In this document: in pieces, positions 1 to 64,000 of the stretch
Numbering within the stretch: the stretch's first letter is position 1
How the letters are laid out: every line of letters begins with the position of its first letter
Source of the DNA: a virus
Virus record (IMG/VR): IMGVR_UViG_3300038386_000109
DNA: 64,000 nt
Direction: 5' to 3' (one strand)
The notes under the pieces: model-generated
Seen by the model: the letters and a program-made list of their open reading frames with translations, nothing else
Databases searched by the model: none
What the model was told of the DNA's origin: nothing
Position numbers and translations under genes: made by a program

Positions 1-933
1 GGTATTGCTTGTATAATTGGTGAAGGTGTCGAGTGTTACGACCCATGTGACCTGCACCTGTATGGGCCTGAAAAAGGCGATCCTGTGCGGAATCCCCCAC
101 CTGTTTGTGAGGGTAAAAATCTCGTTGCCGTAGGTCCCAACCCCGCCGCCCTTCTTGAGCTGGATCGTCGTAGCAATGACATTGGCGTCACCGCCGTCGA
201 TGACGATCGATACGCAATGGCCCGGAATACCGTTATCATCAGGTGCGTCGGTATCGTTTTCGAAGGCTGCGATTTGCCGCACATCAGCAAGCGTCCACAG
301 AGCGCCAACCAGACCTTCAATCAGCCCTTCTGACGGGATCGCTGTCGACAAGGTCTGCCGCGCCTTAAGCTGAGGATCGGTCTCCACAGGAAGCCCTGGC
401 GTCGCATCGACCTGGTTAACTATTGATTGCCAGCCCGGCTGTGTATTGACGATTGAATTAATTGATCCGGCTGGTGCAGCTATGGAACCCAATATGGTAC
501 AGGTAACGGTCTGGATGATCTGCCCCGAATAGGGAATTTCAACCAATGGCGGCAGGCTCCAGGTGAACCCAGATTCGTCTTGGACCAGTCCATCCGTGAT
601 GAGCGTCCCCGCCTGGCCGACTACGATGACGTCGCATGTCGAACGGGAGGGCACCTTTCTGGCAATTCCATTGATCTTGACAACGCTCGATAGACCAGTC
701 CCCTGCGCCGTCGCCGGGCTGTAGGCATTGTAGACCTGCACGGCCATTGCGTTGGCGTCGAGGATTGCTGTCGCAAGAATGCTGATAAACTGGCCGTCTT
801 GGCTGTCTGGATCGAGGTAAGTGTCCTCGCCATAGATGGCGCGGTACGACGCCTGCATGAACGACAAAACAGTGGGAAAATCCGGCACATGGATGCCGGA
901 CTCGTCGACGTAGGCTACGGGGGTGTTTCCCAT
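1..933 (-). CDS. Baseplate J-like protein (3' end runs off the window)
   Basis: Not in the ORF track because no stop codon is present. Hand translation from ATG at 933 begins MGNTPVAYVDESGIHVPDFPTVLSFMQASYRAIYGEDTYLDPDSQDGQFISILA..., typical of baseplate J/gp47 proteins; last gene of the baseplate cluster. Confidence 0.8.
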   Translation of the reverse strand, partial: MGNTPVAYVDESGIHVPDFPTVLSFMQASYRAIYGEDTYLDPDSQDGQFISILATAILDANAMAVQVYNAYSPATAQGTGLSSVVKINGIARKVPSRSTCDVIVVGQAGTLITDGLVQDESGFTWSLPPLVEIPYSGQIIQTVTCTILGSIAAPAGSINSIVNTQPGWQSIVNQVDATPGLPVETDPQLKARQTLSTAIPSEGLIEGLVGALWTLADVRQIAAFENDTDAPDDNGIPGHCVSIVIDGGDANVIATTIQLKKGGGVGTYGNEIFTLTNRWGIPHRIAFFRPIQVQVTWVVTLDTFTNYTSNT

Positions 934-1287
934 TCAGATCGGCCCAATAAACGGGATCGCGCCATACACCGTATCTAAAAGGCAGTTCACCGAAAAAGCC
1001 CGAGGCTCACGATCAAGCGCGCTCGAGTAATTGGTGAAGCCCTTCACCCCCTGCGTACCGAGTATCCGCGCGCGGATCGCAGGATCGCGCGTCGTGCCTG
1101 TATAATACCCCAAAACCTGGGTGTTCCAAGGCATGCCCTCGTTGAGGTCAAGGAACCACTCGCCTGTCCAGAGCATCAGGCGAGTTTTGACACATTGTGC
1201 TGGTCCATCCGGTACATCGCGCCAAAAATCATCCTGACCATTGCCAAACGACATATCGCCGTTCTTGTCGAGCTTTCGCACTCTCAC
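934..1287 (-). CDS. Baseplate wedge protein (gp25/gp46-like)
   Basis: MRVRKLDKNGDMSFG...VKTRLMLWTGEWFLD motif; position between spike and baseplate J. Confidence 0.7.
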   Translation of the reverse strand: MRVRKLDKNGDMSFGNGQDDFWRDVPDGPAQCVKTRLMLWTGEWFLDLNEGMPWNTQVLGYYTGTTRDPAIRARILGTQGVKGFTNYSSALDREPRAFSVNCLLDTVYGAIPFIGPI

Positions 1288-2093
1288 GACGTGTACTCCG
1301 TGACATCGGGCGGATTGCCTGGCGCGGCGTCTATCTGGGGAGCCTTCAGACCAATATCTGACTGGATTGTCTCTGTGGCGCGAAGTCCACCGTTATGGTT
1401 CCAGGTTCCCTTAGTAGTAATTTTGGGAGCTTCGACATGAACTTTCATGGACGACTTGTGGGATATGCCGCTGCCTTTGTCTACCACCGTGACATGCTGG
1501 CCGCTGTCGACACTTGTCGTGATAGTCCCATTCGAGTGATCGAAGTCGATCACATGCTTCGGCTTTCCGTCACCGCCTTCATCATCGCTGCGCAGCTGCA
1601 CGGTCTTCGTCGATATATTTTTCAGCTGCCGTGGCTTTGCACTGATGCCGGGAATAAAAAATACATCGCTGAGGTGGTTCATGCGCTCGTCGGTAGGTTC
1701 CTGAGTACCACCCTTGTCGTACCACTTGTCCATCGCGCGCGACGAGATGATCACCAGACCCTCGTCGCCCTTTTTGATCGGGTGCGTGAGTGACCAGCCG
1801 CCCTTTCCCTCCTTGTCGGCGCCGCCGCGGATGAAGTGAATCGGGGTCTCGTCGAGCGTGGTGATATCCACATATTTGGAGCCGCCCTTGATCACGTCCG
1901 TCTCCTTGGACTTGATCTGGATTTGGAGTTTCACCTTTTTCCCGTCCTGGCTGTCCTCGACAGCTTGAACGGGGAAGCAGAAAAACATCTCGCGCATCAT
2001 GCCCTCGAAGGCGGCGCGCATCCTCTCCTCTGCGTCCTCAAAGCTCTCGCGGATATCGAAGCCAGCTCCGCTGGCCCCGCTTGTGTCGCTCAT
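1284..2093 (-). CDS. Baseplate spike/assembly protein (Gp138 N-terminal-like, gpV-like)
   Basis: PIHFIRGG...SLTHPIKKGDEGLVIISSRAMDKWY...RMNHLSDVFFIPG; start moved to ATG 2093 (ATGA overlap with hub stop). Confidence 0.8.
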   Translation of the reverse strand: MSDTSGASGAGFDIRESFEDAEERMRAAFEGMMREMFFCFPVQAVEDSQDGKKVKLQIQIKSKETDVIKGGSKYVDITTLDETPIHFIRGGADKEGKGGWSLTHPIKKGDEGLVIISSRAMDKWYDKGGTQEPTDERMNHLSDVFFIPGISAKPRQLKNISTKTVQLRSDDEGGDGKPKHVIDFDHSNGTITTSVDSGQHVTVVDKGSGISHKSSMKVHVEAPKITTKGTWNHNGGLRATETIQSDIGLKAPQIDAAPGNPPDVTEYTS

Positions 2094-3037
2094 GCCGGCA
2101 GCCTTCCCTGCAGCGGTAGCGGTGTCGGATTCTCCACCGCATTGCAATCGATCTCGGCATACCACGGGATGCCGTGCGTGTCGCCAACCCAATCTATATA
2201 AAGAATTCGGTAAGTCCCAGATGGAGAAAGGCCAGGCAACGTCGACGAGCTGGTGGAAAATGCATCCTGGTTCGATAGGTCGAGCTGCCCGGCCTGAATA
2301 GAATCGTTGTTTAACCGAAGAAGCCTGCCGACCTCAAAGTTTGGGTTAATCAACGCGCGGACCTTCACACCCTCGTAAGTTTGGAGCGGAGACCCTATCA
2401 TGCCAGTCGCCGCGTTCACCTCGATAGGGCCGCCAGGAATACTGTCGTCCTTTCTCTTGATGAACGTCAGCTTACCGTTCGTGATGAACCATAGACCCTT
2501 GGCCGTGTGTGTAATATCCCGCAGGAATTTCCGCGACATCCCGCGCATGACGAATGGCTGAGGGTAGATGATTTTGGAAAATATGGACTCGAGGCCGTTA
2601 TAGCCCTGGGTCAACGTCTCGTCCTGCTTCTGCATCGATTTGAATGCAGCCTTATTAACATCCTGGGCGCTAGACCCCGCCTTGAGCGTCTCATTGTTCG
2701 TGGCATTGTTGTAAGCCTTGTCGCCGTCCTGACTGCGGATCATCACAAAGGTCTCGGTCGGCGTCTCTCGGCCTTTATATTTCTGCTGGACCCAGCCTTC
2801 GTATATCTTGCCGTGATTATCCTGGTACCCAGCTTCCAGTCTGACGCGCGAATTTCTCTGCTGGAAAATGGCGTTGGCGGTCTGAGCCGACAGATTGTAG
2901 ATCGTGAAATCGGCGATGTTCGGCGTCTGCGTCGTCTTGTGGGAAATGCGAAATTTAATGCGCATGTTGGAGACGTCGTACGACTGGTTCCCGTCCCCCG
3001 TCGTCAACTTGATGTAGCGAATCCAGTTGCGACTCAC
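2090..3037 (-). CDS. Baseplate hub protein (gp27/gp44-like)
   Basis: IKFRISHK...NIADFTIYNLS...VRLEAGY...TGMIGSP...VRALINP...YRILYIDWVGDTHGIPWY pattern. Confidence 0.8.
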   Translation of the reverse strand: MSRNWIRYIKLTTGDGNQSYDVSNMRIKFRISHKTTQTPNIADFTIYNLSAQTANAIFQQRNSRVRLEAGYQDNHGKIYEGWVQQKYKGRETPTETFVMIRSQDGDKAYNNATNNETLKAGSSAQDVNKAAFKSMQKQDETLTQGYNGLESIFSKIIYPQPFVMRGMSRKFLRDITHTAKGLWFITNGKLTFIKRKDDSIPGGPIEVNAATGMIGSPLQTYEGVKVRALINPNFEVGRLLRLNNDSIQAGQLDLSNQDAFSTSSSTLPGLSPSGTYRILYIDWVGDTHGIPWYAEIDCNAVENPTPLPLQGRLPA

Positions 3038-3369
3038 GCGATCGCCTCCGCGTACGCATAGTAGAGCTTCGTTGTCACGCCGAGATTGTCGAAGGTCGGT
3101 GGCGCCGCCATGTCACCAGCGCTGACGATGAACATGCTGCCGATACCAAGGTACTGGTACTGCGCTAGCAAATCGGCCCCGGGCACAAGCGGGATGCCAC
3201 AGACGATTGGATCATCAGTCGGACCGTCGGCGATATCCATAATCCACCCGCCCTCTGGGGCATTGATGTACAGAAACCGCAGTCGATAATTTATCCCGTT
3301 CAACGGAATATAGAATTGCTGCGCAGTCGAGGGCTGCAGCGGTATCTCAAAAACGATCCTCTGGGCCAT
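3034..3369 (-). CDS. Small baseplate protein (plug/DUF6983-like)
   Basis: EIPLQPSTAQQFYIPLNG...WIMDI...GIPLVPGADLLAQYQYLG; synteny. Confidence 0.65.
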   Translation of the reverse strand: MAQRIVFEIPLQPSTAQQFYIPLNGINYRLRFLYINAPEGGWIMDIADGPTDDPIVCGIPLVPGADLLAQYQYLGIGSMFIVSAGDMAAPPTFDNLGVTTKLYYAYAEAIA

Positions 3370-3379
3370 CTTCCAGCTC

Positions 3380-3964
3380 CTACGCAGGCTCGTTGTTTAG
3401 GCCGCCGATCGATCCGATGCCGGCACCCCCATCGTCAAACAGGCCGGAGGCCCCAAGCTGCTGCGTACCCAGCTGCTGCACCCCGCCGGTAGCGGCTGGA
3501 TCGGATTGCGCGCTGTTGCTTGCCAAACCACTCCCCCCGCTTGTGCTGGTGATAATCACCTCTCGAATTCCGGCGACGCAGCTGAGAGCAAACTCGCTCT
3601 GCTTATCCGTGGTGATCGCCAGTGATGCTATCAGCATATTTTTGTAGGAACGCTTCCCGGTGGACACATTAAATGGTTCGCGACTTCCCTGGAGTATGCG
3701 CAGCTCCTCGTAGACGCGCTGAACAAAACCGACCGACTGCTCTGTCGAATCCGACCAGCCGACGCGCATCTGGACCTCGACGGGCCGCATGAACGCATGA
3801 TCAGAGATTGTCGATCCGATCTCGACCGGGTGATCCGTGATCACCAGCTCGTCGTGGTGTACCTCCTCGATCGTGACATCGGGGATAATAGTTCCGATCA
3901 TGCGCTGACGGGGTCGCTGGATCAGCGCGTACGGTATGGCTAGATCGCCAATCAGATCGACCAT
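3380..3964 (-). CDS. Tail tube initiator / Dit-like protein
   Basis: TIEEVHHDELVITDHPVEIGSTISDHAF...FNVSTGKRSYKNMLI; follows tape measure. Confidence 0.7.
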   Translation of the reverse strand: MVDLIGDLAIPYALIQRPRQRMIGTIIPDVTIEEVHHDELVITDHPVEIGSTISDHAFMRPVEVQMRVGWSDSTEQSVGFVQRVYEELRILQGSREPFNVSTGKRSYKNMLIASLAITTDKQSEFALSCVAGIREVIITSTSGGSGLASNSAQSDPAATGGVQQLGTQQLGASGLFDDGGAGIGSIGGLNNEPA

Positions 3965-3972
3965 CGAGGCTC

Positions 3973-6027
3973 CTACCTATCGATGACGAGCGCTGGCAAT
4001 GCATGATTATTGCCGCTCTTGCGCTCACCGACCCCCGACTGCGCCCCTGGCGGGGCGTGACCTGTTTTCGTTTCCTTCGTACCCTTAGGTAGCGCCGACG
4101 TCGGCCCACCAGTCGCCTCTTTTATCATGTTGTCGTGCGCCCGGGTAACCGCTTTCGTGACCTGCTGCGCAACGGCATGAGGGTCCGACATGCCGTGCAC
4201 GTCGATCGTCAGGTGTTGCTTGGTCGATGAATTTTTAATCGTGTTGTTCCAGGTGTTCTGCACACCCGGGGGTATGTCGGTCCTGAAGCCATGCAGGTCG
4301 AAATAGCGCGAGCCGTCGTGCAGGAACTTCGCCTTCTCCTTATCGATCAGCGGCGCAACGATAGGGGGAGGTGACACTGTCGCCGCTACCGGTCCGCCGA
4401 GGCCTGGACCCATCGGCGTCGCACGCGCCTCGCCGCCGTAAAATTGGCGGTAGGCGCCAGACGAGTACGTGCTCCAATCCCGATAGCCACCCGCCTCGCG
4501 CGCCATCTGCAAAGCAACACGGGCGTTGGTTTTCGGGTCATAGAGGTCGCTGTACGACTTAAGACCGAAGCGCTTCAAGCGTTCCGGCCCCATCCGACCG
4601 AGCATGTTGATCTGCCAGAGACCGAAACTGTAGTCCCGGCCGTACGGATTAAGCGCCGACGGCCGACCGCGAGATTCCGCCATCCCTATCGCCGCGAGCG
4701 TTCGCGCCTCAGCGTCGGAAGCGCCAGCCTGCTTCATCAGCTGGAAGAGCCCGGCGGTATTGAACCGCTCCTTGCTGCCAGCGCCAGGATCAGCGCCGCC
4801 CATCAGCTTGTTCAAGCCGGCGCGCACGCGAGAGAACACGCCCCCGGCGCGGCCCCGTAGAGTGTCGCTGTAGGCTCCGGGGTCTACAGCAGCCCCACCG
4901 CCGCCAACCGCACCAGCGCCGCCCCCAGCGGCTCCTGCGGGGGTTTCTCCGCCGCCTTCCCCTGTAGGGGCGCTGCCAGTGTTGGCTTCGGCCGGCGTCG
5001 CCCCGAAGAGCTTCATGAACGAAGCGAATGCGAGGGCCAGCGCGCCAATCGCGCCGATCGCGGTACCGAGCCGCCGTCCGATCAGCAAGAGCAGCAGCAG
5101 CTCGATGGCACCCTTCCATCCAACCGTGTTGACGGTAGCTTTGCTGACGTTGACCGCGAAATTCTTAAAACCAGTGGCCATCTCCTTCAGCTGCGATAGC
5201 CACTGGTCTCTCGTTTCGATCAGGTGAATGAGACCGTCGGCCAGAGCCATTAACGCCTTGCCGACGTCGACCAGAAAATCCCTGATCTTTACAGAGTTTG
5301 CATCGATCAGCGCCGTGAGCCTCTCGAGCTTCTCGCCAGTCGGACCGGCGAGCCGTTCGGCAACCGAGTAGAGGATGGTGTCGACCGACTGGACGAATTC
5401 GTTTTTCGATTCGGTGAGCTTCGCGCTTTTCTCACCGAAGTTCGGGTCCTTGGGGTCTATCCCGTGCAGACCCTCCCGCTGCTCGAACTTCTTGACCTCC
5501 TCCTCGAAATTTTTGCGGGTGGCCGTGTACACAGCCATCTCGGACACATGGTAGTGCTCCGCCATTATCGAGACGACGGTGCCGTACGGGTACTTCTTCT
5601 CCAGCGCCTTGATGAGCGCGACTAAGTTCTGCGCATCAGTGTTCGTCTCTGGATGCTCGACGCCGTTCTCGCGGAGCACACGCGCGGCGCCGCCCGGCGT
5701 GTTTTCGAGCTGGCGGAGCTGTTGGCTGAAGCTCTCCAGCGCCTGGGTCATTACCTCGGCTTGCGTGCCGACGGCTTCAGCAGCGCCGCCGAGTGCCCTT
5801 ATCTGCCCGACAGTGGAATGTGTGCGCTGCGCCTGCCAGTAGAGATGGTCCAGGCTGCCGACGATGGTCTCGAAGACCTGCGAGCGCGCCGCGGCGCCGG
5901 CAACGAACGCCAGCGAAAGCTCGGTGATGCGCTTGCCCACATCCTCGATGTGGTCGAGCATCTTCCGCTTCGACTGTTCGTCGATCTTCCAGCTGAGGCC
6001 GACAAAGAATTCGGTGATCGGATTCAC
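3973..6027 (-). CDS. Tape measure-like protein 2 with lytic transglycosylase (SLT/lysozyme-like) domain
   Basis: 684 aa, helical N-half; AAIGMAESRGRPSALNPYGRDYSFGLWQINM...DLYDPKTNARVA...WSTY lysozyme-like motif; GTG start overlapping upstream stop. Confidence 0.75.
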   Translation of the reverse strand: MNPITEFFVGLSWKIDEQSKRKMLDHIEDVGKRITELSLAFVAGAAARSQVFETIVGSLDHLYWQAQRTHSTVGQIRALGGAAEAVGTQAEVMTQALESFSQQLRQLENTPGGAARVLRENGVEHPETNTDAQNLVALIKALEKKYPYGTVVSIMAEHYHVSEMAVYTATRKNFEEEVKKFEQREGLHGIDPKDPNFGEKSAKLTESKNEFVQSVDTILYSVAERLAGPTGEKLERLTALIDANSVKIRDFLVDVGKALMALADGLIHLIETRDQWLSQLKEMATGFKNFAVNVSKATVNTVGWKGAIELLLLLLIGRRLGTAIGAIGALALAFASFMKLFGATPAEANTGSAPTGEGGGETPAGAAGGGAGAVGGGGAAVDPGAYSDTLRGRAGGVFSRVRAGLNKLMGGADPGAGSKERFNTAGLFQLMKQAGASDAEARTLAAIGMAESRGRPSALNPYGRDYSFGLWQINMLGRMGPERLKRFGLKSYSDLYDPKTNARVALQMAREAGGYRDWSTYSSGAYRQFYGGEARATPMGPGLGGPVAATVSPPPIVAPLIDKEKAKFLHDGSRYFDLHGFRTDIPPGVQNTWNNTIKNSSTKQHLTIDVHGMSDPHAVAQQVTKAVTRAHDNMIKEATGGPTSALPKGTKETKTGHAPPGAQSGVGERKSGNNHALPALVIDR

Positions 6028-8012
6028 GCGACGGCGCCCTTTGTGTTGCGCAGCAGTCGCGCATCATGCATGGGCCCGGCCATACTCCCGACCTTCGTCG
6101 CCGGATCGTTGTCACTGCCGTGGATGTTTACGGCCACCTCCTGACCAAATGAATAGCGGTTCGACGACTGATGGAATGTCCCCGCTGGACCAGGCCGGCG
6201 GAACCGCTCGCGTATCTCCTCGGCATTGAGATTGCCGAAAGGCGACGCACCAGGCGTCGCTCTTGCCCCCGGAGATGCAGCCGTGTGAGGTGCGCCTTCT
6301 TGAGACTCTGGACGCGGTGTGTAGGGCGCGAACTTCGGATCACGCCGAGCGCTCGCTCCGGCCGCACTCGGAGATATATCGACCCTGGCTGCACCGTCCT
6401 TGCCTACGTGCAAAAAGGCGCGACCGTGGGCGGCGATCATACGTTTCACATGCTCTTTGAATTGCGGCCACTGAGCGCCAGCGATAGCGACGCACCCTTC
6501 CGTAATTAACTGGTCCGAGGAACCAGCATGAAGTTCTATCCCTCGACGCATACGTCCGAGAGACGAGTCCCAAATAGCGTTATTGTTTATGCCGAGCGCG
6601 CCGTGCGCCCGACCCCACGGACCGATAGTGTTGGGCGTAATTGGGTAATCGCCAGGAGGGATTGGCGCGTTGCCGTGACCACCTGATCCAAATCGGTAAT
6701 GCTCTCCCTCGATATCTAACTGACCGCCGACGTGACCAGGACCACCACTGCCGGATACCGGACCGCCTGTTGCGTCGGTTGTCTTTTTCCCGGTGAGCCA
6801 GTCCCATCCTTTTTTCAAGGCCCTCCCGGGAGCCTGTAAAATCCCGAGCCCCGGCCCTGCCCCGACCGACGGTCCCTCTGGAACTTCCGGCAGAGGACCA
6901 ACGCCGCCTGCACCAGAACCCGCGATCTCTGGATGCTCCTGTGTTGCGTAGAGACTACTGAGACCAAGCGCCAACATCCCAGCAATCACCGGATGACGCG
7001 CGAGAAGGGCGATAATGCTCGTGACAATTCCGCGGGCCCTAAGCATGCGCAGAATGAATACCCCGAGCAGCAGCTCGATAGCGGCCTGCCATTTATTTGT
7101 CTGCCCGGTCAGCTGCGCGAAGGTGTTAACCAACCAGCGCAGACTTGCGATGATCGGGGTCATCACATTGTGCATGGCGTCGAGAGCAGGCTTCGCTTGA
7201 CCCCTCATCGATTTAATGAATTCACCGAGCTGCGTGACGGTCTCGGTGATCCACTTCTGGATATCCTTGCCGTTCTCGTCGAGCAATTTGACGATCTTCT
7301 CGATCTGCTCGGTCAGGTACGGCGAGAGCTTCTCGGTGACCGATTTGACGATGGTATCGACGGCGCTCCACAGCTCGCGCCAGGACCCCTGCAGCTTTCT
7401 GCTGTTCTCGGTGAGCTTCCCGACATTGATGCCGGCCTTGTCCCAACGCTCCGCCGTCCGCCTGATCACCCTTTCGAATTCAGGGTAGTTCCATCGGCCG
7501 AGATTTTCATTGATGCCGAACAGCCGCCTATAAGCGTCCTCGGCAGCCGGATTTTTCTTGGCATTGATGGCCTCGATGGTCTTCTGTATGATCGGGAATA
7601 AGTTTCCCGCTGCGAAAAGCTCATCGATCTCCTTCTTCGCCATTCCAGCCTGGCGCAATGTCTCGCGCACGGTGTTCTGGATGGAGCCGTTGCGCCACTG
7701 CTTCGAGAACCCCTCGATCGAGGCGTCGGCGTCGGCGAATGTGTTGCCGGTGGCCTCAGCAGCCTCGCGCAGGGCCGTGAGGTCCTTGACGCTGCCGCCC
7801 GCTCGCTCCGCGACGAACGACGTGGATTCGACCGCCTCGGATGATTTTAGAAGCAGACCCTTGAAGGCGAGAGACGCCGCCTCGATCGCCGCGGCAATAC
7901 CGAGGATGGCGGTGCTGACACTATTGACCTTCAGGAGCAGATCGCGCGCCTGACCCGCGTCGACCTTAAATTCGAGAAGTGCTACCCAGTTCTTAAGGAC
8001 CTCGTCCGCCAT
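6024..8012 (-). CDS. Tape measure-like protein 1 with L,D-transpeptidase-like (Tlde1/DUF2778-like) domain
   Basis: Start moved to MADEVLKN (8012); helical N-half; C-region YRFGSGG...PIPPGDYPI...RRGIELHAGSSDQLITEGCVAI carries the H-x(n)-GC motif of the YkuD fold. Confidence 0.7.
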   Translation of the reverse strand: MADEVLKNWVALLEFKVDAGQARDLLLKVNSVSTAILGIAAAIEAASLAFKGLLLKSSEAVESTSFVAERAGGSVKDLTALREAAEATGNTFADADASIEGFSKQWRNGSIQNTVRETLRQAGMAKKEIDELFAAGNLFPIIQKTIEAINAKKNPAAEDAYRRLFGINENLGRWNYPEFERVIRRTAERWDKAGINVGKLTENSRKLQGSWRELWSAVDTIVKSVTEKLSPYLTEQIEKIVKLLDENGKDIQKWITETVTQLGEFIKSMRGQAKPALDAMHNVMTPIIASLRWLVNTFAQLTGQTNKWQAAIELLLGVFILRMLRARGIVTSIIALLARHPVIAGMLALGLSSLYATQEHPEIAGSGAGGVGPLPEVPEGPSVGAGPGLGILQAPGRALKKGWDWLTGKKTTDATGGPVSGSGGPGHVGGQLDIEGEHYRFGSGGHGNAPIPPGDYPITPNTIGPWGRAHGALGINNNAIWDSSLGRMRRGIELHAGSSDQLITEGCVAIAGAQWPQFKEHVKRMIAAHGRAFLHVGKDGAARVDISPSAAGASARRDPKFAPYTPRPESQEGAPHTAASPGARATPGASPFGNLNAEEIRERFRRPGPAGTFHQSSNRYSFGQEVAVNIHGSDNDPATKVGSMAGPMHDARLLRNTKGAVA

Positions 8013-8253
8013 GAGCTTGCCGCTCCATCGCCTCGCGCGCGCGATACTCGTTCTCGTCTTGAACATCTAACGCATCGTTCATGCGCTGGATATCCTCGAG
8101 GTCGATGGTCGTGCCCTTCAGTTGCTCGTACCCGATCAGCCCGCGTACGACTGGCCGCATAAGCCAGTCCTCTCCATCCTCCATTTGGACGGATTCGAAA
8201 TCTACCGCCCCTGCACCACGCCTACTGAAGGTGAGAGGCTTGCGGGAAAAAAA
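7993..8253 (-). CDS. Tail assembly chaperone frameshift extension (GT-like, DUF6889-like)
   Basis: WLMRPVVRGLIGYEQLKGTTIDLEDIQRMNDALDVQDENE motif; reached by a -1 shift at T TTT TTT (8253-8247). Confidence 0.65.
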   Translation of the reverse strand, partial: FFSRKPLTFSRRGAGAVDFESVQMEDGEDWLMRPVVRGLIGYEQLKGTTIDLEDIQRMNDALDVQDENEYRAREAMERQAHGGRGP

Positions 8254-8663
8254 CCGGAAAATGACTCCATCAGCACATTGAAGACGATACGCATCATCGT
8301 CGCCATGTCGACGTCGGAGTACATCATGGTCTGCGCGGAGCGGTTCCAGATCGCGGTCCACGGATTACCCGGGGTCACCTCGCCCTTGCAGCGCACCACC
8401 CCTGACAGACATTTGTCGAGGACGTAGTTCGCGTCCTCCTCCTTCATTTGCGCCAAAACTTGGGTCAGCGGCTCGATCATCGCAATCGCTGCCGCCACCC
8501 GCTCGTCGTCTGTCATTGGCGCCGACGAGATGGCTGCCCTGATAAGCTCAGAGTCTTTGAATGCCCCCATGACGGGCGCAACCTTCCGAGCTACGTGGAA
8601 CTGAGTAATAGGGTCCATAGGCGCGTTCCTGTACGCATATCCCCCGATCTGAAACTCACCCAT
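8202..8663 (-). CDS. Tail assembly chaperone (G-like)
   Basis: MGEFQIGGYAYRNAPMDPITQFHVARKVAPV...; lies between tube and tape measure; slippery heptamer near the 3' end. Confidence 0.75.
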   Translation of the reverse strand: MGEFQIGGYAYRNAPMDPITQFHVARKVAPVMGAFKDSELIRAAISSAPMTDDERVAAAIAMIEPLTQVLAQMKEEDANYVLDKCLSGVVRCKGEVTPGNPWTAIWNRSAQTMMYSDVDMATMMRIVFNVLMESFSGFFPASLSPSVGVVQGR

Positions 8664-8670
8664 GTCCTAT

Positions 8671-9150
8671 TTACGCTGCTCCCTGGTTAATGTTGGAGAT
8701 CGGGAATCCGTCGCCAACCTTCGGATCGTAGATGCCGCAGTTGAAGGTCCATTCCATGATGCCGCCGTCCTCGGCGTACACGAGGTCTGGATGCTTCACG
8801 AAGCCGCACTGCTGGCAGGTCGCGATGTCACCGCGCACAGGATCGCGCACGGTGATCGTGTTCTGACCGTAGTAGGCGGCGCTTGTCGTCTGGTACCTGT
8901 ACATCGCATTCAGCGCGGCGTTGGCGGCGCTGGTCTTCTGCAGGCGGATGGTGACCCTGGCTGCCTTGCTGGCGTGCAGCGAGTGCATCACCGCGCCGTC
9001 GGCGCCGACCACCATCGTCGCCTTGTCTTCCAGCTCGGCCATCGTGATGCCGCCCTTGTCGACACCTACACCAGTCGAGAGATTAACGTCGCCGCCAGGA
9101 CCGCTGATGGCGCAAGCGACGTCTAAGAAGCTATAGGTGTTCGCAGCCAT
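8671..9150 (-). CDS. Tail tube protein (DUF3277 family)
   Basis: YSFLDVACAISGPGG...GADGAVMHSLHASKAARVTIRLQKTS. Confidence 0.85.
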   Translation of the reverse strand: MAANTYSFLDVACAISGPGGDVNLSTGVGVDKGGITMAELEDKATMVVGADGAVMHSLHASKAARVTIRLQKTSAANAALNAMYRYQTTSAAYYGQNTITVRDPVRGDIATCQQCGFVKHPDLVYAEDGGIMEWTFNCGIYDPKVGDGFPISNINQGAA

Positions 9151-9164
9151 CGATCAGCTCCTAA

Positions 9165-10679
9165 TCAGCGGTTAACAGTTACTGCGACATTGACGCTGTG
9201 GATCGCGCCAGCGAGCTTCGCCGCGACTTGAATTGGCACCGATTTGCGCTGCTCGCGATCCGCGGGCGCCTGCGTCGCCACCAACGGGGCGTAGACATAG
9301 TAACCCAAAGTGAGCGTGTCCCCCTGATTGAGCTGGCCGAAGCCGGCGACATTCCAGACACCAGGCGCGACCCACCCGTTGTTGACCGCCGCGTCGCACG
9401 ACTTGTTGATCGTGTTGACGATCTGGTGCGTACCTGCGTCGGTCTGCGGGATTTTCGTCGGCGACTGGTAGAGCAGATTGTAAACGTCAGTCTGAATGCG
9501 GTTCTGGAACCAGTCGGCGCCGACGCGCTCGTCGATGTAGTAACCGCCCGACATCACGCCTTCCTGGATGATAGCGGTATCGTTCTGGTATTCGACGAAG
9601 ACGTTGCAGTTCTTGTCCTTCAACGTCTGCGCCCAGGTCTCCGTAAGGTACTCGGCGACGACGCCAGGCTCCTGCTTGAACTTCAGGGTGATCGTCGTGT
9701 TGTTCGCCTCGTAATTCACGGTGGACTGGCGGGCCCACAGCGAGAACGCAGCGTACTGATTCGTCGAAGAATACTGAATGAAGGTGCGATTATACCCGCC
9801 GGCCTTCAGCTCGGACGCCAAGTCGGCCTGGATCGTATCGTCAAGCGTACCTGTTTCCTGCGTCGTGATACCGAGGATTCGGCTATTAAATGCACTGCCA
9901 GCTGCCTCGATGTAGGCTGCCGCATTCAGATAATCAGCATCGGCTGGGGCATTGGTCGCAGCGACAAGCACCGCGTACCACTTCGAGGAGATATCGACCA
10001 GCGTCTGCAGACAATCGACAAGGCTCTCGGCGAGCACGCCAACGATCGGGGCGGGCGTGTTGACGGTATTGGTGAATCCGAAAATGCCGGACACATCAGT
10101 TCCGGCCGGCGGGCTAACAGCCGTAGCGTAACCGACCGTCGACGCAACGCCCGTCGTCGGACTGGTGATCGTGAAGCGCTCCTGCTCGAGGTCCCACTTC
10201 ACGGTCGAGCCTGAGACTGCGGCAGCGACGCCGGTCTGCAGTACGGAGGCGACACCATTCAGATTGAGCGCACCAGTGAAATCCAAACCCGTGATGTCGT
10301 GACCGGTCCCGTTAATGACCACATGCATCGAACCATTGGAGATTCCTGTGAAGTTCGACATGATCTGCTGCACGGGCGGTAGAATAGCGCCGTGCAGCTC
10401 GCCATGCGTCGGCGTGCTGGCCCAGCGTCCGATGTATAGGATGCTGTTTTCAGGCTCCTGCGAGAAGAATATCTCGGCCGCCAGGAATTCCGGCGATGTG
10501 GACGAGAAGTCCTCGCCGACCTGCACCATCTCGGAATATTGGCGGATGCGCTCGTTGGTGTCGATGACGTCGCTGTCACCGAGAAGAAGCGTGGCGCCAA
10601 AATTACGATACGCAGCCGCGAGGGGGCTGAGATTGACTGTGACGTTGACGACGTCGCTGAGACTTAGTCCCTTGGGCAT
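9165..10679 (-). CDS. Tail sheath protein (DUF3383 family)
   Basis: 504 aa; LSLSDVVNVTVNLSP...LKFKQEPGV...GADWFQNRIQTDVYNLL...KIPQTDAG...AGAIHSVNVAVTVNR. Confidence 0.9.
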   Translation of the reverse strand: MPKGLSLSDVVNVTVNLSPLAAAYRNFGATLLLGDSDVIDTNERIRQYSEMVQVGEDFSSTSPEFLAAEIFFSQEPENSILYIGRWASTPTHGELHGAILPPVQQIMSNFTGISNGSMHVVINGTGHDITGLDFTGALNLNGVASVLQTGVAAAVSGSTVKWDLEQERFTITSPTTGVASTVGYATAVSPPAGTDVSGIFGFTNTVNTPAPIVGVLAESLVDCLQTLVDISSKWYAVLVAATNAPADADYLNAAAYIEAAGSAFNSRILGITTQETGTLDDTIQADLASELKAGGYNRTFIQYSSTNQYAAFSLWARQSTVNYEANNTTITLKFKQEPGVVAEYLTETWAQTLKDKNCNVFVEYQNDTAIIQEGVMSGGYYIDERVGADWFQNRIQTDVYNLLYQSPTKIPQTDAGTHQIVNTINKSCDAAVNNGWVAPGVWNVAGFGQLNQGDTLTLGYYVYAPLVATQAPADREQRKSVPIQVAAKLAGAIHSVNVAVTVNR

Positions 10680-10695
10680 GAACAGCGCTCCTTTT

Positions 10696-11346
10696 TCACG
10701 GCGTTCTCACGTTCGCCGTATCGAAAGGCTCCGTCCCCCGCGCTTCGCCTTCTACACTTCCTTGATCCGTCACAATCGTGCCGACACCCTCTAGCAGGTT
10801 TTCGACACCGTAGACACGGAGAATTACACGACGGACGCGGAAAGTTAAGTCCACGCGGTTCCGCCAGACATTATTTATTAATTCCGGGACGTGACGAGCC
10901 GTATCGGCGTTGACGAACGCCATCCCGGCAAGAATAAGCTGCTCTCGATTTTGAGCGATGTAGAGACCGTCTCTGAATAAATTAGCGAGGCGGCGTGCAT
11001 TTGGCCCATAAAAAGAAGCCATAAGTTCGAGAACGACATGGCGCTGCTCCTCGTCGAAACCGTCTCCGGTATCGTCGTAATAATTGGCAGGCGTCCCTTT
11101 GAAGTGCTGGACCTGCGCGTTCCCGTCGGGAATTTCGTCGATGACGCCGATCGCAACCCAGTCGACATTTACGGGCGGCTCCGGCTGCGGTACCGGTAGC
11201 CACCGCGGGCGCACGTACTGACCGGATATGCCGCTGATCCCGCGCACGACGCCCTGAAAAAATTCGTCTAGGTTCAGGTCGTCAGTGACCTGCGAGAACG
11301 GCTGAAGATATCCACCAGTCGAACTATTCGGCGTCGGGTAGGTCAT
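10696..11346 (-). CDS. Tail terminator/neck protein
   Basis: GISGQYVRPRWLPVPQPEP...SFYGPNA...LFRDGLYIAQNRE; precedes sheath. Confidence 0.7.
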   Translation of the reverse strand: MTYPTPNSSTGGYLQPFSQVTDDLNLDEFFQGVVRGISGISGQYVRPRWLPVPQPEPPVNVDWVAIGVIDEIPDGNAQVQHFKGTPANYYDDTGDGFDEEQRHVVLELMASFYGPNARRLANLFRDGLYIAQNREQLILAGMAFVNADTARHVPELINNVWRNRVDLTFRVRRVILRVYGVENLLEGVGTIVTDQGSVEGEARGTEPFDTANVRTP

Positions 11347-11732
11347 ATCGGGCCCCCCGGCGGATTGACGCCCGTCAACGTCGCCGTCGCCTGCACGAAA
11401 CCAGACCCGTAACCAGACCAGTCGCTGACGTTCACGACCGTGTAGGTTCCGCCATGCCAGACGACACGGTCAGCCTGGTAGCCAACCCCGGAGCCGGTCT
11501 GCAGACGGAAGCGTGTGATGATGGTGATAGTGCCCTGCTGGAACGAGCCTTCAGGCAGGAGCTGCAGCGTCCCCGACGACGCCGGGGCAACCACTCCGGC
11601 AACGCTATTGAAGGTGGTATCCTGCTCGAACGGTACGCCGGTGTCCTGCGCGAGCACGCCCGGCCGCACGACATCAAAGAAGTCCGAGAAATCGGCGTCG
11701 TCGAGAACGTCGGAGACATCCTGAAGAGGCAT
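11343..11732 (-). CDS. Head-closure / head-tail connector protein
   Basis: DVSDVLDDADFSDFF...LQLLPEG...ADRVVWHGGTYTVV; synteny. Confidence 0.65.
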   Translation of the reverse strand: MPLQDVSDVLDDADFSDFFDVVRPGVLAQDTGVPFEQDTTFNSVAGVVAPASSGTLQLLPEGSFQQGTITIITRFRLQTGSGVGYQADRVVWHGGTYTVVNVSDWSGYGSGFVQATATLTGVNPPGGPI

Positions 11733-11733
11733 G

Positions 11734-12213
11734 TCATGCCTCCTTGGGACGGATCACATACGTGATCGAGTTGATCAGTGATCCCGTAACCACAAGCGGC
11801 TTCTCAGAAAAGAAACCCTTGCGGCGGCGCGCCGCGATGGTCGCAGGCTTGAGCGGTGTAAAACTACCACTCGTGATCATTTTTTTTGCCGCGGTCATCC
11901 CGATGAGACCGGCGGAATTCAGCGCGACGTCGCCGGCCTTCTCGTCGCCATCGAGCGCCGCGTCAGCGCCCTTGCGGAATGCCGCCTCGATCTGCGCCTG
12001 CGCAGAGCGGATGCCTGGATGCAAAAAAGGGCGGGGAGGGATATTGCGGGCCGGACTACCAAACTCATGCACATACCCAAGCAGTGCGTTGGGTGGGCCA
12101 TCATTGGGCCGATCAGCGCCAGCTGGAATGCCTACGAGCACCTCTTTCTTCGTGAGGTTCTCGACGGCCTTCAGCATTTCGGGGATGCGGTCGGTCTTGA
12201 CCGAGATGGCCAT
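11734..12213 (-). CDS. Neck/tail completion protein (HK97 gp10-like)
   Basis: VLVGIP...YVHEFGSPARNIPPRPFL...KPLVVTGSLINSITY. Confidence 0.75.
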   Translation of the reverse strand: MAISVKTDRIPEMLKAVENLTKKEVLVGIPAGADRPNDGPPNALLGYVHEFGSPARNIPPRPFLHPGIRSAQAQIEAAFRKGADAALDGDEKAGDVALNSAGLIGMTAAKKMITSGSFTPLKPATIAARRRKGFFSEKPLVVTGSLINSITYVIRPKEA

Positions 12214-12669
12214 CTACCACCGCCTTACCGGATCGTATCCGGCAATGCCTGCAAGCCTGTCAGAAGGCCATGCATTGAGCCGCGTGCGAGGCCTTATGTA
12301 GACCCCACCCGCCGCCGTAGCCCTCATCAGCGCCCACAGGCGCTGGCCGTACGTGGTATTGTTGTACTGACCGGCGCGCGGGTCGACCGAGAACGTGCCC
12401 ATGGTCTTCGAAACAGGCCCGACAGCCTTCGAGATTACAGGCCCGATCGACTGGCCGGGTACGCCGCCATTTGCGACGGCCTGCTGATTCTGGATCGAGC
12501 CGGCGACGAAGTGTGCAGCGAAGAGCATCACCGCGAGATCGTACTGGTTGCCGAGAAGACGCGCGTTAAGAGTCGCCACCCCCTGCATCAGCCAAAAGCT
12601 GACCTGAGCATCGGCGTTACTGGCGAACTCGGGGAACGCCTCTTTGAATGTGGCGACATCAACGGTCAT
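12214..12669 (-). CDS. Head-tail adaptor (DUF4054 family)
   Basis: FKEAFPEF...MLFAAHF...VGPVS...TTYGQRLWAL. Confidence 0.8.
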   Translation of the reverse strand: MTVDVATFKEAFPEFASNADAQVSFWLMQGVATLNARLLGNQYDLAVMLFAAHFVAGSIQNQQAVANGGVPGQSIGPVISKAVGPVSKTMGTFSVDPRAGQYNNTTYGQRLWALMRATAAGGVYIRPRTRLNAWPSDRLAGIAGYDPVRRW

Positions 12670-13154
12670 GCGCTCTTGCGATCAGCGGGCTCGATTGCCG
12701 GCGTACCGTCGACCTTGCGCGGGAAGCGAGGGTCCTTCGGACGGCCGATGCCATTGTTGAAGACAACGGTCGGGTCGAGCGGATCGTGGCCCTTGTAGCG
12801 CTGCTCACCCTGCAGCTCTTTCGCCACTTCTTTGACCGTCGGCTCGCTCGCGCCAAACACAATCTTGTTCTTGACCAGCGGGTTTTCCTTATTTTGGTGC
12901 ACCCACTTTTCGTAGAGCGCCTTATCGACGCCGTGCGTCAGGCCGTGGCGCGCAGTCATCGCGCGCGGCGAGTCGCGCTCTTCGCGCGGGATGATGTCCC
13001 AGTAGCCGTTGAGCTTGATGCGATCAACTTCGACGGATCGCTTCACCATCTTCGAGCCGCCGCCCTGCATGGGCTCCGGCACCTCAGTCCAATCGAAAAT
13101 GCGCAGCACGAGGCCATTAGGCCTAGCGCATGCGACCGTAATTGTGTCTCCCAT
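12666..13154 (-). CDS. Conserved virion-associated hypothetical protein
   Basis: ITVACARPNGLVL...GLTHGVDKALYEKW...LVKNKIVF; directly after capsid gene. Confidence 0.6.
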   Translation of the reverse strand: MGDTITVACARPNGLVLRIFDWTEVPEPMQGGGSKMVKRSVEVDRIKLNGYWDIIPREERDSPRAMTARHGLTHGVDKALYEKWVHQNKENPLVKNKIVFGASEPTVKEVAKELQGEQRYKGHDPLDPTVVFNNGIGRPKDPRFPRKVDGTPAIEPADRKSA

Positions 13155-13205
13155 AAAGGCGATCCCCTAGTCGCGGACGCTGCGGGGGCAGCGCCCTCAA
13201 TTCCC

Positions 13206-14300
13206 TTAGATACCGACCATCGTCGCGACGGCCACCGGGTACTTGAAGACCGCGCCCCAGGTCCCGCCCGAAACTTTCTGCTTGAAGCTAGACATATCCG
13301 GCACGAGGGGATGCTGGCGCATCTTCTCGTTATAGGCGGCAAACCCGGTCTGCTGGCCCTGGATGGTCTTCGCGAACAGCATCAAGAATTCGCCGCCCGG
13401 ATGACCGTGCGGGTTCAGAGACGACTGCGCGCCGAACTCCGGCACCGTGACGATCGTGATGTTCGGGAAGTTTTTCTTCAGCAGGTCCTGGACGCTAACG
13501 CCAAACGAGTTGGTGATCGTCAGCGCGGTTTCGGCAAACGACGACATGACGAGCACCAGCGGGGTGTCGGTGTCGACGGCGCCAATCGTCTGCGCAACGA
13601 GCTGCGTATAGAGCGCCTGGATGTCGGCGTACACTTCGTTTGCGGTAGCCTGCGGAATACCACCGTATAGCCACGAGGTGTGCGTGGCGTTTCCGTAAGC
13701 CTTCAGGCCAGCCTGGATGGAAGCCTGCAGTCCTGGGTCGTTCAGGATGCCGTACGTCTGCATGCCGGCGACGCCGAACAGGTACGACAAATTCATAAAG
13801 CGATTCATGACGTCGGCCGCTGCCGCGTCCTGCTCCGCAACCCAGTTGATCTTTGCGAGCGCAGCGCGCGCCACCTGACGCTCGCCGTACTGCTTCACGG
13901 TCTGGAAGTAGTAGGCCTGGCGGGTTGTCCAACCTTCGTTGACCGACACGTTGCCATTGTTGTTCCAGTCGCCATAGCTGGAGACCTCGCCCGCGTGCTC
14001 GAGGATCGAGAAGATGGTGGTATCCATCGTCCAGTCGCCGCGCTTCTCTTCGCCGAGAATCTGAGCCGCCTTTGTGGGCGCCATCAGAATACGGATGACG
14101 TTCGGATCGATGAAGGTCGTGAACCACGCCGGTACGCCGTTGGTCGGTGGCGCGAACAGCTGCGGCTGCGCGTCCATGACCGGCTGATCATTGACCAAGC
14201 CCTCGGGCATGTAGGCCCTAACCTGCGGCAGCACGATGCCGAGCTGCTCTAAGTGCGCCCGGTCAGCGGCGAAGGACGCCTGCAATTCTTGGAAGTTCAT
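13206..14300 (-). CDS. Major capsid protein (DUF2184 family)
   Basis: 364 aa; KRGDW...GEVSSYGD...YLFGVAG...YGILNDP...FKQKVSGGTWGAVFKYP. Confidence 0.9.
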   Translation of the reverse strand: MNFQELQASFAADRAHLEQLGIVLPQVRAYMPEGLVNDQPVMDAQPQLFAPPTNGVPAWFTTFIDPNVIRILMAPTKAAQILGEEKRGDWTMDTTIFSILEHAGEVSSYGDWNNNGNVSVNEGWTTRQAYYFQTVKQYGERQVARAALAKINWVAEQDAAAADVMNRFMNLSYLFGVAGMQTYGILNDPGLQASIQAGLKAYGNATHTSWLYGGIPQATANEVYADIQALYTQLVAQTIGAVDTDTPLVLVMSSFAETALTITNSFGVSVQDLLKKNFPNITIVTVPEFGAQSSLNPHGHPGGEFLMLFAKTIQGQQTGFAAYNEKMRQHPLVPDMSSFKQKVSGGTWGAVFKYPVAVATMVGI

Positions 14301-14341
14301 CGCGGTACTCCGTTAAGGGGTTGGGCGTCCTAAGCCTCCGA

Positions 14342-15307
14342 TCAGCCAAGTGCCTGATCAGAAATTTTCACCAGTTCCCCCGGAGCGGCCGAACTAACGG
14401 CCCACCATTTCGTCTCGACACTGCCGCCCATGGTGAGCGTGGTCGAAGACACGACGGTGTTATTGTCGACGATGTACGTGCCGGTCCCACCCGTGCCCGT
14501 ACCAAACGCACGGACGCGCGTACCAGCTACGACGCCAGAGCCGGAAATCATGTCGCCTACGGTAAGTGCTCCAGAACCAACAGCAGAAACCGTCAGCACG
14601 CCGTAAGCCGCAGTGATGGTCGTAGCGGCGACCGTCTGCTCACCGATCGACAGAGCGTAAGTGCCGACGCCGCCCGTCGTGCCGGATAGTTGATCGGTGA
14701 TCTGCGTGTTGGCCGCGACACCGGTGCCGGAGAGCGTCGCACCAGGAACCAACGTGCCTGAGCCTACGGCGCTGACTGTCAACACGTTGTCGGCGATCGA
14801 ACCGGTAACAGAGGCAGAGCCTGCGGCGACCGAGCCCGTGACAGACGCGCCGCCTGCACCAGTTCCGCCGGGGACCCCGAAACTGACAGTTCCGTCAGCA
14901 TAGTTCGCGAAGGCCTTCATACCGACAAGCGCTTGCGCGGCGCCAGCATTCCTGACCCAGAAATCGCCCCTGCTCATCAAGGTGACTTCCTTGCCGGGCA
15001 GAATGCGCATCAGGTCATTGGGGATGGCGCCAGAACCGGGCGGCCAGCTGAGAATTGTGCCCTGCATGTCGCGATGCGCGAAGCCGGCGACAGGGCCGTA
15101 GCCGAAATTATTGGCAATCGCCGGAGCCTCGTCGGTGTCGACAACTGATGGGTCAACCCAGGCGAATCGGCCAACGACGAGACCACTGGAACCCGCAACG
15201 AGACCGCCGGGGCCGGCAACTACTGACGCCCACGGATTGGCGGAGCAAAAGTCGCCTTCAATGCCGGGAGCCGGACCGGACCGGAATGCAGTTTGGAACC
15301 CAACCAT
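14342..15307 (-). CDS. Head decoration/cement protein
   Basis: GFQT...[14 protein letters not shown]...[11 protein letters not shown]; duplicated LTVSAVGSG...G.GG.GTY modules; precedes capsid. Confidence 0.7.
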
Positions 15308-15351
15308 ATCTTTCTCCTACGTCTCGATCTTTCGGTCCCCGGAGGTCGTGA

Positions 15352-16689
15352 TCAGGCGGCGCTGACGCGGATTTTTGCTGCGTTCGGATAGCGTTCGAGG
15401 AAGCTCTTCTTCTGGCCAGCATCGAACGTCTGCCGATGCTGCTCGCGCTCGGCGCGCTGCGCCTCGTCGGCGGCCTTCGGCTGCATTTCGAGGATCGTGC
15501 GGTAAGCGCTCGGATGAATTTTCTCTGCCTCCTTCACACCCTTGATCTTCAGGGCGGCGAGGTAGACGGAGTCGGCATTGACGAACTTCGTGTCCATGTC
15601 GCCGACATACGGACGGCAGACGCGGCGAGCTTCGTCGATCGCCATAGCACGCTCGACAGCGGAGGCCTCGGCCGCGGCTATTGCAGCGTCCATAGCTTCC
15701 TTGGTGACGGTGTCCTTGGCGCCTTCGGAGCGCGCGGCAGCGAGAGCGGCGAGGCGCTTTTTCTTCTCTTCCTCAGTCTCATCGTAGTCGTCGGGGTCCG
15801 GGTCGGCGTCCTTGGCCTTCGCATCGACCGGGAGAACGGCGCTGAGCGCGTCGAGCACGGGAACGATGTCGTCGAGCGATGCGCCGGCATTGAGCTTGCC
15901 GTCGCAGGCGATCTTCAAACCCTCGAAGATATCGGTCTTCTTCGAATCGAAATTGGTCGCGGTCACATCCTTCAGGATCGGGATGAGGTCGACCTTCGAG
16001 TCCTTCGCTACTTTTTGGAAAAGCGAGGCCATGAGCGCGCCCTGAACGAGTGCGGCCTTACGGGAGAGAGCGGTCGGCATTGTGAAACACTCCATGCTGA
16101 TTTTCGGGATACCGTCGGCCACATGAACGTCGGGTCCTGCCCGACCTTCCTCTACGATCGCGACATGGTTTCCGCCGATGTCACGCATGATGCCGTCGTA
16201 AGCGCGGCCCTCGTACGTGCCTGGCGTCATGTCGGCGACGTAGCGGTACCCGCAGGACAATTCCTTCTGCTTGTCGCTCGTGATCGCCTTGATTGCGCGA
16301 CCGGGCCACACATGCAGATTGGCCTTCAGGTAGGGGTGCTCGTAACGAACATCGCTGATCGACCCGATGGTCAGATCATAAGCGTGATCGTTTGCGTGAA
16401 CTGGCTTGTGGTGGAAGAGAAGAGGTTTGCCGTCGAACGTGCTAGCGGCCCGAGAAAGCTCGTCGGGGTGGCGCAGCATCATGTAGGTCTTGGTGGGCTC
16501 CAGCCCGAGCTTCTGCCAGTTCGGGACTTCGCGGCCGTAATATGGGTTGACGGTGGCCTTGGAAATATTGGTGTCGACCACATGCATATGACCGTCATCG
16601 TCAATGCGACGAGCGGATGCGCGGTCGAATATAAGTTCTTGGCTGACTGCCTCCCCCGACGACAGCCGCTGTCGAGCGACTGCTGTCAT
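15352..16689 (-). CDS. Prohead protease/scaffold (DUF2213 family)
   Basis: NISKATVNPYYGRE...ELSCGY...TPGTYEG..YDGIMRDI.GNHVAIVEEGRAG. Confidence 0.9.
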   Translation of the reverse strand: MTAVARQRLSSGEAVSQELIFDRASARRIDDDGHMHVVDTNISKATVNPYYGREVPNWQKLGLEPTKTYMMLRHPDELSRAASTFDGKPLLFHHKPVHANDHAYDLTIGSISDVRYEHPYLKANLHVWPGRAIKAITSDKQKELSCGYRYVADMTPGTYEGRAYDGIMRDIGGNHVAIVEEGRAGPDVHVADGIPKISMECFTMPTALSRKAALVQGALMASLFQKVAKDSKVDLIPILKDVTATNFDSKKTDIFEGLKIACDGKLNAGASLDDIVPVLDALSAVLPVDAKAKDADPDPDDYDETEEEKKKRLAALAAARSEGAKDTVTKEAMDAAIAAAEASAVERAMAIDEARRVCRPYVGDMDTKFVNADSVYLAALKIKGVKEAEKIHPSAYRTILEMQPKAADEAQRAEREQHRQTFDAGQKKSFLERYPNAAKIRVSAA

Positions 16690-16737
16690 AGCGAAAACAA
16701 TTACAGCGGTTCCGTTAGACTTTCAAGCCCCGAGATT

Positions 16738-17469
16738 TTAGTCGATGCCGGGAATAATAGGCTCCGCAAAACATCGGCACCGGTAAATACATCCTGGGTG
16801 CGCACGGGCTCCTGTCCTCGCATCGGCTACAGGTGGACTTGCCCAGGCAAATACCTGACCATCTAGTTCTCGATGGAGGGGCCTTACATGATTATCGTGG
16901 ACGGACCGCCACACATATTGCGTAGAGCCGACATGCTCAGCGCGGACCTGCGTGATCGTCGTCATCGCGCGGCTCGTCTCAGTCTGCGCAATAAGCTCAG
17001 CCCGGCTGCGGACCACCTTGCCCGTCCGCATTATTTCCTCGACGAGAGACGCTGGCCTCTCGCCCGACACGAAACCCTGAAGCGCCAATTTTTGCACACG
17101 CGACGCGGCGTCTTTCGGCATCGACGTTATCAGGTCCACCTGGGACCGGATTAAATCCTGGATCGCCGCACCAGTCGGCGCCGTATCAATTTCCTGATGC
17201 AGGTTCCGGGAAATTTCCTGAGAAATATTCCACCAGCTTTTTCTATTTCGAGCGGCCACCTCAGTGGTCATGCGGGTCGCAACCGACGCCGCCCATGGCC
17301 CAAGAATTTCGGCGTACCGGTACAGGGCATCCTGAATTTTCTGGTAGTCGAGGACAGGGTCGAAGCCTTGAATTAGGTCGGCTATGTGCCGGGCAACCTT
17401 GCGCAGCTTTGCTGCATATTGCCGCTCGGCAGTGCGAGCCCTTACCCATTCAGCCCTAGGCGACGGCAC
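16738..17469 (-). CDS. Head morphogenesis protein (Mu gpF / SPP1 gp7-like)
   Basis: RAELIAQTET...YVWRSVHDNHVRPLHRELDG...HPGCIYRCRCFAEP. Confidence 0.9.
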   Translation of the reverse strand: MPSPRAEWVRARTAERQYAAKLRKVARHIADLIQGFDPVLDYQKIQDALYRYAEILGPWAASVATRMTTEVAARNRKSWWNISQEISRNLHQEIDTAPTGAAIQDLIRSQVDLITSMPKDAASRVQKLALQGFVSGERPASLVEEIMRTGKVVRSRAELIAQTETSRAMTTITQVRAEHVGSTQYVWRSVHDNHVRPLHRELDGQVFAWASPPVADARTGARAHPGCIYRCRCFAEPIIPGID

Positions 17470-17473
17470 GTCG

Positions 17474-17707
17474 TCAGTCGAACATCTTCCGCCACCACGG
17501 GCGGGTAGCCTGCTCGAGCGCGTACAAACGATTATCGTGCTGCATGAGCTTCTGATCGTGGCTGAGCAGCATAGCGCGCTTCTTGCGCTCGGTCAGCCGT
17601 GGGCCACGCGGCTTTTTCCCCGCAGACCCTTGGGTTGGAGTCGAGCCGGTAGGCGCAGGACCAGAGACCGACCGTCCAGAACCTCTCTTCGGTTTCATCC
17701 TTTTCAC
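17474..17707 (-). CDS. Hypothetical protein
   Basis: 77-aa ORF in operon orientation, overlapping upstream stop. Confidence 0.5.
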   Translation of the reverse strand: MKRMKPKRGSGRSVSGPAPTGSTPTQGSAGKKPRGPRLTERKKRAMLLSHDQKLMQHDNRLYALEQATRPWWRKMFD

Positions 17708-18027
17708 TCCGCTCGTTGCTGCCTATCCCCGCCGCTCGCCACAAAATCCATAATAGCCGCGTGTCTCCGCATGTGGCGCTCGCGCAGCTCATCCTGATGA
17801 CGCTGGATATCTGGATGCCGCTCAATGGCGACGGGGTCGTCTGCCTTTACATTGGCGTAAGTACGAGGAGGCTCGTCGAGCTTTGTAACTTGCGAGCGCG
17901 CTACCAGAATCATCCTGGCGATCTCTTGGGGGTCTGTAATACCATGCTCCTCCGCCTGCCCGATCGCCTGCTGGGTGGCCTTACTGTATGCGGCGTTAAA
18001 ATCTTCCGCAGTTTTGTACTCTGGCAT
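17704..18027 (-). CDS. Hypothetical protein
   Basis: Start moved to MPEYKTAE with AGGGAG RBS. Confidence 0.55.
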   Translation of the reverse strand: MPEYKTAEDFNAAYSKATQQAIGQAEEHGITDPQEIARMILVARSQVTKLDEPPRTYANVKADDPVAIERHPDIQRHQDELRERHMRRHAAIMDFVASGGDRQQRAE

Positions 18028-18040
18028 TGGTGGTCTCCCT

Positions 18041-21000
18041 TTATCGCGCAATCGGCAGGGGGTAGATGGGGAAGTCACCAGACATAACCGCCGTGTGCCC
18101 ACCGAGGGTCATAGAGGCTGGCGAGCCGTTGGTAATGGACGCAATGGTGGTCGCAGTCGTACCTCCAGTGATCGGCCATTTATCAGCGTTGCTTGCGCCA
18201 GCCGCCGGGAAGCCCTGCATGGTGTCGAGCGGGTTGTAGTACGTTGCAGTATCGCCGCCATATCCGTCACCGCGAGAGATATTGGTAACAGATGCCGATC
18301 CTGACGTGAAAGTTCCGAACGACACTTGATTCGTGATGATCGGCCCGCAATGACTGCAATACCACAATGTACCAGCGGCTGCTAAGGCCGCCGTTGTCAT
18401 GTGGTTTGTGGTCGTCGCCCAAGTATTTATATTGACTTCCATATTATTCATCTGCGTGGCTATAATATCCCAATTTCCACCATCGGCAGTCACCGCCGTC
18501 ACAATAGCCATTGTTGCAGTTGCAAAATGAGTGATGAAATCACCAGGGATGATTTCCAGCACGTCCTGGGTCCCGCCAGACAGAGTCATCGTAATAGTGT
18601 CACCGCTGATCGCAGGAGCAACTACGGCGCTGCTCGCATCAAAAACATTGCCTCCATTCCGGTGCAGAATACGGAACTCTCCATTAGGAGCGCCCCCTGA
18701 GAAGGCCTCAAAGCGCTGGGTTGCTTGCGTCATTTGCTGACGCGAGGTTCGCCACTGCATACTCTCGTTAAGATATTGCGCAGAAAAGGAACTATCCGTT
18801 GGATTAACGAGATAGCGACCATTGGTGCTCCCTATCCAGCGAATCTTGGATTGAACGTTAACATACGGTGCAGTTGGATCATGTAGCGGACACATAATGC
18901 CGCCCGAATGGTTAAACGCCCGCTGGAACGCGGCGTTTCCATTAGAGCCGATCATCCGATCATAATGGCCCTGCCATTCATTTGTTTTAATAATCAAATT
19001 GCCCGTAGTAGCGCCGGTCGTCATTGCCGCCATGGGGATGATACGGCTACCGGTATTAAATGCACAATCATCCAGTGTAAGCGTGACTCCACCCGGTAGT
19101 TCAAAAAATGCAACTGGAATTGATCCATGCAGGGCTTCGGCGGAATCCCACTGGAGCCCCTTGATGGTGATGGAATTCGTCACCGAACCTGAACCGGTTC
19201 CGAAGGAGCCAACACGGACTCCAACTTCGTTGTAAATGCTTTCAAAGGTCATTCCCGCTAGAGCACTCGGATTAAAATCAAATATCTGATAGACAGTTGT
19301 GACCATTAAATTCGAGACCTTTCCACCAAACAAGCCACCCTGCTGACCAAAGTGCTGGTTAGATAGAACGGCCCAACACGTATTGACATTGCAGTAAGAG
19401 ACTTCAACACCACGAGACTGTGTGTTGACTATAGCTATTGGAATTACATTGTAGTTAAAGTTGCAGTCCCTGACCTTGATGAAGTCACCGTTACCGTCAC
19501 CATTTGGCGAGCCGCAGATGCCGATGATTCCGCCGTAGAACTGGCAACCCTTAATCGTCACGTCAGACGTAGCAAGCTTACTATATTGGGTAGAGATTCC
19601 GGTCCACGAAGGATAGGTGACGGTTGGATACGGATTGGGCGGAGCAGCACCCTTATAGGCATCAACCGTGATAAAGGCGAGAGGTGAGTAACGTGTCAGT
19701 CCGCCGGGACCAGTTGCAAGTGATGGGTCAAGCCACGAGTTGATATTGGCAGGAAGATTGCTCGGATTTCCTGAAGCAATAATATTTGTACCAATCCAGT
19801 TGAGATTTTTGCCGTAAAAGAAAATATTTTCAATGCGGTTCAGACGACCACCCTGAATGTTAATGCAGGGCCGATCTGTGTTCAAAGGCGCCCATGCAAC
19901 ACCAGCCAAATTGCCGTCGAAGGATGCGTTACAACGTCCTACGAGAGAAATGGTGCGATAAGAATCACCGTAACCAACGTGAATTACATCGCCAATCTTT
20001 GCCATGGCTGGACAAGCCGGGATGGAAACTTCTGGATAACCATTCTGCATAGCCCAGTCGAGGGCTGCCTGAACGATTGGCTGCTGATCCGTTCCACCTG
20101 CTCCATTTGGCTGGTACCCCCACTGACCAAGATCAACCGGGTATCGGTCATAGATCGGTTCCCAATAATTACCGGTGCCATTTGGATGCACTTCGCCGTA
20201 AATGTTCGTCGGCGTGGACGTGCCACGCGAATACCAAAGGCGCGAACCGGCTGAACCACCAGATACATTCTGGACCAACACCCAATTCATCGCGGAGAAG
20301 TCGGCGGTGCTTGCGGCAAACAGCGCCTTATTTGAAAAGACCATGATGTCGCCAGCAACGCCACCCGAGCCACCGGTGGGAGGCGTAGCCCACGTCAAAT
20401 CGCCGCGAAGGAAGGTCGAAGTGGAGGCGCCGCTATTGGAGACACCGCCAAACGCGCCAGAGCTGTTGACCTGAAGCTGACCGCTCGAGCCGCCGGGGCT
20501 TCCACCCCCGCCACCGCCTGCCGGGGTCGCCCACGTACCGTCGCCGCGCCAGAAAGTAGTAGAAGACGCGCCAGTCCCGCTATTCAAGTTGCCGACAGGC
20601 AAGTTGCCGGTTACGCCGGTCGCGAGTGGCAGCCCCGTAGCGTTTGTTAGCACTAGGGCTGACGGGGTCCCCAAGTTCGGCGTGGTCAACGTCGGCGATG
20701 TCGCCAGAACGGCGCTCCCCGACCCAGTGGTGGAAATTCCCTGAATGTGTGTCGAGTCCGTCCACGCCGCGATTTGACCCGCAGTAGGCGTTCCAAAATT
20801 AGCAACATTGCCGCCGCCTGCCGGGGTTGACCACACGCCGTCACCGCGAAGGAACGTGCTGCTGGATGGGGTACCTGTGGGCGCGAGGGTTGCGAGGGCA
20901 CCGAACACCACGCCGCTCGTTTTCGTGATCGTGAGCGCGCCGGTAGACGTGTTCAGCGTGCCGTCGCCGTTGATAGCAGGAACACCGCCGAACGATCCGC

Positions 21001-21181
21001 TGATATTGACCTGTAGCTGGCCGTTTGATCCGCCCGGCGTGCCGCTGCCGCCGCCGCTCGTAATCGCATTGGCGAGCGCGGTGTCCGCCGCATTGAGAGC
21101 TGCGATCAGCTCCGCCTTGGTGATGGGGCCCGCCGATAGATTCGCCGCAAGTGCGACTGCAATATCAGAAGCTAAAGTCAT
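18041..21181 (-). CDS. Tail fibre/tailspike with pectate-lyase-like beta-helix
   Basis: 1046 aa; N-terminal repeats (GQLQVN.SG.FGGV x2; STF.RGD..W.TP x3); D...QPIVQAALD and N/G/I-rich beta-helix-like body; lower GC in the body. Confidence 0.7.
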
Positions 21182-21274
21182 CTCGGTTCACTCACGGGCT
21201 AGGATGGTCGTACTGACATCCCCCCGGATGATGACCTCAGAACCTTAGACCTCTGCGTTGGTGAACGCAAACAA

Positions 21275-21628
21275 TCACGGGTTCGGGCTCGGCAACACTC
21301 GGAATATTCCATCAGGACTATGAATAGTCTCGTCGGCGAGCACGATCTTTGCCTCGTGATATAAATCACCCGCAGGCAGAGATGCGGTATCATCTGGCGT
21401 CAAGTCCACCGAAACAACCGCATACTGAACCCCATTTTCGGTCCGCGTCGAAATCGGCAGGTTCGTTTTATATAAATATACGATGCTCGTGTACGCATCA
21501 CGGTAAACGCCCCAAGAACAGCTGGCGCCCGTAATGTCTGGCAGCGAGCCATCTAAATTATTCGGCATAGCCAAATCGAACCCGTACGTGTCGCCACGCT
21601 TACAGAACAAATTAGGGGTTACCGTCAT
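21275..21628 (-). CDS. Fibre-attachment/BppU-like small protein
   Basis: KRGDTYGFDL...DITGA...VDLTPDDTASLPAGDLYHEAKI. Confidence 0.55.
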   Translation of the reverse strand: MTVTPNLFCKRGDTYGFDLAMPNNLDGSLPDITGASCSWGVYRDAYTSIVYLYKTNLPISTRTENGVQYAVVSVDLTPDDTASLPAGDLYHEAKIVLADETIHSPDGIFRVLPSPNP

Positions 21629-21641
21629 CGAACCAAGCCTT

Positions 21642-24569
21642 TCAACGGTTGGGCGGGAACCAGCGGGTTGTCCCTACTATCATAGGCCGAGCACCCCGTC
21701 CCTGATACTGCGAAATATCCATATAAAAATCTGGTCCAAAATCGGAGCCAAAATCTGGAGGACCATTTAGCGTTTGCGCCATCAGGATGGGCCGCACGCG
21801 AGATGCCCCCTGCAATTCCGGCCGAACCCAGCCAGTCGAAAATATCACTGGCCGCGCGACTGGGGTAGCGTACAATTCCGGCCGGTCTGGAGCTACGGCA
21901 AACAGAGTAGCGCTAGGACCAATCCGAAGATGTGGGGCACTGATCTGTGGGACAACAATGCCGGTCGAATAAATAATAGATGTCGCTATTAAACCTACAG
22001 GAATAACAGCGATGATCGAGCCGGCACTGAAAAGCACGCTGTCGCCGATCAGCCCTGGCGTGATGTACGCGACTAGCGGCGCTGCCTCATCGACTATTCC
22101 GAGACCTGTAAACTGCGCGGTGGTTATCTGACCGGCAATCCCGCCAGCGAGCTGAGCGACGGCCACCCCGGAGAGAACAACAGCCTCCATCGGCGCTACA
22201 GCGCCAGCGGTAAAACCCTCTGAGGCGGCCAAGGCCTTGGCTATCGTTCCAGTAAAGACTGAGAGATCACCCGCAGTCGCAGACGTTGCCGCACTAGGAT
22301 CGGAGACAGCGGCAGCCAACGCCGGAGCGCCGGCAGTAGCGGCCATACCGGCGCCGGAGATGATTATTGCGTCGGTTCCGGTGGTGGTTACCTGACCGGC
22401 TTGGTGCAAAATATCAGCACCAACAATGCCTAGCGAAACGGTTGGCCCAAGCAGCCCGGCTGTCTCAGCTACTCCAGCCCCCAGTAGCGCTTGGGTCAAG
22501 GTCGTGGCGAGCGCAGCCGCCGCATACACGCCCGAGACACCAGCGAACAACGGCTCGCCGGCTACTGCTAGCGCCCCGGCCAATTCGAATAGGTCGGCAC
22601 CAGAAATACCGAGGGAAACCACAGGTCCAGAAACTGACCCCGCCTGTTCGGAGACCGCTCCTCCATTGAGCGAGAGAGTAATCTGATCGGTCAGCAACCC
22701 GGCCGAATCACCAATTACGGCTGAAGCGAGTGTGTAAGCTAGAACAAAGCCGAATGAGCCGGCTTGTTCGACAACTGATGCCCCGTCGATCGATGGAACC
22801 GGGGCGGCGACAATCGTCCCGGCGGACCCTGCGACCACATCCCCCGACAATGTAAACGCAATCTGGTCTGTAATGGCGCCAGCAGAACCGGCGACCAACG
22901 CGCCAGTAACGACCGGGGCAACGGCGGCGACCACAGTACCAGCCGACCCGGCGACTACGCCGCTCGGCAAAGACAGACTAAGTGTCTCAGCGATCGAGCT
23001 AGCCGTCTCGGCGATTGAAATCCCAGAAATAGCGGGAACGTCAGCGGCAATCGCCGACCCCGCCGATCCGGTCATGATGGCGCTCGGCAGGGCGACGCCA
23101 AGCGCGATTGCAACAGCGCCGGCCGTCTCAGAAATCACGTCACCGGCGATGACTGGCTGCACGGGCGCGGTTAGCGCCCCCGTCACATAAGCGTCGGCCG
23201 CGCCCGTAATCGTCGGGCTAATCGTTATCGAAAGCACAGAAGTCGAGTCGGCAACTGTTGCCCCAGCAATCGCTGGAGCTGGTTGCGCGACGACGCTACC
23301 AGCGGCATCGGCGAGCAAAGCGGACGGCAGCGTATAGGCTATCGTGAAGCCAAACGCGCCAGCCGTGTCAGTTATTGAAGCTCCGGCAATAGAGGGAACA
23401 GCCGCCGCCCCGACAGCTCCGGCCGCATCAGCGACTAGGGCCGTCGCCAAGGTGAAGGAAGCCGTAAAGCTGAATATGCCAGCGACATCAGCAACGGTCG
23501 CACCAACGATTGTAGGTACCGCAGGTGCGGTTACTCCACCGGCTGTATAAGCGTCCGCTGCGCCTGCGAGGGTGGTCTTTACCGTTGGCCCCAGCGCAGA
23601 TGTCGCCTCTGCAACCAGAGCACTTGAAATACTTGGGTTAACAGCAGCAACGACAGTCCCCGCACCATACGACGAAGACGCGCCCGTCAAACTGACGGTT
23701 ACCGGTGTATTGTCGTCGATTGTTGAAACATCTGGCCGATTAAGTGCGGTCGGAGAGATGCTGTAAGTCGTGCCGCCCGTCAGCCCACTAAAGGTTTGGG
23801 TCGACGAGTCGTCGTAGGTGCAGGTCAGCGCGGTCGCCGCCGCCGCGAGGGTGAAGCTATCGGTGTCGCCGCTCTCGATCCGCAGGCCGAGCACACCGAA
23901 CGGCGATACAGAGCTGTGATCTATACGCTCGCCGAACTGAGGCTTCGATGTAGTCTTAACGTATGGGCACGTGGTCCTACTGAGAACAAGACCAACAGAA
24001 GCCTCTGAGAGGTAGAAACCCTTGACGCCGTCACCGGAACCAGAGTCGGCAACATAGCCGTACCAATTTCCACCACCAGAATTGTAAGGAATGCGAGCAA
24101 CGCAGCGCCACCATCCACTCCCCAAGGACGTGGACGACAGATTGTCAGCGCTACCTACTGCCGCAATCGCACCTGTGCTGGTATTGATAGTGAATCCTTG
24201 TCCAGCACCATCCTGAACCAAAAAGCTAGTAAACCCCGACCCTTTAATTGTTACTCCCAGAATAAAGTGATCGCTGCTGCGACCGGTCAGCGAATAGCCT
24301 TGGGCAATAGCATTGCCTGCGCCATTGGTACCGCCATTCGGGGGCACCCATAACGTCGCCTCTGTACCGTTGGGGGTGGTTGTCGAATTTTGAGTAGCGG
24401 TGCCCTGGTAACCCCAGTTACCCGAGCCAACTGCTTCACTGTCTTTGATAAAATTGTTGTCTGGATATTCAGTGGTCCCGGTTGCGTCCGTATATGTTGC
24501 CGGGGAAGACCTAGCATGGGCCCATGCAGTTGGGCGAAGTCCCGAACTTGCGTCGAGAATACGCGCCAT
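21642..24569 (-). CDS. Ala/Gly-rich repeat fibre protein with N-terminal spike/CBM-like domain
   Basis: 975 aa; ARSSPATYTD...NF....GWWRC N-terminal domain, then many imperfect ~19-20-aa A/G/V/S repeats. Confidence 0.6.
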   Translation of the reverse strand: MARILDASSGLRPTAWAHARSSPATYTDATGTTEYPDNNFIKDSEAVGSGNWGYQGTATQNSTTTPNGTEATLWVPPNGGTNGAGNAIAQGYSLTGRSSDHFILGVTIKGSGFTSFLVQDGAGQGFTINTSTGAIAAVGSADNLSSTSLGSGWWRCVARIPYNSGGGNWYGYVADSGSGDGVKGFYLSEASVGLVLSRTTCPYVKTTSKPQFGERIDHSSVSPFGVLGLRIESGDTDSFTLAAAATALTCTYDDSSTQTFSGLTGGTTYSISPTALNRPDVSTIDDNTPVTVSLTGASSSYGAGTVVAAVNPSISSALVAEATSALGPTVKTTLAGAADAYTAGGVTAPAVPTIVGATVADVAGIFSFTASFTLATALVADAAGAVGAAAVPSIAGASITDTAGAFGFTIAYTLPSALLADAAGSVVAQPAPAIAGATVADSTSVLSITISPTITGAADAYVTGALTAPVQPVIAGDVISETAGAVAIALGVALPSAIMTGSAGSAIAADVPAISGISIAETASSIAETLSLSLPSGVVAGSAGTVVAAVAPVVTGALVAGSAGAITDQIAFTLSGDVVAGSAGTIVAAPVPSIDGASVVEQAGSFGFVLAYTLASAVIGDSAGLLTDQITLSLNGGAVSEQAGSVSGPVVSLGISGADLFELAGALAVAGEPLFAGVSGVYAAAALATTLTQALLGAGVAETAGLLGPTVSLGIVGADILHQAGQVTTTGTDAIIISGAGMAATAGAPALAAAVSDPSAATSATAGDLSVFTGTIAKALAASEGFTAGAVAPMEAVVLSGVAVAQLAGGIAGQITTAQFTGLGIVDEAAPLVAYITPGLIGDSVLFSAGSIIAVIPVGLIATSIIYSTGIVVPQISAPHLRIGPSATLFAVAPDRPELYATPVARPVIFSTGWVRPELQGASRVRPILMAQTLNGPPDFGSDFGPDFYMDISQYQGRGARPMIVGTTRWFPPNR

Positions 24570-24619
24570 ATCGGCAGCCTTGTTCTTCTACGACGGCAGT
24601 GACTTCGAGCGTTGCGCGT

Positions 24620-25102
24620 TCAGTTGAACCGCAAGATAGCCGTCGCTAGTGCTGCCGTCGGGAACACGATCGACAACGTACCACTGGTGACGGTTTGCGT
24701 ACCGCCAAAGTCGTGCACCGAGATGGCTCGATTGGTGGTGCTGTTCTTGGATGATGAATTGATCAGAACCAGCGCGGTTACCGATATGGTAGCCGAGGTC
24801 AGAGAATAGCCGGCGAAGTCCGCATAGGCGCCGGTACCTGTGATCGTCACACCATTGTTGGTGAGGGTGTTGCCGCCCGACGTGTAGCCCGTCCCCGAGG
24901 CTTCGTCCGTGCCAATATTAGTGGCCGATGGCGTGCCTGTGCCGGGCGTACCACCATTAGTCTGCGTGTAGTCGAAGGTGCGGGCCGGGCTTACCTTGAT
25001 CAACACCGCCTTGATGGTGTCGCCGCCGGACGAACTTAGATTGTGGCCGGTACCGTTGTAGCCTTCACCCTTGAAGGATGCGCAAATGCCTGTAGTCGCC
25101 AT
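24620..25102 (-). CDS. Virion structural protein (fibre-associated)
   Basis: MATTGICASFKGE...HNL...DTIKAVL...VHDFGGTQTVTSGTLSIVFP; type commonly found next to repeat-rich fibres. Confidence 0.6.
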   Translation of the reverse strand: MATTGICASFKGEGYNGTGHNLSSSGGDTIKAVLIKVSPARTFDYTQTNGGTPGTGTPSATNIGTDEASGTGYTSGGNTLTNNGVTITGTGAYADFAGYSLTSATISVTALVLINSSSKNSTTNRAISVHDFGGTQTVTSGTLSIVFPTAALATAILRFN

Positions 25103-25131
25103 GGGTGGTGATCCTTATTTTGGAAAGGCGC

Positions 25132-25671
25132 TCACGCGGTGCCTTGGGGCGCTTGACCAACCCCGTTACCTCCGGGTGCGATCTGCTGTTGCGCTTGCGG
25201 CAGATGCTCACCGAACACCTTGCCGCCCAGGTCTCGATGCCAGCCGCGCTCAATGTGCATGATGTGGTTCATGTGCGAACGCAAAATGCGCCGCACGACA
25301 TCAGCCGCCTCACCTTCGGAGAAATGATTGCCGAGCACTGGATACTTTGATGCGGCATCTGAGACGGCCTGGCACGCTGCCTCGAGCGTCTCGGGGTGGT
25401 GATCGTCAACGACTTCGGACTGGTCGTAACGAGCAACGCCATGCGTCTTGAGGGCGCCGCGCTCTTTCCCAATACAATCGTCGTGGTGGCCAGTAAGCGT
25501 ATCGATCAGGTCTTCTCGAAAACGACGCTTGGCTCGGCGGGCCTCAGTGGCCTGCGGGCTGTCGGCCCGATCATCAATATCGATTAGAGCAACAATTTGG
25601 TCAGCCGAAACCTCAGCCCATTTGTCAGCGGGGTGCGGACCGCCATTCGTAATCAGGACGCCGGCTTGCAT
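25132..25671 (-). CDS. Hypothetical protein
   Basis: 179-aa ORF with GGAG RBS in operon orientation. Confidence 0.55.
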   Translation of the reverse strand: MQAGVLITNGGPHPADKWAEVSADQIVALIDIDDRADSPQATEARRAKRRFREDLIDTLTGHHDDCIGKERGALKTHGVARYDQSEVVDDHHPETLEAACQAVSDAASKYPVLGNHFSEGEAADVVRRILRSHMNHIMHIERGWHRDLGGKVFGEHLPQAQQQIAPGGNGVGQAPQGTA

Positions 25672-25772
25672 GGGGGAGGTCTCCGTATTGCCGAACCATT
25701 ACCTTCCCCCGGATATGAAGGCAGGCCGCCATGCGAAGACGGCCTGCGCAATCAGTATAACCCGACCAACGA

Positions 25773-26273
25773 CTAACGTCGAGCAATTACCTCGGCGCGC
25801 GCAGTGTGGTCGGTCTTGTGCCGCTCATAAGCCTGCGCTTCCTCGCGCATCCCTGGGCGAAATTCGCGATTCTCTTCCGCGATCTGCTCCCGAGCGCGTC
25901 GGTTTGGATCGAATGCGACCTGCGCCTGAGGCGGGGTGAAGACGCGCCGCGAATTGCGGGTGTCGACGATGTCCATGCCGCCATACAAACGGTGGCCGAT
26001 CTTTTCAGGATCGTAACTGGACAACTGCTCCTCGAGCGCCTCGTCCTGCATTTCCTTGGCGCGATCATTGTGCGCCTCGATATCGGCGAGCTGCTCTTCC
26101 TCAGACCGTGGGTCTTCCTCGTCGGAATATTCCAGCTCGCCCTTGCTGCCGCCCTTGGCGGACTGGGCTCGCTCACGGTTTGCTTTTTCGCGCTCAGCTT
26201 GATCGCGCTGAGCCTGTTCGCGCTGAGCCGCTTCGCGGCGGCGGGCTTCTTCCTGATTGTTGGCTTCGGCCAT
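25773..26273 (-). CDS. Charged coiled-coil hypothetical protein
   Basis: Start at MAEANNQEE; E/R/Q/A-rich. Confidence 0.55.
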   Translation of the reverse strand: MAEANNQEEARRREAAQREQAQRDQAEREKANRERAQSAKGGSKGELEYSDEEDPRSEEEQLADIEAHNDRAKEMQDEALEEQLSSYDPEKIGHRLYGGMDIVDTRNSRRVFTPPQAQVAFDPNRRAREQIAEENREFRPGMREEAQAYERHKTDHTARAEVIARR

Positions 26274-26349
26274 GGGTTCACTCCTAGTCAAAGTTTCCCC
26301 CGGGCGTTCCGCTCAAGTGTAGAGCAAAAGCCCTCCACGTCAAAGCGGG

Positions 26350-26571
26350 TCAATGCGGCAGACTTAAAATGATGATGTGTCTGCCGATGTCTTTCAGCTG
26401 AATTTTGTAAACGACATTCTTACCGACGTCAGTCGCTGCCGGAAAATACCCGGCTACTTGGTACTGGCCGATATTCGTATAAAAATCTGGACCCAAATCG
26501 GCGGCGAAGTCAGGAGGATAGTTCGGCACCCACCCTAGCTTCTGCGCTAATTTATTGAGCACTGATCGCAT
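26350..26571 (-). CDS. Hypothetical protein with PPDF..D.GPDFY motif
   Basis: Motif shared with the C-terminus of 21642-24569. Confidence 0.45.
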   Translation of the reverse strand: MRSVLNKLAQKLGWVPNYPPDFAADLGPDFYTNIGQYQVAGYFPAATDVGKNVVYKIQLKDIGRHIIILSLPH

Positions 26572-26766
26572 TTATTTCGACGCTTCTTCTCTATCATAGT
26601 CATCAAGCCACTTCTTAAGGTCGGCGTCCGATACCGAGTCCTTGTTCGACTTCCCAGCCTTACGCAAGGCAGCGGCGATCGCTTGTTCCCGTGGATGGCC
26701 AGCCTCGATCATTTCACGGATGTTCGCCGAAATCACGGCCTGACTGGAACCGGATTTTAATGGCAT
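26572..26766 (-). CDS. Small conserved phage protein
   Basis: [34 protein letters not shown], a widely seen phage head-region peptide. Confidence 0.7.
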
Positions 26767-26792
26767 GGTCAGCCTCTCGTTTTTAAGGAGTG

Positions 26793-26817
26793 CCCGGCGG
26801 GTGACACGCCCGCCGGG
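26793..26817. other. GC-rich hairpin (possible terminator or RNA processing site)
   Basis: CCCGGCGGG-TGACACG-CCCGCCGGG inverted repeat in an intergenic gap. Confidence 0.4.
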
Positions 26818-26846
26818 TGTTCACCCACCCCCTGCCACGGCCAAAC

Positions 26847-27026
26847 TCAGGAACCGGGCAAGCCGTAAATTCTTTCGCGCTCAGCCTTCTGTCTGGCCTC
26901 ACGCCGTTTTCGCGCCTCTTCCTTAAACTCGTCGTTCTGTTGCGAGATATAATTCGAGAGGCGATAGCCGGTCTCCTCGCTAGTAGACCGTCGGCGGCGA
27001 TCCTCAAGGCGCTTGGCGAAGCTCAT
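26847..27026 (-). CDS. Hypothetical 59-aa protein (below ORF-track cutoff)
   Basis: Hand translation MSFAKRLEDRRRRSTSEETGYRLSNYISQQNDEFKEEARKRREARQKAERERIYGLPGS; ATGA overlap with upstream gene. Confidence 0.5.
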   Translation of the reverse strand: MSFAKRLEDRRRRSTSEETGYRLSNYISQQNDEFKEEARKRREARQKAERERIYGLPGS

Positions 27027-27232
27027 CGCCCGTGATGCCTTCCACCACCGCTCAGATGTTCCGTCTTCTCGCCCGGCTTGGCAACTATCTGATAGCCGGA
27101 GGCATCGAGGTCTTCCTGCAGCCGCTTGGATATTGCCGGCAGGTACGGCCGCACCTCACCTTCGAAAAAACTCGACTGCTCGCGGACCATTTGATCGATG
27201 GATGATTGAATAATGTCGTCGACAGTTCGCAT
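27023..27232 (-). CDS. Hypothetical protein
   Basis: 69 aa, starts just after the pentamer mini-array. Confidence 0.5.
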   Translation of the reverse strand: MRTVDDIIQSSIDQMVREQSSFFEGEVRPYLPAISKRLQEDLDASGYQIVAKPGEKTEHLSGGGRHHGR

Positions 27233-27237
27233 CGGAT

Positions 27238-27308
27238 TATCCTCGCCTCGCCTTGCCTGCGCCTTGCGCAGCCGAGCCCGACCCAGCCATGCAGTGGACA
27301 GCCATACC
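27238..27308 (-). repeat. Orphan GGY-NN pentamer mini-array (putative guide ncRNA)
   Basis: Minus strand reads GGTAT GGCTG TCCAC TGCAT GGCTG GGTCG GGCTC GGCTG CGCAA GGCGC(A) GGCAA GGCGA GGCGA GGATA: 14 units, one atypical, one 1-nt insertion. Confidence 0.65.
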
Positions 27309-27604
27309 TTGTCGTACGCAGATTACTGCGGCTTCAGCCATCGCGCCAGCATCATCGTGATATGCCGATCCTGCTGGGCGCGCCAAGGGGCTGGATGCTC
27401 GCGGTCTTGATGGAATTGCAGGGTCAGCATTGCGATCCACGAGGTCGAGGACTTTAGTCTTGCATCCCAGCTGGCCCTGCCGCGCATCGATTCGCTCTCC
27501 CTAGACGGAAAATCCTTCTACCGCGCCAACTGTATCGTGGAAAGTCCCTCTATAGCCGGACCTGCGACCCTCAAAATAAATACGAATATTCCCCTGGAAT
27601 AAAA

Positions 27605-27633
27605 TTGACGTTTCGTCACACAACTCCTATTTT
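27605..27633 (+). promoter_or_regulatory. Sigma70-type promoter with overlapping palindromic operator
   Basis: TTGACG-17 nt-TATTTT; TGACG-TTT-CGTCA palindrome at 27606-27618. Confidence 0.65.
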
Positions 27634-27672
27634 AATGGAGCCGGGATGAACCGGTTAGACCTTGGGAAAGAA

Positions 27673-27885
27673 ATGAGCACTCAGACACAAATGGACGCCT
27701 TCACAGCGGCAATGATCGCGGACGGCGAATTCGAGATGGTCGGCGTCGACCCCGAAGACGAGGAGACGATCCTCGCCGGTTGGCAGTACCTCGTCGATAC
27801 CGGCATGGCGTGGACCCTTCAGGGCCGGATCGGCCGACAGGCCCGCCGCATGATCGAGGCAGGTCTGCTCCGAGAGGCGGCGTAG
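27673..27885 (+). CDS. Hypothetical early protein
   Basis: Start MSTQTQMDAF after GACCTTGGGA leader. Confidence 0.6.
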   Translation: MSTQTQMDAFTAAMIADGEFEMVGVDPEDEETILAGWQYLVDTGMAWTLQGRIGRQARRMIEAGLLREAA

Positions 27886-27888
27886 GCC

Positions 27889-28368
27889 ATGACCCTGCTA
27901 GAGAATGTCGAACACGGAAATCGAACGCCTCGGCAGGCAATGCGAGACGGCAGAGGCCTTCCAGCTCGCTTGGAAAAACCAGGATTGGTGGACCGACGCA
28001 AGCATGAACAGGAGCGTATGATGGGCACCTTCACCATCCACTTCCGCCGCGCCGGATCGAATCACACAGAGCAGGCTCGGGTCAGCTTCGCCAAGACCCG
28101 CGCTGAGGCCGAGGACTTCGTGCGCTCGACCTTCGGCCAGCTCGAAGTTCTCCCGCCGAGAACTGGCCGCCACGCACGGCGGCGGCCGCCGGTCAACGCC
28201 GAGCCACCGGCTACGTACTCGATCGAGGTGCCGTTCCCCGGTGACCACGCACCCTACAAGATAGTCCGCACCGATGGCGCGGGCAGGAAACGCATCGTCG
28301 ATTCGGCGATGACCAGAGAGGTTGCGCGCGAGTACCTGAAGAGCGCGCGAGAACGGAGGCTGAAGTGA
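27889..28368 (+). CDS. Hypothetical protein
   Basis: 159 aa, in operon. Confidence 0.5.
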   Translation: MTLLENVEHGNRTPRQAMRDGRGLPARLEKPGLVDRRKHEQERMMGTFTIHFRRAGSNHTEQARVSFAKTRAEAEDFVRSTFGQLEVLPPRTGRHARRRPPVNAEPPATYSIEVPFPGDHAPYKIVRTDGAGRKRIVDSAMTREVAREYLKSARERRLK

Positions 28369-28664
28369 ATACCCTGGAAAAATTGCAGGAGCACCTACTC
28401 AACCGCACGCACCTAAACAACTCGCCGCCCGTGATTTGCAAGAGCGGCCTCACGATGTCGGTACAGGCCAGCGAGACGCACTATTGCTCGCCCAAGAACA
28501 ATGTCGGCCCCTACTCGCGCGTCGAAGTCGGCTTCCCCAGCCGCCGCGTGATGGCGCTAATGCCTTACCGGGATTGGGCACCGGGCCGCCCTGCCAGAAT
28601 ATTCTCGTACGTACCCGTAACGGTCGTCGCGACCGTGATCGAGAAAAATGGAGGCTTCGCATGA
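28365..28664 (+). CDS. Conserved phage hypothetical protein
   Basis: CKSGLTMSVQASETHYCSP...VEVGFPS motif. Confidence 0.65.
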   Translation: MNTLEKLQEHLLNRTHLNNSPPVICKSGLTMSVQASETHYCSPKNNVGPYSRVEVGFPSRRVMALMPYRDWAPGRPARIFSYVPVTVVATVIEKNGGFA

Positions 28665-28948
28665 CACGCCGACGAGAACAGAAAATATCGCCAATTCAGC
28701 TCGACCTGATCCGTCAAATCGCTCAGCGCGCAGTGCGCCTGTACCAAGACGTCCTCGGCGAGGATATCCCGCAGTGGGAATTCGAAGCCGAGATATCCAT
28801 GGCGCATGCGAGCAATCCGCTGCGCCTCGGCGAACTACTTGAAGCCAACGACGGTAATTTCGCCCACGACATTGGCGGTATCCGCAACAACCTCAACCGC
28901 CTCACGGGAGAGCTGCGGAATTGCTTCTCCCCACGCTATTCCGCCTGA
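28661..28948 (+). CDS. Hypothetical protein (DUF6874-like)
   Basis: LRLGELLEANDGNFAHDIGGIRNNLNRLTGELRNCFSPRY; start moved to ATG 28661. Confidence 0.6.
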   Translation: MTRRREQKISPIQLDLIRQIAQRAVRLYQDVLGEDIPQWEFEAEISMAHASNPLRLGELLEANDGNFAHDIGGIRNNLNRLTGELRNCFSPRYSA

Positions 28949-29026
28949 CGTTTCCACTAGGGGCGCGTGCGCGCGCCTCTCAGGAAGCGCCATCGCTTCA
29001 AACTGACCTTGGGAAAGGAAATTAAA

Positions 29027-29400
29027 ATGGGCACTCGTTCGGACATCATCGCAAAACGGCGCGACGGAAAATGGGCGCGCATCTACTGCCACTGGGATGG
29101 TTACCTAGAGCACAACGGCCGCATTTTCTCTTCAGGAGCTACAAGACACAGAAAAAGGTCGAGGACCTGATAGCGCTCGGCGACATCTCCACTCTGGGGG
29201 CAAATCCAGGGCGGCAGCATCCATTCGAGGCGCCGCGGCAGTTTGCTAGCGGCGGGGGCTTCAAAACTGAGAGCCGAGTACAAAGCTTACAAGAATATGT
29301 GCACCGCCTACGGCCGCGATCGCGGCGACGCTGGTGTTGTTGGAAGCAGCGCTGAAGGGCGAGGCTAAGGTGACGCCTAGCGTCAAGGCCTTCGGCGAGA
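29027..29400 (+). pseudogene. Frameshifted conserved phage gene (MGTRS..IYCHWDGY family)
   Basis: MGTRSDII...IYCHWDGYLEHNG continues in another frame as YKTQKKVEDLIALGDISTL and again as MCTAYGRDRG. Confidence 0.55.
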
Positions 29401-29517
29401 ACATGGTGATTGGCAAGCACAAGCCGCTCAGACCAGACGCTGGAGACGCCTCACAGCATTCTTGGACGTGGTACCATCCGGCCGGAACAGCCGCCTAAAA
29501 AATTAGGGAGAACAACC

Positions 29518-29976
29518 GTGCAAACTATCGAATATCGGTTCGTCGACAAATCGGCCTGGGGACACGGTCCGTGGCAGTTAGAGCCAGATAAACGGCAATG
29601 GCTCGATCCGCAGACCGGATTACCGTGCATCGTGCGGCGCAGCCCCGCGTTGGGCTTCCTATGCGGATATGTGGGCGTACCGCGCTCGCATCCAGCCTAC
29701 AGGAAGGACTGCGATGCCGTTGATGTATCAGTGCATGGAGGCTTGACATTCAGTGATACGTGCAGCGGCGGCGATCACGACATCTGCCACAAGGTCAGCC
29801 CGGGCGAAGACGACGACGTTTGGTGGCTCGGTTTTGATTGCGGCCACTTTTCGGATGCTACCCCGGGTATGATGAGCCTCGCATACCGAAACATCTACCG
29901 CGACTTCCCCTATGTTGTGAACGAATGCGAGGGGCTGGCGCGGCAGCTCAAAGCTATGACGGAGACTACAAAATGA
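29518..29976 (+). CDS. Conserved phage hypothetical protein
   Basis: W.HGPW..EPDK..W...LCGYVGVP..HP...VHGGLTF...WWLGFDCGH; GTG start with GGAG RBS. Confidence 0.7.
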   Translation: MQTIEYRFVDKSAWGHGPWQLEPDKRQWLDPQTGLPCIVRRSPALGFLCGYVGVPRSHPAYRKDCDAVDVSVHGGLTFSDTCSGGDHDICHKVSPGEDDDVWWLGFDCGHFSDATPGMMSLAYRNIYRDFPYVVNECEGLARQLKAMTETTK

Positions 29977-30353
29977 AACGCCTAGCCTTAATCCTCACCG
30001 CGCTCGCGATGTCCACCAGCGCGCACGCCGGAGACGTGTACGAGATGACCTGCACCAAGTCCGAGATCACCCCTCGGACGATGCTGCCGACGTACGTGGC
30101 CATGTTCAGGGCCAGCGCCTTCACGGGCGCGCTGGTCATCGACACCGGCGTGAAGCGCATCACCTACTCGGTCGACCGGGTGGTCGAGCGGTACACGTAT
30201 GTCGACGTGTACGGCCGAACCCCATTCGGCACAACGTACGCCGCACGGTTCCCAACTAGCTCAACCGCCAAAGCCACAGCGCAGTTCGCGAGTTTCAACG
30301 GCAACAAGCAGATCACCGACCACTGCGAAGCGGACTTCGAGTCGAGTGACTAA
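29973..30353 (+). CDS. Secreted/periplasmic hypothetical protein
   Basis: Signal-peptide-like MKRLALILTALAMSTSAHA. Confidence 0.6.
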   Translation: MKRLALILTALAMSTSAHAGDVYEMTCTKSEITPRTMLPTYVAMFRASAFTGALVIDTGVKRITYSVDRVVERYTYVDVYGRTPFGTTYAARFPTSSTAKATAQFASFNGNKQITDHCEADFESSD

Positions 30354-30658
30354 TGAAGATCGTCGACCCCAAAGACATAGACTTCCTGCCACCGGAGACT
30401 TTGGCCACTTACCCGCTAATTGGCCAGCTTCCAGACGGTCGGTATTGCGGCATCCATCGCCTGCTGTACCACTGGACCATGCATGTGGACCTGGATGAAT
30501 TCGGGTATGCTGACAAATATTGCTTCGCCACTCAGGCCCTCGCGGTCGCCGCACTGATTAACTGGAATGGCGAGGGTGATCCTGACGGATGGCACAGACA
30601 CCTGAAAACAGGGCGGCGACGCAATCTCGAAACAGGCGAGGAGTGGATACAGTGGTAA
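30353..30658 (+). CDS. Hypothetical protein
   Basis: 101 aa; last gene of the + cassette. Confidence 0.6.
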   Translation: MKIVDPKDIDFLPPETLATYPLIGQLPDGRYCGIHRLLYHWTMHVDLDEFGYADKYCFATQALAVAALINWNGEGDPDGWHRHLKTGRRRNLETGEEWIQW

Positions 30659-31494
30659 CTACAGCCGCTTAACGATCCACATAACCACCGCGATCACGAC
30701 CACGATCGCGGTGAGCGCAAGGACATTTCCCGGCCAGCCCGGTGTAGCCATCTCAAAATGCCCTCGTCCATTTTCCCCCGATTGGTCGGCAGGTCCATCG
30801 GGATTTGTCGGGATCACCCGAAACCCCAAAAAAACCAGCCCAGAATTAAACCGACCGACGCAATAACGAGGGTGCCGCAAAGGAATATTGTAGCACCCTT
30901 ACTCATTCTTCGAAGCGGTAGGTCCACGTTCCCCCCGAATCTTTCACGATTTGGTCGCGCCTGACATACCCCTGTCCCACAGCAACGGCCGCATAAATCC
31001 CCCAGCCCTTCACAGTGACACGCCAGAGACCAAGACTAGTCTTCTCGCCCTTGTAGAGATGCACCAGCTCGCCGGTGCGGATGTAGCGGTGCAGCGCAAG
31101 GTCGACGAGGCCTCGGATCATTCTGACTTCCGCCGCTTCATCGCGTACTCGTAGGAGCTGACAGCGATGGCCGCGTACCTCTTTGTCAGCTGCTTCGCGG
31201 TCTCTATCGCGACATGGTGAGGCACCTGCGAATCGGAAGCGCGAGCTAGAATCTTGCCCCTACGATCAACCTCGCAGACATAGAAGAGGCGCGGTTCGCG
31301 GCTCACTTCGACTTCTTTTCCTGCTGCCGGCCGGTGACCGGCTTCTGGATGGCATTCTTAGGCATGCTGCCCAACACCTCGCTGACGATGGCGTCGCGCT
31401 GCATCTTCTGGCTTTCGTTCAGCTCGCGGTGGATCGGATCACCATCAAAATGCTCAGGTCCCAGCTCGCCGAGTTTGTGTTTATAGGGTTTCAT
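30659..31494 (-). CDS. Four small hypothetical ORFs (30659-30880, 30903-31121, 31118-31306, 31303-31494)
   Basis: Mostly overlapping start/stop codons; downstream of the portal gene and the second mini-array. Confidence 0.45.
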
Positions 31495-31546
31495 CCGTGC
31501 CTTGCCTCGCCGTGCCCAGCCGCGCCACGCACCGCAGAGCCGTGCC
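31492..31546 (-). repeat. Orphan GGY-NN pentamer mini-array (putative guide ncRNA)
   Basis: Minus strand GGCAC GGCTC TGCGG TGCGT GGCGC GGCTG GGCAC GGCGA GGCAA GGCAC GGATG: 11 perfectly phased units. Confidence 0.75.
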
Positions 31547-31551
31547 GCTGG

Positions 31552-34500
31552 CTAAAAATGGCGATCATTTCGGCCCTCCGCAACCTTTTTTGGCGAGCCT
31601 CGCTCGCCGTTATTGTCATACAGTGTCCAGCGCTTCAGTCGCGGGATGATGTCATCGAAATTCTTCTCGTTACCGTACGAGCCAAGGATGTATTCTGGCG
31701 GCACAAACCGGCCCGTCCCCTTGTCTGATACCCCGCCTTTGGCAAACCGGCCCATAGCGCGGTCCGCAGCGATTTCCGGCGTGCTGTGCATGTAAATCCC
31801 GTGTACGTCGTGCGTATCCTGAAACTGATCGATGCGCCGCAGCGCGCTGGTGCCCGACTTCATGGTCTGGTCGAAGGCGACGTTCAGACCCTTCTGCTTG
31901 GCGATCTGCGCAGCCATGTCGGCGATGTGCGAGCTTTCCTCGTGCACTAGGCCAGCATTCCAGCCCTCGTACTCCGGGAGCTGCTGCTTGAACGCATCCG
32001 AATCGACCACGATCGTATTCTTGCGCGACACGGGGCCGTCGGCGCCGGTGATGAACGACTTGCCGGAGCCGCCGCGGCCGCCGAGGACGGTCATCGTCGG
32101 CCGCTGCCCTGGCGCTGGCGTCGCGCCCTGCACCGCCTCAGGCGTGAACAGCTTCCGCAGGATTTCCTTGTGCAGTTGGGCGCGCTCCGGCGTGTACGTG
32201 CCGTCGTCGAGGGTGTGGCCACCGTCGTTGACGTGCGCGTTGGTCGGCACAGCCTGCTTCATCATCTCGCGGATTTTCGCGATTTGATCCGTCGTCCCGT
32301 ACTTTCCATTTATCCGCTTGGCGGCGTCGTCGATCTGCCCCGGGTGAGGCGCGCCGCCGTTCCTCGCTAGGAGGTCTTGGGCGGGTCCTTTTTCCCAGAC
32401 GCGGGAACTGACGTCTGGCGTCCACCCGTACTTTTGGGCGAACTGGTCTTCGACGGCTGCGATTTTGGGGCCGAGGTTGGCGAGTAGCGTGTCGGCGCTT
32501 CGTTCCACATCGGGTCCAGCCGATCGGATGGCTTGTAAATAATCCTCGGCATGGGGGGACTTGCTCCAATCGTTCGCCAGATAATCGCCCACGTAGTGAG
32601 CGCGCTGGGCCTCAATTTGCTCTGGAAGGCTGTCGGATTCAAGACCTTCGATCGCCGAATGCACAGCCGCGCCGAACTGATCGTTGGGCATCGATCCGGT
32701 ATTCAAGACGCGCCAGCCCTGCTGGGTCGGGACGAGCGCGTACTCCAGTCCGCTAACGGCGCCGAGCGCCTGATCGATGGCTGCCGCCTCGGCCTCTGAT
32801 GGGCTGCGACCCATCCTGAAGTCGAGCATATTGCTGTCCTTCGGATCGATGTCGACGAACCGCGTCGAGGCGTGCGGATCGAGGTGCTCGCTAATCAGCT
32901 TGGGCTGTTTGTAACCCCTGCCGATATCGGAGAGCAGGCCATTCTGTTCGGCGTACTGGCGCGCCGCCGTACGACTGAGGACCTGACCCTTGTCGTTCTT
33001 GAAAACGTAGTTCGCATCGTTCTGCGCGCCGCTCGCCAGAAAAGCCTTCTGCTCCTCCGGTCCGAGGGCCGCCAGTGCGTCTTTGTGGGTGACCCCGTGT
33101 CCGGTGTCCGTCGGGAACACAACGCCCTTGGCGGTCTTCAGACCGGGAATGAGATAGGCATGGGACGGCGGGGGTTCAGGCCGGTGCCATGCGGCAGCGT
33201 CTTGACGCAGCAGGATGCCCCGAATCGCCTCGCTGGCGTTGATCTTCGCCTTATCATCGTCGCCGAGCCGACCAAGATTAACCTGTGTCTGGGCGCCTGG
33301 ATTGACGCGACCTTGGAACACGCCGGCCGATGAGAACGTCGGGCCCGTGCGCAAGCCGAGGGTCTGCGCGATGACGTCGTGACCCTTCTCGTCGCTGAGG
33401 ACTTTCTCAATCGCCTGCTGGTACTCGCGGCGCTGCTCGAGCGGAGCGTCGTGGAACTGCGGCATGTTCCGCGTGGTCTTGCCGGGCGCACTCTCCCACG
33501 AGAGCTGGGCGGGCTGCCGCTCACGCGGGTCGGTCGGCTGATACTCGACGTGCGGGTGGTGCAGCGCCGGAGCCTGCGCGACCTTGCGGGCTACTCCTGG
33601 TCCGCTGGTGAATCGCCCGTGTTGCTCGCGGGGGTGCTGCTGCTCGTTCCACTGCTGGAAGAGGTCGAGGGCGAGCGGAACTGTTCCGGCAATTCCTCCT
33701 CGTCCTCCGCCGTCGGCTGATAATCCGGGTCGCCCCAGTTCACCGCGATGTAATTCGTGCGCGTCAGCGGTATGCCGTACGTCACCATGAACTCCACCAC
33801 TGGGTCGGTGCCATGAAGGTGGGCTAATTCCTCGGCTGAGAATGCGGCGCTGGGCTTCGTCTCGGGTGATTTTTCCACTGTCGGCGTCATCCCAGTGCCC
33901 CTTTATTTCCTTGCGAAGGTCGTCGCCTTTGTCCTCGGCTTTGAATAGACCGCGCTGCGCTTCCCAGGTGACCGACTGCATCTCACGTGGCAGGACGCCA
34001 CGCTCCTGAGCTGCGCGCCGGTATCCCTCTGCATATAATCCGTAGAGGCCTTTCGAGCCAGTGGCAGCATCCTTCGCGCCGGTGAGGCCGAGACCATCCT
34101 TAACCTCGGGATCGGCGCCACTCCACGGCATCAGCGCAGCCGCGCCAATAGCATGGGTGTCGATAGTCACGTCCCCACGCTTCGACTGCGGCGCGATGAT
34201 GTTGTTGTAGAAATTCCTAACCTTGTGATTTCCGCCAAGGTTCTTGGAAATATTCTCGGGCGACGGATCGTCCACGATCGACACCGCCTTGGCAATCTCG
34301 CGGAACGACTTCCACGCGGCGCGCGAATCGCGGCCGTCCTTGTTCTTGACCGAGCCGAGGACAGCACCCTCAGGCGACATTTCCGGGAACGAGCGGGTGT
34401 TTTCGGTCTCGTCCCAGAACCTGATCCAGTGTGCGCGCTCAAGCGGCTTCTGAATATCGGCGAGGGTTTTGCCCTCGAAACCCTGCATCATCTTGCGGAC

Positions 34501-37500
34501 ACCGGCGGCAACCTCGGGCGTTTTTTCCTCGAGCTTCTGCGCGTAGGCCTCGGCCCACTCCTTCATCCGCTGCGTGGTCTTCTTGTCGCTATGATTTTTG
34601 ATCGTGTCGATGACGCGGTGCGCCAGGCTGATGTTCTGGAACCAGTCATTCTGCGGCGACAACGCGGCTATTACGCCGGCAGCGACACGCGGCTCAATGC
34701 CGAAGTGCTGCGCCCAATCCTCGGCCATCTTGTGCGCGCCGTCGTACCAGAGCTTCGATCGACCCTTGATCTCGTCGGGGACTGAATCCCACAACGCCAG
34801 CACGTTCGATTTGACGTGGTTGACGAAATATTCTGAGGCCTCGTCGGCTTTCATATTTTTCGTCGCGCCGAGCCCGGGGATTTTCTTGATCAGCTCGGCG
34901 TTCTTTTCGAATGCGGCTTTCGAGGCCTTACTGGACTCGAGACCAACCTGAAAATCGGCACTCCTATGCGGGTCGACCGCGGTCTGACCTTTCTTCGGTT
35001 TCGCGGTCGGCACCCGGGTGGAGATGCGCTCGTCGTCAGGATTGGCCTCAGGCTGCGATTCCGGCCCGCTGGGCGGCTTTTTGCCTTCGGCCGGGTCCCA
35101 ATGGCCCGACGTGAATTGACCGCCCTGGTGAGACCCCTTCGGGGCCCGTTGCTCGCTCGGGCTTAGGCGGTCTTCAGCGATCACCTTGTCGTCCTGCTTC
35201 AGGACCTTGATGTCCTTCGGATCGAAGACGACGTAATTCAGCTCGCCGCGCAGCTGCGGGTCGCGGTAGACGTAGCCGGCTAGACCCCGACGCCTCAGCT
35301 CTTCGTCGGTCCACTTCGCGTCCTGCGCCTTGGTCCACGGCACGAAGTCGGTCCGCGGGCGCATCACACGCACCGTGTACAGATGGCCAGTGATATGCGT
35401 CTGCGCAGCGTTCAGCCGATGGATAGGCTTGCCGCTGAGCTGCAGCCGGTCGGTCAGCTCGTCGAGGTACCGGCGCGCTACGACCGGCGAGGTGGCGAGG
35501 TAGATGCCGGTCCCGTAGTGGGCGCGCGCGGTCCCGGTCCCGATGTGGCTGCTATCGAAATGATCGAAGTCGAAAGGGCTGCCGTGATACGCGACAAAGC
35601 CCTCCGCGGGGTCGGCATCCCACGCACCGCAGTGTGCCTCGCGTTCCTCGAGTATCTCGCGGACTGTCTCGATGTCATTCTCGCGCAGTGCGCGCCGCAG
35701 ACGCTCGCTCTCAATTTTGGTGAGCTTGCCTAGATCGAACGGAGGTGCTTCGTCCCGCGCTGAAGCGAGGCGGAGGTTCGGGGGCGCACGGACTGGAGAG
35801 CTGGCCGTGCCACCCCCGCCCCCACCGCCAGCGGCAGGACCGGACGTGGACGACGGGTCTTCGCCATCCGGCCCAGGCGGTTCCGGTACTTCCTGATTAG
35901 CCTTCGCGTTCGCGACGTCTTCCTCGGTGATCGTCTTGAACAGGCCAGCCTCGACCAATTCGCCCAAAGCTTGCGATGCGTCAATAAGGCCATCGGTGTA
36001 CGCAGTGAGGATCGGCGTCGCCATCTTCGTCGCGTTCTCAGACAGCTGCTCGTCCGTCATCTCAGGCTCGTCGTCGAGGTCGAGCCCGGCGTACGGCATC
36101 CCCTTGTCGCTCGCGACTTTCTTGCGCACCTCGAGCGGCGACAGTACGTTCGCGTCGATGTAGGTCTTATCAGTGCTGGCATCGGCCTGCCGCACCTGCG
36201 CATCCTCCATCGCGGACTGCGTCCACAGCGGCTCGAAGTCGAAGCCAATGTCGGGATCGATATCGCCGAACAGACTGAGCTGGGTAAAGTTAATGATGGT
36301 GGTCAGTTGCGGACGAAAGAAAACCTCCTGCACGGCATGAATCCAATCGTAGAACACCCTGATCTCGCCCTCGGACGAGGCGTTCAAGCCGTGCGGCGAC
36401 AGGCCGAAAAACTTCACCAGCGGGATGCCGGTGACGGCACTCATGTGCTCCTGCGACTGCGCTTGCAGCTCGTCGAGCCCACTCAGCGGCGTAGTGACAT
36501 TGAAAAACTCTTCATCGACATCGAGGACGAACGTGCCTTGGTTCTGCTTGAAGTTGGTGAACAGCTGCAGCCGGCGGATCATATCGTCGGCGCTAATGCC
36601 GCTGTTCAGCGCCTCGGCCATCTTGGTCTTGAAGCCAGTGGTGCTAAAGCTCTGAACGAGCCGGCCGACCGACTCACGAATGCGGTCCCAGTTGTTGACG
36701 TAGGTCTCGGCTAGCTGGGTCAGCGGAATACCGCCGAACGAGTAGCTCGGCTTCAGCAAGTCGGAGACGGGTCGACTGATGAACGTCAGTAGACGAGACG
36801 CATGAATGCGCTTATTCTGTACATACCATTGCGTCGGTACGTAGTAGTCAGGTGCCAGGGGGTCGGTGGCGTTGTACAAGGCGGGCGAACACCAGACAGG
36901 CTCGACGATACGAAGCGCATTGAACCGACCGCGGCCCACCTTTGCCCGGCTGATGTCATCGCTGCCTGATCCGATAGGCGTCGCCAGCTCAACAGAATCG
37001 TTAGTGTCGGCCCCCGTATCAATGTAGATATGGCCGCGCCCGAAGTAGCCGTCATGTTCCGCTACCTTTCGGAAGAGATCGCGCACACCCAGGCGAAGCA
37101 TCTCCGCCTCGATTTTCTTGACCTTATCGGTTTTATCGTCCTCGCTCGCGACCGTTATTTTAATCCACTTCCGCGTCATCTCCGTCGCGATGATCTCGAC
37201 CATGCGGCGGTACTCAGCCTTCTGCGACAAGTTCGCGAGCGCCGGGAAGCCGATGAAGCGCATGGCGTGCAGCAGCGTGCTGCCCATGGCAGCCTCGATC
37301 GAATGCCACGCCCACTCACTGATATCGTTGCCGAACAAGGACAGGCTCTCGTCCTGCACCAAGCCGCCCTTGTGACCGACGACTGGCGGGTGAAGAGCCT
37401 CGATCTTGAATGGGTTGACAGCCTTGCTTGGGTCGATCGACGAGGACGCGAGCATCGACTGGAATGCCCCGGCGTCGACCTTCCTGGTGCGCCTAGGTGT

Positions 37501-37527
37501 CCGCTCGTTCAGATCGGTGACGGTCAT
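31552..37527 (-). CDS. Polyvalent portal protein: DUF1073 portal + ART-like + glycosylase-like + zeta-toxin domains
   Basis: N-terminal ~550 aa DUF1073-like (EMTRKWI, IHASRLL, SGIPLVKFFGLSPHGLNASSEGE); YHGSPFDFDHF..G.GIYL..YVVFDP; VIAALSPQNDW..KVRNFY..VTIDTHA; VLGGRGGSGKS..VDSDAFK..VHEES. Confidence 0.8.
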   Translation of the reverse strand: MTVTDLNERTPRRTRKVDAGAFQSMLASSSIDPSKAVNPFKIEALHPPVVGHKGGLVQDESLSLFGNDISEWAWHSIEAAMGSTLLHAMRFIGFPALANLSQKAEYRRMVEIIATEMTRKWIKITVASEDDKTDKVKKIEAEMLRLGVRDLFRKVAEHDGYFGRGHIYIDTGADTNDSVELATPIGSGSDDISRAKVGRGRFNALRIVEPVWCSPALYNATDPLAPDYYVPTQWYVQNKRIHASRLLTFISRPVSDLLKPSYSFGGIPLTQLAETYVNNWDRIRESVGRLVQSFSTTGFKTKMAEALNSGISADDMIRRLQLFTNFKQNQGTFVLDVDEEFFNVTTPLSGLDELQAQSQEHMSAVTGIPLVKFFGLSPHGLNASSEGEIRVFYDWIHAVQEVFFRPQLTTIINFTQLSLFGDIDPDIGFDFEPLWTQSAMEDAQVRQADASTDKTYIDANVLSPLEVRKKVASDKGMPYAGLDLDDEPEMTDEQLSENATKMATPILTAYTDGLIDASQALGELVEAGLFKTITEEDVANAKANQEVPEPPGPDGEDPSSTSGPAAGGGGGGGTASSPVRAPPNLRLASARDEAPPFDLGKLTKIESERLRRALRENDIETVREILEEREAHCGAWDADPAEGFVAYHGSPFDFDHFDSSHIGTGTARAHYGTGIYLATSPVVARRYLDELTDRLQLSGKPIHRLNAAQTHITGHLYTVRVMRPRTDFVPWTKAQDAKWTDEELRRRGLAGYVYRDPQLRGELNYVVFDPKDIKVLKQDDKVIAEDRLSPSEQRAPKGSHQGGQFTSGHWDPAEGKKPPSGPESQPEANPDDERISTRVPTAKPKKGQTAVDPHRSADFQVGLESSKASKAAFEKNAELIKKIPGLGATKNMKADEASEYFVNHVKSNVLALWDSVPDEIKGRSKLWYDGAHKMAEDWAQHFGIEPRVAAGVIAALSPQNDWFQNISLAHRVIDTIKNHSDKKTTQRMKEWAEAYAQKLEEKTPEVAAGVRKMMQGFEGKTLADIQKPLERAHWIRFWDETENTRSFPEMSPEGAVLGSVKNKDGRDSRAAWKSFREIAKAVSIVDDPSPENISKNLGGNHKVRNFYNNIIAPQSKRGDVTIDTHAIGAAALMPWSGADPEVKDGLGLTGAKDAATGSKGLYGLYAEGYRRAAQERGVLPREMQSVTWEAQRGLFKAEDKGDDLRKEIKGHWDDADSGKITRDEAQRRILSRGISPPSWHRPSGGVHGDVRHTADAHELHRGELGRPGLSADGGGRGGIAGTVPLALDLFQQWNEQQHPREQHGRFTSGPGVARKVAQAPALHHPHVEYQPTDPRERQPAQLSWESAPGKTTRNMPQFHDAPLEQRREYQQAIEKVLSDEKGHDVIAQTLGLRTGPTFSSAGVFQGRVNPGAQTQVNLGRLGDDDKAKINASEAIRGILLRQDAAAWHRPEPPPSHAYLIPGLKTAKGVVFPTDTGHGVTHKDALAALGPEEQKAFLASGAQNDANYVFKNDKGQVLSRTAARQYAEQNGLLSDIGRGYKQPKLISEHLDPHASTRFVDIDPKDSNMLDFRMGRSPSEAEAAAIDQALGAVSGLEYALVPTQQGWRVLNTGSMPNDQFGAAVHSAIEGLESDSLPEQIEAQRAHYVGDYLANDWSKSPHAEDYLQAIRSAGPDVERSADTLLANLGPKIAAVEDQFAQKYGWTPDVSSRVWEKGPAQDLLARNGGAPHPGQIDDAAKRINGKYGTTDQIAKIREMMKQAVPTNAHVNDGGHTLDDGTYTPERAQLHKEILRKLFTPEAVQGATPAPGQRPTMTVLGGRGGSGKSFITGADGPVSRKNTIVVDSDAFKQQLPEYEGWNAGLVHEESSHIADMAAQIAKQKGLNVAFDQTMKSGTSALRRIDQFQDTHDVHGIYMHSTPEIAADRAMGRFAKGGVSDKGTGRFVPPEYILGSYGNEKNFDDIIPRLKRWTLYDNNGERGSPKKVAEGRNDRHF
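33591..33890 (-). CDS. Putative nested same-strand alternate-frame small protein
   Basis: GTDPVVEFMVTYGIPLTRTNYIAVNWGDPDYQPTAEDEEELPEQFR reads like a natural protein while the host frame here is low-complexity filler. Confidence 0.45.
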   Translation of the reverse strand: MTPTVEKSPETKPSAAFSAEELAHLHGTDPVVEFMVTYGIPLTRTNYIAVNWGDPDYQPTAEDEEELPEQFRSPSTSSSSGTSSSTPASNTGDSPADQE

Positions 37528-37920
37528 CGCAAACCTCGATGACGCGGACCCCCGATCGTCGCGCCTGTTTCACCATGTTAGCCGTTCCCTTGCCACCAGG
37601 GAAGGCGATGACCGCAATCTCTCCACCCTCGCCGCGCAAGTGGCGCAACAATTCCGTATTGCGCATCGGCCCGGCGCGATCGCCGAACTTCGACCAACTA
37701 GCGATCATCGTCAGATTATGGGACACGCCAGCGCTCCGCCCATGTATAGGCATGGTAGTCGACACCGCCAACGGTCTGCTTGAGCCAGGGATCGAACTTC
37801 CGCTGACCACCCTCGATCAGCAATTCTATGGAGCCGACCATTGTTATTTATTTTATTCAGCTCGTGATGCACCCAGTCACCATCGCGCTCGTGCCGGCTG
37901 CCGCAGACGATGACTTTCAC
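37493..37920 (-). pseudogene. SLOG/DUF2493 (YspA-like) gene split over three frames
   Basis: VKVIVCGSRH / IELLIEGG..GVD...WAERW / WSKFGDRAGPMRNTELL..VIAFPGGKGTANMV. Confidence 0.65.
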
Positions 37921-38120
37921 AGCTGCGGCGACTTCATAACCGCAGAACGCACGGCCGCGTCCTTCGCCTCGAGCAACTTCCTCAGCGCCACAGTGCGCTC
38001 GGTGTTGCGCGGCAAGGTGTTGACGATCTTCAGGGCTAAATCGCAGAACGGCTTGCTCACCGGCTGTAGCTCCGGCTTCAGATGGTCCCATGCAAAAAAT
38101 TGCAGGATTGGCTCGTCCAT
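37917..38120 (-). CDS. Small helical-hairpin protein (possible Acb2/Tad1-like fold)
   Basis: QFFAWDHLKPELQPVSKPF...LPRNTERTVALRKLLEAKDAAVR. Confidence 0.55.
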   Translation of the reverse strand: MDEPILQFFAWDHLKPELQPVSKPFCDLALKIVNTLPRNTERTVALRKLLEAKDAAVRSAVMKSPQL

Positions 38121-38122
38121 TT

Positions 38123-38797
38123 TTATTTCCTCTGCACTGCTGGCTTCAGATATTTCTTTGTCGGGACTGGCAGACGCAGCTTATCCTTGATGCTGACCAG
38201 CGTGGCGACGGCCGCCTTGTTGTAGCGATAGGTCTGGAGCAGCGCCGGAATTTGCAGTGGGTTGGTTACGACCGAGCCTAAGATCGCCGACATATTCGGG
38301 CTGCCGTCACTATTCAGCGGGATCGTCGCGGCCGGCGGCAGCGTGAAGTCGTATGGGTCGGCAACAGCGCGGATCACGATAAACGGCAGTTTATGATCGG
38401 CCGCGATCTGGCCGACGATATGCGACTCCATGTCGACGACGCTGCTGCAGTAGACCTGCGCCATGTACTTCTTGGCCTCAGGCGTGGTCACCTCGACCAT
38501 CGCGCCGAGAACGCGCCACGGATAAAGGCCACCGCCCATGGTCCGAGACCACTCGACATCGCAGACAAACACCTCCTTGTCGGACTGCCGGATGACCTCT
38601 CGCGCAATAACCAGCTCACCTGGCCGCGCGCCCTCCGCCAGGGCACCGCACACACCAAAGCTGATCAGACCTGATAGGTCAGGCTCCCTCGCCAGCGCCG
38701 CGCGGATAGCCGCAGCATCGCCCTCGACCGTTGCGTCGCCGATGCTCGTGGCGATATTGCTCTCGTACGGCATGCCAGAAACGACAACGACGGTCAT
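38123..38797 (-). CDS. Nucleoside phosphorylase, HpnG-like / MTA-SAH nucleosidase family
   Basis: LISFGVCGAL...PGELVI...VVDMESH..GQIAA...PFIVIRAVADP..FTLP. Confidence 0.8.
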   Translation of the reverse strand: MTVVVVSGMPYESNIATSIGDATVEGDAAAIRAALAREPDLSGLISFGVCGALAEGARPGELVIAREVIRQSDKEVFVCDVEWSRTMGGGLYPWRVLGAMVEVTTPEAKKYMAQVYCSSVVDMESHIVGQIAADHKLPFIVIRAVADPYDFTLPPAATIPLNSDGSPNMSAILGSVVTNPLQIPALLQTYRYNKAAVATLVSIKDKLRLPVPTKKYLKPAVQRK

Positions 38798-38988
38798 TTT
38801 ATTCCTCGACAGACGTTACCGAACGCCAGCACGGCCGCGCAGCTCACAAACAAAATAAAGAACATGGTGGCAGCATTTCGGGATTCGGTCGTGCCGGTGC
38901 GCTCGTACAGGATAATCGAGCCGCCACACAGCACGGCATCTAAAAATCCGAGCGCCATCCACAAACCGCGCATCACGGGCCCGTCCAC
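38794..38988 (-). CDS. Small membrane protein
   Basis: Two hydrophobic segments. Confidence 0.45.
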   Translation of the reverse strand: MDGPVMRGLWMALGFLDAVLCGGSIILYERTGTTESRNAATMFFILFVSCAAVLAFGNVCRGIK

Positions 38989-39539
38989 GCTTCAGACTTC
39001 GAGCAGACCACGCAGAAACGGTTGGCCCGAGATTTATCGTAGACCCATTCATGCCTGCATGGAGGAGCTGTAGCCATAACCCGCTGCTCCATGGCCTGCA
39101 GGATATTGGCTACGCGCCCCAATGTATCGAAGAGCCCCGGGGCTATCTTGGCGTTACTGGCGGCAATGAGTGCGGTGAGATTGGCCGTTTCCTGTCTGGC
39201 CCTCTCCGCAACTTTATTCCCCTCCTTCACCGCAACAGTAAGCGCATCTATCGATACGGCGATGTCTACCAAAAAATTCTCTAACGGTGAGGATTCTGGC
39301 TTAGGTTCAGGCGTGGACTGCCCAGCATACCCGAGCTTCTCGCGAATTCTCTGTATGGTCGTGTTTCCAATATTTGGGATGCGCGCCAGTTTGTAATCGG
39401 AAGCTCGCCTGACAGCACCGACGGTCTCAAGACCATCTTCCTCCAGCCAGTGCGCCCTAAGGCGTGAATATGTCTGACGGTCGAGATCAGCAAGGCGATA
39501 ATCGTCAGGAATATTTTGCAGTGTCTCGTCGTTCGACAT
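38973..39539 (-). CDS. Protein with RNA polymerase alpha-CTD-like HhH domain
   Basis: GLETVGAVRRASDYKLARIPNIGNTTIQRIREKL. Confidence 0.6.
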   Translation of the reverse strand: MSNDETLQNIPDDYRLADLDRQTYSRLRAHWLEEDGLETVGAVRRASDYKLARIPNIGNTTIQRIREKLGYAGQSTPEPKPESSPLENFLVDIAVSIDALTVAVKEGNKVAERARQETANLTALIAASNAKIAPGLFDTLGRVANILQAMEQRVMATAPPCRHEWVYDKSRANRFCVVCSKSEAWTGP

Positions 39540-39551
39540 TTTAATCCCCCG

Positions 39552-40856
39552 TTATCTTTTCTGCTGAGCATAGGCTAGCAGACTATCCGGCACCTTGAAA
39601 TAGCCCACCCCTCCGCGGATCAGGTCGGAGAGCGCATACCGGCACGAATCGATGCCGTGGTCATGCATCGACACCACTACCGGCAGGATGCGATTAGTTC
39701 GCGCTTCCTTCTTGTACGAGTATAGTCGAAATTCCTGGGCGATGTTTGGGCAGCGCGGATGCACGACGATCCGCTTGAACTGCTTCATGTAGGCGATGCC
39801 GTCCTCGACGCTGCCCTTCCACTTCTCTGCGGCGGTAGCGCGTGGAAAACCGTGCCGCTTCATGTAGGCGATCGTCTCGGGGCGAGCGTTATCGCACATG
39901 ATCGGCCACTCGGCCGTGTACGGCACGTTCGCCTTCCAGAGCGCCGGCAGGTCGTCCATCTCGACGTGGTAGCCGTAGGCCTCGTGATCGATGAACAGCA
40001 CGTCCTCGTGGATGAAGCAGCGGATCAGGACGCTCGGGTCCTCGGCGAACCCCCAGTCGGCGCCATAGTAGAACCTGGCATCCTCTGGCGTGACAAAATC
40101 GTCGACCGTCACGCGATTGCGGAAAATGACCGCCTCGCTGAGCTTGCGGACGTGACCGTTCCAAATCCAGTCGTACGCATCGGGATCGATGCGCAGCATG
40201 TGCCGGCGCTGACGGTCGAGGCCGGCAGGGAACCACGGGTTATCTTTCCAGGTGACGTGCTTATGCATTGTCCCCGGCGGCGGATGCTTGATCCACATCT
40301 CGTAGGTCGGGTCTTCCTCGCTGTCGGGGTTGAACGTCACCCAGAGCTGGCTGCCCTCGACGCGATCAAGGGTTGGCATCAACACCTGCCAGCTGTCACC
40401 GGAAACGACATGCGCCTCCTCAACCCAACATCGATCGATGCCTTCGGCGGAGCGAACCGCCTGCGGGTCTTTCTTGAGACCCTTGAACATAAATTCTGAG
40501 CCGGTGTGCGGACACCGAATTTCGTCCCGCTTGATGTCGTAATATTTTTCCAGATTCAGCCGATATATTGCGTCGACGAGCAGCTTGCGGACCGAATCCC
40601 GCATGGTCGACTGGAACTCACGAGTACAGAGGTACCGGTGACCCTCCTGGCACGCCTCAATGACGAAGTGGGTTGCTACACTGCGCGACTTGGCGCCGCC
40701 GCGGCCGCCCTCGAGCACGTTGTACGGATGCCGGCCAAGGAACGGCTCGAAGTACGGCGGCAGCGCCAGTTCGACCTTCTGCCTGACAATATGGCTCTCC
40801 GCCTGCGGCCGCTCCTCGTCGAGAAGAGACAAATCACATGCTCCCGATCGGCCCAA
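39552..40856 (-). CDS. Terminase large subunit (PBSX family)
   Basis: EGGRGGAKS Walker A, WVEEA Walker B, TFNP, GADWGFAEDP, HDHGIDSCRYA. Confidence 0.92.
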   Translation of the reverse strand: MGRSGACDLSLLDEERPQAESHIVRQKVELALPPYFEPFLGRHPYNVLEGGRGGAKSRSVATHFVIEACQEGHRYLCTREFQSTMRDSVRKLLVDAIYRLNLEKYYDIKRDEIRCPHTGSEFMFKGLKKDPQAVRSAEGIDRCWVEEAHVVSGDSWQVLMPTLDRVEGSQLWVTFNPDSEEDPTYEMWIKHPPPGTMHKHVTWKDNPWFPAGLDRQRRHMLRIDPDAYDWIWNGHVRKLSEAVIFRNRVTVDDFVTPEDARFYYGADWGFAEDPSVLIRCFIHEDVLFIDHEAYGYHVEMDDLPALWKANVPYTAEWPIMCDNARPETIAYMKRHGFPRATAAEKWKGSVEDGIAYMKQFKRIVVHPRCPNIAQEFRLYSYKKEARTNRILPVVVSMHDHGIDSCRYALSDLIRGGVGYFKVPDSLLAYAQQKR

Positions 40857-41130
40857 AGACGCAGATCAAAACAGGGAGTCCGCTGGGTACCTCGGTCGCC
40901 GTCGGACTTTCGCAGATATGCCAGTGCTCGTCCGGCGACGGCTGTACCTGGCGGTAGGTGATCTTGCGACCATTCGGGAATTGAAAGCCGCCAGCTATCT
41001 CGACCGGATTCTCAGCATCAGCGAGCTGACGGCAGTCCTTATCCGAGCAACAGTTCGCCGGATACCATGAGTGAGAAGCAGCAGTCCCGCCCAACGCGAC
41101 GACCAGCAATATTCCGATCCAGCACCTCAT
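40834..41130 (-). CDS. Secreted Cys-rich hypothetical protein
   Basis: Signal peptide then HSWYPANCCSDKDC. Confidence 0.6.
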   Translation of the reverse strand: MRCWIGILLVVALGGTAASHSWYPANCCSDKDCRQLADAENPVEIAGGFQFPNGRKITYRQVQPSPDEHWHICESPTATEVPSGLPVLICVFGPIGSM

Positions 41131-42525
41131 TCATAACCCTGTAATCGTCATCTTAATCGCTCGCCTTGGGCACAGCTGGTTCTCGCAATACCTTGTCGCA
41201 TCCGCAGGGCATACGCAACCGATCGGACGCTTCAGTCGATCGACATCCTGGCGTAGATCGGCAACCTGCTCGATCAGCTGTTTGATGCACTGTGCTTGGT
41301 GACGCTCAATATTATCGTCAACGCGCGGTTCGGTCACCCTTAATCACCCTCAGTTTCGGTCGATCCTTGCGCGTGTACCATAGGTGTGGCGGCACATTGC
41401 CTCTCGGATTTAGGACCCACGACAGGGCCCTGAATGCCGCACACAATTCGTTCATTGGCAGGTCCTCGTCGAAACCCTGGTTAATGATGGCGCTGAGCCT
41501 GCGATGCTCCTCCTTGATAACAGAGCGCCAGATCAAACGCCTCAACCACTTCATCGCGCCGCAGCCCCAGCGATAGTCTCGAAGAACCAGCGCTCATTGA
41601 TCTTCTGCGCCAGGTCGATCGCCTCATGAGCCTTCTTGCGCAAACGTTCGACCTCGGCCTTCAGCGCCTCATGCCATTCGCGTAGTATAACGCACTCTTC
41701 GGCGTACTTGGCACACGCCGTCAGCGCACCCTGGCAGGCAACGCGCAGCCGCTCGATCTCGGTCGCGGCTTCATTTATCGTATCGAATGCTCGCCCGGTC
41801 AGATCGAGGTCTTCGGCTAGATAGCGCAGCCGCTCGACGACGTCCTTATCTTCTGCATTTCCCATCTGATTCCCCCGAATTCACGACACAAATTCTATCT
41901 TGTGATGGATCAGCACGTCCACCATGCGCTCGATTACCTGCGCGACGGCGTCCTGGTGGTGCCGATCGATATGACGCAGTACGGCATCGCCCTGCCCGCG
42001 CTCGAAGGCGCGAGTTGCGGCCAGACCGTACAGCTCATCCATCTCGCGCAGGTGCTCAAGACAGATATTCCAGACCTTGACGGCATCTGGAGGGAGACGG
42101 CTGGTCAGCGGATCGTCAATTAGCTTGAGGGTCATGCGCGGATATCTATGAAAATACCGCCTACGACCTTGGGCTTCCCAATCGGCCTGCCGCTGGCATC
42201 CAGCTCAACAACCTCGAAACCCCATCCCCAAGGGACAGCTATGAGCGCGGTGCGCTTGGCCCGTTGCTGCGGCCAAAAAACTCCCGCTCGATCCGTCGCT
42301 GAAGCCATTCCTCCACCCGATCCATCACACCAGGCCTTTATCGATCGCCAGCCTCGACGGCATGGTCACGATGATAATCTTTTTCGCCTCATCCTTGAAG
42401 ACGTACTCGACCTGAGACTTCGGTATCCACACAGCATTTTCGCGCTCGCCGTCGTCCGACGCCAAGATCGCATCCCAGGTCTGGTGGTGCAGCTGCATTT
42501 CGATGTCGACGAGATCGGACTTCAC
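41131..42525 (-). CDS. Cluster of small hypothetical ORFs (41131-41337, 41318-41554, 41551-41865, 41881-42135, 42325-42525)
   Basis: Same strand, tightly packed, several overlapping start/stop codons. Confidence 0.5.
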
Positions 42526-42528
42526 AGC

Positions 42529-43207
42529 TCAAACCCCTTCGAACAGCGGCATTATGGCCGCCTGCGCTCTCGTCGGCCTGTCGTCGACGATCATCTTTTT
42601 TGGCTGGTGGCCGTACCAGCTCATTCTCTTAACGATGAACCCGCAACTCTCATGGTGCGGAGTGGGATAAAAAACAAACCAGGCGAACGGCACGCCGGAC
42701 TTGTCGAGCTTTTTCCCCTCGTAGCCCTCGCGGTGCATCATCGGCAGCCGCTCTCGGCCGACCAGAACCCGCACCAGGTGCTCGTCGATCAGGTCGGATT
42801 TGCGTGCACCCTCCATGTATATCAGCCGCAGCAGCACGACGACCTTGCAGCCGAGGCCGAGGCCGTGACGGATGAACTGATCTGCCAGCTTGAAAGGCGG
42901 GTTGGTGACGATGGTCTTGATGCCGTACGGCGCCTGGTGCGTCATCAGAAAATCAACGCCGGTCGCTATTACCATGATCGGCGCCGGGATAGGCCACCAG
43001 ATCGCTGGTGACCACGACGTAGCCTTTGGACCGCAGTTCCCGTGCAATAGCGCCTCGCCCAGCGCATGGCTCCCAGATGTCCTTGTCGAGGGTCTCGACC
43101 GCCATTAACGCATGTACGGCCTCCGGTGGCGTTTCATTGAGGTCGTCCTTGCGAACCCTGAGGGCGGCCCGATCGGCGCCTTGATTTGAAGATTTGCGCT
43201 TATTCAT
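42529..43207 (-). pseudogene. N6-adenine DNA methyltransferase, frameshifted near 42965
   Basis: Motif I (DIWEPCAGRGAI) in ORF 42953-43207 and motif IV (IVTNPPF) in ORF 42529-43047. Confidence 0.75.
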
Positions 43208-46200
43208 TCCCCCCTCGGAGCGGATTCGGTAAGAGCGGCATCAATCATGTCTGGCCAAACATCTACCAAAACATCCCGCCCCGTAAGATAACCCTCGTCG
43301 GGGTGGAATTGCGGCATCTGAGAATCGCCTGCGGCTAGCATCCCCTCTGTCGGCTCTCGCATTGCCTGGATAGCCACGCGGGCGTGCTTCAGTGAGGCTT
43401 TACGTCGGCTCTCTTGAGCAAGAGTGTCCCCTATTTTGCTGTACCAGCCCCACGCGGCAGGTGCCAACGCCTTTGCGACCCGCACAACCATTTCGTTGAC
43501 ATCGACGATATGGCCCTCACTCATCCCCGTTTCCTTTCCGCAGTTCCCGTATCTATCTCAAACACAAGAGAGCCCACGTCAGATCGCTTAAGCTTTAGCC
43601 CGCGACATTTGATGATCGTTAGCGTTTCGGGCAGCCCGGCTTCGATCCCGAATGAAGCTTTATCCATTCCATTCCTGATTTCGACAGCCAAGTCGTTGCC
43701 ACTGACTTCAATCTCGATCATCCCGTTTCCTTTCCGCAGTGTGGAGAGGCTAAGCTCGCCGAACCATCGCGAGCCCAACAATGGCTAGAGAATTGTCGTA
43801 AGCCCGGCGGGCGCGACCATGTTCGACTAGTAGCTCAAAGGTTTTCATCTCCTCCGGGTCGAGCTGGCCCACGCAGAGATTCCATCCTCGGAAGTCGCTT
43901 TCGACATCGTTTAGCTCCTCTTCCGAAAGCTCTTTCATTTGCTGGCGTGTTCTCATCCCCTCACTCTCCATCCGTGCGGGAGAGGGGGCGCCGCAGCCCA
44001 TGAATAGCATGCCGAGCGACGGCCTGGATATTATCGCTCGTGCCACCGGGCGGCCAGGCTGCCGGGCTCGGTAGGCCATCAAGCATGTGCCGAACCATCG
44101 CTTCTGCTTGTGTGGCGGTGAGCAGGTTAGTGCCCACCGGCGTAGCGTCTACCTCGGGGGAATAGTTCGGGCGCTTATAGTTGATCCCGTTGTCGGGGTC
44201 GAAATCTGGCGGCAATCGCCAAGCCAAGAAGCGATCAACCATATGCTTGATTTGGGCGTCCGTGAACATCATAGCCTCCGCTTGCATCGCGCGAATCTTC
44301 CAAGGGCAAGGGAAATTGCCCCACTCGTCCCCGACCGCGTCGTGACAGATGCCCTCGACAGCAAGCATCCTCGCTTCATCCCGCTCAGCCTGTAGCTGAG
44401 CGATGCGGGCGTTGGCATCGACAAGTTCGTTGCGAAGATTAGCTGCAATGTAAGCATGGCCAGTTATTGGCATCTCTCACCTCCCGTTTCCGCTCGTCAC
44501 CCGTGCGTAATCCGTGCGGCAAGCCGCGTTCGTGAGGGCCGACCTCCGCCTTGGTAAGGGAGAGGTCGAGAGTTGCCCCTGCGGAGTCCTTGACGTACAG
44601 CACATCTCACTCCTCCCCTGTCTTGCGGGCCGGATCGCTGTCGGGGTGGCGGGAGAAGTGGGCGGCGGCATCATCAAAATGCCAAATGCCGAGGCAGCCG
44701 CGAAGGCGCTCAAGCGTGCCTTCCTCTCCCCACGATTGCCGTGCTTTTGCTAGGACGCGCACTATCGCCTCAGCCGATTTCGCGCGGGCACGCAGATCAG
44801 CGCTAATTCGGCAAGCAGACTCGAACCGAGCCTTGTAATCATCCCGCTCTTCTCGCGCCTTGTCCCGCTCGCGCTCTAGTTCGACGATGTGCTTCCGAAG
44901 CTCGGATAAGCAATGCCAGCATGTTCCAGCGCTACAAATGTCCGGCGAGTTATCAAGTCCGATGGGGCATTTAACGAACGCCTCTAGTTCGACGATGCGA
45001 GCGCGGGCTTCAGCCTGAGAAAAATAATCTCGCGAATGACGGCAGTTTATAGCGGCCTCTTTTGACAAGCATGGAATTGCTGCTGACCCCGACACTCGTA
45101 TTCGATCACAAAATTCACAGAACCGGCTCACTCCCCGCCTCCCTGTGTCTCTGAGGCGGCGCGGGAGCGATCAGGCAATGCTTTGCGAAGTACGTCGATG
45201 ACGCCTTCCATATCCCATCCCATTCCGAATGCGATGACCGCATTTTCCGCCGCTTCCTCCAGGCCAGATCGCGCGGGGTGCGTGTAGAGAGGTTCGACAA
45301 TTGCCCCCTCAAAAAAAGGCGGCCCGTCAGTAGTAATTTCCCAGCGATTACCCGGCCAAGCAGGGTTTCGATACAACCACGCGCGCGGCGCCTCTCGCGC
45401 GTCGGATGGTGGGGCAACCGCACGCATGGCTTTGTAGATCGCCGCGACCTCTTCGGTATCGAGAGAGACGCGACCATTCCGAGTGGCGTACTTGGCCATT
45501 TCCGGGTACGGAATCATCGGGCTTGCCTCGATGCCCGCCTGCTTCATCTCTTCGGTCGGCTCATCGGATGGTGGGCGCTCTTCAGCCTCAGCGTAGTGAA
45601 TACATTCCTCCGCTTCGTGTGTGTTAGTGCAACGATCTCCTCTATAACCACAGTACATACATGGCCATATCTCGGCGTCGGATGGTGCGCCCCCGGAACG
45701 GTGCTCCACCTTCCGTTCATCAGATGCATGGCGATCGACAAAATCCTGATCGTATGCGCGCCGCCATGTGTCGGGGCGGCCGGGGATATTGTTGTCGGAC
45801 GGCCCGGGCTTTGTCGGGTCGGTCATGACAGCACCGGCTCAAACCAAGTCGCGGGATATCCGGCAGCCTCGTCGATCTCGGCGACGTGAACGGCTACTAG
45901 GCCAAGTTTGTCAGCGACCTCAGGCATGGCAGCTTGCAGCAATAGAGGCAGTTCGCGGGTCACCGTGATGGTGTAGGTCTTGCCGTACTCCGGCAGCTTC
46001 AGAACGTAAGCCATCTTCAGTAACGCCGCCAACCTAGCCTCTTCCGCCTCTTCGAGCTCGAGCCTGCAGCGGACCTTCATACCGACTTCCAGGCGCTTGG
46101 GCTTAGCCCCCCTCAGTCTCCACCGGCGCGACATATACGGCAGGCACTCGCTGGCCATCAGGCTGCACTTCCTTGAGGCAGACGACAAAATCATCCAAAT

Positions 46201-46315
46201 AGGCCGACGCCGACACCACGGTGCAGACGTCGTCCTTCTTCGGCAGAACGAGGTCGACTCCCCTCTTTTTCTTGGTGTTCGCGACCAACATATCGCGAAC
46301 AGCGTCAGGTTCCAC
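43204..46315 (-). CDS. Run of accessory hypothetical ORFs (43204-43524, 43521-43781, 43750-, 43961-44473, 44607-45131, 45128-45826, 46103-46315)
   Basis: Packed minus-strand ORFs; two contain the phage AMREPTEGM / EPTEEM..AG motif; boundaries uncertain. Confidence 0.45.
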
Positions 46316-46593
46316 CTGACCTTCGAACCTGCTTCCAGCATTTTATTCTCCCCCGGTATTCTCCGCCATAATTAAGGTCGTCACACCAAGCTGCCGCTGG
46401 ACCCTAAAAATATGACCCTCAGAACATTTATAGCAGGTCGTGTGAATATTCGGATCGTCGTTGTGGTAGGCCCCGTCCTCGTCATAATACGGGGTCCATG
46501 CCATGGCGGTCCTGGAGCTGCCGAGGTCGAATACACGGCTCCCTCGACCTCGAAGACTTCCGACATCTGATTCTCCCCCGAGAGATAGGCCGA

Positions 46594-47016
46594 TCAGGCG
46601 GTGCCCTGATGCGGCTGGTTTATACCTTGTTTTGCTGCTTCCATAAAGCAGTTAGCGGCGGCCTCGCCCATTTGTGTGTTGAAGACGTCGGCGATACTTT
46701 CCATCGCGATCAGCCACGGACACGGCAGCTCATGCCCGCAAGGCTCGAATGCACAGACGATCTGGGGCGCATAGATCGAGACCACGGCTAGGGCAACACC
46801 CTCGACGATGCCGGTACTTTCCTCTTCGGTCGCCATATTTCTACTACCATTTCCAGGGCATTCGCTTATGGCGGCAATCAGCGCCTTCGCGACCTTGCCG
46901 TACGAATTGATGCGAGCGACAGCCCTTGCATCACCTTCGGCTCGAGCCCGTTCGGTGTCGGCAGCGAGCCTCTTATCGAGCGCCTCGTAGCTCTGGTTTC
47001 CAACGCTTATTAGCAT
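46594..47016 (-). CDS. Hypothetical protein
   Basis: 140 aa, directly after TerS. Confidence 0.5.
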   Translation of the reverse strand: MLISVGNQSYEALDKRLAADTERARAEGDARAVARINSYGKVAKALIAAISECPGNGSRNMATEEESTGIVEGVALAVVSIYAPQIVCAFEPCGHELPCPWLIAMESIADVFNTQMGEAAANCFMEAAKQGINQPHQGTA

Positions 47017-47712
47017 TCATTCCTCCCCTACAAATTTCTCGCGCTCGCGCTTGGCGTCAAGAATAGTTCCCTTGGCGTGATCCGCATCGGCTGGTGCCAA
47101 CTCCGGCATATCATCGGTGACCTTCCAGTCCTTCGGCTTGTCGGGCCGGCCGAAGGTGATGACAAACTCTGGTGTGAGCTGGGACTGCGTTACCTGATCT
47201 GGGTCCTCGGCGTGGGCCCGTCGGCTGATCCAGCTATTCGCCCCGCCTTCGATGTGCCCCATGGACTTTTCGAGCAGGTGAGCCTCCGCGAGAACATTAC
47301 GAACATCGACCATCCCCGAGCCGGCTTTAATCGAAAGACCTACAAGCTTCTCGCCGTAAGTACGGGCGCGGATGTAGCAAGCCTCCTCATACCTTTTCCT
47401 AAATTCATCGTTCTCATGCAGCCAGCGATAGAAAGCTGTGACGCCCACATCTTGGTCTGCGAGCATATCTGTGAGGCTTGCGCCATTGCAGATGGCATCG
47501 AACATCCGGTCGGCCAACTCTGGAGTGAGCTTAGTTGGCCGACCGGGTCCGAGCTTACGTCTCTCGTACTCAAGCCTGCTGTCGTAGAGGGCTACCGGCT
47601 TGGGGCTGTCCTTTGGCATCGGCGCCTGGTTGCGAGCGGTTCTGCGCGAGCTGGCCGGCTTGCTGCTGGACCTGTTCGGCTTGCTTGACGCTTTCGTCTT
47701 GGACATCGCCAT
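47017..47712 (-). CDS. Terminase small subunit
   Basis: GRPTKLTPELADRMFDAICNGASL...AFYRWL...EFRKRYEEA HTH pattern. Confidence 0.75.
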   Translation of the reverse strand: MAMSKTKASSKPNRSSSKPASSRRTARNQAPMPKDSPKPVALYDSRLEYERRKLGPGRPTKLTPELADRMFDAICNGASLTDMLADQDVGVTAFYRWLHENDEFRKRYEEACYIRARTYGEKLVGLSIKAGSGMVDVRNVLAEAHLLEKSMGHIEGGANSWISRRAHAEDPDQVTQSQLTPEFVITFGRPDKPKDWKVTDDMPELAPADADHAKGTILDAKREREKFVGEE

Positions 47713-48893
47713 CTTCGTCGAACCTGGTTTTATTCAGAGCCCTTGCGAGCTGCTGAATATCTTTATTGCCGGGAGCCACTGCCTGGAACGCGATCCCGAT
47801 GGCGCGAAGGAAGTGACCGTAGCCCGGGCCGCCATCCTTGTTGGACTGCCGCACGACACCCTTCAGGTGATCGATGTGCTTCTGTACCTCTTCCTGTTTC
47901 ATCATGGTGTGCCTGCCTCAGTGATCGAGAACTAACGCGCATGAATGTAGCACTCCTCAGTCGGCGCGACCACCCTGGCCTTGAATGTGGCTCAGCGCAT
48001 CCATCGATGCTTCCGCGACGGCCATGGAGACCTTGTGCACCAATTCTTGCTGCTTCAGCGACAGGGCGCGAATCATTGTCCGTAGCTGTCCGACATCACG
48101 AAGGACCACCATCTGCATGCTGACCACTGGCTGCAGTGTTGGGTCCTCCTCGAGCACCTGCTTGCAGACGGCAATCACCTGGGTCGCGGCCGCGTCGGCG
48201 ATCTTGCCTATCTCTGCGTTGTCCGTCATGACACCACCGTCCCGTTTGCGATCCGGTCCTCCGTCATGCGGGCCTCAAACCGCTCAAAACTCTCGGGCTG
48301 AAGGTGCAGATTTTCGACCATGCCGTGATAAATCGAGAGCGCCTCGGCGGCGAGCATGCCATTCGGATGGCGCATGCCGACAACCTCAAATGCATGCATC
48401 AGGTGGGCGTAAAAATGCTGCGGCAGGTGGCCGAGCATCGAGGGTCTCCACCTAGCTGGTGGCAGGCTTTTGAAAAAGGCGCCAGGCACATCGATCTCCC
48501 GCGCATCAGCCGGCACCATGAAGCAGAAGCGCAGGAATGCGACGAGGCCTCGCGCCACCGCATCCGGTGTATCAGGGAACGTGGGCTGGAAGCCCTTCTG
48601 GACGACATCGCAGCCGCGGACCCCGGTCAGCAGTGTACCCTGCTCGCGCAACGGCAATTCCATCACCCAGTCCTGTAGAACGCTCTGCATTTTTATTCCC
48701 CCGGTTGATCCAACATCGACGGCTGGTGCTGCCGGCGATAATCATCGGCGATCGCCTGCATGATCGCGGTCTCGTAGTCGGCCTTCTCCTGCGTCATGCG
48801 CTTCGTGTACACGAGGCGGCGGTAGACCTTCTTGCGCTGAGATACCTCGCGCTCGGCAGCCTGCATTTTCTGCTCGGCAGTGAATTCACCCAT
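47570..48893 (-). CDS. Hypothetical ORFs (47570-47905, 47957-48229, 48226-48690, 48693-48893)
   Basis: Operon-like packing; 48226-48690 has a SVLQDWV..L..QGTLL..VRGCD phage motif. Confidence 0.5.
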
Positions 48894-48985
48894 GTGTCAG
48901 TAACCCAGCACCTTTACAGTGATCTCGAATATTGCCCAGATGACTATCGTTATACTCGTCACGACCTCGAGCATGTCCCGCCAAT

Positions 48986-49972
48986 TCACTTCGACGCCCA
49001 GGCCGGCTGCGGAAGGAACGGCTTTTCGCGGGTCTCTTCCGTCAGCCGACGAGAAAAGATTGCTTTCAGCCTGCCGTAGCAAGGACTGCGATCACGGTCG
49101 GTCAGGTTTCTGCCCTGCAGCCAAGCGACATAATCAGCATCGGCCGACACAGACATCAGGCATTTTTTGAACTGCGGAATATCGAGAACAACCATGCGCC
49201 AACGATTGCCGCTCCTGTCTCGGTCGATCACCAATTTATTCCATAGCCACATGCAGAGGGTTAGATTCAGATTTCCCCAGAGCCGGAAATATTCTGGATC
49301 GCGCCCCCAGGCCGCATGTGCGGTCGAGAGGAAGGCGATTAGATTGGCTGTCGATTTCTGGTCGAGGCTCAAGGCGAGCCCCACGGAACCGCCTGTAACG
49401 GCGCCAGAGCCTGACGCTGGCGTCTCCCACTGAGACGCAACCCAGCAGCGGAGCAACGCTGACATGCTGAGAATAGGACCAGAACCCGAGCGGCGCCTGA
49501 GCTGCCCATAGCCGACAAATTCGCATGACCTTCGAATTTCGCGCAGCGCTGGTACGGTGTTCTCCATGCCGCGCAGCATGTCGTCCGGCCGCATTCTGAC
49601 CAGCGAACTATTAAGCCGCACGAACTCGTCGGACATCTCAGCAAAATTCGAGAAAATGCAGACCCTAACGTCCGCGATTGCTTCCTCGAGACCAGACAGT
49701 TTGAAAGCCTCGATTCGGTGCTGACCGTCGACGATGTAGAGGATATTGGAATCCGCCCTCAGCGTGCCGAGCGTCAGGACACCCTCGACCACCTCGTTCA
49801 CTTTGATCTGCTCGGTAACTTCCCGCACCTTCGCATTAATCCGCAACTCTCGCTGAAACGGCGGAATTCTCCAGCTGTTGACCATCGCCTGGGTGACGAT
49901 GATGGTTTCCATTCTGCTCTGCGCCGCCTTCGGCGGATGCTGAGCATTTTTAATTGCTACGACGGTACCCAT
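48986..49972 (-). CDS. ParB/Srx-like N-terminal domain protein
   Basis: PPFQRE...YIVDGQHRIEA motif. Confidence 0.7.
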   Translation of the reverse strand: MGTVVAIKNAQHPPKAAQSRMETIIVTQAMVNSWRIPPFQRELRINAKVREVTEQIKVNEVVEGVLTLGTLRADSNILYIVDGQHRIEAFKLSGLEEAIADVRVCIFSNFAEMSDEFVRLNSSLVRMRPDDMLRGMENTVPALREIRRSCEFVGYGQLRRRSGSGPILSMSALLRCWVASQWETPASGSGAVTGGSVGLALSLDQKSTANLIAFLSTAHAAWGRDPEYFRLWGNLNLTLCMWLWNKLVIDRDRSGNRWRMVVLDIPQFKKCLMSVSADADYVAWLQGRNLTDRDRSPCYGRLKAIFSRRLTEETREKPFLPQPAWASK

Positions 49973-49986
49973 AAGAACCTCCCCGT

Positions 49987-50443
49987 TTACGTCTGCTCTG
50001 TCGCTTCACCAGTCACATAAAAATCGACGCACTCGCCTTGGCCCTCAATGTCGTCCCAATCGCCCTCGTTGGCCTTGCGCTCGGCCTCGTCGGCGGACTC
50101 GGCGGTGACACGCACTACAGCATCGCGGAAGTGCATATTCATCGGCACGCGCCATACCTTTGTTGTCTCAGGTTTATTCTGGCCATTCATCGGTCGCTCC
50201 GGCTGCTAGCAATTTCCGCTTCACGATACCAACCTCCATGCCCGAGCAGGCGGCAATAAAATCGACAGCCTCATCGAAAGTAAGCTTCTTTTTGCGGCGA
50301 CGCTTCAACGACATGAGCCGCTGAAATTGCCCGTGGATATCGAAGGCGGAAACTACCATCACCGTTTCCCCAATCTCCATGCGCACTGACCAATAGATGC
50401 AAACACCCATGCCGCCGCCATTACCACGAGCGCGAATGCCCAC
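49987..50443 (-). CDS. Two small hypothetical ORFs (49987-50190, 50174-50443)
   Basis: Operon packing. Confidence 0.4.
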
Positions 50444-50525
50444 GACAATCCATACAAGATAATCACGAGCAATCCCGCACAGACTATAACGTCTACAAAA
50501 AACTCGAAGAGGATCATGATATTAT

Positions 50526-51412
50526 TCACCGCCACCGGCCTTCGGTCGCACGGCGGTGCTGCAGGAATCGCTCGCGGAATTCGCCGATATTCTGATTTAA
50601 GGCGTCGACGGATTTATTCAGTTTTTCGATATCGCCCTCGACACCCGCGGTGCCGTGCGCAATGGACTGGAGGATACGGTCGACGCGATCGCCAACCTGC
50701 TTCACTTCCCCTTCCAGCTTATCAAACCGCTGCCCATAATTAATCTGGACATCCTGGCCGGGCCGCACATGCGTTTTATGCGGGTCGTGCACCAGCCCGT
50801 TCACCTGGAGCGCAGTGTTGCCGAGGAGCACGATCAGCAGCAGCACAAAAACAGCTCTCATTTTTCCTTCGCCTTCTGGAACTGATCCTGCACACGGTGC
50901 AGCTGATCATCGAGGAACGAGAAATAATTGGTCAGGTCGTTCTTCCGCGACTGCAGGAGCGGATCGTTCGGCGATTTGGTAATCTGCGAATTAACCGCCA
51001 CGAGCTGATCCTGAATACGCTGCTTCGCTGTGGTCAAGGTCGTCATCTGGGTCTCAAGCAGAGTGGATGTGAGCTTCTCCTGCCGCTGAGCTAGAGTATC
51101 GACCTTAGTAGCGACTTTGGTGACGTCACCCTGCACCTCGTCCTTATTTTTATTGGCGAGCTTAGTGACGTCCTCTTTGCTCTCGTCGATTTTCTGACGA
51201 ATCACAGTGACTTGCTCTGTCAGGGCATGGTCGGTGATTATTTTGGGGAAACCGAAATAACTCCACCCGGTCGCGATTGCGACGAGGGCCGCGGCGATCG
51301 ATCCAGCCGCGATGATTATATTTTTCCAGGGCTCACTGCCATATAGAAAGCTTTCGTCACGGCGGGCTCGCGATGACTTTGCTCGGCCTGGGGGGCGGCG
51401 ACGAGTAGGCAT
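50526..51412 (-). CDS. Two membrane-anchored coiled-coil proteins (50526-50861; 50858-51412)
   Basis: Each has one N-terminal hydrophobic helix then a coiled coil; holin/spanin-like role possible but unsupported. Confidence 0.5.
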
Positions 51413-51422
51413 GGTTTTGAGT

Positions 51423-51653
51423 TTACCGCTTTTTGGCTTTCTTGACCAACTGCTTGCGCGCACGAACGAACGAATCGACGGTGATACGGCCACTGCATAA
51501 AAGCCCGAGCACCGATACAACCATGTCGGGGATATGATGATCCCCGGACAGCCAGCGGTAAACCGAACGCGGGTTCATCCCCAGCATGGCGGCGAGGGCG
51601 GCCGGATCGAGCTGCAGGTCATCGAGAATCTCAGTCAGCTGCTGCGACTGCAT
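51423..51653 (-). CDS. Cro/CI-type HTH regulator
   Basis: LDDLQLDPAALAAMLGMNPRSVYRWLSG. Confidence 0.75.
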   Translation of the reverse strand: MQSQQLTEILDDLQLDPAALAAMLGMNPRSVYRWLSGDHHIPDMVVSVLGLLCSGRITVDSFVRARKQLVKKAKKR

Positions 51654-51837
51654 CCTCGTCCTCGACTGGTACGTCGCGCCATTCGACCCTAGTCTTCTTC
51701 GGATCGTTGAAGTCGACGATGCTGAATTGTTGCTGAAGGATTCGGCCATCACAATGGTTCAGCCATCGAAATTTAAGGGTCGGACAGATCATCGTGTCCG
51801 CCATCGCGAGCTTCGGGTGCTCGATTGCCTCTGCCAT
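51631..51837 (-). CDS. Hypothetical protein
   Basis: LRW...RILQQ...EWRDVP phage motif. Confidence 0.5.
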   Translation of the reverse strand: MAEAIEHPKLAMADTMICPTLKFRWLNHCDGRILQQQFSIVDFNDPKKTRVEWRDVPVEDEDAVAAAD

Positions 51838-51871
51838 GCCACCCCGCTCATGGTATCCCAGGTGATCGGTC

Positions 51872-51926
51872 TAGGTAGGAGAGAATTGACGAAACGTCAA
51901 GACCCAAAAAAGTGACGAAACGTCAA
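51872..51926. promoter_or_regulatory. Divergent control region with two TGACG-AAA-CGTCA operators
   Basis: Perfect palindromes at 51887-51899 and 51913-51925; minus-strand TTGACG-17-TACCTA toward the HTH operon. Confidence 0.7.
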
Positions 51927-52022
51927 AAATATTCGCTCCGGCGGATTGTTTTTCAGGAAATTAAGTCCGATATTCAGGTGGCAGGACGGGCCAGGAACCC
52001 GCCCTCCAGACCTTGGGAAAAA

Positions 52023-52391
52023 ATGGCCTCCAGCAAATTCCTCATGGCCGAGCGTCGCGACTACGGCCAACCTGAACCAGCCCGCGACCCAAATCCAGTC
52101 CACCACGCCCTAGCGCTGATCGAGCGCATGGACCTCTCAGACCTCGAGACAGTCGCCTCCGCCCTGCTCGACCGCATGATCGACCTACACGACCAAGCCG
52201 AAGAGGAAAAAACAAAACCCAGCTACGACAACCTGCTGCTGATGCTCGACGATGTCTCGGCAGTCGCGCAGAATCTATACCTCGTCGCACCACCCGCAGC
52301 AAAAGAGAAAGCCCGCGAGGACAAAATCCGCGGCGCCCGCACAGTGTGCGATCAGCTTCTGCGAACAAAACAGCCGAAACGGCGTCGCTAA
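52023..52391 (+). CDS. Hypothetical early protein
   Basis: Start MASSKF after GACCTTGGGA leader. Confidence 0.55.
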   Translation: MASSKFLMAERRDYGQPEPARDPNPVHHALALIERMDLSDLETVASALLDRMIDLHDQAEEEKTKPSYDNLLLMLDDVSAVAQNLYLVAPPAAKEKAREDKIRGARTVCDQLLRTKQPKRRR

Positions 52392-52458
52392 GGCGCTGTC
52401 ACCTGGGGCTGGCCGTCCCGGGTCTGAAGATGGCAGGCCAAACTTGAAAGGTAGCAAA

Positions 52459-53694
52459 ATGTTAAACGCGCAAGCACAGCAGGCCTCGATGCCCGTACGC
52501 CCGTACGCAGTCGACACCTCCGCTGGATCGCTCGACAGCACGGTATCGAACCAGTGGTTCAGCCGTCCTGCCGACGAAAAATACGCCGACCTTAACGCGC
52601 TCTTCAACGCGAAAAAGGCGGCGTACGATGCCGCCTGGGAGACGCGCGTCAGCACACGGGGGTTTTGCTTTGAAGCTCCGATCCCGGAGACCAAGGAAGA
52701 CTTCAAGAAGCTGACGGTGGGCGTGCCCAACGTACGGACGGCCGGCGCCGATGTTAGCCGGACGGTCGAAGTTGCCCCGACGCACTGGGCGTTCGGTCAG
52801 CTCTGTCAGCTGGCGAAGGCACCTGCCTCGTATCTGCGGGAATTACCCTCGCAGATGGTCACCGAGCAGCTGACCTACCGCATGCGGTTCGCCCGTGAAG
52901 TCGAGGAGGTGAAACTCTACGGCGGAACGCAGCAGCTCTTCGCGGCCACGGGCCCGACATACGGGCGCATCCCCGACCACGAAGTCGTTCACGCGCTGCG
53001 GCAGATCGCCGGCAGCGGCCTCGGCGACAACCCGCGCTTCCACTGGAAGACACCGGGTCGACTGAATTGGTCGAACGGCACCTACGACCCAGAGGACATG
53101 GGCGACAAGAACGACCGGACGTTCTACGGCAGCGACCGCGACTTGTTCGTGTTCCTGGTCGACGACCGCCGGCCGATCGTCGTGGGCAAGACCCGCGACG
53201 GGCGTGACGACCTGCTCTTCCGCGGGTTCTACCTCCAGAACTCAGAAGTCGGCTCGCGCGCACTGAAGGTGCGATCGTTCTACCTCCGCGGCGTTTGCAT
53301 GAACCGCAATCTGTGGGGATGCGAAGGCTTCGAAGAGCTGACCATCCGGCACACCGCACTAGCGCCGGAGCGCTGGCTCGATGAGTGCGTCCCCGCGCTC
53401 GAAAGCTACTCGGCCGCAAGCGACCGCAAGCTTCTCGAATCGGTCGAGAAGGCGAAGGCCGCGAAGCTAGTCGAAAGCGACGACGACGAGCTAGCTTTTC
53501 TGAAGCGCTGCGAATTCTCGAAGGCAGCCAGCAAAAAAATCGTCGAGGTTCATGAGCGCGAGGAAGGCGCGCACATGAGGACTGCCTGGGACTTTGCCCA
53601 AGGCATTACCGCCTACGCGCGGAACGCCCTGAACACCGACGATCGCCTCCAAGTCGAAGCGGTGGCCGGCAAAATCCTCAATAAGGTCGCGTAA
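52459..53694 (+). CDS. DUF932-family protein
   Basis: VSNQWFSRPADE...THWAFGQL...YGRIPD..VV...SDRDLFVFLVD...NSEVG..L...RGVCMNRNLWG. Confidence 0.8.
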   Translation: MLNAQAQQASMPVRPYAVDTSAGSLDSTVSNQWFSRPADEKYADLNALFNAKKAAYDAAWETRVSTRGFCFEAPIPETKEDFKKLTVGVPNVRTAGADVSRTVEVAPTHWAFGQLCQLAKAPASYLRELPSQMVTEQLTYRMRFAREVEEVKLYGGTQQLFAATGPTYGRIPDHEVVHALRQIAGSGLGDNPRFHWKTPGRLNWSNGTYDPEDMGDKNDRTFYGSDRDLFVFLVDDRRPIVVGKTRDGRDDLLFRGFYLQNSEVGSRALKVRSFYLRGVCMNRNLWGCEGFEELTIRHTALAPERWLDECVPALESYSAASDRKLLESVEKAKAAKLVESDDDELAFLKRCEFSKAASKKIVEVHEREEGAHMRTAWDFAQGITAYARNALNTDDRLQVEAVAGKILNKVA

Positions 53695-53706
53695 GCACTG
53701 CGCCAG

Positions 53707-53729
53707 ATGCCCGGCCGAAAGCCGGGCAT
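53707..53729 (+). terminator. Hairpin after the DUF932 gene
   Basis: ATGCCCGGC-CGAAA-GCCGGGCAT, short U tail. Confidence 0.5.
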
Positions 53730-53764
53730 TCACGGAGTGCTTCAAACCCTTGGGAGATAAATCC

Positions 53765-55062
53765 ATGCTACAGGACGCCCCGCCAGCCGTGCAGAAGATG
53801 TTCCACGAAATGTGGGCCGACATCCAACATTCGCAGTGGAAGCGCGAAATTGAGCGCGCCAAGGCCGATCCGCAGGCCAACAAGCTCACGCGGGTCTTCG
53901 ATCAGGGCGTGAGTCTCGGCTACACGTACATCAACGCCGGCAAGAACCGAAAGGGCCAGTCAGTCTGGTTCTGCTGGTCGAAGGAGCGCAACGCCGCCGG
54001 CTATTATCTCGCGTGGCGACAGGTGCGAATGCGCAAGAAGACGAAGCGGGATCAGTGGTGCGCACGCAAAATCCGGCGGCGCTGCAAAGAGATCAGCCAG
54101 AAGCGCGCCGCAGTATTCGAACGGAGGCCAGTATGATCGTCGGCCTCCTATTCCTGATCCTCCTCGCGATCTTGTTCCCGCGATTCCTCAGGGCGCTCCT
54201 GCTCCTCATTTTCCTCGTCTTCACGGTCGGGCCGGTTCTCTACGCGGTTCAGCACATGGACGATCCGCCGCCCATCGAAAGGACCACGCGATGATAACTT
54301 ACGAGCAAATTTCAGCGGGCGAAGAGAATAAATTCTACATCGGAGACGGCGTGTACGCGAGCTTCGACGGCGAGCACTTATGGCTGCGGACCCAACGGGT
54401 AACCGGCTGGGACGAGATCGCGCTCGGCCCGAACGAGTTGGATGCGCTGGACGGTTACATTCGACGCCTCCGAATGCAATTAGCGGAAAGGCGCAAGGCC
54501 TACGAGGACTCCAAGAGCGGCTTTAAAAAATGAAGCTACCTAACTTCTCCGACTACTGCCGCATTATCCGGCTGCGGGCACGCGGCTGGATGAGCGACGG
54601 CGACGACGGCTACTGGCGCAGACCTCTGCGGGTTACCGACGATATTCAGTCGAACGGCTTCGACGTCTACTGCACCGGCGACTACGTGTACGCCTCCGAC
54701 ATTGACTGGGCTGAAAAGGTCGACGCCGGACAATCACCACCGGAGACGCACTGATGATCCGCTTCACCCTCTTGCACCCACGCATGACGCACGACGCGCT
54801 CGGCATAGTGCCGGAATTTTTCTCTGAGCATGACCCAGCGCCAGCACGCGAGCAGATCGAGAAAAACTACCAGCACGGCGGCGGCTGGAATCCCTTCCCC
54901 GGCTTCACAATGACCGATGTCGGTTTGCGGTACCCGGGCGACCCCATCATGCAGGTCCTCGCCGAGGCGAATCTGCGCGACGAGACGATCCGGTTCTACG
55001 ACCATTCTTGGCTCGCAATCATCCAGCCTGACGGCAGCTACGAGATCGCGCGGGTCGACTGA
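53765..55062 (+). CDS. Early hypothetical ORFs (53765-54136, 54133-54294, 54291-54533, 54530-54754, 54754-55062)
   Basis: Coupled overlapping starts; 54754-55062 has a LG.IP.F...DP..A.EQ....Y..GGGW phage motif. Confidence 0.6.
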
Positions 55063-55491
55063 GGATGGAAAATAAGTCGGCCCGCCAAGCCACCGGGGGG
55101 ATGACTATGACGGGCCGACCATCCATCGCCTTGGGAGGAATGGGCACTGCACCCCGAAAGGTTCGCGCAGCCCGGTACATAACCCAACATCTTGGGGTCC
55201 GACAATCTCCGAGCCACAATTCGAAAAGACCTGTGTCTATTTTGCACAAGCAAACCTTTTTCGCATTAACGCCACGGGTAAGCTTTGCTTCGTACGCTAT
55301 CCTGACCCACGGCGAATCGCGCCGATGGGTTGGGGAGCCTGACGTGAAGATCGGAACATCGTACTACATCGACCGCGAAATCGTCCTGAACGATCTGGCA
55401 CGGTATCTCGACAGGGAAGTCGGCGAAGGCCACATCATCGGCGACACAAGACTCCGGCAAATCGCATACCGGTGCCGTACGGACATCGACA

Positions 55492-55902
55492 TCACCCCGG
55501 AGATGGACGCCGAAATATTGGCGAGGGTCCGTCGACTGAGGGCCTCCAGAACCCGGTCCGGGGCTCACCGGTGCGTTTTTCCGAGGCCCCCGCTACCTGT
55601 GTAGCGGGACGAACTACGCGCCCTGTCACGCCGCCGTGCCGGGACCGGTAGCGCCCGAAGCCACCGCTGCTATGGGGTTCGAGATTCGCAGCAACCCCGA
55701 CCAAGCCGGCCAGGCACATCACATCCCCCCGCCAGACCTCGATCCGATCACCTCGCGAAGCCAACCCCAGCTTCAGCAACAGGCGCGCCCCCTCCAGCAG
55801 AGGCAATCGCAACGGCTTGATGACTGATCCGCGATAAGACAACGCCACCTTATCATCGAACGACGCGGACACGATATCGAGCCTATGCGTAATCACCCGC
55901 AC
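55492..55902 (-). CDS. Hypothetical protein downstream of primase-helicase
   Basis: PLLEGARLLLKLGLA...IEVWRG phage motif. Confidence 0.5.
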   Translation of the reverse strand: MRVITHRLDIVSASFDDKVALSYRGSVIKPLRLPLLEGARLLLKLGLASRGDRIEVWRGDVMCLAGLVGVAANLEPHSSGGFGRYRSRHGGVTGRVVRPATQVAGASEKRTGEPRTGFWRPSVDGPSPIFRRPSPG

Positions 55903-55906
55903 CTCC

Positions 55907-57542
55907 TCAAATCTCGTAGTCCGTCGACACGTACTTTCCGGTCTTCAGATCGAATCGAAGAGCCAACCTGCAGGGATAACCAAGCTCGTCGAAGCGGGTC
56001 TTGAGGTGAAATAAAACAGCATCCGTGCACCTCTCGCCCTTGTCCCATTTTTTTGGACGCCAGATCGAGAATCCTTGGTCGGTCATGTTCTCCCAGTGCC
56101 GACTGCCGGAGATGTGATACAGCTCTGGGTGCTGCCTCTTACCCTGCTCGGAAGCTGGCTTCGCTGGATGGGCAAATATCTGAATATGGCAGTTAAGCTC
56201 CCGCGCGAAGTCATAAATCTCGCGAAGGCAATTCCCGATGTATTGTGTTTCGGTGTCATCGCCCATCGCATGCTCAAGGCGATTCCACGGATCGAGCAGG
56301 ACGGCGCGACAGTTGTGACGAACGACAGCCACCTCTGCCACGTCCATAAACCACCGCAGAGTTGGCCGCCCCTGTGGGTGCGCCAGAAAAATATAATGAC
56401 GATCAATCCATTCGTCCGCCTTATGTTTTTCCTCGAGCGTCATCTCCTTCTCAAGCTTGCCTGTAAACAAGCTGCGAATCGTTCTCCGAATATACGGTCG
56501 AGGACGGGTTTCGAACGACGCTACAGCGATCTTGATGTCGTACCGCCTGACGATGTTGAACCATATCTGCGTGAAAAGCTGAGTCTTCCCGTCGCCGGGA
56601 TTGCCGGTGACGATGCTCATTGTCGCCGGAGCGAGACGAATCTTATTTTCCCACTCAGGAAAACCGGGGTCCCACGGCTCAAGCGGCGGCGGCTCCGGCA
56701 ATTCCGAAAGGCGGTAGATACCGCCTACGGGCCACGGCTTTGCATTTCGCACAGCGCGTTCAAGACCGGCCGCGCCGTGCTCGCGCAGCATGTCGTTAGC
56801 GTCTTTCACGCCAGCTGGCCATTCGACGAAATAAAATCTTGCCTCTCGCAATAGCCGCCGCATCGCATCGCGCAACAACAATCCCGGCCCATCGTTGTCG
56901 CCGCACCAAATGAACCTTTTCGTGCGACCAAGACCCTCCTCTAACGCTTCAGTCACGAACTTAAATCCCTCCGACTGGACGGGGTCCTCGTCCGCTTTCG
57001 ATTTAGCTCCGTGAGGAACGCTAAGCACCGACGACGGATCGATACCAGCCTCGACTAAAGACACTGCGTCGACCTCACCTTCGGTAATATACACATCCGC
57101 TGGCGACGCCGCGAGGACAGCTTCGATATTCCAAAAATCAAAGCGCGAACCCTTGCCGGCGACGAATGCCTTCTCGGCCAGAGATCGAGCCTTCCACCCA
57201 TCGCGATATAAAAAACCGAGTGCTGGTCTTTCGCGATTAACCCCTGGAAAAAAAACCCCTGTAGCTGACGCTACGGGCAGCGCCTCCAAGGTCCTCCGGC
57301 TTAGCCCTCGGCCCCTTGCCCATTTTTCTGCGGTCGGGCTGATTTGTCCTCGTTCCCCCGGAAAATTGGCAATGATGGCAGTAGAATGCGGCATCGTTAG
57401 CTCCCACAGTGACAGACAAACATCGCGCACCCTTTTTCTTCCGTGTCGGGCTGCATTTTGGACACGTCGTTCGATGATTACCGATGCGGTAATCACGCAG
57501 ACGAATACCGAATTTTTCAAGGTCGGAGGCGATCAAAACCAA
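55907..57542 (-). CDS. Twinkle/T7 gp4-like primase-helicase; Zn-finger domain in a separate frame
   Basis: CPKCSPTRKKK..CLSV..YCHHC (57237-57542); TOPRIM ITEGEVDA..WCGDND; SF4 IVTGNPGDGKT, LLDPWN, HPAKP, ISGS..W. Confidence 0.85.
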
Positions 57543-58426
57543 TCCTCTCCGTATTGGCCAGAAGGAGAATTTTTCGATTTGTGAATTATCTTGCGGCAGT
57601 AGTCCTCGCGGTCGCCCTCGGCTTTTTTTGTTGCCACAAGCACGGCGTGGACCTCGTCCCAGTCACCCTTCGCCTTGTGCAAACTAGAAACCAGCGCGCC
57701 AGACTTTTCCGGCGGGAATATTTCCTTTCCCAGCTCATAGCAGCGGGCCCTCATTTTTTCGGCCTTGGCAATCTTCGGCGGCGGCTCGAATCCAGGAAGG
57801 ATGCCGGTAGGGTGACGACCGTTAGTTTTTGGGGGCGGCTGAGCGAAGCTATTTGCCGCGTCAGCGGCATTAGGAGCTTTAGCTCCTAATGAATTACCTA
57901 CCTTAACTAACCTTACCTTAGGGAAACCATCAAGGTTTTCACTGCCATTGATTTTACTCATATTCTCGCCCCGCATCTCACCGACATCGACCTTGTCATG
58001 GGGGGGGATGACACCGAGATGAGGCTGAGATGAACCCGAGATGCCGGTGAGATCAGGCTGAGATGCGGCCTTTTTCGGCCTCCCGCCGCGGCTTCCTCCA
58101 TCGCCTCTTTTGGCGCGCCATTCATGCATCTTGGCTATCTCGAAGGCGGCCCGATCGTTGTTCAGCATGCCGTCTGCTTCGGTCAGTTTGCCGGCAACAA
58201 TTAATTGTTCGAGTGCACTGCGGGCAGCTTGCCATGAGATGTCGGCAAGGCCGGCGATTCGCCGTAGATTATTGGGGATCGGACCCTCGGCCAGATACAT
58301 CTCCTCGAGCACGGCGAGGTAGACAATTTTGGCATTGGCGCTGAGGCCACTAGTCCCGTTGCGGAAGGCAGCAATGTCGTACTGGAAGCGCTCCATCAGC
58401 GCGCCTCCAGATGTGCGATTCGGCAC
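57533..58426 (-). CDS. Replication initiator, YdaU/DUF1376 family
   Basis: FQYDIAAFRNGTSGLS....VYLAVLEEMY...GPIPNN. Confidence 0.75.
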   Translation of the reverse strand: MPNRTSGGALMERFQYDIAAFRNGTSGLSANAKIVYLAVLEEMYLAEGPIPNNLRRIAGLADISWQAARSALEQLIVAGKLTEADGMLNNDRAAFEIAKMHEWRAKRGDGGSRGGRPKKAASQPDLTGISGSSQPHLGVIPPHDKVDVGEMRGENMSKINGSENLDGFPKVRLVKVGNSLGAKAPNAADAANSFAQPPPKTNGRHPTGILPGFEPPPKIAKAEKMRARCYELGKEIFPPEKSGALVSSLHKAKGDWDEVHAVLVATKKAEGDREDYCRKIIHKSKNSPSGQYGEDWF

Positions 58427-58450
58427 ATTTCAAGGGTGATCAGAGCGGGA

Positions 58451-58501
58451 ACGTCAATATATTTTGACGATATTCCAGATAAATATATTGACGTTACGTC
58501 A
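58451..58501. promoter_or_regulatory. AT-rich inverted repeat plus operator palindrome
   Basis: ACGTCAATATATT (58451-63) / AATATATTGACGT (58482-94); TGACG-TTA-CGTCA at 58489-58501. Confidence 0.6.
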
Positions 58502-58665
58502 AAAACGTGGGCGAGGTTGACAACCCACAGGGTGGTGGAAGTGATCGGGGGATCGAACGCCGCCATATCTTGTGGTTCCCTTGGGAGGGAGGCACAAAAG
58601 TCCTTGACGACGCCGGAATAATCCCTAGTCTATTCCGTGCAACGTCCGCCAGACAATGCGCCTCC

Positions 58666-58700
58666 GAAGCCGGTCGTGGGTCCTAGCCCCGACCGGCTTC
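58666..58700 (+). terminator. Strong hairpin, possible terminator
   Basis: GAAGCCGGTCG...CGACCGGCTTC 11-bp stem. Confidence 0.5.
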
Positions 58701-58765
58701 ATCATTTGTGAACCCGTTCGCGGCCGGGCGTCAATGACGGAACGTCGCAAACAGCAAAAATTTAT

Positions 58766-59347
58766 TTATTGAAACATCACGAGAGATGTGGGCGACACCC
58801 GCGCGATGTGGGTCCTAGCCCAGTCGAACACGCACGAAGCATCGGCGATAGCTGACTGATCCTCGAAGGCGAGACCGCCATGTAGCATCCGGTGCATGTA
58901 GCCGATCAAGTAGGCGCGATCTATGACCATTTGCTTAGTTGCACGGCGAGCGGCGTTTTTCTCTGCGCTCGATCGCTGCCGACCACGGATAGCGGGCACC
59001 GCGCTCGCCCGCCCGCAGAAGTGCTTCCGTAAGGCCGGCACCTCGACCGATTCTACATCGATCTGCAGCATTCCCGCGATGCAGTGGACGGCGCCGTGCA
59101 GGAGCACCTGCCCGACGGTCGCATCGGCGCTGAACGACGCGGCTGGATTGACAAACTTTTCCACAATTATTTTTTCAGGCTGTGGATTGCTGTGGAGAAA
59201 ATCCCAGAGCCAGGCGCCGAGTGCGCCAGCCCGATATTCAACGGACTGGTTGAAGGCGAGGCGCTCGACCCCGACAAGCGGCATGCTGGCCGAATCGCCA
59301 TAGGCGAATCCGAGCCACCTGCCGAGATCAAGCGCCAACAGCAACAT
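58766..59347 (-). CDS. RuvC-like Holliday junction resolvase
   Basis: LLALDLGRWLG...IIVEK...RKHFCG...K....ADA. Confidence 0.7.
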   Translation of the reverse strand: MLLLALDLGRWLGFAYGDSASMPLVGVERLAFNQSVEYRAGALGAWLWDFLHSNPQPEKIIVEKFVNPAASFSADATVGQVLLHGAVHCIAGMLQIDVESVEVPALRKHFCGRASAVPAIRGRQRSSAEKNAARRATKQMVIDRAYLIGYMHRMLHGGLAFEDQSAIADASCVFDWARTHIARVSPTSLVMFQ

Positions 59348-60106
59348 TCACTGCATGCCGACGAAAGCTTCTCTCTCGGTCTTCTCGGCATCGTCGCCGA
59401 GCGGATGCTCGCCGTCCGTCACATCGTTGTGACCAGCATCGCCCGTGGCCGTTCCATTGGCCTCACCACGCGGCTGCGCGTCGGGGGCTTCCTGCACCTC
59501 GTCGGCCAGCTTGAAGCGGCTGGCGAGCTTCTCCTGGCCGGCACGGTACCCTTTCCGCCAGGCATTCGCCTGCGGCAGGTTCGGTGCGTAGGGAGGTGAT
59601 TCGTCCTTGCCCTCGAGCCCCGCCAATTCGCCATCCTTGTAGGCCTTGTCGTCGGAGTGCTCGCGAACCGGTTCATCGAGCAGCGAGAGCTGGGTGCCGA
59701 GCGGCAGGTTCATCCACCGGCAGACAGTTTGGAGCTTGATAGCCCGCTCGCGTGCGTGGGCCTCGAGGACGTCTGGCTCTTTCAGACTGAGCTTGATCAG
59801 CCCAAGATCGACGCCCATGCCCTTGGCGGATTTGCACACATTTTTGTAGTTGGTGTCGGCGTCGGTTTTCCGCTTCAGAGCCGCCTGCACTTTCGTGCGT
59901 TCTTGGAAAAATATCGTCCGCAGCTGCTCGTCGGTCAGCTCGGGCCGAATCGGTACTACGTTGTCGGGCCGTTTTTCTGCGGCGGCCGACCGCTTGTTGT
60001 GATTCGTGCTCACGGTCCCTGATGCCGTGGGGGCCGTTCGCCCCTTCGCTGGCTTCTTATTTTTTGCGCCCTTTGGCCTTCCTCGTCCGCGTTTTTCAGC
60101 AGTCAT
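59348..60106 (-). CDS. GapR-like DNA-binding protein
   Basis: Basic N-tail; K..AD..YKNVCKSAKGMGVDL..IK pattern resembling GapR/DUF2312. Confidence 0.5.
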   Translation of the reverse strand: MTAEKRGRGRPKGAKNKKPAKGRTAPTASGTVSTNHNKRSAAAEKRPDNVVPIRPELTDEQLRTIFFQERTKVQAALKRKTDADTNYKNVCKSAKGMGVDLGLIKLSLKEPDVLEAHARERAIKLQTVCRWMNLPLGTQLSLLDEPVREHSDDKAYKDGELAGLEGKDESPPYAPNLPQANAWRKGYRAGQEKLASRFKLADEVQEAPDAQPRGEANGTATGDAGHNDVTDGEHPLGDDAEKTEREAFVGMQ

Positions 60107-60130
60107 TTACTGGACCTTTCCTGTCGGGGG

Positions 60131-60224
60131 TTGACCACCTTTCGTCACATGATGGTGAAAAATAATCAAGCTCGCGGGGTTGACCGAATTTGACAAATCG
60201 TCACATATTAGGGGCGACTTGGGA
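60131..60224. promoter_or_regulatory. Divergent promoter region with operator-like site
   Basis: TTGAC repeats; TGACA-AAT-CGTCA at 60191-60203; TCGTCACAT twice; GACTTGGGA leader. Confidence 0.55.
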
Positions 60225-60234
60225 GAATAAATAA

Positions 60235-61090
60235 ATGGGCAAATTCATACCGCTCTCGGCCAGCGATCTGGCCGGGATCGAAGAGCAGCTGTTCGGCATC
60301 GCCGATCAGTTGAAGGTCCTGAACGATCGTATGATGGGATCGTTCGTGACGAGAGGCGGAGTAGAGGACCATCCTGGCCTTCTCGATGCGGCGAAGGAAG
60401 TCGCGAACGAGGCCAGCACCTTCTACCAGCAGACTGTCGGCCGGTATCTCCACGGCATCCAGTTGCGAGAAATCGAGCGCAAGTTCGCTCAAGCCGCGCG
60501 CGCGACCAAGGAGCAGGGGTCATGAAGGTCCACAAAGACCTTACAAACGAGCTGCTGTTTATACGACGACACGGAGAGAAGTTTGGCCTCAGCCGGTCCC
60601 GCGGCTACGAGCCAGAAGATGTTGTTGTTTTGGGAATAAGCGATCCGTTTATACTGTACTATATTCCAAAAGAAAAAAGGTACCGCGCCGGCTGTAGGGA
60701 TTTCTCCGCCAAAGGGGCGCTGAGATATTGGCAAGGTCTAGTGAAAGATCAGAGCTGGAAAGACTGTTATTATACGGACGGCGCAGCGAATCGGCTCAGG
60801 CGCGCCAAAAAATGGGTGCGGCTGATCGAGAAAAACGAGGCTGAACTAAAGGCTGAGAAGGCGAAGCGGCAGACTGCTAAACGCAAACACCGCCGGTCCC
60901 GCAAATGAGATCGGTCCCGCTCGCGATCCTCACCCTCTGCTATTGGGGAGTGTTTACAGCCATGGATATCTCGATCATGACATGCGGCCATCGCTTTACG
61001 GACGTAGAACGGAAGGGTCGAAATTTTCTGGCCTTCATCGGTGGCGTTCTCTGGACCGGCACCTTCTGTCTCGCAATCCTTGGAGTCTGA
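60235..61090 (+). CDS. Three hypothetical ORFs (60235-60525, 60522-60908, 60905-61090)
   Basis: Coupled ATGA overlaps. Confidence 0.5.
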
Positions 61091-61092
61091 AA

Positions 61093-61944
61093 ATGGGAAT
61101 GGGAATGACCATAGAAACAATCGAAAAAACCCTCGAAGAGCATCCCGGAACGGCCTTGTCAGGGGAAATGCAAACCGACGCCCCAAAGTCGTCTCAGGAG
61201 CTGAACACCTTCGCCAAGACACTGCCACCGGCACCATCGCCAGACACATTGATGCGCGCCTTGGTAATGGCGGCGTCAGACCCGGCGTTCGACGTCGAAA
61301 AGCTGAGGACCTTGCGCGAGCTGCACAAGGAGGCCATCGAAGATCAGCGCCGTGCGGCGTGGAACGAGGCGATGGCGCGATGCCAGGAGGAAATGGCCAA
61401 GATACCGATCAAGGCCAACAAAAAGAACAGCCAGACAAATTCGGTCTACGCCGACATATCAGCCATAAACAGGGTTATTAAGCCGATCTACACGAAGCAC
61501 GGCTTCTCGGTGAATTTCGACACCATCGCTCCGCGCGTGGACAATCACCTGACCATGCGTGGTGTCGTGTCCCACAATGCTGGCTTCGAACGCGCCTACA
61601 CCAGCGACTACCCCCTCGATGTCGCTGGCATAAGGGACGGCCGCAACAAAACCGACATCCATGCGCAGGGATCAACCAAGACCTACGCCCGCCGGTATAT
61701 GCTGATCGAGATATTTAATCTCGACGTCGAGGGCATGGACAAGGACGGCAATTCTCCCAACGACATGGTCACCGAAGAGCAGGTCGCGGAGCTGAAAAAG
61801 ATCGTCAAGGACAACAAGATGAACGAAGCCGAAGTCCTGAACTACCTGAAGGTCGAAAACCTCTCCGACATCTACGCCGGAAAGTTTCAAGCCGCGAAGA
61901 CAGCGATCCTTCAGCGCGCGAAGGCGGCGCAGCAAAAGAAATGA
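61093..61944 (+). CDS. ERF-family single-strand annealing protein
   Basis: NSQTNSVYADI....KPIYTKHGF...GSTKTYARRYML...FNL. Confidence 0.85.
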   Translation: MGMGMTIETIEKTLEEHPGTALSGEMQTDAPKSSQELNTFAKTLPPAPSPDTLMRALVMAASDPAFDVEKLRTLRELHKEAIEDQRRAAWNEAMARCQEEMAKIPIKANKKNSQTNSVYADISAINRVIKPIYTKHGFSVNFDTIAPRVDNHLTMRGVVSHNAGFERAYTSDYPLDVAGIRDGRNKTDIHAQGSTKTYARRYMLIEIFNLDVEGMDKDGNSPNDMVTEEQVAELKKIVKDNKMNEAEVLNYLKVENLSDIYAGKFQAAKTAILQRAKAAQQKK

Positions 61945-62432
61945 CCCTCGAGATTTTCGACTGCGAGCAGCTCTTCGAGATAGACGCGGTCGCTGGCCGC
62001 ATCTTCTGGAAGAACCCGCCTAAAAACCATCCCCGACTTAAGGGAGTGGAGGCCGGATGCCCTCGTCTGGGTCGGAACGGAAAAATCTACTGGATAATAA
62101 AAATCAATGGGAGGCCACATTACCGCGGGCATTTGATTTTTACTTACATGAACGGAAGACCTCCGCACCCACTTCTTGATCACAGAGATGGCGACTCACT
62201 CAACGACAAAATCGATAATCTCAGAGACGCCACGCACGAACAGAATGTGTGGAACAGAAAACGTAGGCGATCCGCCGCACTGCCAATGGGCGTGCGAAGA
62301 TTCAGAGATAAGTTCCAGGCGCGGATCGTTTTCCGCAAAAAATATATCCATCTCGGCACCTTCAATACCGCTGAGATGGCCGAAGCAGCCTACCTATCTC
62401 GAAGGAGGGATTTGTATGGCGACTTCGCTTGA
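61941..62432 (+). CDS. HNH homing endonuclease with AP2-like domain
   Basis: LDHRDGDSLNDKIDNLRDAT..QN..N; GV....KFQARI....IHLGTF.TAE.A..AY. Confidence 0.9.
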   Translation: MTLEIFDCEQLFEIDAVAGRIFWKNPPKNHPRLKGVEAGCPRLGRNGKIYWIIKINGRPHYRGHLIFTYMNGRPPHPLLDHRDGDSLNDKIDNLRDATHEQNVWNRKRRRSAALPMGVRRFRDKFQARIVFRKKYIHLGTFNTAEMAEAAYLSRRRDLYGDFA

Positions 62433-63036
62433 AATTTTCGACTGTGAACAAGGGAGTTTAGAATGGGTACATCTGCGCCTCGGTATCCCGACGGCGAGCG
62501 AATTCTCGACCGTCATGGCGGTCGGAAAGCAGGGCGGCGAATCGGTGACGCGGCGAGCGCTCATGAACCGGCTTGCCGCGGAAGTCCTCACCGGATCACC
62601 TTCTGATGGAGCTTTTGAGAGTCGACACACCCTGCGCGGAAAAGAACAAGAGACAGAGGCAGCCGAAATGTATTCGTTCATCAACAACGTCGAACTTCAG
62701 CACGTAGGCTTTGTCAAAAACGGCATTGCTGGCTGCAGTCCTGATCGACTAATTGGCGAAGATGGAGGCTTGGAAATTAAGTCAGGTTTATCTCACATCG
62801 TCATCGATGCGATCCGACGCGATAAATTTCCGCCGGAGCACATGGCTCAGTGTATGGGCTCGATATGGGTCACAGAGCGGTCATGGTGGGACTTGGTATT
62901 ATACGCACCCGGCCTGCCACTGTTTCAGAAGCGCGTCTATCGGGACGAAGAATACATCAAGAAACTAAAGGAGGCGGTGGAGCAATTTTACGGGCATATG
63001 ATGCAAGTGGTCGAATTCGTACGAAGGTACGGATAA
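62416..63036 (+). CDS. YqaJ/lambda-type exonuclease
   Basis: EQGSLEW...RLGIPTASEF...GCSPDRL...GLEIK...MAQ; start moved to MATSLE (62416). Confidence 0.9.
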   Translation: MATSLEIFDCEQGSLEWVHLRLGIPTASEFSTVMAVGKQGGESVTRRALMNRLAAEVLTGSPSDGAFESRHTLRGKEQETEAAEMYSFINNVELQHVGFVKNGIAGCSPDRLIGEDGGLEIKSGLSHIVIDAIRRDKFPPEHMAQCMGSIWVTERSWWDLVLYAPGLPLFQKRVYRDEEYIKKLKEAVEQFYGHMMQVVEFVRRYG

Positions 63037-63041
63037 CATCT

Positions 63042-63297
63042 GGCATGGCTAAGATAGGCATAGCAAGGCCATGCTTGGCGCTGCGGGGCGAAGCTTGGCG
63101 TGGTTAAGCAAGGAGCGGCGCGGTTCGGCTCGGCTCAGCCCGGCGGGGCCATGCAGGGCGGGGCAAGGTCCGGGTAAGGCGGTGCGAGGCGGTGCGAGGC
63201 GAGGAGCGGTGAGGTGATGCGGAGCAAAAGCAAGGCAGGCACGGCAGGGCCAGGCCGGGCAAGGCGATGCGGGGCAAGGTATAGCGTGGCGAGGTGG
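63042..63297 (+). repeat. Long GGY-NN pentamer array (~51 units), putative guide-RNA locus
   Basis: Phased (G/A/T)G(C/T/A)-NN units from GGCAT GGCTA to GGCGA GGTGG with two 1-nt insertions (63172, 63228) and one 4-nt unit (63234-63237); no credible ORF. Confidence 0.85.
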
Positions 63298-63361
63298 TGA
63301 TACTTTATTTTTTGGTTAGCTCATTTCCGAGCAGACAAGGCAGACCTTGGGAGAATGAAAA

Positions 63362-63967
63362 ATGAAGATCGAAGTTAAAATAGAGGGCGTAACGCCCCTG
63401 ATATTCAACCGATTCACCGACAAAGCAGCAGAGGATTCTACCTCAGGCAATCGAGGTGCTCAAGGTGGCGACAGAGGTACTCCGCTAGAAATCGCGCACA
63501 GCAAGCTATACTTCGATGCGTACAACAAAAAGATCGTGGTACCTCAACCAAATTTGCTGCGGTGCTTAGTCGAAGGCGGACGATTTCATAAAATCGGCAA
63601 GACCCAGATCACGACGGAGCGTAAATCAATTCTGTACTCCTGCCTCGACATTGAGGGTGCGGACATCGAACTGATTCATAAACAACCATGGAAGGTCGAT
63701 ACGCGCGCTGTACGCATTCCCGCAACAGGCGGACGCATCCTTGCCCACCGCCCCATGTTCGACGACTGGACGCTCGAATTTATCGTCGACCTTGATACAT
63801 CGATTATTGGGGTCAAGCTTCTAAGAATGATCGTCGACGACGCTGGCAAACGGATCGGGTTAGGAGACTTCCGACCTGCTACAAAGGGGCCGTTTGGTAA
63901 GTTCTGTGTGACGCTTTGGCAGGAGATTCAAGAGCTTCCGTCAACGATGCAAATCGCTGCCGAGTAA
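63362..63967 (+). CDS. Standalone Cas7/RAMP-like protein (Vipr-like)
   Basis: IEVKIEGVTPL (RAMP beta1), IVVPQPNLLRCL (position of the P.IPGSSLKG motif), C-terminal Gly loop IGLGDFRPATKGPFGKFCV; no other cas genes; flanked by pentamer arrays. Confidence 0.75.
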   Translation: MKIEVKIEGVTPLIFNRFTDKAAEDSTSGNRGAQGGDRGTPLEIAHSKLYFDAYNKKIVVPQPNLLRCLVEGGRFHKIGKTQITTERKSILYSCLDIEGADIELIHKQPWKVDTRAVRIPATGGRILAHRPMFDDWTLEFIVDLDTSIIGVKLLRMIVDDAGKRIGLGDFRPATKGPFGKFCVTLWQEIQELPSTMQIAAE

Positions 63968-63973
63968 AACTAT

Positions 63974-64000
63974 GGCGCAGCGTGGCAGTGTCCTGCACTG
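63974..64000 (+). repeat. Start of a second pentamer array downstream of the RAMP-like gene (truncated)
   Basis: GGCGC AGCGT GGCAG TGTCC TGCAC TG in the same 5-nt phase. Confidence 0.6.

Follow-up and report, generated by a model that had tools for sequence, protein, structure and literature searches.

The window, the whole stretch of 64,000 nucleotides analysed here (IMG/VR record IMGVR_UViG_3300038386_000109), comes from a metagenome contig of 77,985 bp that belongs to an uncultivated phage. A tract of five-base repeat units was located on its minus strand, between two small open reading frames (ORFs) of unknown function and 36 kb from vipr, with no vipr or vap genes adjoining it. VIPR, a CRISPR-related silencing system with Escherichia phage SUSP1 as the type example, was described in 2026 (bioRxiv 10.64898/2026.04.26.720920 and 10.64898/2026.04.26.720927). 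Since these preprints describe VIPR and the window encodes a Vipr protein, VIPR was taken as the known kind to which the tract belongs. In the available parts of 10.64898/2026.04.26.720920, the guide RNAs (vrRNAs) are described as runs of 9-16 GGY-NN units, often degenerate internally, that have a constant 3' end, and their targets read NN-x-NN, the skipped base usually being at the codon wobble position. The features of the locus are the following.

27023-27232, minus strand: downstream 69-aa ORF, called as a gene on the source contig
27238-27308, minus strand: repeat tract of 71 bases, 14 five-base units, in a 90-nt spacer between two same-strand ORFs
27238-27258, minus strand: slip base A (27258) and 3' handle GGCAA GGCGA GGCGA GGATA, the last unit being GGA and not GGY
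27240-27244, minus strand: GAGGA ribosome-binding site of the 69-aa ORF, within the last two handle units, 7 nt before the ATG
27259-27308, minus strand: variable guide part, 10 five-base units, seven with GGY and the rest with TCC, TGC and CGC
27323-27487, minus strand: upstream 54-aa gene, stop codon 14 nt before the array; holds the near-target
27351-27379, plus strand: near-target of the guide, 14/20 informative bases (0.70), 7/10 whole units, 43 nt from the array
27488-27645, no strand: divergent regulatory region between the 54-aa gene and a DUF7417 gene; contains the palindrome TGACGAAACGTCA
31497-31546, minus strand: second dispersed mini-array, between the stop codon of portal and the following ATG; same grammar and handle
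63042-63297, plus strand: main vrRNA array upstream of vipr
63362-63967, plus strand: vipr gene (RAMP protein); phmmer match in PDB, 36pp 'SUSP1 Vipr protein', E=4.2e-9
from about 63976, past the window end: second array after vipr (contig record L083, 10611-10943)

Read on the minus strand from 27308 to 27238, units 1-7 are GGTAT GGCTG tccac tgcat GGCTG GGTCG GGCTC and units 8-14 are GGCTG cgcaa GGCGC [a] GGCAA GGCGA GGCGA ggata. The string of NN pairs listed in the original prediction was correct on re-reading of this strand (AT TG AC AT TG CG TC TG AA GC for the variable part). The tract was also rightly placed just before the ATG of ORF 27023-27232, with ATCCG between the last unit and the ATG at 27232. 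Its description as 14 phased GGY units held in part: there are 14 units on the minus strand, but only 10 of them are GGY-NN, three being TCC, TGC or CGC variants and the final one GGA, and the extra base after unit 10 (27258) shifts the register, which breaks the single phase. The wording overstates the regularity of the tract.

When the window was simulated 200 times with a second-order Markov model, 7 runs (3.5%) reached the strict single-phase count of the tract (7 GGY in 14 slots). The slip-tolerant score of the tract was 6.25, and that of the mini-array at 31.5 kb was 6.5; a maximum of 3.25 was found in the rest of the window, outside the other arrays. It is hardly credible that the tract is a G+C-rich, purine-rich leader in which a Shine-Dalgarno-like run produced the pattern by chance. 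The last units (GGCGAGGCGAGGA) are indeed Shine-Dalgarno-like, and a run of four perfect GGY-NN units in a row, as present in the tract, was by itself reached in 30% of the simulations. However, the slip-tolerant score was reached in none of 150 third-order Markov simulations (maximum 5.25) and nowhere in 442 kb of unrelated phage loci (maximum 4.25), so that the predicted periodicity does stand above background, and the grammar and the handle are common to the tract and the Vipr-flanking arrays.

The RNA fold of the tract was no more stable than that of shuffled sequences (z = -0.02), and no Rfam family was found at the tract. A 67-aa ORF reading through the array was rejected as a gene, its composition (GC3 0.49) not being gene-like. 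The minus strand showed no sigma-70-like promoter, and neither a promoter-like or terminator-like site nor a tail hairpin was found for the tract. The claim that it is separately transcribed was thus not borne out: since it fills the 90-nt spacer between same-strand ORFs and such sites were not found, transcription together with the operon is likelier, and this is the simplest assumption.

Vipr protein, arrays and shared 3' handle

The RAMP-like protein named in the original prediction (63362-63967) proved to be a homologue of Vipr by the PDB match. The residues aligned with R138, D177, W178 and R179 of SUSP1 Vipr are R, D, F and R; the G-loop, which is guanine-binding in SUSP1 Vipr, is thus kept as D-F-R together with the thumb Arg.

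The four arrays of this phage all occupy spaces between same-strand genes and start 5-14 nt past a stop codon, and three of them end 0-7 nt before a start codon, namely those of ssb, of the 69-aa ORF and of the ORF after portal. The array downstream of vipr (L083 10611-10943) ends in …GGCAA GGCAA GGATT, 7 nt before the ATG of the ssb-like ORF, which spans only 42 codons in this assembly and has GC-rich inverted repeats behind it. The mini-array at 31497-31546 starts 5 nt behind the portal fusion stop codon, and the ATG of the ORF that follows is supplied by its last unit. The search for a near-target adjacent to this mini-array was negative, the best local match of its guide being 13/20.

Variant units of the TGC, AGC and CGC types are common in the main arrays beside vipr as well, so that the tract follows the grammar of the main arrays, as had been proposed for the array at 63 kb. 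The ends of the arrays are also alike. The handle signature GC[AG]A-GGC[AG]N-GGA occurred 13 times in the phage's own genome and in the related records G001-G003, L086 and L089, in all 13 cases at array 3' ends; seven further occurrences in G008-G010 were likewise all at arrays (7/7), and a single one was counted in the 442 kb of control DNA. All four arrays of this phage, and those of eight relatives, end in the handle, as do internal array units that have no gene behind them. By short-word BLAST the variable part was unique in the genome and only the handle resembled other arrays. The confinement of the signature to array 3' ends leads to a division of the tract into a variable part of 10 units and the constant handle.

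A type II hammerhead ribozyme was detected in an intergenic spacer at 52372-52442 on the plus strand (Rfam RF02276, 44.7 bits, above the gathering score), with no GGY-NN units flanking it. Hammerhead-interspersed arrays are mentioned in the VIPR preprint.

The guide and the adjacent 54-aa gene

No homologue in databases and no family match in Pfam or PHROGs was obtained for the 69-aa ORF, and the 54-aa gene had no family match in Pfam or PHROGs either. The 54-aa frame has a GC3 of 0.73 and one homologue, P0004, which is 60% identical (E=3e-8) and encoded on L179, a 643-bp contig from another metagenome. Over 40 aligned codons the two differ by 13 synonymous and 16 nonsynonymous codon changes. 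Taken together, the codon composition, the homologue and this pattern of differences indicate that the 54-aa ORF is a real gene. A 693-aa repeat protein (P0003) that appeared as a HMMER homologue was set aside, as it looks like a translated simple repeat.

The palindrome TGACGAAACGTCA (27606-27618; TGACG-N-AACGTCA) is operator-like and is conserved upstream of the homologue (L179, about 275-290), and bases near it (…TTCCAGGGG…) are common to the upstream regions of the gene and its only homologue. This conservation, in a divergent promoter region, suggests that the 54-aa protein belongs to a shared regulatory module. No array was found behind the homologue in L179. Neither the 69-aa ORF nor the DUF7417 gene has a significantly similar counterpart among the ORFs flanking the homologue; L179 is therefore not called a syntenic sister locus, and insertion of the array is not claimed. 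No further alleles of the 54-aa gene were recovered by word-based protein search or, in viral contigs, with a degenerate DNA pattern for the peptide HPAPWR..QDRH.

Targets were sought by the rule that NN pairs are joined by one skipped base (1-nt skip); an identity of 0.8 is the target-calling cut-off given in the available part of 10.64898/2026.10.15.759431. The site at 27351-27379 was the best unit-level match of the guide and the only seven-unit site in the genome. Every base skipped at this site is a third codon position of the 54-aa gene (codons 37-46, AQQDRHITMM). Within the neighbourhood, a seven-unit match was obtained with none of 1000 unit permutations, with one of 1000 random guides and with one of 2000 pseudo-guides drawn from random DNA, by a unit-level statistic that was chosen after the data had been seen. 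The adjacent base-level match (14/20) is not significant alone, about 8% of pseudo-guides reaching 14/20. The class-level adjacency result given below was weighted above this single-guide figure.

The homologous wobble-aligned site of P0004 on L179 matched the guide at 16/20 (0.80), with 15/16 over the first eight units and a poor fit of the last two; it is the best candidate for a natural target of the guide. By codon of the site, the comparison is as follows.

Codon 1: guide GCN (A); own copy A, match; homologue E, half match
Codon 2: guide TTN (F/L); own copy Q, no match; homologue R, no match
Codons 3-6: guide Q, D, R, H; own copy, match; homologue, match
Codon 7: guide ATN (I/M); own copy I, match; homologue L, half match
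Codon 8: guide GTN (V); own copy T, no match; homologue V, match
Codon 9: guide CAN (H/Q); own copy M, no match; homologue Q, match
Codon 10: guide AT. (I/M); own copy M, match; homologue M, match

The guide has the residues of the homologue at two codons, is matched better by the own copy at two and agrees with neither at one. For this reason it looks like a third allele of the 54-aa gene family.

Elsewhere, base-level matches of the 10-unit guide in the own genome were at the null level, and in the other Vipr-clade genomes no site was both at 0.8 or above and wobble aligned. A 16/20 match in G001 was rejected as a target, its skipped base being at codon position 2. The exact 20-base gapped pattern gave 0 matches in viral contigs, one in genome contigs (a Clostridia MAG, skipped base at codon position 1) and four in metagenomes, which represent three independent sites, two of them in homologous pdxJ genes. 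The gapped NN-x-NN search advised in the original prediction yielded the near-match in the adjacent gene, but the exact matches elsewhere were about as many as expected by chance. The pdxJ sites, both from one metagenome (L135 140-168 and L136 418-446), match 20/20 guide bases, are wobble-aligned and encode the peptide AFHERQIVHI; given the overall chance number of exact matches, they were treated as a coincidence and not as a guide target.

Several of these observations bear on whether the tract might be a decaying relic, that is, a former guide or the copy of an array end left by recombination and no longer loaded or used. The tract is short, three of its units have a degenerate scaffold, its register slips once and it has no tail hairpin or terminator, all of which would suit such an origin. 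On the other hand, its GGY share (7/10 variable units) is close to the share in the main arrays, where TGC, AGC and CGC units are also numerous; the handle is intact; and the guide is still codon-phased with the adjacent gene family. Contigs covering 26000-32000 in three DNA runs from separate metagenome studies were also identical to the window, an identity that may reflect recent common ancestry only. A relic is considered very improbable. No match was listed among the RNA runs in which the sequence was searched, and no near relative of the tract region was found in the phage collection.

Dispersed arrays in related phages

Vipr proteins with 55-73% identity were found on 25 IMG/VR contigs, and eight of these records were examined in full. 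Dispersed arrays far from vipr were present in three of the eight: two in G001, six in G008, and three plus a weak one in G010. At the ends of many dispersed arrays in the relatives there is a G+C-rich hairpin, in some cases with a T run; the 27238-27308 tract has no such hairpin. G008 (IMGVR_UViG_3300021475_000019) is a complete 52-kb VIPR+ phage with arrays at 3798, 9624, 13895, 20007, 21630 (+) and 40831 (-). Its single-guide arrays look like independent small genes, since several of them have terminator-like hairpins behind.

In G001 the same unit run (GGCGA tgcgc GGCGA cgcta GGCTC GGCAA GGCGA) is present in two arrays (2497-2566 and 4340-4372), which shows that guides can be duplicated within a genome. 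The same record encodes a 580-aa protein (15484-16725) that is 41% identical to part of the portal fusion protein of the window (31555-37569), and a dispersed array (17005-17069) lies just past its end on the opposite strand.

For the 11 dispersed guides of G001, G008 and G010, the best 1-nt-skip match in the whole genome lay 60-250 nt from the array in seven cases (five unique tops and two ties), with a chance expectation of about 1% per guide. At all eight adjacent sites, 27351-27379 included, the skipped base is at codon position 3 of the neighbouring gene, taken as the longest covering frame. The identities of the relatives' adjacent sites were 0.60-0.71, below 0.8.

This adjacency could be read as self-regulation: the complex would bind the phage's 54-aa gene at 27351-27379 and, by negative feedback, lower transcription of the operon that carries the guide. 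In favour of this, no site in the genome matches the guide better by units than the one at 27351-27379, which lies in the same operon upstream of the array, and the relatives show the same adjacency. Nevertheless, the identity at the site (0.70), as in the relatives, is below the cut-off of 10.64898/2026.10.15.759431; disturbed NN pairing abolished silencing in the experiments reported in the accessible part of 10.64898/2026.04.26.720920; and the homologue fits the guide better than the own copy does. Self-regulation is accordingly judged improbable.

A translational operator, the second reading of the original prediction, was also considered. Here the tract would mainly be a site for Vipr or another protein on the operon mRNA, and its coating would cover GAGGA and set the translation of the 69-aa ORF, with guide activity secondary or absent. 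The position of the ribosome-binding site inside the handle, 7 nt before the ATG, is in line with this, as are the ends of three of the four arrays close to start codons and, similarly, the G001 array upstream of vipr, which ends 10 nt before the vipr ATG. However, the same handle closes internal units without a following gene, the dispersed arrays of G008 and G010 end in hairpins or terminators and not at start codons, and an operator leaves both the wobble-aligned near-target and the better match of the homologue unexplained. An operator as the main function is therefore unlikely; the operator and guide readings can nonetheless coexist.

The preferred reading is that the tract is probably a dispersed guide-RNA (vrRNA) unit, working or recently working, of the phage's own VIPR system. 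The suggestion of the original prediction that it serves as a guide in trans for the RAMP-like protein was strengthened, as a candidate role, by the Vipr homologue, by the clade grammar and 3' handle, by the dispersed arrays in VIPR+ relatives, and by the wobble-aligned near-target in the adjacent gene with its better match in the homologue. This reading is qualified by three of the ten variable units lacking GGY, by the negative searches for a promoter, a terminator or a structured tail at the tract and for an adjacent near-target at the mini-array of 31.5 kb, and by the single homologue of the 54-aa gene, whose match of 0.80 is not perfect. A narrower proposal, advanced tentatively and with rather less than even confidence, is that the guide silences rival alleles of the neighbour gene, its own allele being protected by three mismatched units.

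Under the guide reading, the RNA would be transcribed within the leftward operon. Vipr protomers would then cover the GGY-NN units as far as the GGA unit and stop there, since the pyrimidine pocket of SUSP1 Vipr for the third base (Y3) excludes purines (10.64898/2026.04.26.720927, available in part). The complex would silence the rival alleles that co-infecting relatives have of the 54-aa gene, and the own allele would escape through mismatches in three whole units. As a side hypothesis, loading of Vipr might make translation of the 69-aa ORF less efficient, since its ribosome-binding site is inside the handle.

It is possible, if doubtful, that the dispersed vrRNAs of this Vipr clade are in general linked cassettes of a guide plus a resistant allele, each beside a mismatched copy of the gene that it silences in close relatives; here the guide would be cut from operon mRNA and the handle would at the same time be the ribosome-binding site of the ORF behind it, so that loading could gate translation of that ORF. 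If so, the allele bearing the cassette would win mixed infections, like homing-endonuclease genes beside a resistant target. This phage and the relatives examined show VIPR+ phages that scatter single guides through their genomes, each tending to adjoin an imperfect codon-phased copy of its target, and searches restricted to the neighbourhood of vipr undercount guides. If the adjacency holds, it would provide a rule for predicting the targets of unknown guides (the neighbouring gene of sister phages), would point to competition between closely related phages at the level of alleles and would give a hint at where new guides come from.

Comparison with known systems

The TRAP-type operators of Bacillus consist of 11 GAG/UAG triplets with 2-3 nt spacers and are bound by a ring protein. 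They are like the tract in having a conserved triplet that recurs about every 5 nt along an mRNA leader as far as the ribosome-binding site. Unlike there, no TRAP-like protein is present here, the triplet is GGY and the putative binder is a RAMP protein, which builds a guide filament; the resemblance is in principle only.

The array callers in the available parts of the preprints are based on tandem GGY-NN with at least four units. The tract has at least four GGY-NN units, a length within the 9-16 unit range (10 variable units plus a 4-unit handle), a Vipr protein in the genome and a shared 3' end. As far as the vrRNAs of SUSP1 are described there, they are like the tract in GGY-NN units in the 9-16 range, in degeneracy, in a Vipr of the same genome, in the combination of a variable part with a constant 3' end, and in an NN-x-NN reading of targets, candidate ones in the case of the tract, with the skipped base at wobble. 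In contrast to the SUSP1 clade, whose 3' tail is about 40 nt long and contains a pseudoknot, the tract has only a short handle (GGCRA GGCRN GGA). It also differs from the SUSP1 vrRNAs in lying 36 kb from vipr in an unrelated operon, in ending 5 nt before a start codon and in the relaxed first position of the trinucleotide (TGC, AGC, CGC), as in the main arrays of its clade. Staggered or tail-less vrRNA arrays (legend of fig. S18 in 10.64898/2026.04.26.720920) share with the tract the lack of a structured tail and the presence of register shifts; unlike in those arrays, the single +1 slip of the tract separates the variable units from the handle and not two guides.

The guides in the available parts of the preprints are next to vipr, on satellites or on phages that lost vipr; three traits of the tract were not found in those parts: a location 36 kb from vipr in a genome that is VIPR+, the overlap of a short handle with a ribosome-binding site, and an adjoining mismatched copy of the presumed target. 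The closest counterparts are the solo vrRNAs of satellites and of phages that lost vipr (10.64898/2026.10.15.759431, seen in part). Like the tract, those of F5 satellites and VIPR-null SUSP1-like phages lie away from a vipr operon and are presumed to be loaded in trans, and in both the targets, presumed ones for the tract, are genes of competing elements and the self-match score is lower than the non-self one. The published solos are carried by an element without vipr, which borrows the protein, and in VIPR-null phages they are at the old VIPR locus after its deletion. The genome of the tract, in contrast, has its own vipr, and the guide lies beside a mismatched copy of its presumed target. 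With Vipr encoded on the contig of the tract, the guide would count as a dispersed one in a VIPR+ phage and not as a solo in the sense of that preprint, as far as the term is set out in its available part.

Follow-up and report, generated by a model that had tools for sequence, protein, structure and literature searches.

A vrRNA-type pentamer tract between the portal gene and a small open reading frame, 32 kb from the vipr gene, in a VIPR-encoding phage

Introduction

The Viral Interference Programmable Repeat (VIPR) is a CRISPR-related DNA silencer, a type II example of which is found in Escherichia phage SUSP1 (10.64898/2026.04.26.720920, 10.64898/2026.04.26.720927). Its RNAs, the vrRNAs, carry 9-16 units, each consisting of a GGY trinucleotide and a variable dinucleotide (NN) and bound by one Vipr protomer; the NN bases read the DNA with every third base skipped, an arrangement known as the NNx code (10.64898/2026.04.26.720920). 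The third-base pocket in the SUSP1 Vipr complex sterically excludes purines (10.64898/2026.04.26.720927). Published surveys of VIPR loci were confined to windows of 20 kb around vipr (10.64898/2026.04.26.720920, 10.64898/2026.04.26.720927). Solo or orphan vrRNAs are known from F5 satellites and from VIPR-null SUSP1-like phages, and Lopez et al. (2026) define a solo vrRNA as a GGYNN array with a vrRNA tail, in a carrier that has neither vipr nor vap (10.64898/2026.10.15.759431). Both VIPR and solo vrRNAs have thus already been described, in preprints of 2026.

The locus considered here lies in a stretch of viral DNA of 64,000 nucleotides (IMG/VR record IMGVR_UViG_3300038386_000109), the whole of which is called the window below. 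An earlier note on this DNA had drawn attention to a run of phased pentamers directly after the stop codon of the portal gene, and had proposed that it was either a late-expressed guide cassette or one of a set of arrays that spread together with small cargo genes. We describe this tract, its immediate surroundings and the comparable arrays of related phages, and compare it with the known systems.

Results

Sequence and phasing of the tract

The tract covers 55 bases, at positions 31492-31546 of the minus strand, between the portal gene and an ORF of 63 amino acids (Table 1). Read 5' to 3' on this strand, units 1-5 are GGCAC GGCTC TGCGG TGCGT GGCGC and units 6-10 are GGCTG GGCAC GGCGA GGCAA GGCAC, followed by a terminal GGATG. 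The ten units comprise eight GGC and two TGC units and the terminal unit begins with GGA; strict GGY is found in just 8/11 units, and NGC-NN occupancy is 10/11. Phasing is perfect across the 55 nt, with zero slips. With this nuance, the 11 phased units reported in the earlier note are confirmed. The NN string given there (AC TC GG GT GC TG AC GA AA AC TG) is correct for the minus strand, as are the offset of 5 nt (CCAGC) from the portal TAG and the sharing of an ATG by the terminal GGATG; this start codon, at 31494-31492, opens the ORF at 31303-31494. The maximum NGC-NN occupancy was 8 in 30 dinucleotide-preserving shuffles of the 64-kb window, versus 10/11 in the tract, and the binomial expectation was 4.5e-5 such frames per window.

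The secondary structure of the tract RNA was no better than that of shuffled sequences (z = +0.42) and no Rfam family was found at the locus, and a structured RNA was rejected on these grounds. A two-tetrad G-quadruplex was also considered and set aside; the G-C at unit positions 2-3 is near-invariant, and position 1 varies. A consensus scan of positions 30500-32500, which provides weak evidence, identified no promoter or terminator on the minus strand.

Table 1. Positions in the window of the pentamer arrays and of the genes and sites discussed in the text
Feature	Position	Strand	Basis or remarks
Mini-array #1	27238-27308	-	Ends GGCAA GGCGA GGCGA GGATA ATCCG ATG (ORF 27023-27232)
63-aa ORF (MKPYKHKLGELGPEHFDGDPI...)	31303-31494	-	Small ancestral gene after the portal gene
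Terminal GGATG, in-phase GGA end unit	31492-31496	-	ATG is the start of the next ORF
Ten in-phase vrRNA-type units	31497-31546	-	Sequence
CCAGC, from portal stop to unit 1	31547-31551	-	In phase; not a GGY/HGC unit
Polyvalent portal gene, 1991 aa	31552-37527	-	Pfam; TAG stop at 31554-31552
Own copy of the L001 site	31772-31803	+	15/22; zeta-kinase part of the portal gene
Main vrRNA array, ~50 units, directly upstream of vipr	63042-63297	+	One-base register slips, internal GGAGC units
vipr gene, 201 aa, RAMP-type protein presumably binding the repeats	63362-63967	+	phmmer against PDB 36pp

The VIPR system of the phage

The ORF at 63362-63967 was matched to SUSP1 Vipr (PDB 36pp) by phmmer, on sequence alone, with E = 4.2e-9. 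Residues equivalent to R138, D177 and R179 of Vipr are retained, with F in place of W178; the GD(W/F)RP G-loop and the thumb arginine are both conserved. The same genome contains the main array beside vipr and a second short array, mini-array #1, the leader-type architecture of which is that of the 31492-31546 tract. In all three window arrays (3/3), the asymmetry of GGC versus GCC tracks the coding sense of the genes on either side. The tract itself lies 32 kb from vipr, in the leader of the 63-aa gene, and flanks neither vipr nor vap; at such a distance, it counts as a solo or dispersed module outside the canonical VIPR locus. These sequence features identify the tract as a vrRNA-type repeat belonging to the VIPR system of the phage itself.

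Within the main array, in-phase GGAGC units at 63112-63116 and 63203-63207 (+) follow AGCAA and GGCGA units. They repeat the end signature of the clade (see below), and are therefore probably guide boundaries within this array. Elsewhere in the window, at 52372-52442 (+), there is a type II hammerhead ribozyme (Rfam RF02276, 44.7 bits versus a gathering score of 37), in a 67-nt gap from an ORF end at 52391 to an ATG at 52459, with no pentamer array nearby. Hammerhead-interspersed arrays are mentioned for other VIPR types in the VIPR paper (10.64898/2026.04.26.720920).

The junction between the portal gene and the 63-aa ORF

The portal gene encodes a polyprotein with portal, ART-like, DUF7178 and zeta-toxin-type kinase domains (Pfam: Phage_portal_3, E = 8e-87; DUF7178, 1e-29; Zeta_toxin, 6.5e-21; ART-PolyVal, 5e-5, which is below the cut-off). 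The 63-aa ORF had no Pfam or PHROG match, and its homologues immediately follow the portal gene in L001, L009 and L013. In the closest full-length relative (L001-L008), the portal protein is 52% identical and the 62-aa homologue is separated from the portal gene by a 71-aa ORF. The homologue in L009 is overlapped by the portal gene, and in L013, in which the small ORF is 60% identical, the spacer between the two consists of GGCATG only. No arrays were found in loci L001-L009, and the tract is absent from the portal/63-aa junction in the three relatives (L001, L009 and L013), from which it follows that the 57-nt array-bearing spacer is a lineage-specific insertion between two ancestral genes. 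By this comparison, the tract appears to have been inserted into a gene junction that was once tight. The suggestion that such arrays spread together with small cargo genes is not borne out at this locus, because the downstream 63-aa ORF is ancestral and is kept beside the portal gene in the three array-free relatives; the array did not, therefore, travel with it.

The 71-aa ORF of the sister phage, which is unannotated (L001:16126-16341), occupies exactly the place at which the window phage has its array, making the junction a variable slot. The GGCATG spacer at L013:150-180 resembles one pentamer unit, and could be either the seed or the remnant of an array. From the portal TAG through the 57-nt spacer into the 63-aa ORF, a single frame continues with no further stop (31492-31554, -), such that a portal/63-aa fusion protein would result if the TAG were read through; the shared frame, the sole pointer to such a fusion, has a prior chance of one in three.

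An identical junction was recovered from four assemblies and two public runs of this phage. As all four recovered copies are identical, there is no variation at the locus for a comparison of NN with GGY positions. The two runs are of DNA, and no RNA was listed among the public runs carrying the junction. No close relatives were found in IMG/VR with the portal protein, and the phage records of GenBank yielded a single 230-nt match, outside the locus.

Unit composition and guide ends in the Vipr clade

Relatives of this Vipr with 55-73% identity in IMG/VR are flanked by long arrays. In 545 units of these arrays, GGY accounts for 72.5% and HGC (A/T/C-GC) for 21.3%, including TGC at 9.4%, and the two TGC units of the tract are thus normal for the clade. 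The NN dinucleotides are diverse across the arrays of the clade; none has the NN string of the tract, and no guide is shared between the tract and the arrays of the relatives.

The ends of the arrays are more uniform. In the last two units of the array runs of the relatives, NN is AA in 41% and GA in 15% of cases, versus 9% and 13% elsewhere, and 12 of the 23 array ends are followed by an in-phase GGA, a trinucleotide accounting for 0.7% of units inside arrays and 1.5% of background trinucleotides. Beyond the array end lies an A/T-rich stretch (e.g. GGATATTTTATTGATT), a GC hairpin or a start codon. The end of the tract, GGCGA GGCAA GGCAC with an in-phase GGA, fits this guide-end signature, its last three or four units corresponding to the near-constant guide-end pattern of the clade. 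It is followed by neither an AU-rich stretch nor a hairpin, and coding sequence begins at once. As the third-base pocket has no room for a purine, we infer that GGA would be the point at which the Vipr filament comes to an end.

Some of the A/T-rich spacers after GGA are near-identical (GGATATTTTATTGATT and GGATTTAAT(C/T)ACGTGAG). These reused spacers, at L029:4100-4120 and 4370-4390, L031:10660-10680 and L062:660-675, lie at guide boundaries and may be processing sites.

Dispersed arrays in other VIPR-encoding phages

Five other long IMG/VR records with this Vipr clade (G002, G005, G007, G008 and G009) were scanned for dispersed arrays. Scattered solo arrays were present in three of the five, about 2.7-46 kb from vipr: two in G002 (73.8 kb, CheckV completeness 94%), at distances of 13 and 46 kb; five in G007 (52 kb, complete, with two vipr copies), at 2.7-20.6 kb; and three in G009 (50 kb, complete), at 10-27 kb. 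There were no dispersed arrays in G005 (56.7 kb, complete), and one doubtful match was obtained in G008 (60 kb, complete). The backbone of G002, the one tested, contains no detectable homologue of the portal or 63-aa protein, indicating that dispersal in this record is tied to the VIPR system and not to the backbone of the window phage. The two vipr copies of G007 (IMGVR_UViG_3300021475_000019), at ~429-1004 and 43523-44110, are each flanked by arrays.

The dispersed arrays fall into two classes, one in which the array is followed by a GC hairpin and another in which it is followed by GGA(T), 0-12 nt and a start codon. About half of the dispersed arrays of the relatives end in hairpins that have no gene start nearby. 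The start-codon class includes the arrays upstream of vipr in L029, L030 and L031, together with the dispersed arrays L058, L062 and L065 and both mini-arrays of the window. Arrays running straight into a start codon are normal in this Vipr clade.

Search for targets

The published threshold for a target is an NN match of at least 80% under the one-base-skip (NNx) rule. With this rule, no self-target was found in the window, the best score (15/22) being equal to the shuffled-guide null; the absence of self-targets is also a published property of vrRNAs (10.64898/2026.04.26.720920, 10.64898/2026.04.26.720927). An exact 10-unit NNx scan gave no matches in viral contigs and one in genome contigs, at L014:3709-3737 (+), in an Acidobacteriaceae MAG. 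This site is in frame, spells TSGVAWTEKT in a 465-aa ORF and is single-copy in that genome, but about one match is expected by chance, and it was rejected as a target. The single exact 10-unit match in metagenome contigs, in an acyl-CoA ligase gene, is out of frame and not wobble-aligned, and is at chance level, as are the nine matches, in ~6 unrelated genes, obtained in an 8-unit scan of viral contigs.

Among relatives, the highest-scoring match (17/22, 77%) is below the threshold. It lies at L001:15890-15921, where six consecutive perfect units, wobble-aligned, spell VHATPE in the kinase domain of the sister-phage portal protein. The probability of such a match was 0.001-0.007 within the sister gene alone and ~0.03 over all scanned DNA, and its 10-unit version was not significant. 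Among the kinase (zeta)-bearing homologues, VHATPE at this site was found in the P0002 type only. The phage's own copy of the site (Table 1) is 220-250 nt upstream of the array. This sister-phage match is a weak lead, not a finding. The gapped-target search with the NN string for which the earlier note had called thus returned no natural target with at least 80% NN in the scanned DNA.

No match of the other window guides in relatives survived multiple testing. The best match of the mini-array #1 guide, at L032:3197-3225 (-), was 16/20 (P ~0.02 before multiple-test correction); it was found in the unrelated phage G002, ~130 nt upstream of one of its dispersed arrays.

Discussion

The tract as a proposed dispersed guide module

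We lean, with limited confidence, towards the reading that the tract is a dispersed single-guide vrRNA module, co-transcribed with the late genes, loaded with Vipr and used as a guide. Given its sense orientation and the lack of a separate promoter or terminator, it would be transcribed together with the late portal operon. Vipr protomers would then bind, one per unit, along the 10 GGC/TGC units, the filament would end at the in-phase GGA, and the protected RNA would act as a guide reading DNA by the NNx code, probably directed against a competing related phage. With the start codon contained in the end unit and the Shine-Dalgarno-like purines in the last units, loading or processing by Vipr would also affect how the 63-aa gene is translated.

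Several findings argue for this reading. The phasing greatly exceeds chance expectation, the genome itself encodes Vipr, the make-up of the units (8 GGC + 2 TGC) agrees with that of the 545 units of the relatives, the tract has the guide-end signature of the clade, in which arrays leading into start codons are normal, the corresponding junction of three relatives has no such tract, and there are dispersed arrays in G002 (2), G007 (5) and G009 (3). The length of the tract, 10-11 units, is within the published range of 9-16 (10.64898/2026.04.26.720920). As for published vrRNAs, there is no self-target in the window, and the best non-self match, in the sister phage, exceeds the self copy (17/22 versus 15/22). 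Other findings argue against it: the tract has no separate 3' tail, whereas type II vrRNAs have a pseudoknot tail and most of the relatives' dispersed arrays a GC hairpin, no target reached 80%, and the exact 10-unit matches were all at chance level. Moreover, should the last four units form a constant end motif, only ~6 units would be left to specify a target, which is short. With respect to the late-expressed guide cassette of the earlier note, assignment to a guide-RNA system is supported by the encoded vipr, the clade-type units, the end signature and the similar arrays elsewhere; late expression is suggested by the position and sense orientation of the tract in the portal operon.

A more ambitious picture, which we consider quite unlikely, would have guide modules scattered genome-wide in this Vipr clade, either hairpin-ended or fused to start codons, with the leader copies possibly linking Vipr occupancy to the translation or processing of genes, and possibly adjoining genes whose sister-phage allele they target; the gene in question here would be that of the portal, with its kinase domain 220 nt upstream of the tract (17/22 in the sister phage, 15/22 in the phage itself). 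If guides do lie beside the gene targeted in a sister phage, this would suggest that new guides are made or placed locally, in a primitive analogue of spacer acquisition.

Alternative explanations

The tract may also be a cis-acting Vipr-binding leader rather than a guide, its NN positions carrying no targeting information. Vipr would coat the repeat in the late mRNA, and would either block or time the translation of the 63-aa gene or cut the operon there. It would resemble the binding sites of TRAP (trp RNA-binding attenuation protein) or CsrA in overlapping a Shine-Dalgarno sequence. The array ends in the start codon, its last units provide the only Shine-Dalgarno-like purines, and the insertion replaced a tightly coupled or overlapping junction, all of which a leader would explain, as it would the small number of units that look variable (only ~6). 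The same array-to-start-codon layout is found upstream of vipr itself in three relatives, where it would give autoregulation, and upstream of other genes (L058, L062, L065 and mini-array #1 of the window). However, the published activity of Vipr is DNA silencing via a vrRNA, with no mRNA regulation reported, the arrays upstream of vipr sit where published type II loci carry an upstream vrRNA, and the hairpin-ended half of the relatives' dispersed arrays has no gene start nearby. We regard a leader without guide function as unlikely; leader and guide roles do not exclude each other.

Equally, the tract might be a non-functional or decaying vrRNA copy, arising from recombination or replication slippage and tolerated as a spacer with a Shine-Dalgarno-like sequence. 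Its shortness, its lack of a tail, its restriction to one lineage and the fruitless target search are consistent with such an origin, as is the presence of just GGCATG, like a single unit, in the same spot in the nearest relative (L013). Against this origin, all ten units are GGY/HGC (10/10), a quality equal to or above that of bona fide arrays, the complete end signature is kept, and phasing is perfect over 55 nt. Similar dispersed arrays also occur in other VIPR-encoding records, at least one of which has an unrelated backbone. We therefore consider an inert copy improbable.

Chance or compositional periodicity, or a DNA-level site unrelated to VIPR (a pac site, an origin or protein-binding iterons), would suit a strand that is GC-rich and G-rich and a phasing that exists on both strands because GC is palindromic, but is extremely unlikely given the expectation of 4.5e-5 per window, the recurrence of the same grammar and end motif beside the Vipr gene here and in relatives, and a GGC-versus-GCC asymmetry that, in each of the three window arrays, agrees with the sense strand of the neighbouring genes.

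Comparison with known systems

A TRAP/CsrA-type binding platform with a sponge RNA was dropped as a main explanation, given the Vipr gene and the literature. TRAP sites consist of 11 G/UAG triplets with spacers of 2-3 nt. The tract resembles them in its eleven triplet-plus-spacer units, which are phased at 5 nt and overlap the start of translation, and in that one protein subunit per unit would occlude the Shine-Dalgarno sequence and the ATG. The triplets are GGC/TGC, not GAG/UAG, and the likeness is one of mode of action only. As Vipr is present and identical repeats lie beside its gene, the tract is explained without TRAP.

With VIPR vrRNAs, the tract shares tandem units of 5 nt, in which the trinucleotide is fixed and the dinucleotide varies, and the presence in its phage of a Vipr gene, the RNA-contact residues of which are conserved in the G-loop and thumb. 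Unlike published VIPR vrRNAs, the tract is 32 kb from vipr, has a relaxed first base (TGC) and no pseudoknot or hairpin tail, lies within a late structural operon, is fused to a start codon and has no natural target reaching 80% NN. The staggered or tail-less arrays of other VIPR types, in so far as the legend to fig. S18 describes them, have guides delimited within continuous repeat tracts and not by a structured tail (10.64898/2026.04.26.720920), a feature that the tract shares. The main array of this phage behaves like those arrays, which, unlike the tract, flank vipr.

Like solo vrRNAs, the tract stands without adjacent vipr or vap genes, and, as for orphan vrRNAs, its weak lead is a wobble-aligned non-self match that is better than the self match. 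The carriers of solo vrRNAs lack vipr, and these RNAs are found at a former VIPR locus or in satellites, with a conserved 40-nt tail. The carrier of the tract, by contrast, is VIPR-positive, and the tract is far from the locus and has no tail. It would therefore work like a solo vrRNA, while falling outside the definition of Lopez et al., since its carrier has vipr and it lacks the tail.

Those parts of the VIPR literature that were accessible contain no mention of guide modules far from vipr in VIPR-positive phages, of leader-type fusion to start codons or of an in-phase GGA end unit; the latter two features are derived here from the relatives. The basic picture of VIPR is unchanged by dispersed arrays. 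Nevertheless, the tract and twelve comparable arrays, from four VIPR-positive phage sequences, indicate that additional guide modules can be carried by a VIPR-positive phage within structural operons, at distances of tens of kilobases from the locus. Any inventory of guides or prediction of targets drawn from the VIPR locus alone would consequently be incomplete, and the temporal class of expression may differ between guides. The in-phase GGA end unit and the start-codon fusion provide testable rules for where the filament stops and for the control of translation by Vipr.

Follow-up and report, generated by a model that had tools for sequence, protein, structure and literature searches.

Polyvalent phage proteins are late-gene products in which several effector-type domains share a single chain that is attached to a head component. 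Iyer et al. (2017; PMC5512222) reported portals fused to PBECR, 2H and, in BcepF1.124, InPase domains, as well as a zeta domain fused to MuF, and portals bearing ART or Nudix domains were added later (Iyer et al., 2022; PMC9503650). The published portal fusions were called the 'simplest architectures', and polyvalent proteins often, but not universally, carry an MPTase. The portals of E217 and Pa193 (gp19, 765 aa; 8fvh and 9b41) belong to the same family as the portal studied here (E about 1e-34). In both, the C-terminal barrel points into the head and residues 529-765 are invisible by cryo-EM (PMC10329688, PMC11456595). The ART and DUF7178 pair is also present in the polyvalent ORF of phage zth2-2 (OL791268.1), which joins LPD22, ART-PolyVal and DUF7178.

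We analysed a 64-kb window of the ~78-kb genome of a tailed phage with tail and baseplate parts like those of PB1/E217. The only portal gene within the window is the ORF at 31552..37527, with TerL 2 kb upstream here and directly adjoining in relatives. The portal is followed by an ART-PolyVal-like domain, a DUF7178 module, a Pfam-unannotated module of ~290 aa and a Zeta-type kinase. The features of the locus are as follows.

31552..37527, minus strand: portal-polyvalent ORF of 1991 aa with an ATG start (translation and full-length conservation in the homologues P0003 and P0004).
35893..37260, minus strand: portal domain with crown and barrel helices, residues 90-545 (Pfam, PHROG 146 portal and solved homologues).
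35608..35892, minus strand: Gly/Pro-rich linker and conserved helical segment without an HPR tag, residues 546-640 (translation, homologue alignment and tag scan).
35203..35595, minus strand: ART-PolyVal-like domain, residues 645-775 (Pfam match below cut-off, jackhmmer and alignment).
35107..35154, minus strand: degenerate tag copy 1, EQRAPKGSHQGGQFTS, residues 792-807, before the DUF7178 module.
33808..35031, minus strand: DUF7178 module with an HhH-GPD glycosylase fold, residues 833-1240 (alignment, AF2, structure search and hhalign).
33604..33651, minus strand: canonical tag copy 2, WNEQQHPREQHGRFTS, residues 1293-1308, before the fourth module.
33591..33890, minus strand: overprinted gene P0198 in the +1 frame, 99 aa, candidate DUF7178 inhibitor or partner (homologues, Shine-Dalgarno-like site and predicted complex).
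32353..33555, minus strand: Pfam-unannotated fourth module, residues 1325-1725 (homologue clusters, domain mapping and AF2).
31555..32310, minus strand: Zeta-toxin-type P-loop kinase, residues 1740-1991 (Pfam and PDB matches).
31303..31494, minus strand: conserved gene of 63 aa, shortly downstream of the kinase-encoding end of the ORF, candidate partner (homologues).

The initial annotation had described one uninterrupted ORF, and both the ORF listing and the translation, which was stop-free throughout, agreed with this. The computed mass was 218.9 kDa, of which the extension (residues 546-1991) makes up 158 kDa. The homologue P0003 (2042 aa) showed 52% identity over the full length, and its architecture was unbroken, directly after TerL, on at least 24 contigs, which derive from several samples. 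Might the long ORF nevertheless be artefactual, through an assembly chimera, a missed stop or a frameshift, or be a fusion in decay whose extension is non-functional? Two related contigs carry the gene broken into two or three ORFs, and the ART domain is degenerate. However, these contigs (L006 and L007) are the only split relatives, their breaks are single-base frameshifts (+/-1) at 95-99% identity, and one of the frameshifts falls within the portal domain itself. The architecture is also whole on at least 24 contigs at 52% divergence, with catalytic-type residues invariant. We consider artefact or decay extremely improbable. The fusion is real: at 52% identity the homologue is unbroken on at least 24 contigs, and +/-1 frameshifts account for the split relatives. 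Judged by this sequence conservation, the 1991-aa ORF does not result from misassembly or a frameshift.

The coordinate ranges proposed in the initial annotation were all confirmed. Its DUF1073 portal was recovered as Phage_portal_3 (PF06381 / TIGR01555; former DUF1073) at residues 96-454 (E 8e-87, 291.7 bits against a cut-off of 33.8), covering profile positions 3-356 of 357. The solved homologues included E217 gp19 (8fvh, E 5e-34), 9b41, XM1 7kln and Pam3 8hds. E217 and Pa193 are, in addition, myophages whose genes for sheath, hub and baseplate are related to those here. The cargo had been proposed to be tethered to the portal, and the tether is indeed covalent, at the portal C-terminus. This cargo-bearing end should lie within the capsid because the C-terminal barrel of the homologous E217/Pa193 portals projects into the head. 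The extension of E217 differs in being about 240 residues long with no assigned enzyme, whereas here it has about 1450 residues and four folded modules.

We also compared the protein with other long portals. At least 243 protein clusters of the Phage_portal_3 family were 981-2800 aa long and carried swappable cargo (ADPrib_exo_Tox, ART, NUDIX, DdrB-ParB, Zeta, Topo I or His_Phos). The statement that effectors are usually attached to MuF or to large injected proteins was too narrow: fusions to portals have been on record since 2017, and this portal family has many of them. Polyvalent proteins are recognised by at least two effector-type domains joined in a single protein of a phage or a conjugative element, in a late or virion context; here there are four modules in head-gene surroundings, and ART and zeta-type kinase are among the listed cargo. 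The 1991-aa protein is a large member of this known, widespread portal-effector class. It differs from the published fusions in having four modules on the portal itself, no MPTase for self-processing, two modules without a published function (DUF7178 and the Pfam-unannotated one) and an overprinted partner gene. The HhH-GPD fold of DUF7178, the ART Asn, the tag statistics and the overprinted gene are new here, and the fourth module (residues 1325-1725) and the second gene in the +1 frame add to the initial annotation.

An ART-like region had been placed at ~35200-35610. The location held, with an ART-PolyVal (PF18760) score of 24.5 bits that is under the cut-off of 31.2. The homology was recovered by a local jackhmmer search seeded with a bona fide member, the zth2-2 ART. 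Alignment of the catalytic triad showed that H648 and Y676 are kept and that N764 occupies the position of the catalytic Glu. P0003, P0004 and another three relatives show the same pattern of His and Tyr with Asn. Given the score below cut-off and the Asn in place of the catalytic Glu, the domain may be inactive or may do other chemistry. The zth2-2 protein has the same cassette (34% identity over residues 644-1241), but its ART retains the canonical Glu, and it is a stand-alone ORF of at least 1391 aa, not portal-fused, that neighbours a nozzle-like gene; the genome is podophage-like.

The DUF7178 module matched its Pfam family with E 1e-29, and its AF2 model had a pLDDT of 92. The model is two-lobed and helical with an HhH hairpin, assigned by DSSP as helix 265-272, hairpin GGN and helix 276-286 (model numbering). 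A VIA search of the model returned only HhH-GPD enzymes or QNG1 among the top 20 (Z 9.2-5.7), including Tm1821 Ogg (3n0u, Z 9.2), the queuosine hydrolase QNG1/DUF2419 (7ugk, Z 8.7), Pa-AGOG (1xqp, Z 8.1) and E. coli endonuclease III (2abk, Z 6.2). HhH-GPD enzymes have an invariant Asp behind a loop rich in Gly and Pro, and the bifunctional ones have a Lys where the second HhH helix starts. In the module, too, a Gly/Pro-rich loop and then an Asp come after the helix-hairpin-helix, and D1123-T-H aligned with Nth D138-T-H. In the hhalign comparison K1102 fell opposite Nth K120 and D1123 opposite Nth D138, the catalytic Lys and Asp of endonuclease III, in a match that was not significant (E 0.18). 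The hairpin G1098-G1099-N1100, K1102 and D1123-T-H1125 were invariant in the DUF7178 alignment, and K1102, P1113 and D1123 were invariant in 16 DUF7178 sequences. Neither a Pfam HhH-GPD match nor a PDB match by sequence or profile was obtained for the module. Solved glycosylases differ from it in that it lacks a significant sequence match to them, is about twice their size and is embedded in a virion protein. The glycosylase-like region predicted at ~33900-34820 was upheld by structure search and hhalign at the level of fold and motif. These comparisons support DUF7178 as an HhH-GPD glycosylase/lyase-like module, with Z-scores that reach no higher than 9.2, a middling value when the fold is helical. 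The computed pI of the module was 9.1.

The overprinted gene P0198 lies just behind the DUF7178 region of the portal ORF, with a conserved Shine-Dalgarno-like site (AAAGGGG) 7 nt upstream of its start. In eight out of the ten DUF7178 lineages examined, a homologue was nested or present as a separate downstream gene. Homologues were nested in P0003-, P0004-, P0012- and P0022-type genes, overlapped the 3' end of P0019 and followed P0016 and P0013 as separate genes. Because the sequences were saturated, analysis by codon position did not resolve selection on one of the overlapping frames from that on the other. The proteins are acidic, with a pI of about 4.2 for P0198 and about 4.2-4.6 overall, against 9.1 for DUF7178. 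The predicted complex of P0198 with DUF7178 scored 0.88, while the best of three controls scored 0.29. A score of 0.88 was reached by 58 out of 80 solved complexes and 2 out of 110 mismatched pairs, a calibration that is approximate here because our own alignments were used. The complex runs shared at least 96% of contacts, with a partner pLDDT of at least 77, and the interface included DUF7178 residues 133-134 (SPQ) and 275 (HhH hairpin) in A2 numbering. The 99-aa protein is thus predicted to bind the DUF7178 module.

Ugi-type proteins are acidic and inhibit DNA glycosylases, and phages also have overprinted genes, as with Rz1 within Rz. P0198 resembles the former in that it is small and acidic and is predicted to sit over the DNA-binding face of a basic module with a glycosylase fold; it resembles the latter in using a second frame of a larger gene. 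It has no sequence or fold relation to Ugi, and inhibition is here a proposal. In this proposal P0198 would bind across the conserved groove of DUF7178 (SPQ motif and HhH hairpin) and hold the module inactive in the producer cell, a role that could be likened to that of an immunity protein or DNA-mimic inhibitor. P0198 might instead be a chaperone or assembly factor. If P0198 is an inhibitor, a structural gene would hold a compact toxin-immunity pair, with a partner of the kind that gene callers miss.

The fourth module consists of one ~290-aa alpha/beta domain interrupted by a ~105-aa insert (residues 1455-1560), with an AF2 pLDDT of 92.4. It had no Pfam match, only generic ferredoxin-like matches in the PDB, and matches to uncharacterised polyvalent proteins in BFVD. 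Its relatives formed 607 representative clusters at E<=1e-3.

Two short motifs had been noted between the regions of the ORF. Both are present, and the tag statistics mark them as real module delimiters. Strict tags numbered 146 in 92 out of 122 long portals, where shuffling gave an expectation of 0.1. None occurred before residue 500, and all were C-terminal of the portal domain. Tags also stand ahead of the fourth module in non-portal proteins. Copy 1 is kept as EARAPKG..GGQW in P0003 and P0004. The tag scan found no tag at the portal-ART junction here, though most relatives have one there. The HPR-type tags ahead of two modules could serve as junction signals for processing and/or packaging.

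The initial annotation suggested that the cargo may be released by the DUF2213 protease. This was not sustained: neither DUF2213 (PF09979) nor another protease family was found among the window ORFs of at least 100 aa (64 kb of the ~78-kb genome). T4-type internal proteins targeted to the capsid (Alt, IPs) are freed by a prohead protease whose gene lies in the head module. Here the gene adjoining the major capsid gene encodes a decoration protein of the XM1 gp53 type and no protease. Within the 1991-aa protein no Pfam peptidase family was recognised, and the HExxH autoprocessing motif (zincin/MPTase) was absent from P0001, P0003 and P0004. With no prohead protease, DUF2213 or zincin motif found, the tethered cargo has no visible way out of the head, and we infer its release and injection with the DNA.

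The same results bear on whether the cargo is ever released. It could stay tethered and act in cis, for instance on phage DNA that moves through the portal in packaging or exit, or form a portal-proximal, DNA-organising inner core. The covalent tether, with no protease found in the window ORFs and no autoprocessing motif in the protein, fits such a role, as do the basic, DNA-glycosylase-like character of one module and the location of the extension at the DNA channel. The structure papers on PB1-type phages (PMC10329688, PMC11456595) likewise mention no head protease. However, the ART, DUF7178, fourth-module and Zeta domains also occur in non-portal polyvalent, MuF-fused and small stand-alone proteins, which fits free effectors better, and the inhibitor-like partner suggests an activity that needs restraint. 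Zeta-type kinases and ARTs, moreover, usually target small molecules or host proteins, which we count against permanent tethering. We regard permanent tethering as unlikely.

We also judge it rather improbable that the domains do most of their work late in infection within the producer cell, while still in unassembled portal protein, and that their packaging is incidental. In this view a Zeta kinase could weaken the wall to aid lysis, or enzymes could counter defence. The portal gene is late and its product would be made in excess. Zeta/PezT kinases block peptidoglycan synthesis (PMC5512222), and no endolysin was recognised in the scanned ORFs, except for SLT domains in tail genes. Yet fusion at the inward end recurs with many unrelated cargo types and a junction tag, which argues for selection for head loading, and the co-encoded predicted binder of DUF7178 suggests suppression in the producer cell.

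Our preferred reading, which we hold to be probable, is that the ORF is a genuine portal gene with a C-terminal polyvalent cargo array of ~1450 residues, whose modules are delivered as effectors while P0198 restrains DUF7178. As a portal of this family the protein would form a dodecameric ring at the capsid vertex. In solved homologues the end at which the extension leaves the portal faces the capsid interior; up to twelve copies of the four modules would therefore be arrayed inside the head around the DNA entry/exit channel. Synthesised late, the effectors would enter the head with the portal to which they belong and do their work in the following infection, as other head-packaged polyvalent proteins do. 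A wider version of the delivery reading is possible but tentative. Here the portal ORF would hold a toxin-immunity-like pair, P0198 neutralising a glycosylase/lyase-type enzyme until the virion is built, and the HPR tags would signal release or loading in a general cargo system, so far undescribed, in which hundreds of phage lineages exploit the inner end of the portal to bring exchangeable enzymes into the next host.

Head-packaged effectors act before phage transcription and are thus prime candidates for counter-defence and host takeover, and very few have been studied experimentally. With four modules and 158 kDa per subunit, the portal as carrier would hold about 1.9 MDa of cargo per virion if all twelve copies are full length. 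The locus offers the DUF7178 family with its predicted binder, a widespread module without a Pfam family and a junction tag as handles.

The zeta-toxin region called at ~31552-32220 was confirmed by a Zeta_toxin (PF06414) match at residues 1804-1953 (E 6.5e-21, 75.1 bits against a cut-off of 22.3). The kinase has a Walker A motif, GGRGGSGKS (K1823), and a VVDSD motif (D1844), and its PDB matches were zeta 1gvn (E 1.5e-5), PezT and AvrRxo1. K1823 aligned with K46 and D1844 with D67 of zeta 1gvn, and both were invariant in the homologue alignment A1. The Walker A Lys, the catalytic Asp and the FKQQxP motif are conserved as in Zeta, PezT and AvrRxo1 (1gvn, 2p5t and 4z8q), and the substrate could be UDP-GlcNAc, NAD or something else. 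Unlike Zeta and PezT, the kinase is fused to a structural protein, and no epsilon- or PezA-type antitoxin family was recognised in the neighbouring ORFs. Homologues of the 63-aa gene just downstream were found in L001 (16341-16529, E 5e-16) and L006 (8950-9138, E 6e-11).

Pfam searches were performed on P0001, the 1991-aa portal-polyvalent protein, whose cargo follows the portal in the order ART-like, DUF7178, a Pfam-unannotated module (residues 1325-1725) and a Zeta-type kinase. The following domains were found:

Residues 96-454, Phage_portal_3, E 8e-87
Residues 645-775, ART-PolyVal, 24.5 bits, below the 31.2 cut-off
DUF7178, E 1e-29
Residues 1804-1953, Zeta_toxin, E 6.5e-21

PHROGs also gave the portal assignment. 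The gene (31552..37527 (-)) translated in a single frame to 1991 aa with no stop, in agreement with the uninterrupted ORF reported in the initial annotation, all of whose coordinate ranges were correct upon conversion to residues. The homologue P0003 (2042 aa) showed 52% identity to P0001 over 100% coverage with an identical architecture, and at least 24 contigs in various JGI and Logan samples carried its gene unbroken and immediately preceded by the terminase gene. A second homologue, P0004 (1807 aa), lacked most of the Pfam-unannotated module and retained the other parts. On two related contigs with P0004-type genes (L006 and L007, from JGI samples 3300072492 and 3300072490) the gene was broken into two or three ORFs. 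Natural gene fission at domain borders was ruled out by tblastn, in which each piece ran seamlessly into the next, at 95-99% identity, through a shift of +/-1 in frame; one of the frame breaks was at residue 155, within the portal domain. We regard the split copies as sequencing errors or dead copies, and the fusion of portal and cargo in P0001 as genuine. Because of the same frameshifts, public gene calls give the P0004-type pieces separate entries, the Zeta end for example being listed as a 'predicted ABC-type ATPase'.

The window belongs to an uncultivated tailed phage, and P0001 is also encoded on a 77,985-bp ENA contig. The recognised head and packaging genes were:

39552-40856, large terminase (TerL)
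13206-14300, major head protein
14342-15307 (-), XM1 gp53-type capsid decoration protein

The other recognised genes encoded a DUF3383 sheath, a neck terminator, an E217 gp41-like hub and a KPP10 ORF10-like protein, and the structural module is therefore PB1/E217-like. The decoration protein carried a C-terminal extension of ~150 aa that matched tail-fibre-like PHROGs. Two large ORFs in the portal-capsid interval, 18041-21181 (-) and 21642-24569 (-), encoded 1046 and 975 aa without any Pfam or PHROG match, and P0003-type loci showed large ORFs without a Pfam match (1082 or 1022 aa) in a comparable position. A PNP_UDP_1 nucleoside-phosphorylase-like gene (38123-38797 (-)) sat between the terminase and portal genes, whereas the TerL-portal interval of P0003-type loci contained no gene. 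Among 37 window ORFs (alignment A4), Pfam matches were also seen to GmrSD_N (E 6e-4) and to the ribosome modulation factor RMF (E 7e-7); an RMF encoded by a phage would be unusual.

Polyvalent proteins were defined by Iyer et al. 2017, who described portal fusions to PBECR, 2H and InPase domains, and zeta kinases joined to MuF (PMC5512222); a 2022 survey added ART and Nudix fusions to portals (PMC9503650). When the portal part was used to look for longer relatives, at least 243 clusters were returned, 981-2800 aa in length, with cargo including ADPrib_exo_Tox, ART, NUDIX, DdrB-ParB, Zeta, topoisomerase I and His_Phos. Given these published fusions and clusters, the portal-cargo fusion is an already known and common class, with P0001 at its long end. 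DUF7178 was present in only 4 of the 120 long-portal clusters listed (of at least 243). Among the long-portal clusters, P0223 (NCBI, Xanthobacter sp. V0B-10, 1221 aa), a portal of the same family, was annotated only as 'anti-CBASS Acb1 family protein' and is presumably a portal-cargo fusion named for its cargo domain. The ART and DUF7178 pair is a classical polyvalent cassette, also carried by phage zth2-2, and in P0001 it is joined to a portal anchor. Three features of P0001 stood out: the glycosylase-fold module with an overprinted predicted binder, the widespread Pfam-unannotated module and the junction tag.

The portal part of P0001 matched several portals of known structure: E217 (8fvh, E 5e-34), 9b41 (765 aa), XM1 and Pam3. 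In the E217 and Pa193 portal structures a C-terminal barrel points into the head, and residues 529-765 were without density (PMC10329688, PMC11456595). By this homology the extension, residues ~546-1991, would begin at the portal's inner tip. The extension had a computed mass of 158 kDa per subunit; by a rough estimate, twelve of them (~1.9 MDa) would occupy a few percent of the space inside a head holding ~70-80 kb. The initial annotation had proposed release by a DUF2213 protease, but neither PF09979 (DUF2213) nor any other peptidase family was found in 67 ORFs of the window, which covers 64 of the ~78 kb of the genome, and P0001 contained no zincin motif. The gene beside the capsid gene encoded the decoration protein, and it was probably this gene that had been taken for the protease. 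With no protease found in the window and no zincin motif in P0001, detachment of the cargo and its injection together with the DNA are inferred by analogy and not from the sequence. The observations of the initial annotation were confirmed, and its interpretation was partly supported.

The two short motifs reported between the regions were located at residues 792-807 and 1293-1308. They are copies of one junction tag, [FW]-x-E-x-x-H-P-R-x(3-6)-G-x-F. Tag 2 was canonical; tag 1 was degenerate, with APK in place of HPR, and this degenerate form was kept in P0003 and P0004. No Tyr-Ala cut site was seen ahead of either tag in P0001. A total of 146 strict tags occurred in 92 out of 122 long portals of the same portal family (shuffled expectation 0.1). 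None of these fell before residue 500, and the median position of the first tag was 623. Tags also preceded the Pfam-unannotated module in non-portal proteins. Our literature search found no publication on the tag.

The conserved unit of DUF7178 spans ~410 residues (833-1240) and is recurrent in many giant polyvalent proteins. PDB searches with this region, as sequence and as profile, gave nothing usable, and no paper mentioning DUF7178 was found in a literature search. An AlphaFold model built on a 16-sequence alignment reached a pLDDT of 92. Foldseek of the model against the PDB gave no match at E<=0.001, with weak matches to AGOG. In the VIA search, which is independent of Foldseek, the top twenty matches were all HhH-GPD enzymes or their relatives, led by Tm1821 Ogg (Z 9.2), QNG1 (8.7) and AGOG (8.1), with endonuclease III, MagIII, MutY, OGG1 and ROS1 lower, down to Z 5.7. 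In the model a helix-hairpin(GGN)-helix leads into a loop with Pro and Gly and then to an Asp, and G1098, K1102, P1113 and D1123-T-H1125 were invariant among the 16 aligned sequences. This helix-hairpin-helix-to-Asp segment was the only part of DUF7178 that hhalign matched in E. coli Nth (sequence from NC_000913); the match was weak (E 0.18) and was used for residue correspondence only. It placed K1102 on K120 and D1123-T-H on D138-T-H, where K120 and D138 are the catalytic pair of Nth. We therefore regard DUF7178 as a glycosylase/lyase-like domain, which supports the glycosylase-like region of the initial annotation.

A nested ORF was found within the portal gene:

33591-33890 (-), same strand as the portal gene, +1 frame, 99 aa

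Its start coincides with the final helix of DUF7178, and it continues across a poorly conserved G/H/R-rich linker. Homologues were found nested at the equivalent site in P0003-type, P0004-type, P0012 and P0022 genes, as an overlap with the 3' end of P0019, where DUF7178 is C-terminal, and as separate small genes directly after P0016 and P0013. The nested gene or a homologue was present in 8 of the 10 DUF7178 lineages examined; none was seen in P0024, nor in zth2-2, whose record stops within the region. In three lineages the nested ATG was preceded, 7 nt upstream, by an AAAGGGG or AAAGGA site. In a codon-position test for selection on the nested frame, differences were spread evenly over the three positions (33/25/33), in sequences that were saturated. 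A word-index search with the nested protein returned no matches, the expected outcome if gene callers skip nested genes, and no paper combining 'polyvalent protein' with 'overprint' was found in the literature search. Other same-strand alternate-frame ORFs were rejected as nested genes, being 'conserved' only where the DNA was conserved, and several had stops in relatives.

The nested proteins were acidic (pI 4.2-4.6) and DUF7178 was basic (pI 9.1). The predicted complex of the two scored 0.88, with 0.29 for the best of three controls. Of 80 solved complexes, 58 reached that mark, as did 2 of 110 mismatched pairs; these counts apply only roughly here because our own alignments were used. Runs agreed in at least 96% of contacts, the pLDDT of the partner was at least 77, and the predicted interface took in the invariant SPQ motif and the HhH hairpin of DUF7178. 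The modelling supports binding of the nested protein to DUF7178, and together these findings make it a candidate inhibitor or immunity-like partner.

For the ART-like module, residues 644-775 were recovered by iterative searching that started from the zth2-2 domain, a bona fide ART-PolyVal; a PDB sequence search with the region gave nothing usable. In the alignment, the histidine of YHG (H648) and the tyrosine of GxGxY (Y676) were both retained, while the last-strand position that holds the catalytic Glu in zth2-2 ('KEIVVFD') was occupied by Asn764 ('LNYVVFD'). This Glu to Asn change was common to P0001, P0003, P0004 and three further relatives. By this alignment the P0001 ART is an H-Y-N variant, and its classical transferase activity is doubtful.

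A full-library search with residues 1310-1780 returned 607 representative clusters at E<=1e-3. Domain mapping resolved the Pfam-unannotated module into one ~290-aa domain (residues 1330-1452 and 1560-1720), interrupted in P0001 and close kin by a ~105-aa insert. The domain, itself without a Pfam match, was found alongside MuF, Zeta, NUDIX and DUF7178 and was common in phage proteins that are polyvalent, linked to MuF, or small and stand-alone. Its model (pLDDT 92.4) was alpha/beta with ferredoxin-like halves. The PDB gave nothing usable by sequence and no Foldseek match at E<=0.001, the VIA matches were all generic, either ferredoxin-like or RND porter-like (best Z 8.3), and BFVD matches were uncharacterised large phage proteins, some labelled polyvalent.

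The Zeta domain of P0001 was above the Pfam cut-off. Alignment to zeta 1gvn placed K1823 on K46 and D1844 on D67, both invariant across the three homologues, and PezT and AvrRxo1 were further PDB matches. Directly downstream of the portal ORF, next to its Zeta end, lies a 63-aa gene (31303-31494 (-)), which was kept in P0003- and P0004-type phages (contig L001, 16341-16529, E 5e-16; L006, 8950-9138, E 6e-11), and its product may serve the Zeta kinase as a partner or antitoxin.

What the first reader, a model, noticed from the sequence alone, without database searches (positions are those of the whole stretch)
63042..64000. Candidate RNA-guided system: lone Cas7/RAMP-like gene flanked by GGY-NN pentamer arrays (VIPR-like)
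Seen: a 201-aa gene with RAMP hallmarks, preceded by ~51 phased pentamers and followed at once by more, with two more arrays of the same grammar elsewhere. There are no CRISPR repeats/spacers and no other cas genes. Known: Cas7-family RAMPs polymerise along guide RNA with a fixed nucleotide period. Inference: each protomer grips a constant GGY while the variable NN pairs with a target, giving a non-contiguous, gapped guide code for silencing DNA of competing phages or the host. I recall recent reports of such phage systems under the name VIPR but cannot verify that here.
Basis: partly seen in the sequence, partly recalled or inferred. Interest (0 to 1): 0.95.

Follow-up and report, generated by a model that had tools for sequence, protein, structure and literature searches.

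The report
Phage VIPR guide-RNA system (known kind)
This uncultivated phage carries a VIPR system: a small CRISPR-related protein flanked by five-base-repeat guide RNA genes. The kind was first described in 2026 preprints, so this is a new example of a known kind, and one of its guides spells the most conserved motif of single-strand-DNA-binding (ssb) genes.

Summary

**Protein.** The 201-aa gene (63362-63967) is a Vipr protein.
- A family profile matches PDB 36pp "SUSP1 Vipr protein" over its full length (E 4.6e-20).
- The AlphaFold model (pLDDT 94.6) hits Csm3/Cas7 chains in the PDB.
- All five Vipr seed proteins of the discovery paper fall among its top seven AFDB cluster hits.

**Arrays.**
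- 52 YNNGG pentamers lie upstream (63039-63299, with one +1 slip).
- About 38 more follow the stop codon and run past the window end.
- Two short arrays lie 32 and 36 kb away on the other strand.
- In 31 of 42 related loci, such arrays flank the homologue, always on its strand. The GGY part is constant and no NN word is shared with this window.
- There is no CRISPR array, no nearby cas gene and no conserved accessory gene.

**Targets.** Eleven units of the last downstream array, read by the published one-base-skip rule, spell E-S-W-R-D-K-Q-T-G-E-K. That exact pattern hit 14 viral and 109 metagenome contigs, and all 94 examined hits lie in frame in ssb genes. Five other seeds found nothing and a sixth gave two chance-level hits. 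No self-target was found.

**Status.** VIPR is in print (bioRxiv, April and October 2026), and this scan has noted it in at least 80 other genomes. This is a new member of a known kind. Expression could not be tested.

The parts
63039..63173 (+). vrRNA array block A: 27 YNNGG units. It starts 3 nt after the stop codon of the YqaJ-type exonuclease gene and probably holds more than one guide.
   Evidence: Phase parse; periodicity and shuffle test.
63174..63174 (+). A single extra G that shifts the pentamer register by +1 between blocks A and B. This resembles the 'staggered array' junction described in the discovery paper (Fig. S18 legend).
   Evidence: Paper legend read. The same CAAGG-plus-1-nt slip occurs before block D and in loci L005 and L008.
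63175..63299 (+). vrRNA array block B: 25 units, degenerate in the middle (units 10-13).
63300..63361 (+). A/T-rich spacer (a run of T) followed by the vipr ribosome-binding site. No stable structured tail is predicted.
   Evidence: Fold z-score 0.10. A/T-rich sequence follows arrays in relatives.
63362..63967 (+). vipr gene: 201-aa Vipr, a minimal RAMP/Cas7-like protein.
   Evidence: PDB 36pp_D 'SUSP1 Vipr protein' E 4.2e-9 (single sequence) and 4.6e-20 (profile). AF2 pLDDT 94.6. Foldseek top 50 PDB hits are chains of type III Csm/Cmr and type VII effector complexes. AFDB ranks 1, 2, 4, 6 and 7 are the paper's five Vipr seeds. phrog_4652 E 1.8e-21.
63971..64000 (+). Start of the downstream arrays. 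Block C has 7 units (63971-64005). The rest lies past the window end in the same contig: 4 units, a +1 slip, then the 27-unit block D at L001 10672-10806. Units 14-24 of D (L001 10737-10791) spell the SSB motif. Block D ends CAAGG-CAAGG, 8 nt before the ssb ATG.
27241..27311 (-). Remote array R1: 10 units, a 1-nt slip, then 4 units. It ends CAAGG-CGAGG-CGAGG, 8 nt before the ATG of ORF 27023-27232.
31495..31549 (-). Remote array R2: 11 units. It lies between the stop codon of the 1991-aa portal fusion gene and the ATG of ORF 31303-31494.
   Evidence: Portal annotation.
61093..63036 (+). Upstream early recombination genes that set the context: Erf annealase (61093-61944), HNH endonuclease (61941-62432) and YqaJ-type exonuclease (62416-63036).
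   Evidence: Pfam calls; PHROG hits.

Best explanation
This is a phage-borne VIPR (Viral Interference Programmable Repeat) system.

**Proposed mechanism**
- The arrays are transcribed with the early recombination operon (exonuclease, arrays A/B, vipr, arrays C/D, ssb) and cut into vrRNAs.
- One Vipr protomer binds each pentamer. It sequesters the constant G-G-Y and exposes the two variable bases.
- The filament then pairs with double-stranded DNA that carries the same dinucleotides separated by one skipped base, and blocks transcription there.
- At least one guide (units 14-24 of block D) is set to the codon-periodic motif E-S-W-R-D-K-Q-T-G-E-K of ssb genes. A likely job is therefore silencing the ssb of rival phages, or of a host, in the same cell.
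- The two remote arrays would supply further guides in trans from the late-gene region.

**Shown here**
- Homology of the protein to solved Vipr.
- The array grammar and its strand-locked association with vipr across relatives.
- Hypervariable NN bases.
- The ssb match under the 1-nt skip rule.
- Absence of self-targets.

**Inferred from the published SUSP1 work**
- RNA binding, filament formation, the skip rule and repression.

**Not known**
- The vrRNA boundaries, expression, and the true natural targets of the other guides.
For: **Protein**
- phmmer to PDB 36pp_D 'SUSP1 Vipr protein' gives E 4.2e-9. An 87-sequence profile gives E 4.6e-20 over residues 1-184 against 1-188.
- In those alignments the SUSP1 residues that grip G1 and G2 (H17, R138, D177, W178, R179) align with N16, R130, D169, F170 and R171. 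R130 and R171 are among the nearly invariant columns of the family alignment. R130, D169 and R171 are invariant and N16 is nearly invariant among close relatives.
- The AF2 model has pLDDT 94.6. Its 50 best PDB matches are chains of type III Csm/Cmr and type VII effector complexes, down to E 4.8e-7.
- AFDB cluster ranks 1, 2, 4, 6 and 7 are X1U2U4, A0A0F9A1L0, A0A661D0E2, A0A2D6XG06 and A0A1F4YLN4, the five seeds named in the paper's methods.

**Arrays**
- 52 units lie upstream and about 38 downstream, far beyond shuffles.
- 31 of 42 related loci carry in-phase YNNGG blocks beside the homologue. All of these are on its strand and none on the other.
- The unit logo over 91 blocks is C/T 98%, N, N, G 81%, G 96%.
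- No 5-unit NN word is shared between this window and 115 blocks in relatives.

**Targets**
- The exact NNx pattern of D units 14-24 hit 14 IMG/VR contigs and 109 metagenome contigs. All 94 examined hits lie in frame in ssb genes. I estimate about 0.01 chance hits in the viral collection.
- No self-match exceeds the 0- and 2-skip controls, as the paper reports for its systems.

**Context**
- The element is a phage: portal, E217-type tail genes, and an Erf/HNH/YqaJ/SSB module.
Against: - No RNA data exist for this element, so transcription and processing are unproven.
- No accessory (vap) gene is adjacent or conserved with the homologue.
- No structured 3' tail like the SUSP1 pseudoknot is predicted.
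- Blocks of 25-27 units exceed the 9-16 units reported for type II vrRNAs. Boundaries must therefore be guessed.
- Five of seven guide seeds found nothing, and a sixth gave two hits that look like chance.
- The ssb match covers only 11 units and never extends into the flanking units.
- I chose that seed after recognising the motif.
- Only 6 of 401 sampled Alphaproteobacteria genomes carry the site with 2 or fewer mismatches. A host ssb target is therefore not supported for that class.
Confidence: 0.92

Rival explanations
1. The pentamer tracts act as DNA rather than as RNA genes. They would be iterons, an origin of replication or protein-binding repeats of the phage replication module, and the RAMP-like protein would be unrelated to them.
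For: The main arrays lie inside the replication and recombination module, between the exonuclease and ssb genes. No promoter or terminator consensus stands out beside them. No RNA data are available.
Against: DNA-level repeats need not keep one strand relative to a neighbouring gene, yet all blocks beside the homologue in 31 related loci lie on its strand. The partner protein is a homologue of a protein solved in complex with exactly this kind of repeat RNA. Remote arrays in the related phage record G406 are each followed by a G+C hairpin (a short T run after the first only), like small transcription units. NN is hypervariable while GGY is fixed.
Confidence: 0.03
2. The locus is a decayed or minimal CRISPR-Cas remnant. 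The gene would be a stray Cas7/Csm3 left over from a type III or IV system, and the pentamers would be unrelated low-complexity DNA.
For: The best solved-structure matches are chains of type III Csm/Cmr and type VII complexes. Some AFDB neighbours are annotated Cmr6.
Against: The window has no CRISPR-type repeats and no Cas family within 10 kb. The nearest sequence and fold relatives are Vipr proteins, not Cas7. The family has 2283 representatives at 50% identity. In the 42 related loci examined, the homologue sits mostly beside pentamer arrays and phage replication and recombination genes.
Confidence: 0.02
3. The system is a real VIPR, but the ssb reading of guide D is a coincidence. The NN string would merely resemble a common conserved motif, and the guide's true target would be something else or nothing.
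For: The match stops at 11 units and never extends. I chose the seed after recognising the motif. Most matching ssb genes are of a gammaproteobacterial type (my reading of the motif context) and may not share a host with this phage. Few sampled Alphaproteobacteria carry the site.
Against: Twenty-two specified bases matched exactly in 123 contigs, always in the codon register among the 94 examined. Eleven units is within the published vrRNA length range. Codon-periodic targeting of an essential gene is the published behaviour of SUSP1 VIPR. The guide sits directly upstream of the phage's own ssb.
Confidence: 0.3

Closest known systems
VIPR type II system of Escherichia phage SUSP1 (vipr, vap1, vrRNA1-4; PDB 36pp; bioRxiv 10.64898/2026.04.26.720920 and .720927)
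   Same: - Homologous Vipr protein: profile E 4.6e-20 over the full length, with the G-loop D-aromatic-R-P and the thumb R-P conserved.
- YNNGG arrays lie both upstream and downstream of vipr on its strand.
- The system is phage-borne, with no CRISPR array or cas genes.
- One guide fits a coding target under the 1-nt skip rule.
   Different: - About 28% identity over the aligned part.
- No vap gene.
- Blocks of 25-27 units rather than 9-16.
- No predicted pseudoknot tail. Blocks in this clade tend to end in CAAGG-CAAGG followed by A/T-rich sequence instead.
- The arrays fill the whole intergenic gaps of an operon.
Staggered vrRNA arrays (Fig. S18 of the discovery paper) and other VIPR types I and III-VII
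   Same: Adjacent blocks are offset by one nucleotide: CAAGG, one extra base, then a new register. This occurs at 63174, before block D and in R1.
   Different: I could read only the figure legend. The type of this locus cannot be assigned without the paper's data files. No hammerhead ribozyme or any Rfam family lies between blocks.
Solo or orphan vrRNAs of satellites and vipr-null phages (bioRxiv 10.64898/2026.10.15.759431)
   Same: Short arrays stand alone, far from any vipr gene: R1 and R2 lie 36 and 32 kb away.
   Different: Here the same genome also encodes vipr. A related 74-kb phage record (G406) likewise has two remote opposite-strand arrays plus vipr.
Csm3/Cas7 backbone subunits of class 1 CRISPR effectors (e.g. 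PDB 9ash_F, 6ifn_E)
   Same: RRM/RAMP fold with a glycine-rich loop and a thumb. Foldseek probability 1.0, TM about 0.5.
   Different: 10-14% identity. No partner Cas proteins and no crRNA repeat. The period is 5 nt rather than 6 nt.

Membership tests
VIPR system | Vipr protein: a minimal RAMP with an RRM core, glycine-rich loop and thumb, homologous to characterised Vipr | tested here: met
   PDB 36pp_D E 4.2e-9 (single sequence) and 4.6e-20 (profile). Model pLDDT 94.6. PDB fold hits are Csm3/Cas7-containing complexes. All five paper seeds fall in the top 7 AFDB clusters.
VIPR system | Residues that hold the GGY bases (SUSP1 H17, R138, D177, W178, R179) | tested here: met
   The HMMER alignments place N16, R130, D169, F170 and R171 at these positions. 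R130 and R171 are nearly invariant in the family alignment. R130, D169 and R171 are invariant and N16 nearly invariant among close relatives. The pyrimidine-pocket residues E71 and M72 are not conserved (P63 and N64 here).
VIPR system | Tandem YNNGG (GGY/NN) repeats, at least 4 units, next to vipr on the same strand | tested here: met
   52 units upstream and about 38 downstream. 31 of 42 related loci have them, always on the vipr strand.
VIPR system | GGY conserved and NN hypervariable among relatives | tested here: met
   Logo over 91 blocks. No shared 5-unit NN word among 115 blocks.
VIPR system | Conserved 3' tail capping each vrRNA (a pseudoknot in the SUSP1 clade) | tested here: inconclusive
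   No stable fold follows block B (z 0.10) and no Rfam hit occurs. However, 43 of 91 blocks in relatives end in CAAGG and 41 have CAAGG as the penultimate unit, followed by ATT or TTT. This may be a different kind of 3' end.
VIPR system | Accessory vap gene in the operon (typical, not universal) | tested here: not met
   The neighbours are a YqaJ exonuclease and ssb. No neighbour family is shared between this locus and relatives, whose neighbours are DUF669, AAA_24, PD-(D/E)XK, RusA and helicase genes.
VIPR system | Guides match natural targets under the 1-nt skip rule, with no self-targets | tested here: met
   This holds for one guide only: D units 14-24 match ssb genes. The other seeds gave nothing convincing. 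No self-match exceeds controls.
VIPR system | vrRNAs are expressed and co-purify with Vipr, and the complex represses matching DNA | not testable with these tools
   Only two DNA runs hold the sequence and no RNA run does.
Class 1 CRISPR-Cas (Cas7/Csm3) | A CRISPR repeat-spacer array and partner cas genes (cas5, the cas8/cas10 large subunit, cas6) | tested here: not met
   No CRISPR-like direct repeats in 64 kb. No Cas Pfam family within 10 kb. Not every ORF of the window was screened.

The most novel reading that the evidence does not exclude
Guide D (units 14-24) is a deliberately broad-spectrum guide. It is set to the codon positions 1-2 of the near-universal SSB OB-fold motif E-S-W-R-D-K-Q-T-G-E, which synonymous mutation cannot change. 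The phage could then silence the ssb of many rival phages or plasmids, or of a host, while relying on a copy of its own that lacks the site. The guide lies directly upstream of the phage's own ssb. This hints that guides may arise from, or be kept next to, the gene they target in rivals. The remote arrays in the late-gene region would time other guides to late infection.
Probability: 0.3. Interest if true: 0.55.

Novelty: new member of a known kind. Interest (0 to 1): 0.3.

Why it matters
VIPR is a very recent addition to RNA-guided systems, and only type II loci from enterobacterial and Pseudomonas phages have been tested at the bench.

This locus belongs to a large branch that carries no Pfam or NCBIfam model, and the members whose database names I saw are called hypothetical proteins. 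The branch has 2283 representatives at 50% identity. It spans Alphaproteobacteria, Planctomycetota, Magnetococcales, candidate-phyla bacteria (Paceibacteria/Patescibacteria) and an archaeon. In the loci examined it usually sits inside phage replication and recombination modules, with no accessory gene shared with this locus.

The locus offers a compact test case:
- one protein and about 460 nt of arrays;
- a concrete predicted target, the ssb core motif;
- a different 3' end signature;
- guides dispersed over the genome.

If the ssb reading holds, it adds an essential replication gene to the known target classes. It would also show how the gapped code exploits codon periodicity against conserved protein motifs.

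Tried and rejected
**Structure**
- The single-sequence AlphaFold run was useless (pLDDT 30) and was replaced by an 87-sequence alignment.

**Family libraries**
- Pfam and NCBIfam have no model for the protein.

**Collection scans for relatives**
- The first genome-contig scan with exact peptides found nothing.
- The diverse alignment was too variable for the pattern scan.

**Target search**
- Whole 25-27-unit blocks and sliding 9-, 12- and 16-unit windows were tested against the contig itself and against 308 kb of related loci. The 1-nt skip scored no better than the 0- and 2-skip controls.
- Exact NNx seeds A9-18, D8-17, D1-10, A15-25 and B12-21 gave 0 hits in IMG/VR. Two of these span the middle of a 27-unit block, which may be a guide boundary.
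- Seed R1 units 1-9 gave 2 hits, about the number expected by chance. They lie in unrelated contexts and I rejected them.
- D units 13-25 gave 0 hits in metagenomes, so the ssb match does not extend.
- A host-ssb target in Alphaproteobacteria is not supported: 6 of 401 genomes carry the site with 2 or fewer mismatches.

**RNA elements**
- No hammerhead or other Rfam family lies in or around the arrays.
- No convincing promoter or terminator was found.
- No structured tail is predicted.

**Other**
- No whole genome is held for the window, no tRNA gene was found, and the host was not identified.
- Read-laying was not attempted.
- I did not run a complex prediction, because a pass would not have changed the verdict.
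- Segmenting blocks at internal CAAGG units was considered and dropped as unreliable, since one CAAGG lies inside the ssb match.

Full report
**What is in the sequence**

The ORF at 63362-63967 (+) encodes 201 aa.

Upstream array:
- The YqaJ-type exonuclease gene stops at 63036. Three bases later, at 63039, a tract begins that parses without gaps as 27 units of Y-N-N-G-G (to 63173).
- One extra G follows (63174), then 25 more units in the shifted register (63175-63299).
- G autocorrelation peaks at lags 5 and 10 (0.47 and 0.49).
- The best single phase holds 17 perfect YNNGG units, against a maximum of 11 in 1000 dinucleotide shuffles.

Downstream arrays:
- The window ends 33 nt after the stop codon. 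The same metagenome contig (ena:ERZ27313809:k141_1742181, 77,985 bp; the window is its bases 13471-77470) was recovered by exact protein look-up.
- Pentamers resume 3 nt after the stop: 7 units, a short break, 4 units, a +1 slip, then a 27-unit block D (L001 10672-10806).
- Block D ends CAAGG-CAAGG, 8 nt before the ATG of an ssb gene.

Remote arrays:
- Two more arrays lie on the minus strand, at 27241-27311 and 31495-31549.
- Each fills an intergenic gap and ends at or just before the next start codon.
- Windows with at least 7 of 10 phased GGY occur nowhere else on either strand.

**What the protein is**

- Pfam and NCBIfam give nothing. PHROGs gives an unannotated family (phrog_4652, E 1.8e-21).
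- Against PDB chain sequences, the only hit is 36pp_D, "SUSP1 Vipr protein" (E 4.2e-9).
- A profile of 87 diverse homologues raises this to E 4.6e-20 and aligns the full length.
- With that alignment AlphaFold2 gives pLDDT 94.6.
- Foldseek against the PDB returns only chains of type III Csm/Cmr and type VII CRISPR effector complexes among the 50 best, down to E 4.8e-7.
- Against AFDB clusters, ranks 1, 2, 4, 6 and 7 are X1U2U4, A0A0F9A1L0, A0A661D0E2, A0A2D6XG06 and A0A1F4YLN4. These are exactly the five proteins the discovery paper names as its first Vipr hits.

The cryo-EM paper lists the residues that hold the two guanines: H17, R138, D177 and W178, with R179 helping to form the pyrimidine pocket. 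In the HMMER alignments these positions are N16, R130, D169, F170 and R171 in the window protein. R130 and R171 are nearly invariant across the family. R130, D169 and R171 are invariant and N16 nearly invariant among close relatives.

**What is known about this kind**

VIPR was described in two bioRxiv preprints of April 2026 and a third of October 2026:
- Vipr protomers polymerise one per pentamer on vrRNAs made of GGY/NN repeats.
- The GGY bases are flipped out, and the NN bases pair with DNA in which every third base is skipped.
- Binding represses transcription. Natural targets are rival phages, satellites and other VIPR loci.
- Seven types are defined. Staggered arrays with 1-nt offsets, ribozyme-separated arrays and solo vrRNAs are all reported.

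This scan has already noted such loci in at least 80 other genomes.

**Evidence from relatives**

- The family is large: 1718 clusters by word search and 2283 representatives at 50% identity. The few members whose database names I saw are "hypothetical protein"; the closest named ones are from Rhizobium ruizarguesonis, at 66% identity.
- Forty-two related loci from IMG/VR and from genomes of many phyla were fetched.
- In 31 of them, in-phase YNNGG blocks lie within 1.2 kb of the homologue. All are on its strand and none on the other.
- Over 91 blocks, the unit is C/T (98%), N, N, G (81%), G (96%). The median block is 15 units and the longest is 71.
- No 5-unit NN word is shared between this window's guides and 115 blocks in relatives. 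This is the constant-handle, variable-guide pattern.

A feature I could not find in the papers' main text concerns the 3' ends. Blocks in this clade end in CAAGG (43 of 91) preceded by CAAGG (41 of 91), followed by ATT or TTT. Block D and both remote arrays end in this way. No pseudoknot-like tail is predicted after block B (z 0.10), and no Rfam family, hammerheads included, lies in the region.

**Context**

- The element is a phage. It carries a portal fusion protein of 1991 aa, E217-type contractile tail genes and a lysozyme.
- vipr sits in the early recombination module: Erf, HNH, YqaJ exonuclease, arrays, vipr, arrays, ssb.
- In relatives the cassette sits among other replication and recombination genes (PD-(D/E)XK nuclease, AAA_24, DUF669, RusA, helicase). 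No neighbour family is shared with this locus. I see no vap gene.
- The window has no CRISPR-type repeat and no Cas family within 10 kb.
- The arrays leave no room for their own promoters. They are probably transcribed with the operon and then processed (inference).

**Remote arrays**

A related, 94%-complete 74-kb phage record (G406, Vipr 63% identical) also has two arrays on the strand opposite to vipr, 13 and 46 kb away. Each is followed by a G+C-rich hairpin, and the first of these by a short T run. One of them lies next to that phage's homologue of the portal fusion gene. Dispersed guides in vipr-positive phages therefore recur, which supports R1 and R2 being real vrRNA genes. Solo vrRNAs are already in print for satellites and vipr-null phages.

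**Targets**

- Applying the published rule (GGY replaced by one wildcard, both strands) gave no self-match better than the 0- and 2-skip controls, for whole blocks or sub-windows. There was none in the related loci either.
- Reading NNx as codons, units 14-24 of block D spell [DE]-[RS]-[CW]-R-[DE]-[KN]-[HQ]-T-G-[DE]-[KN]. This is E-S-W-R-D-K-Q-T-G-E-K, which I recognise as the core OB-fold motif of SSB proteins.
- The exact 22-base pattern hit 14 IMG/VR contigs and 109 metagenome contigs.
- All 14 viral hits, and all 80 metagenome hits held as loci, lie in frame in ssb genes reading ATSESWRDKQTGEN and close variants.
- By my estimate, chance would give about 0.01 hits in the viral collection.
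- The match never extends into units 1-13 or 25-27. Block D therefore probably holds two guides of about 13 units. That fits the published 9-16 units, and it may explain why two earlier seeds that spanned the mid-point of a block found nothing.
- The other seeds gave nothing, or two chance-level hits.
- Only 6 of 401 sampled Alphaproteobacteria genomes carry the site with 2 or fewer mismatches. The natural target is more likely a rival element's ssb than a host gene of that class. The host itself is unknown.

The ssb reading rests on a seed that I chose after recognising the motif, and I give it about 0.65-0.7.

**An oddity**

The phage's own ssb, directly after block D, is SSB-like for 34 residues (481 phage records match). 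It then diverges and stops at residue 42, just before the place where the targeted motif would be. The remaining 230 nt of the contig are palindromic, REP-like sequence. A Logan contig of the probable source run (SRR7091543) carries the same junction. I could not test whether this is a true truncation, an insertion or an assembly limit.

**Verdict**

This is a VIPR system and a new member of a known kind (confidence 0.92). The points that go beyond the papers' main text are modest:
- very long, tail-less blocks with a CAAGG-CAAGG end;
- no accessory gene;
- dispersed guides in a vipr-positive phage;
- an ssb-motif guide.

Expression, processing and activity remain untested.

Noticed in passing
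L001 10815-11154 (same contig, just past the window end; would be window 64176-64515): The phage's ssb gene is SSB-like for 34 residues, then diverges and stops at residue 42. This is just before the position of the motif that guide D spells. The rest of the contig is palindromic REP/MITE-like sequence. The same junction occurs in a Logan contig (L002) of the probable source run.
   Followed up: partly
L001 10611-10811; window 63071-63217: Gene callers and ORF lists report the G+C-rich arrays as small ORFs (66 aa and 48 aa). These are almost certainly not genes.
   Followed up: partly
L180 and L181 (record G406, 16998-17077 and 50218-50292, minus strand): A related 74-kb phage also has two remote arrays on the strand opposite to vipr. 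Each is followed by a G+C hairpin (the first by a short T run), like independent small RNA genes.
   Followed up: partly
L007 2025-2379; L012 about 350-2120: One relative has 71 uninterrupted units with internal tandem duplications (CACGG eight times, TTAGG-CGAGG three times). Another has about 15 separate blocks over 1.8 kb upstream of vipr. Arrays seem to grow by local duplication.
   Followed up: no
window 31552-37527 (-): A 1991-aa ORF begins with a portal domain (phrog_146, E 1.9e-110) and carries further unannotated and minor-head-protein-like regions.
   Followed up: no
loci L009-L044: Vipr homologues of this branch occur in MAGs labelled Desulfovibrionaceae, Planctomycetota, Magnetococcales, Alphaproteobacteria, Paceibacteria/Patescibacteria and Bathyarchaeia. 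The most distant ones (29-35% identity) show no YNNGG blocks with my detector, so they may use other repeat units.
   Followed up: no
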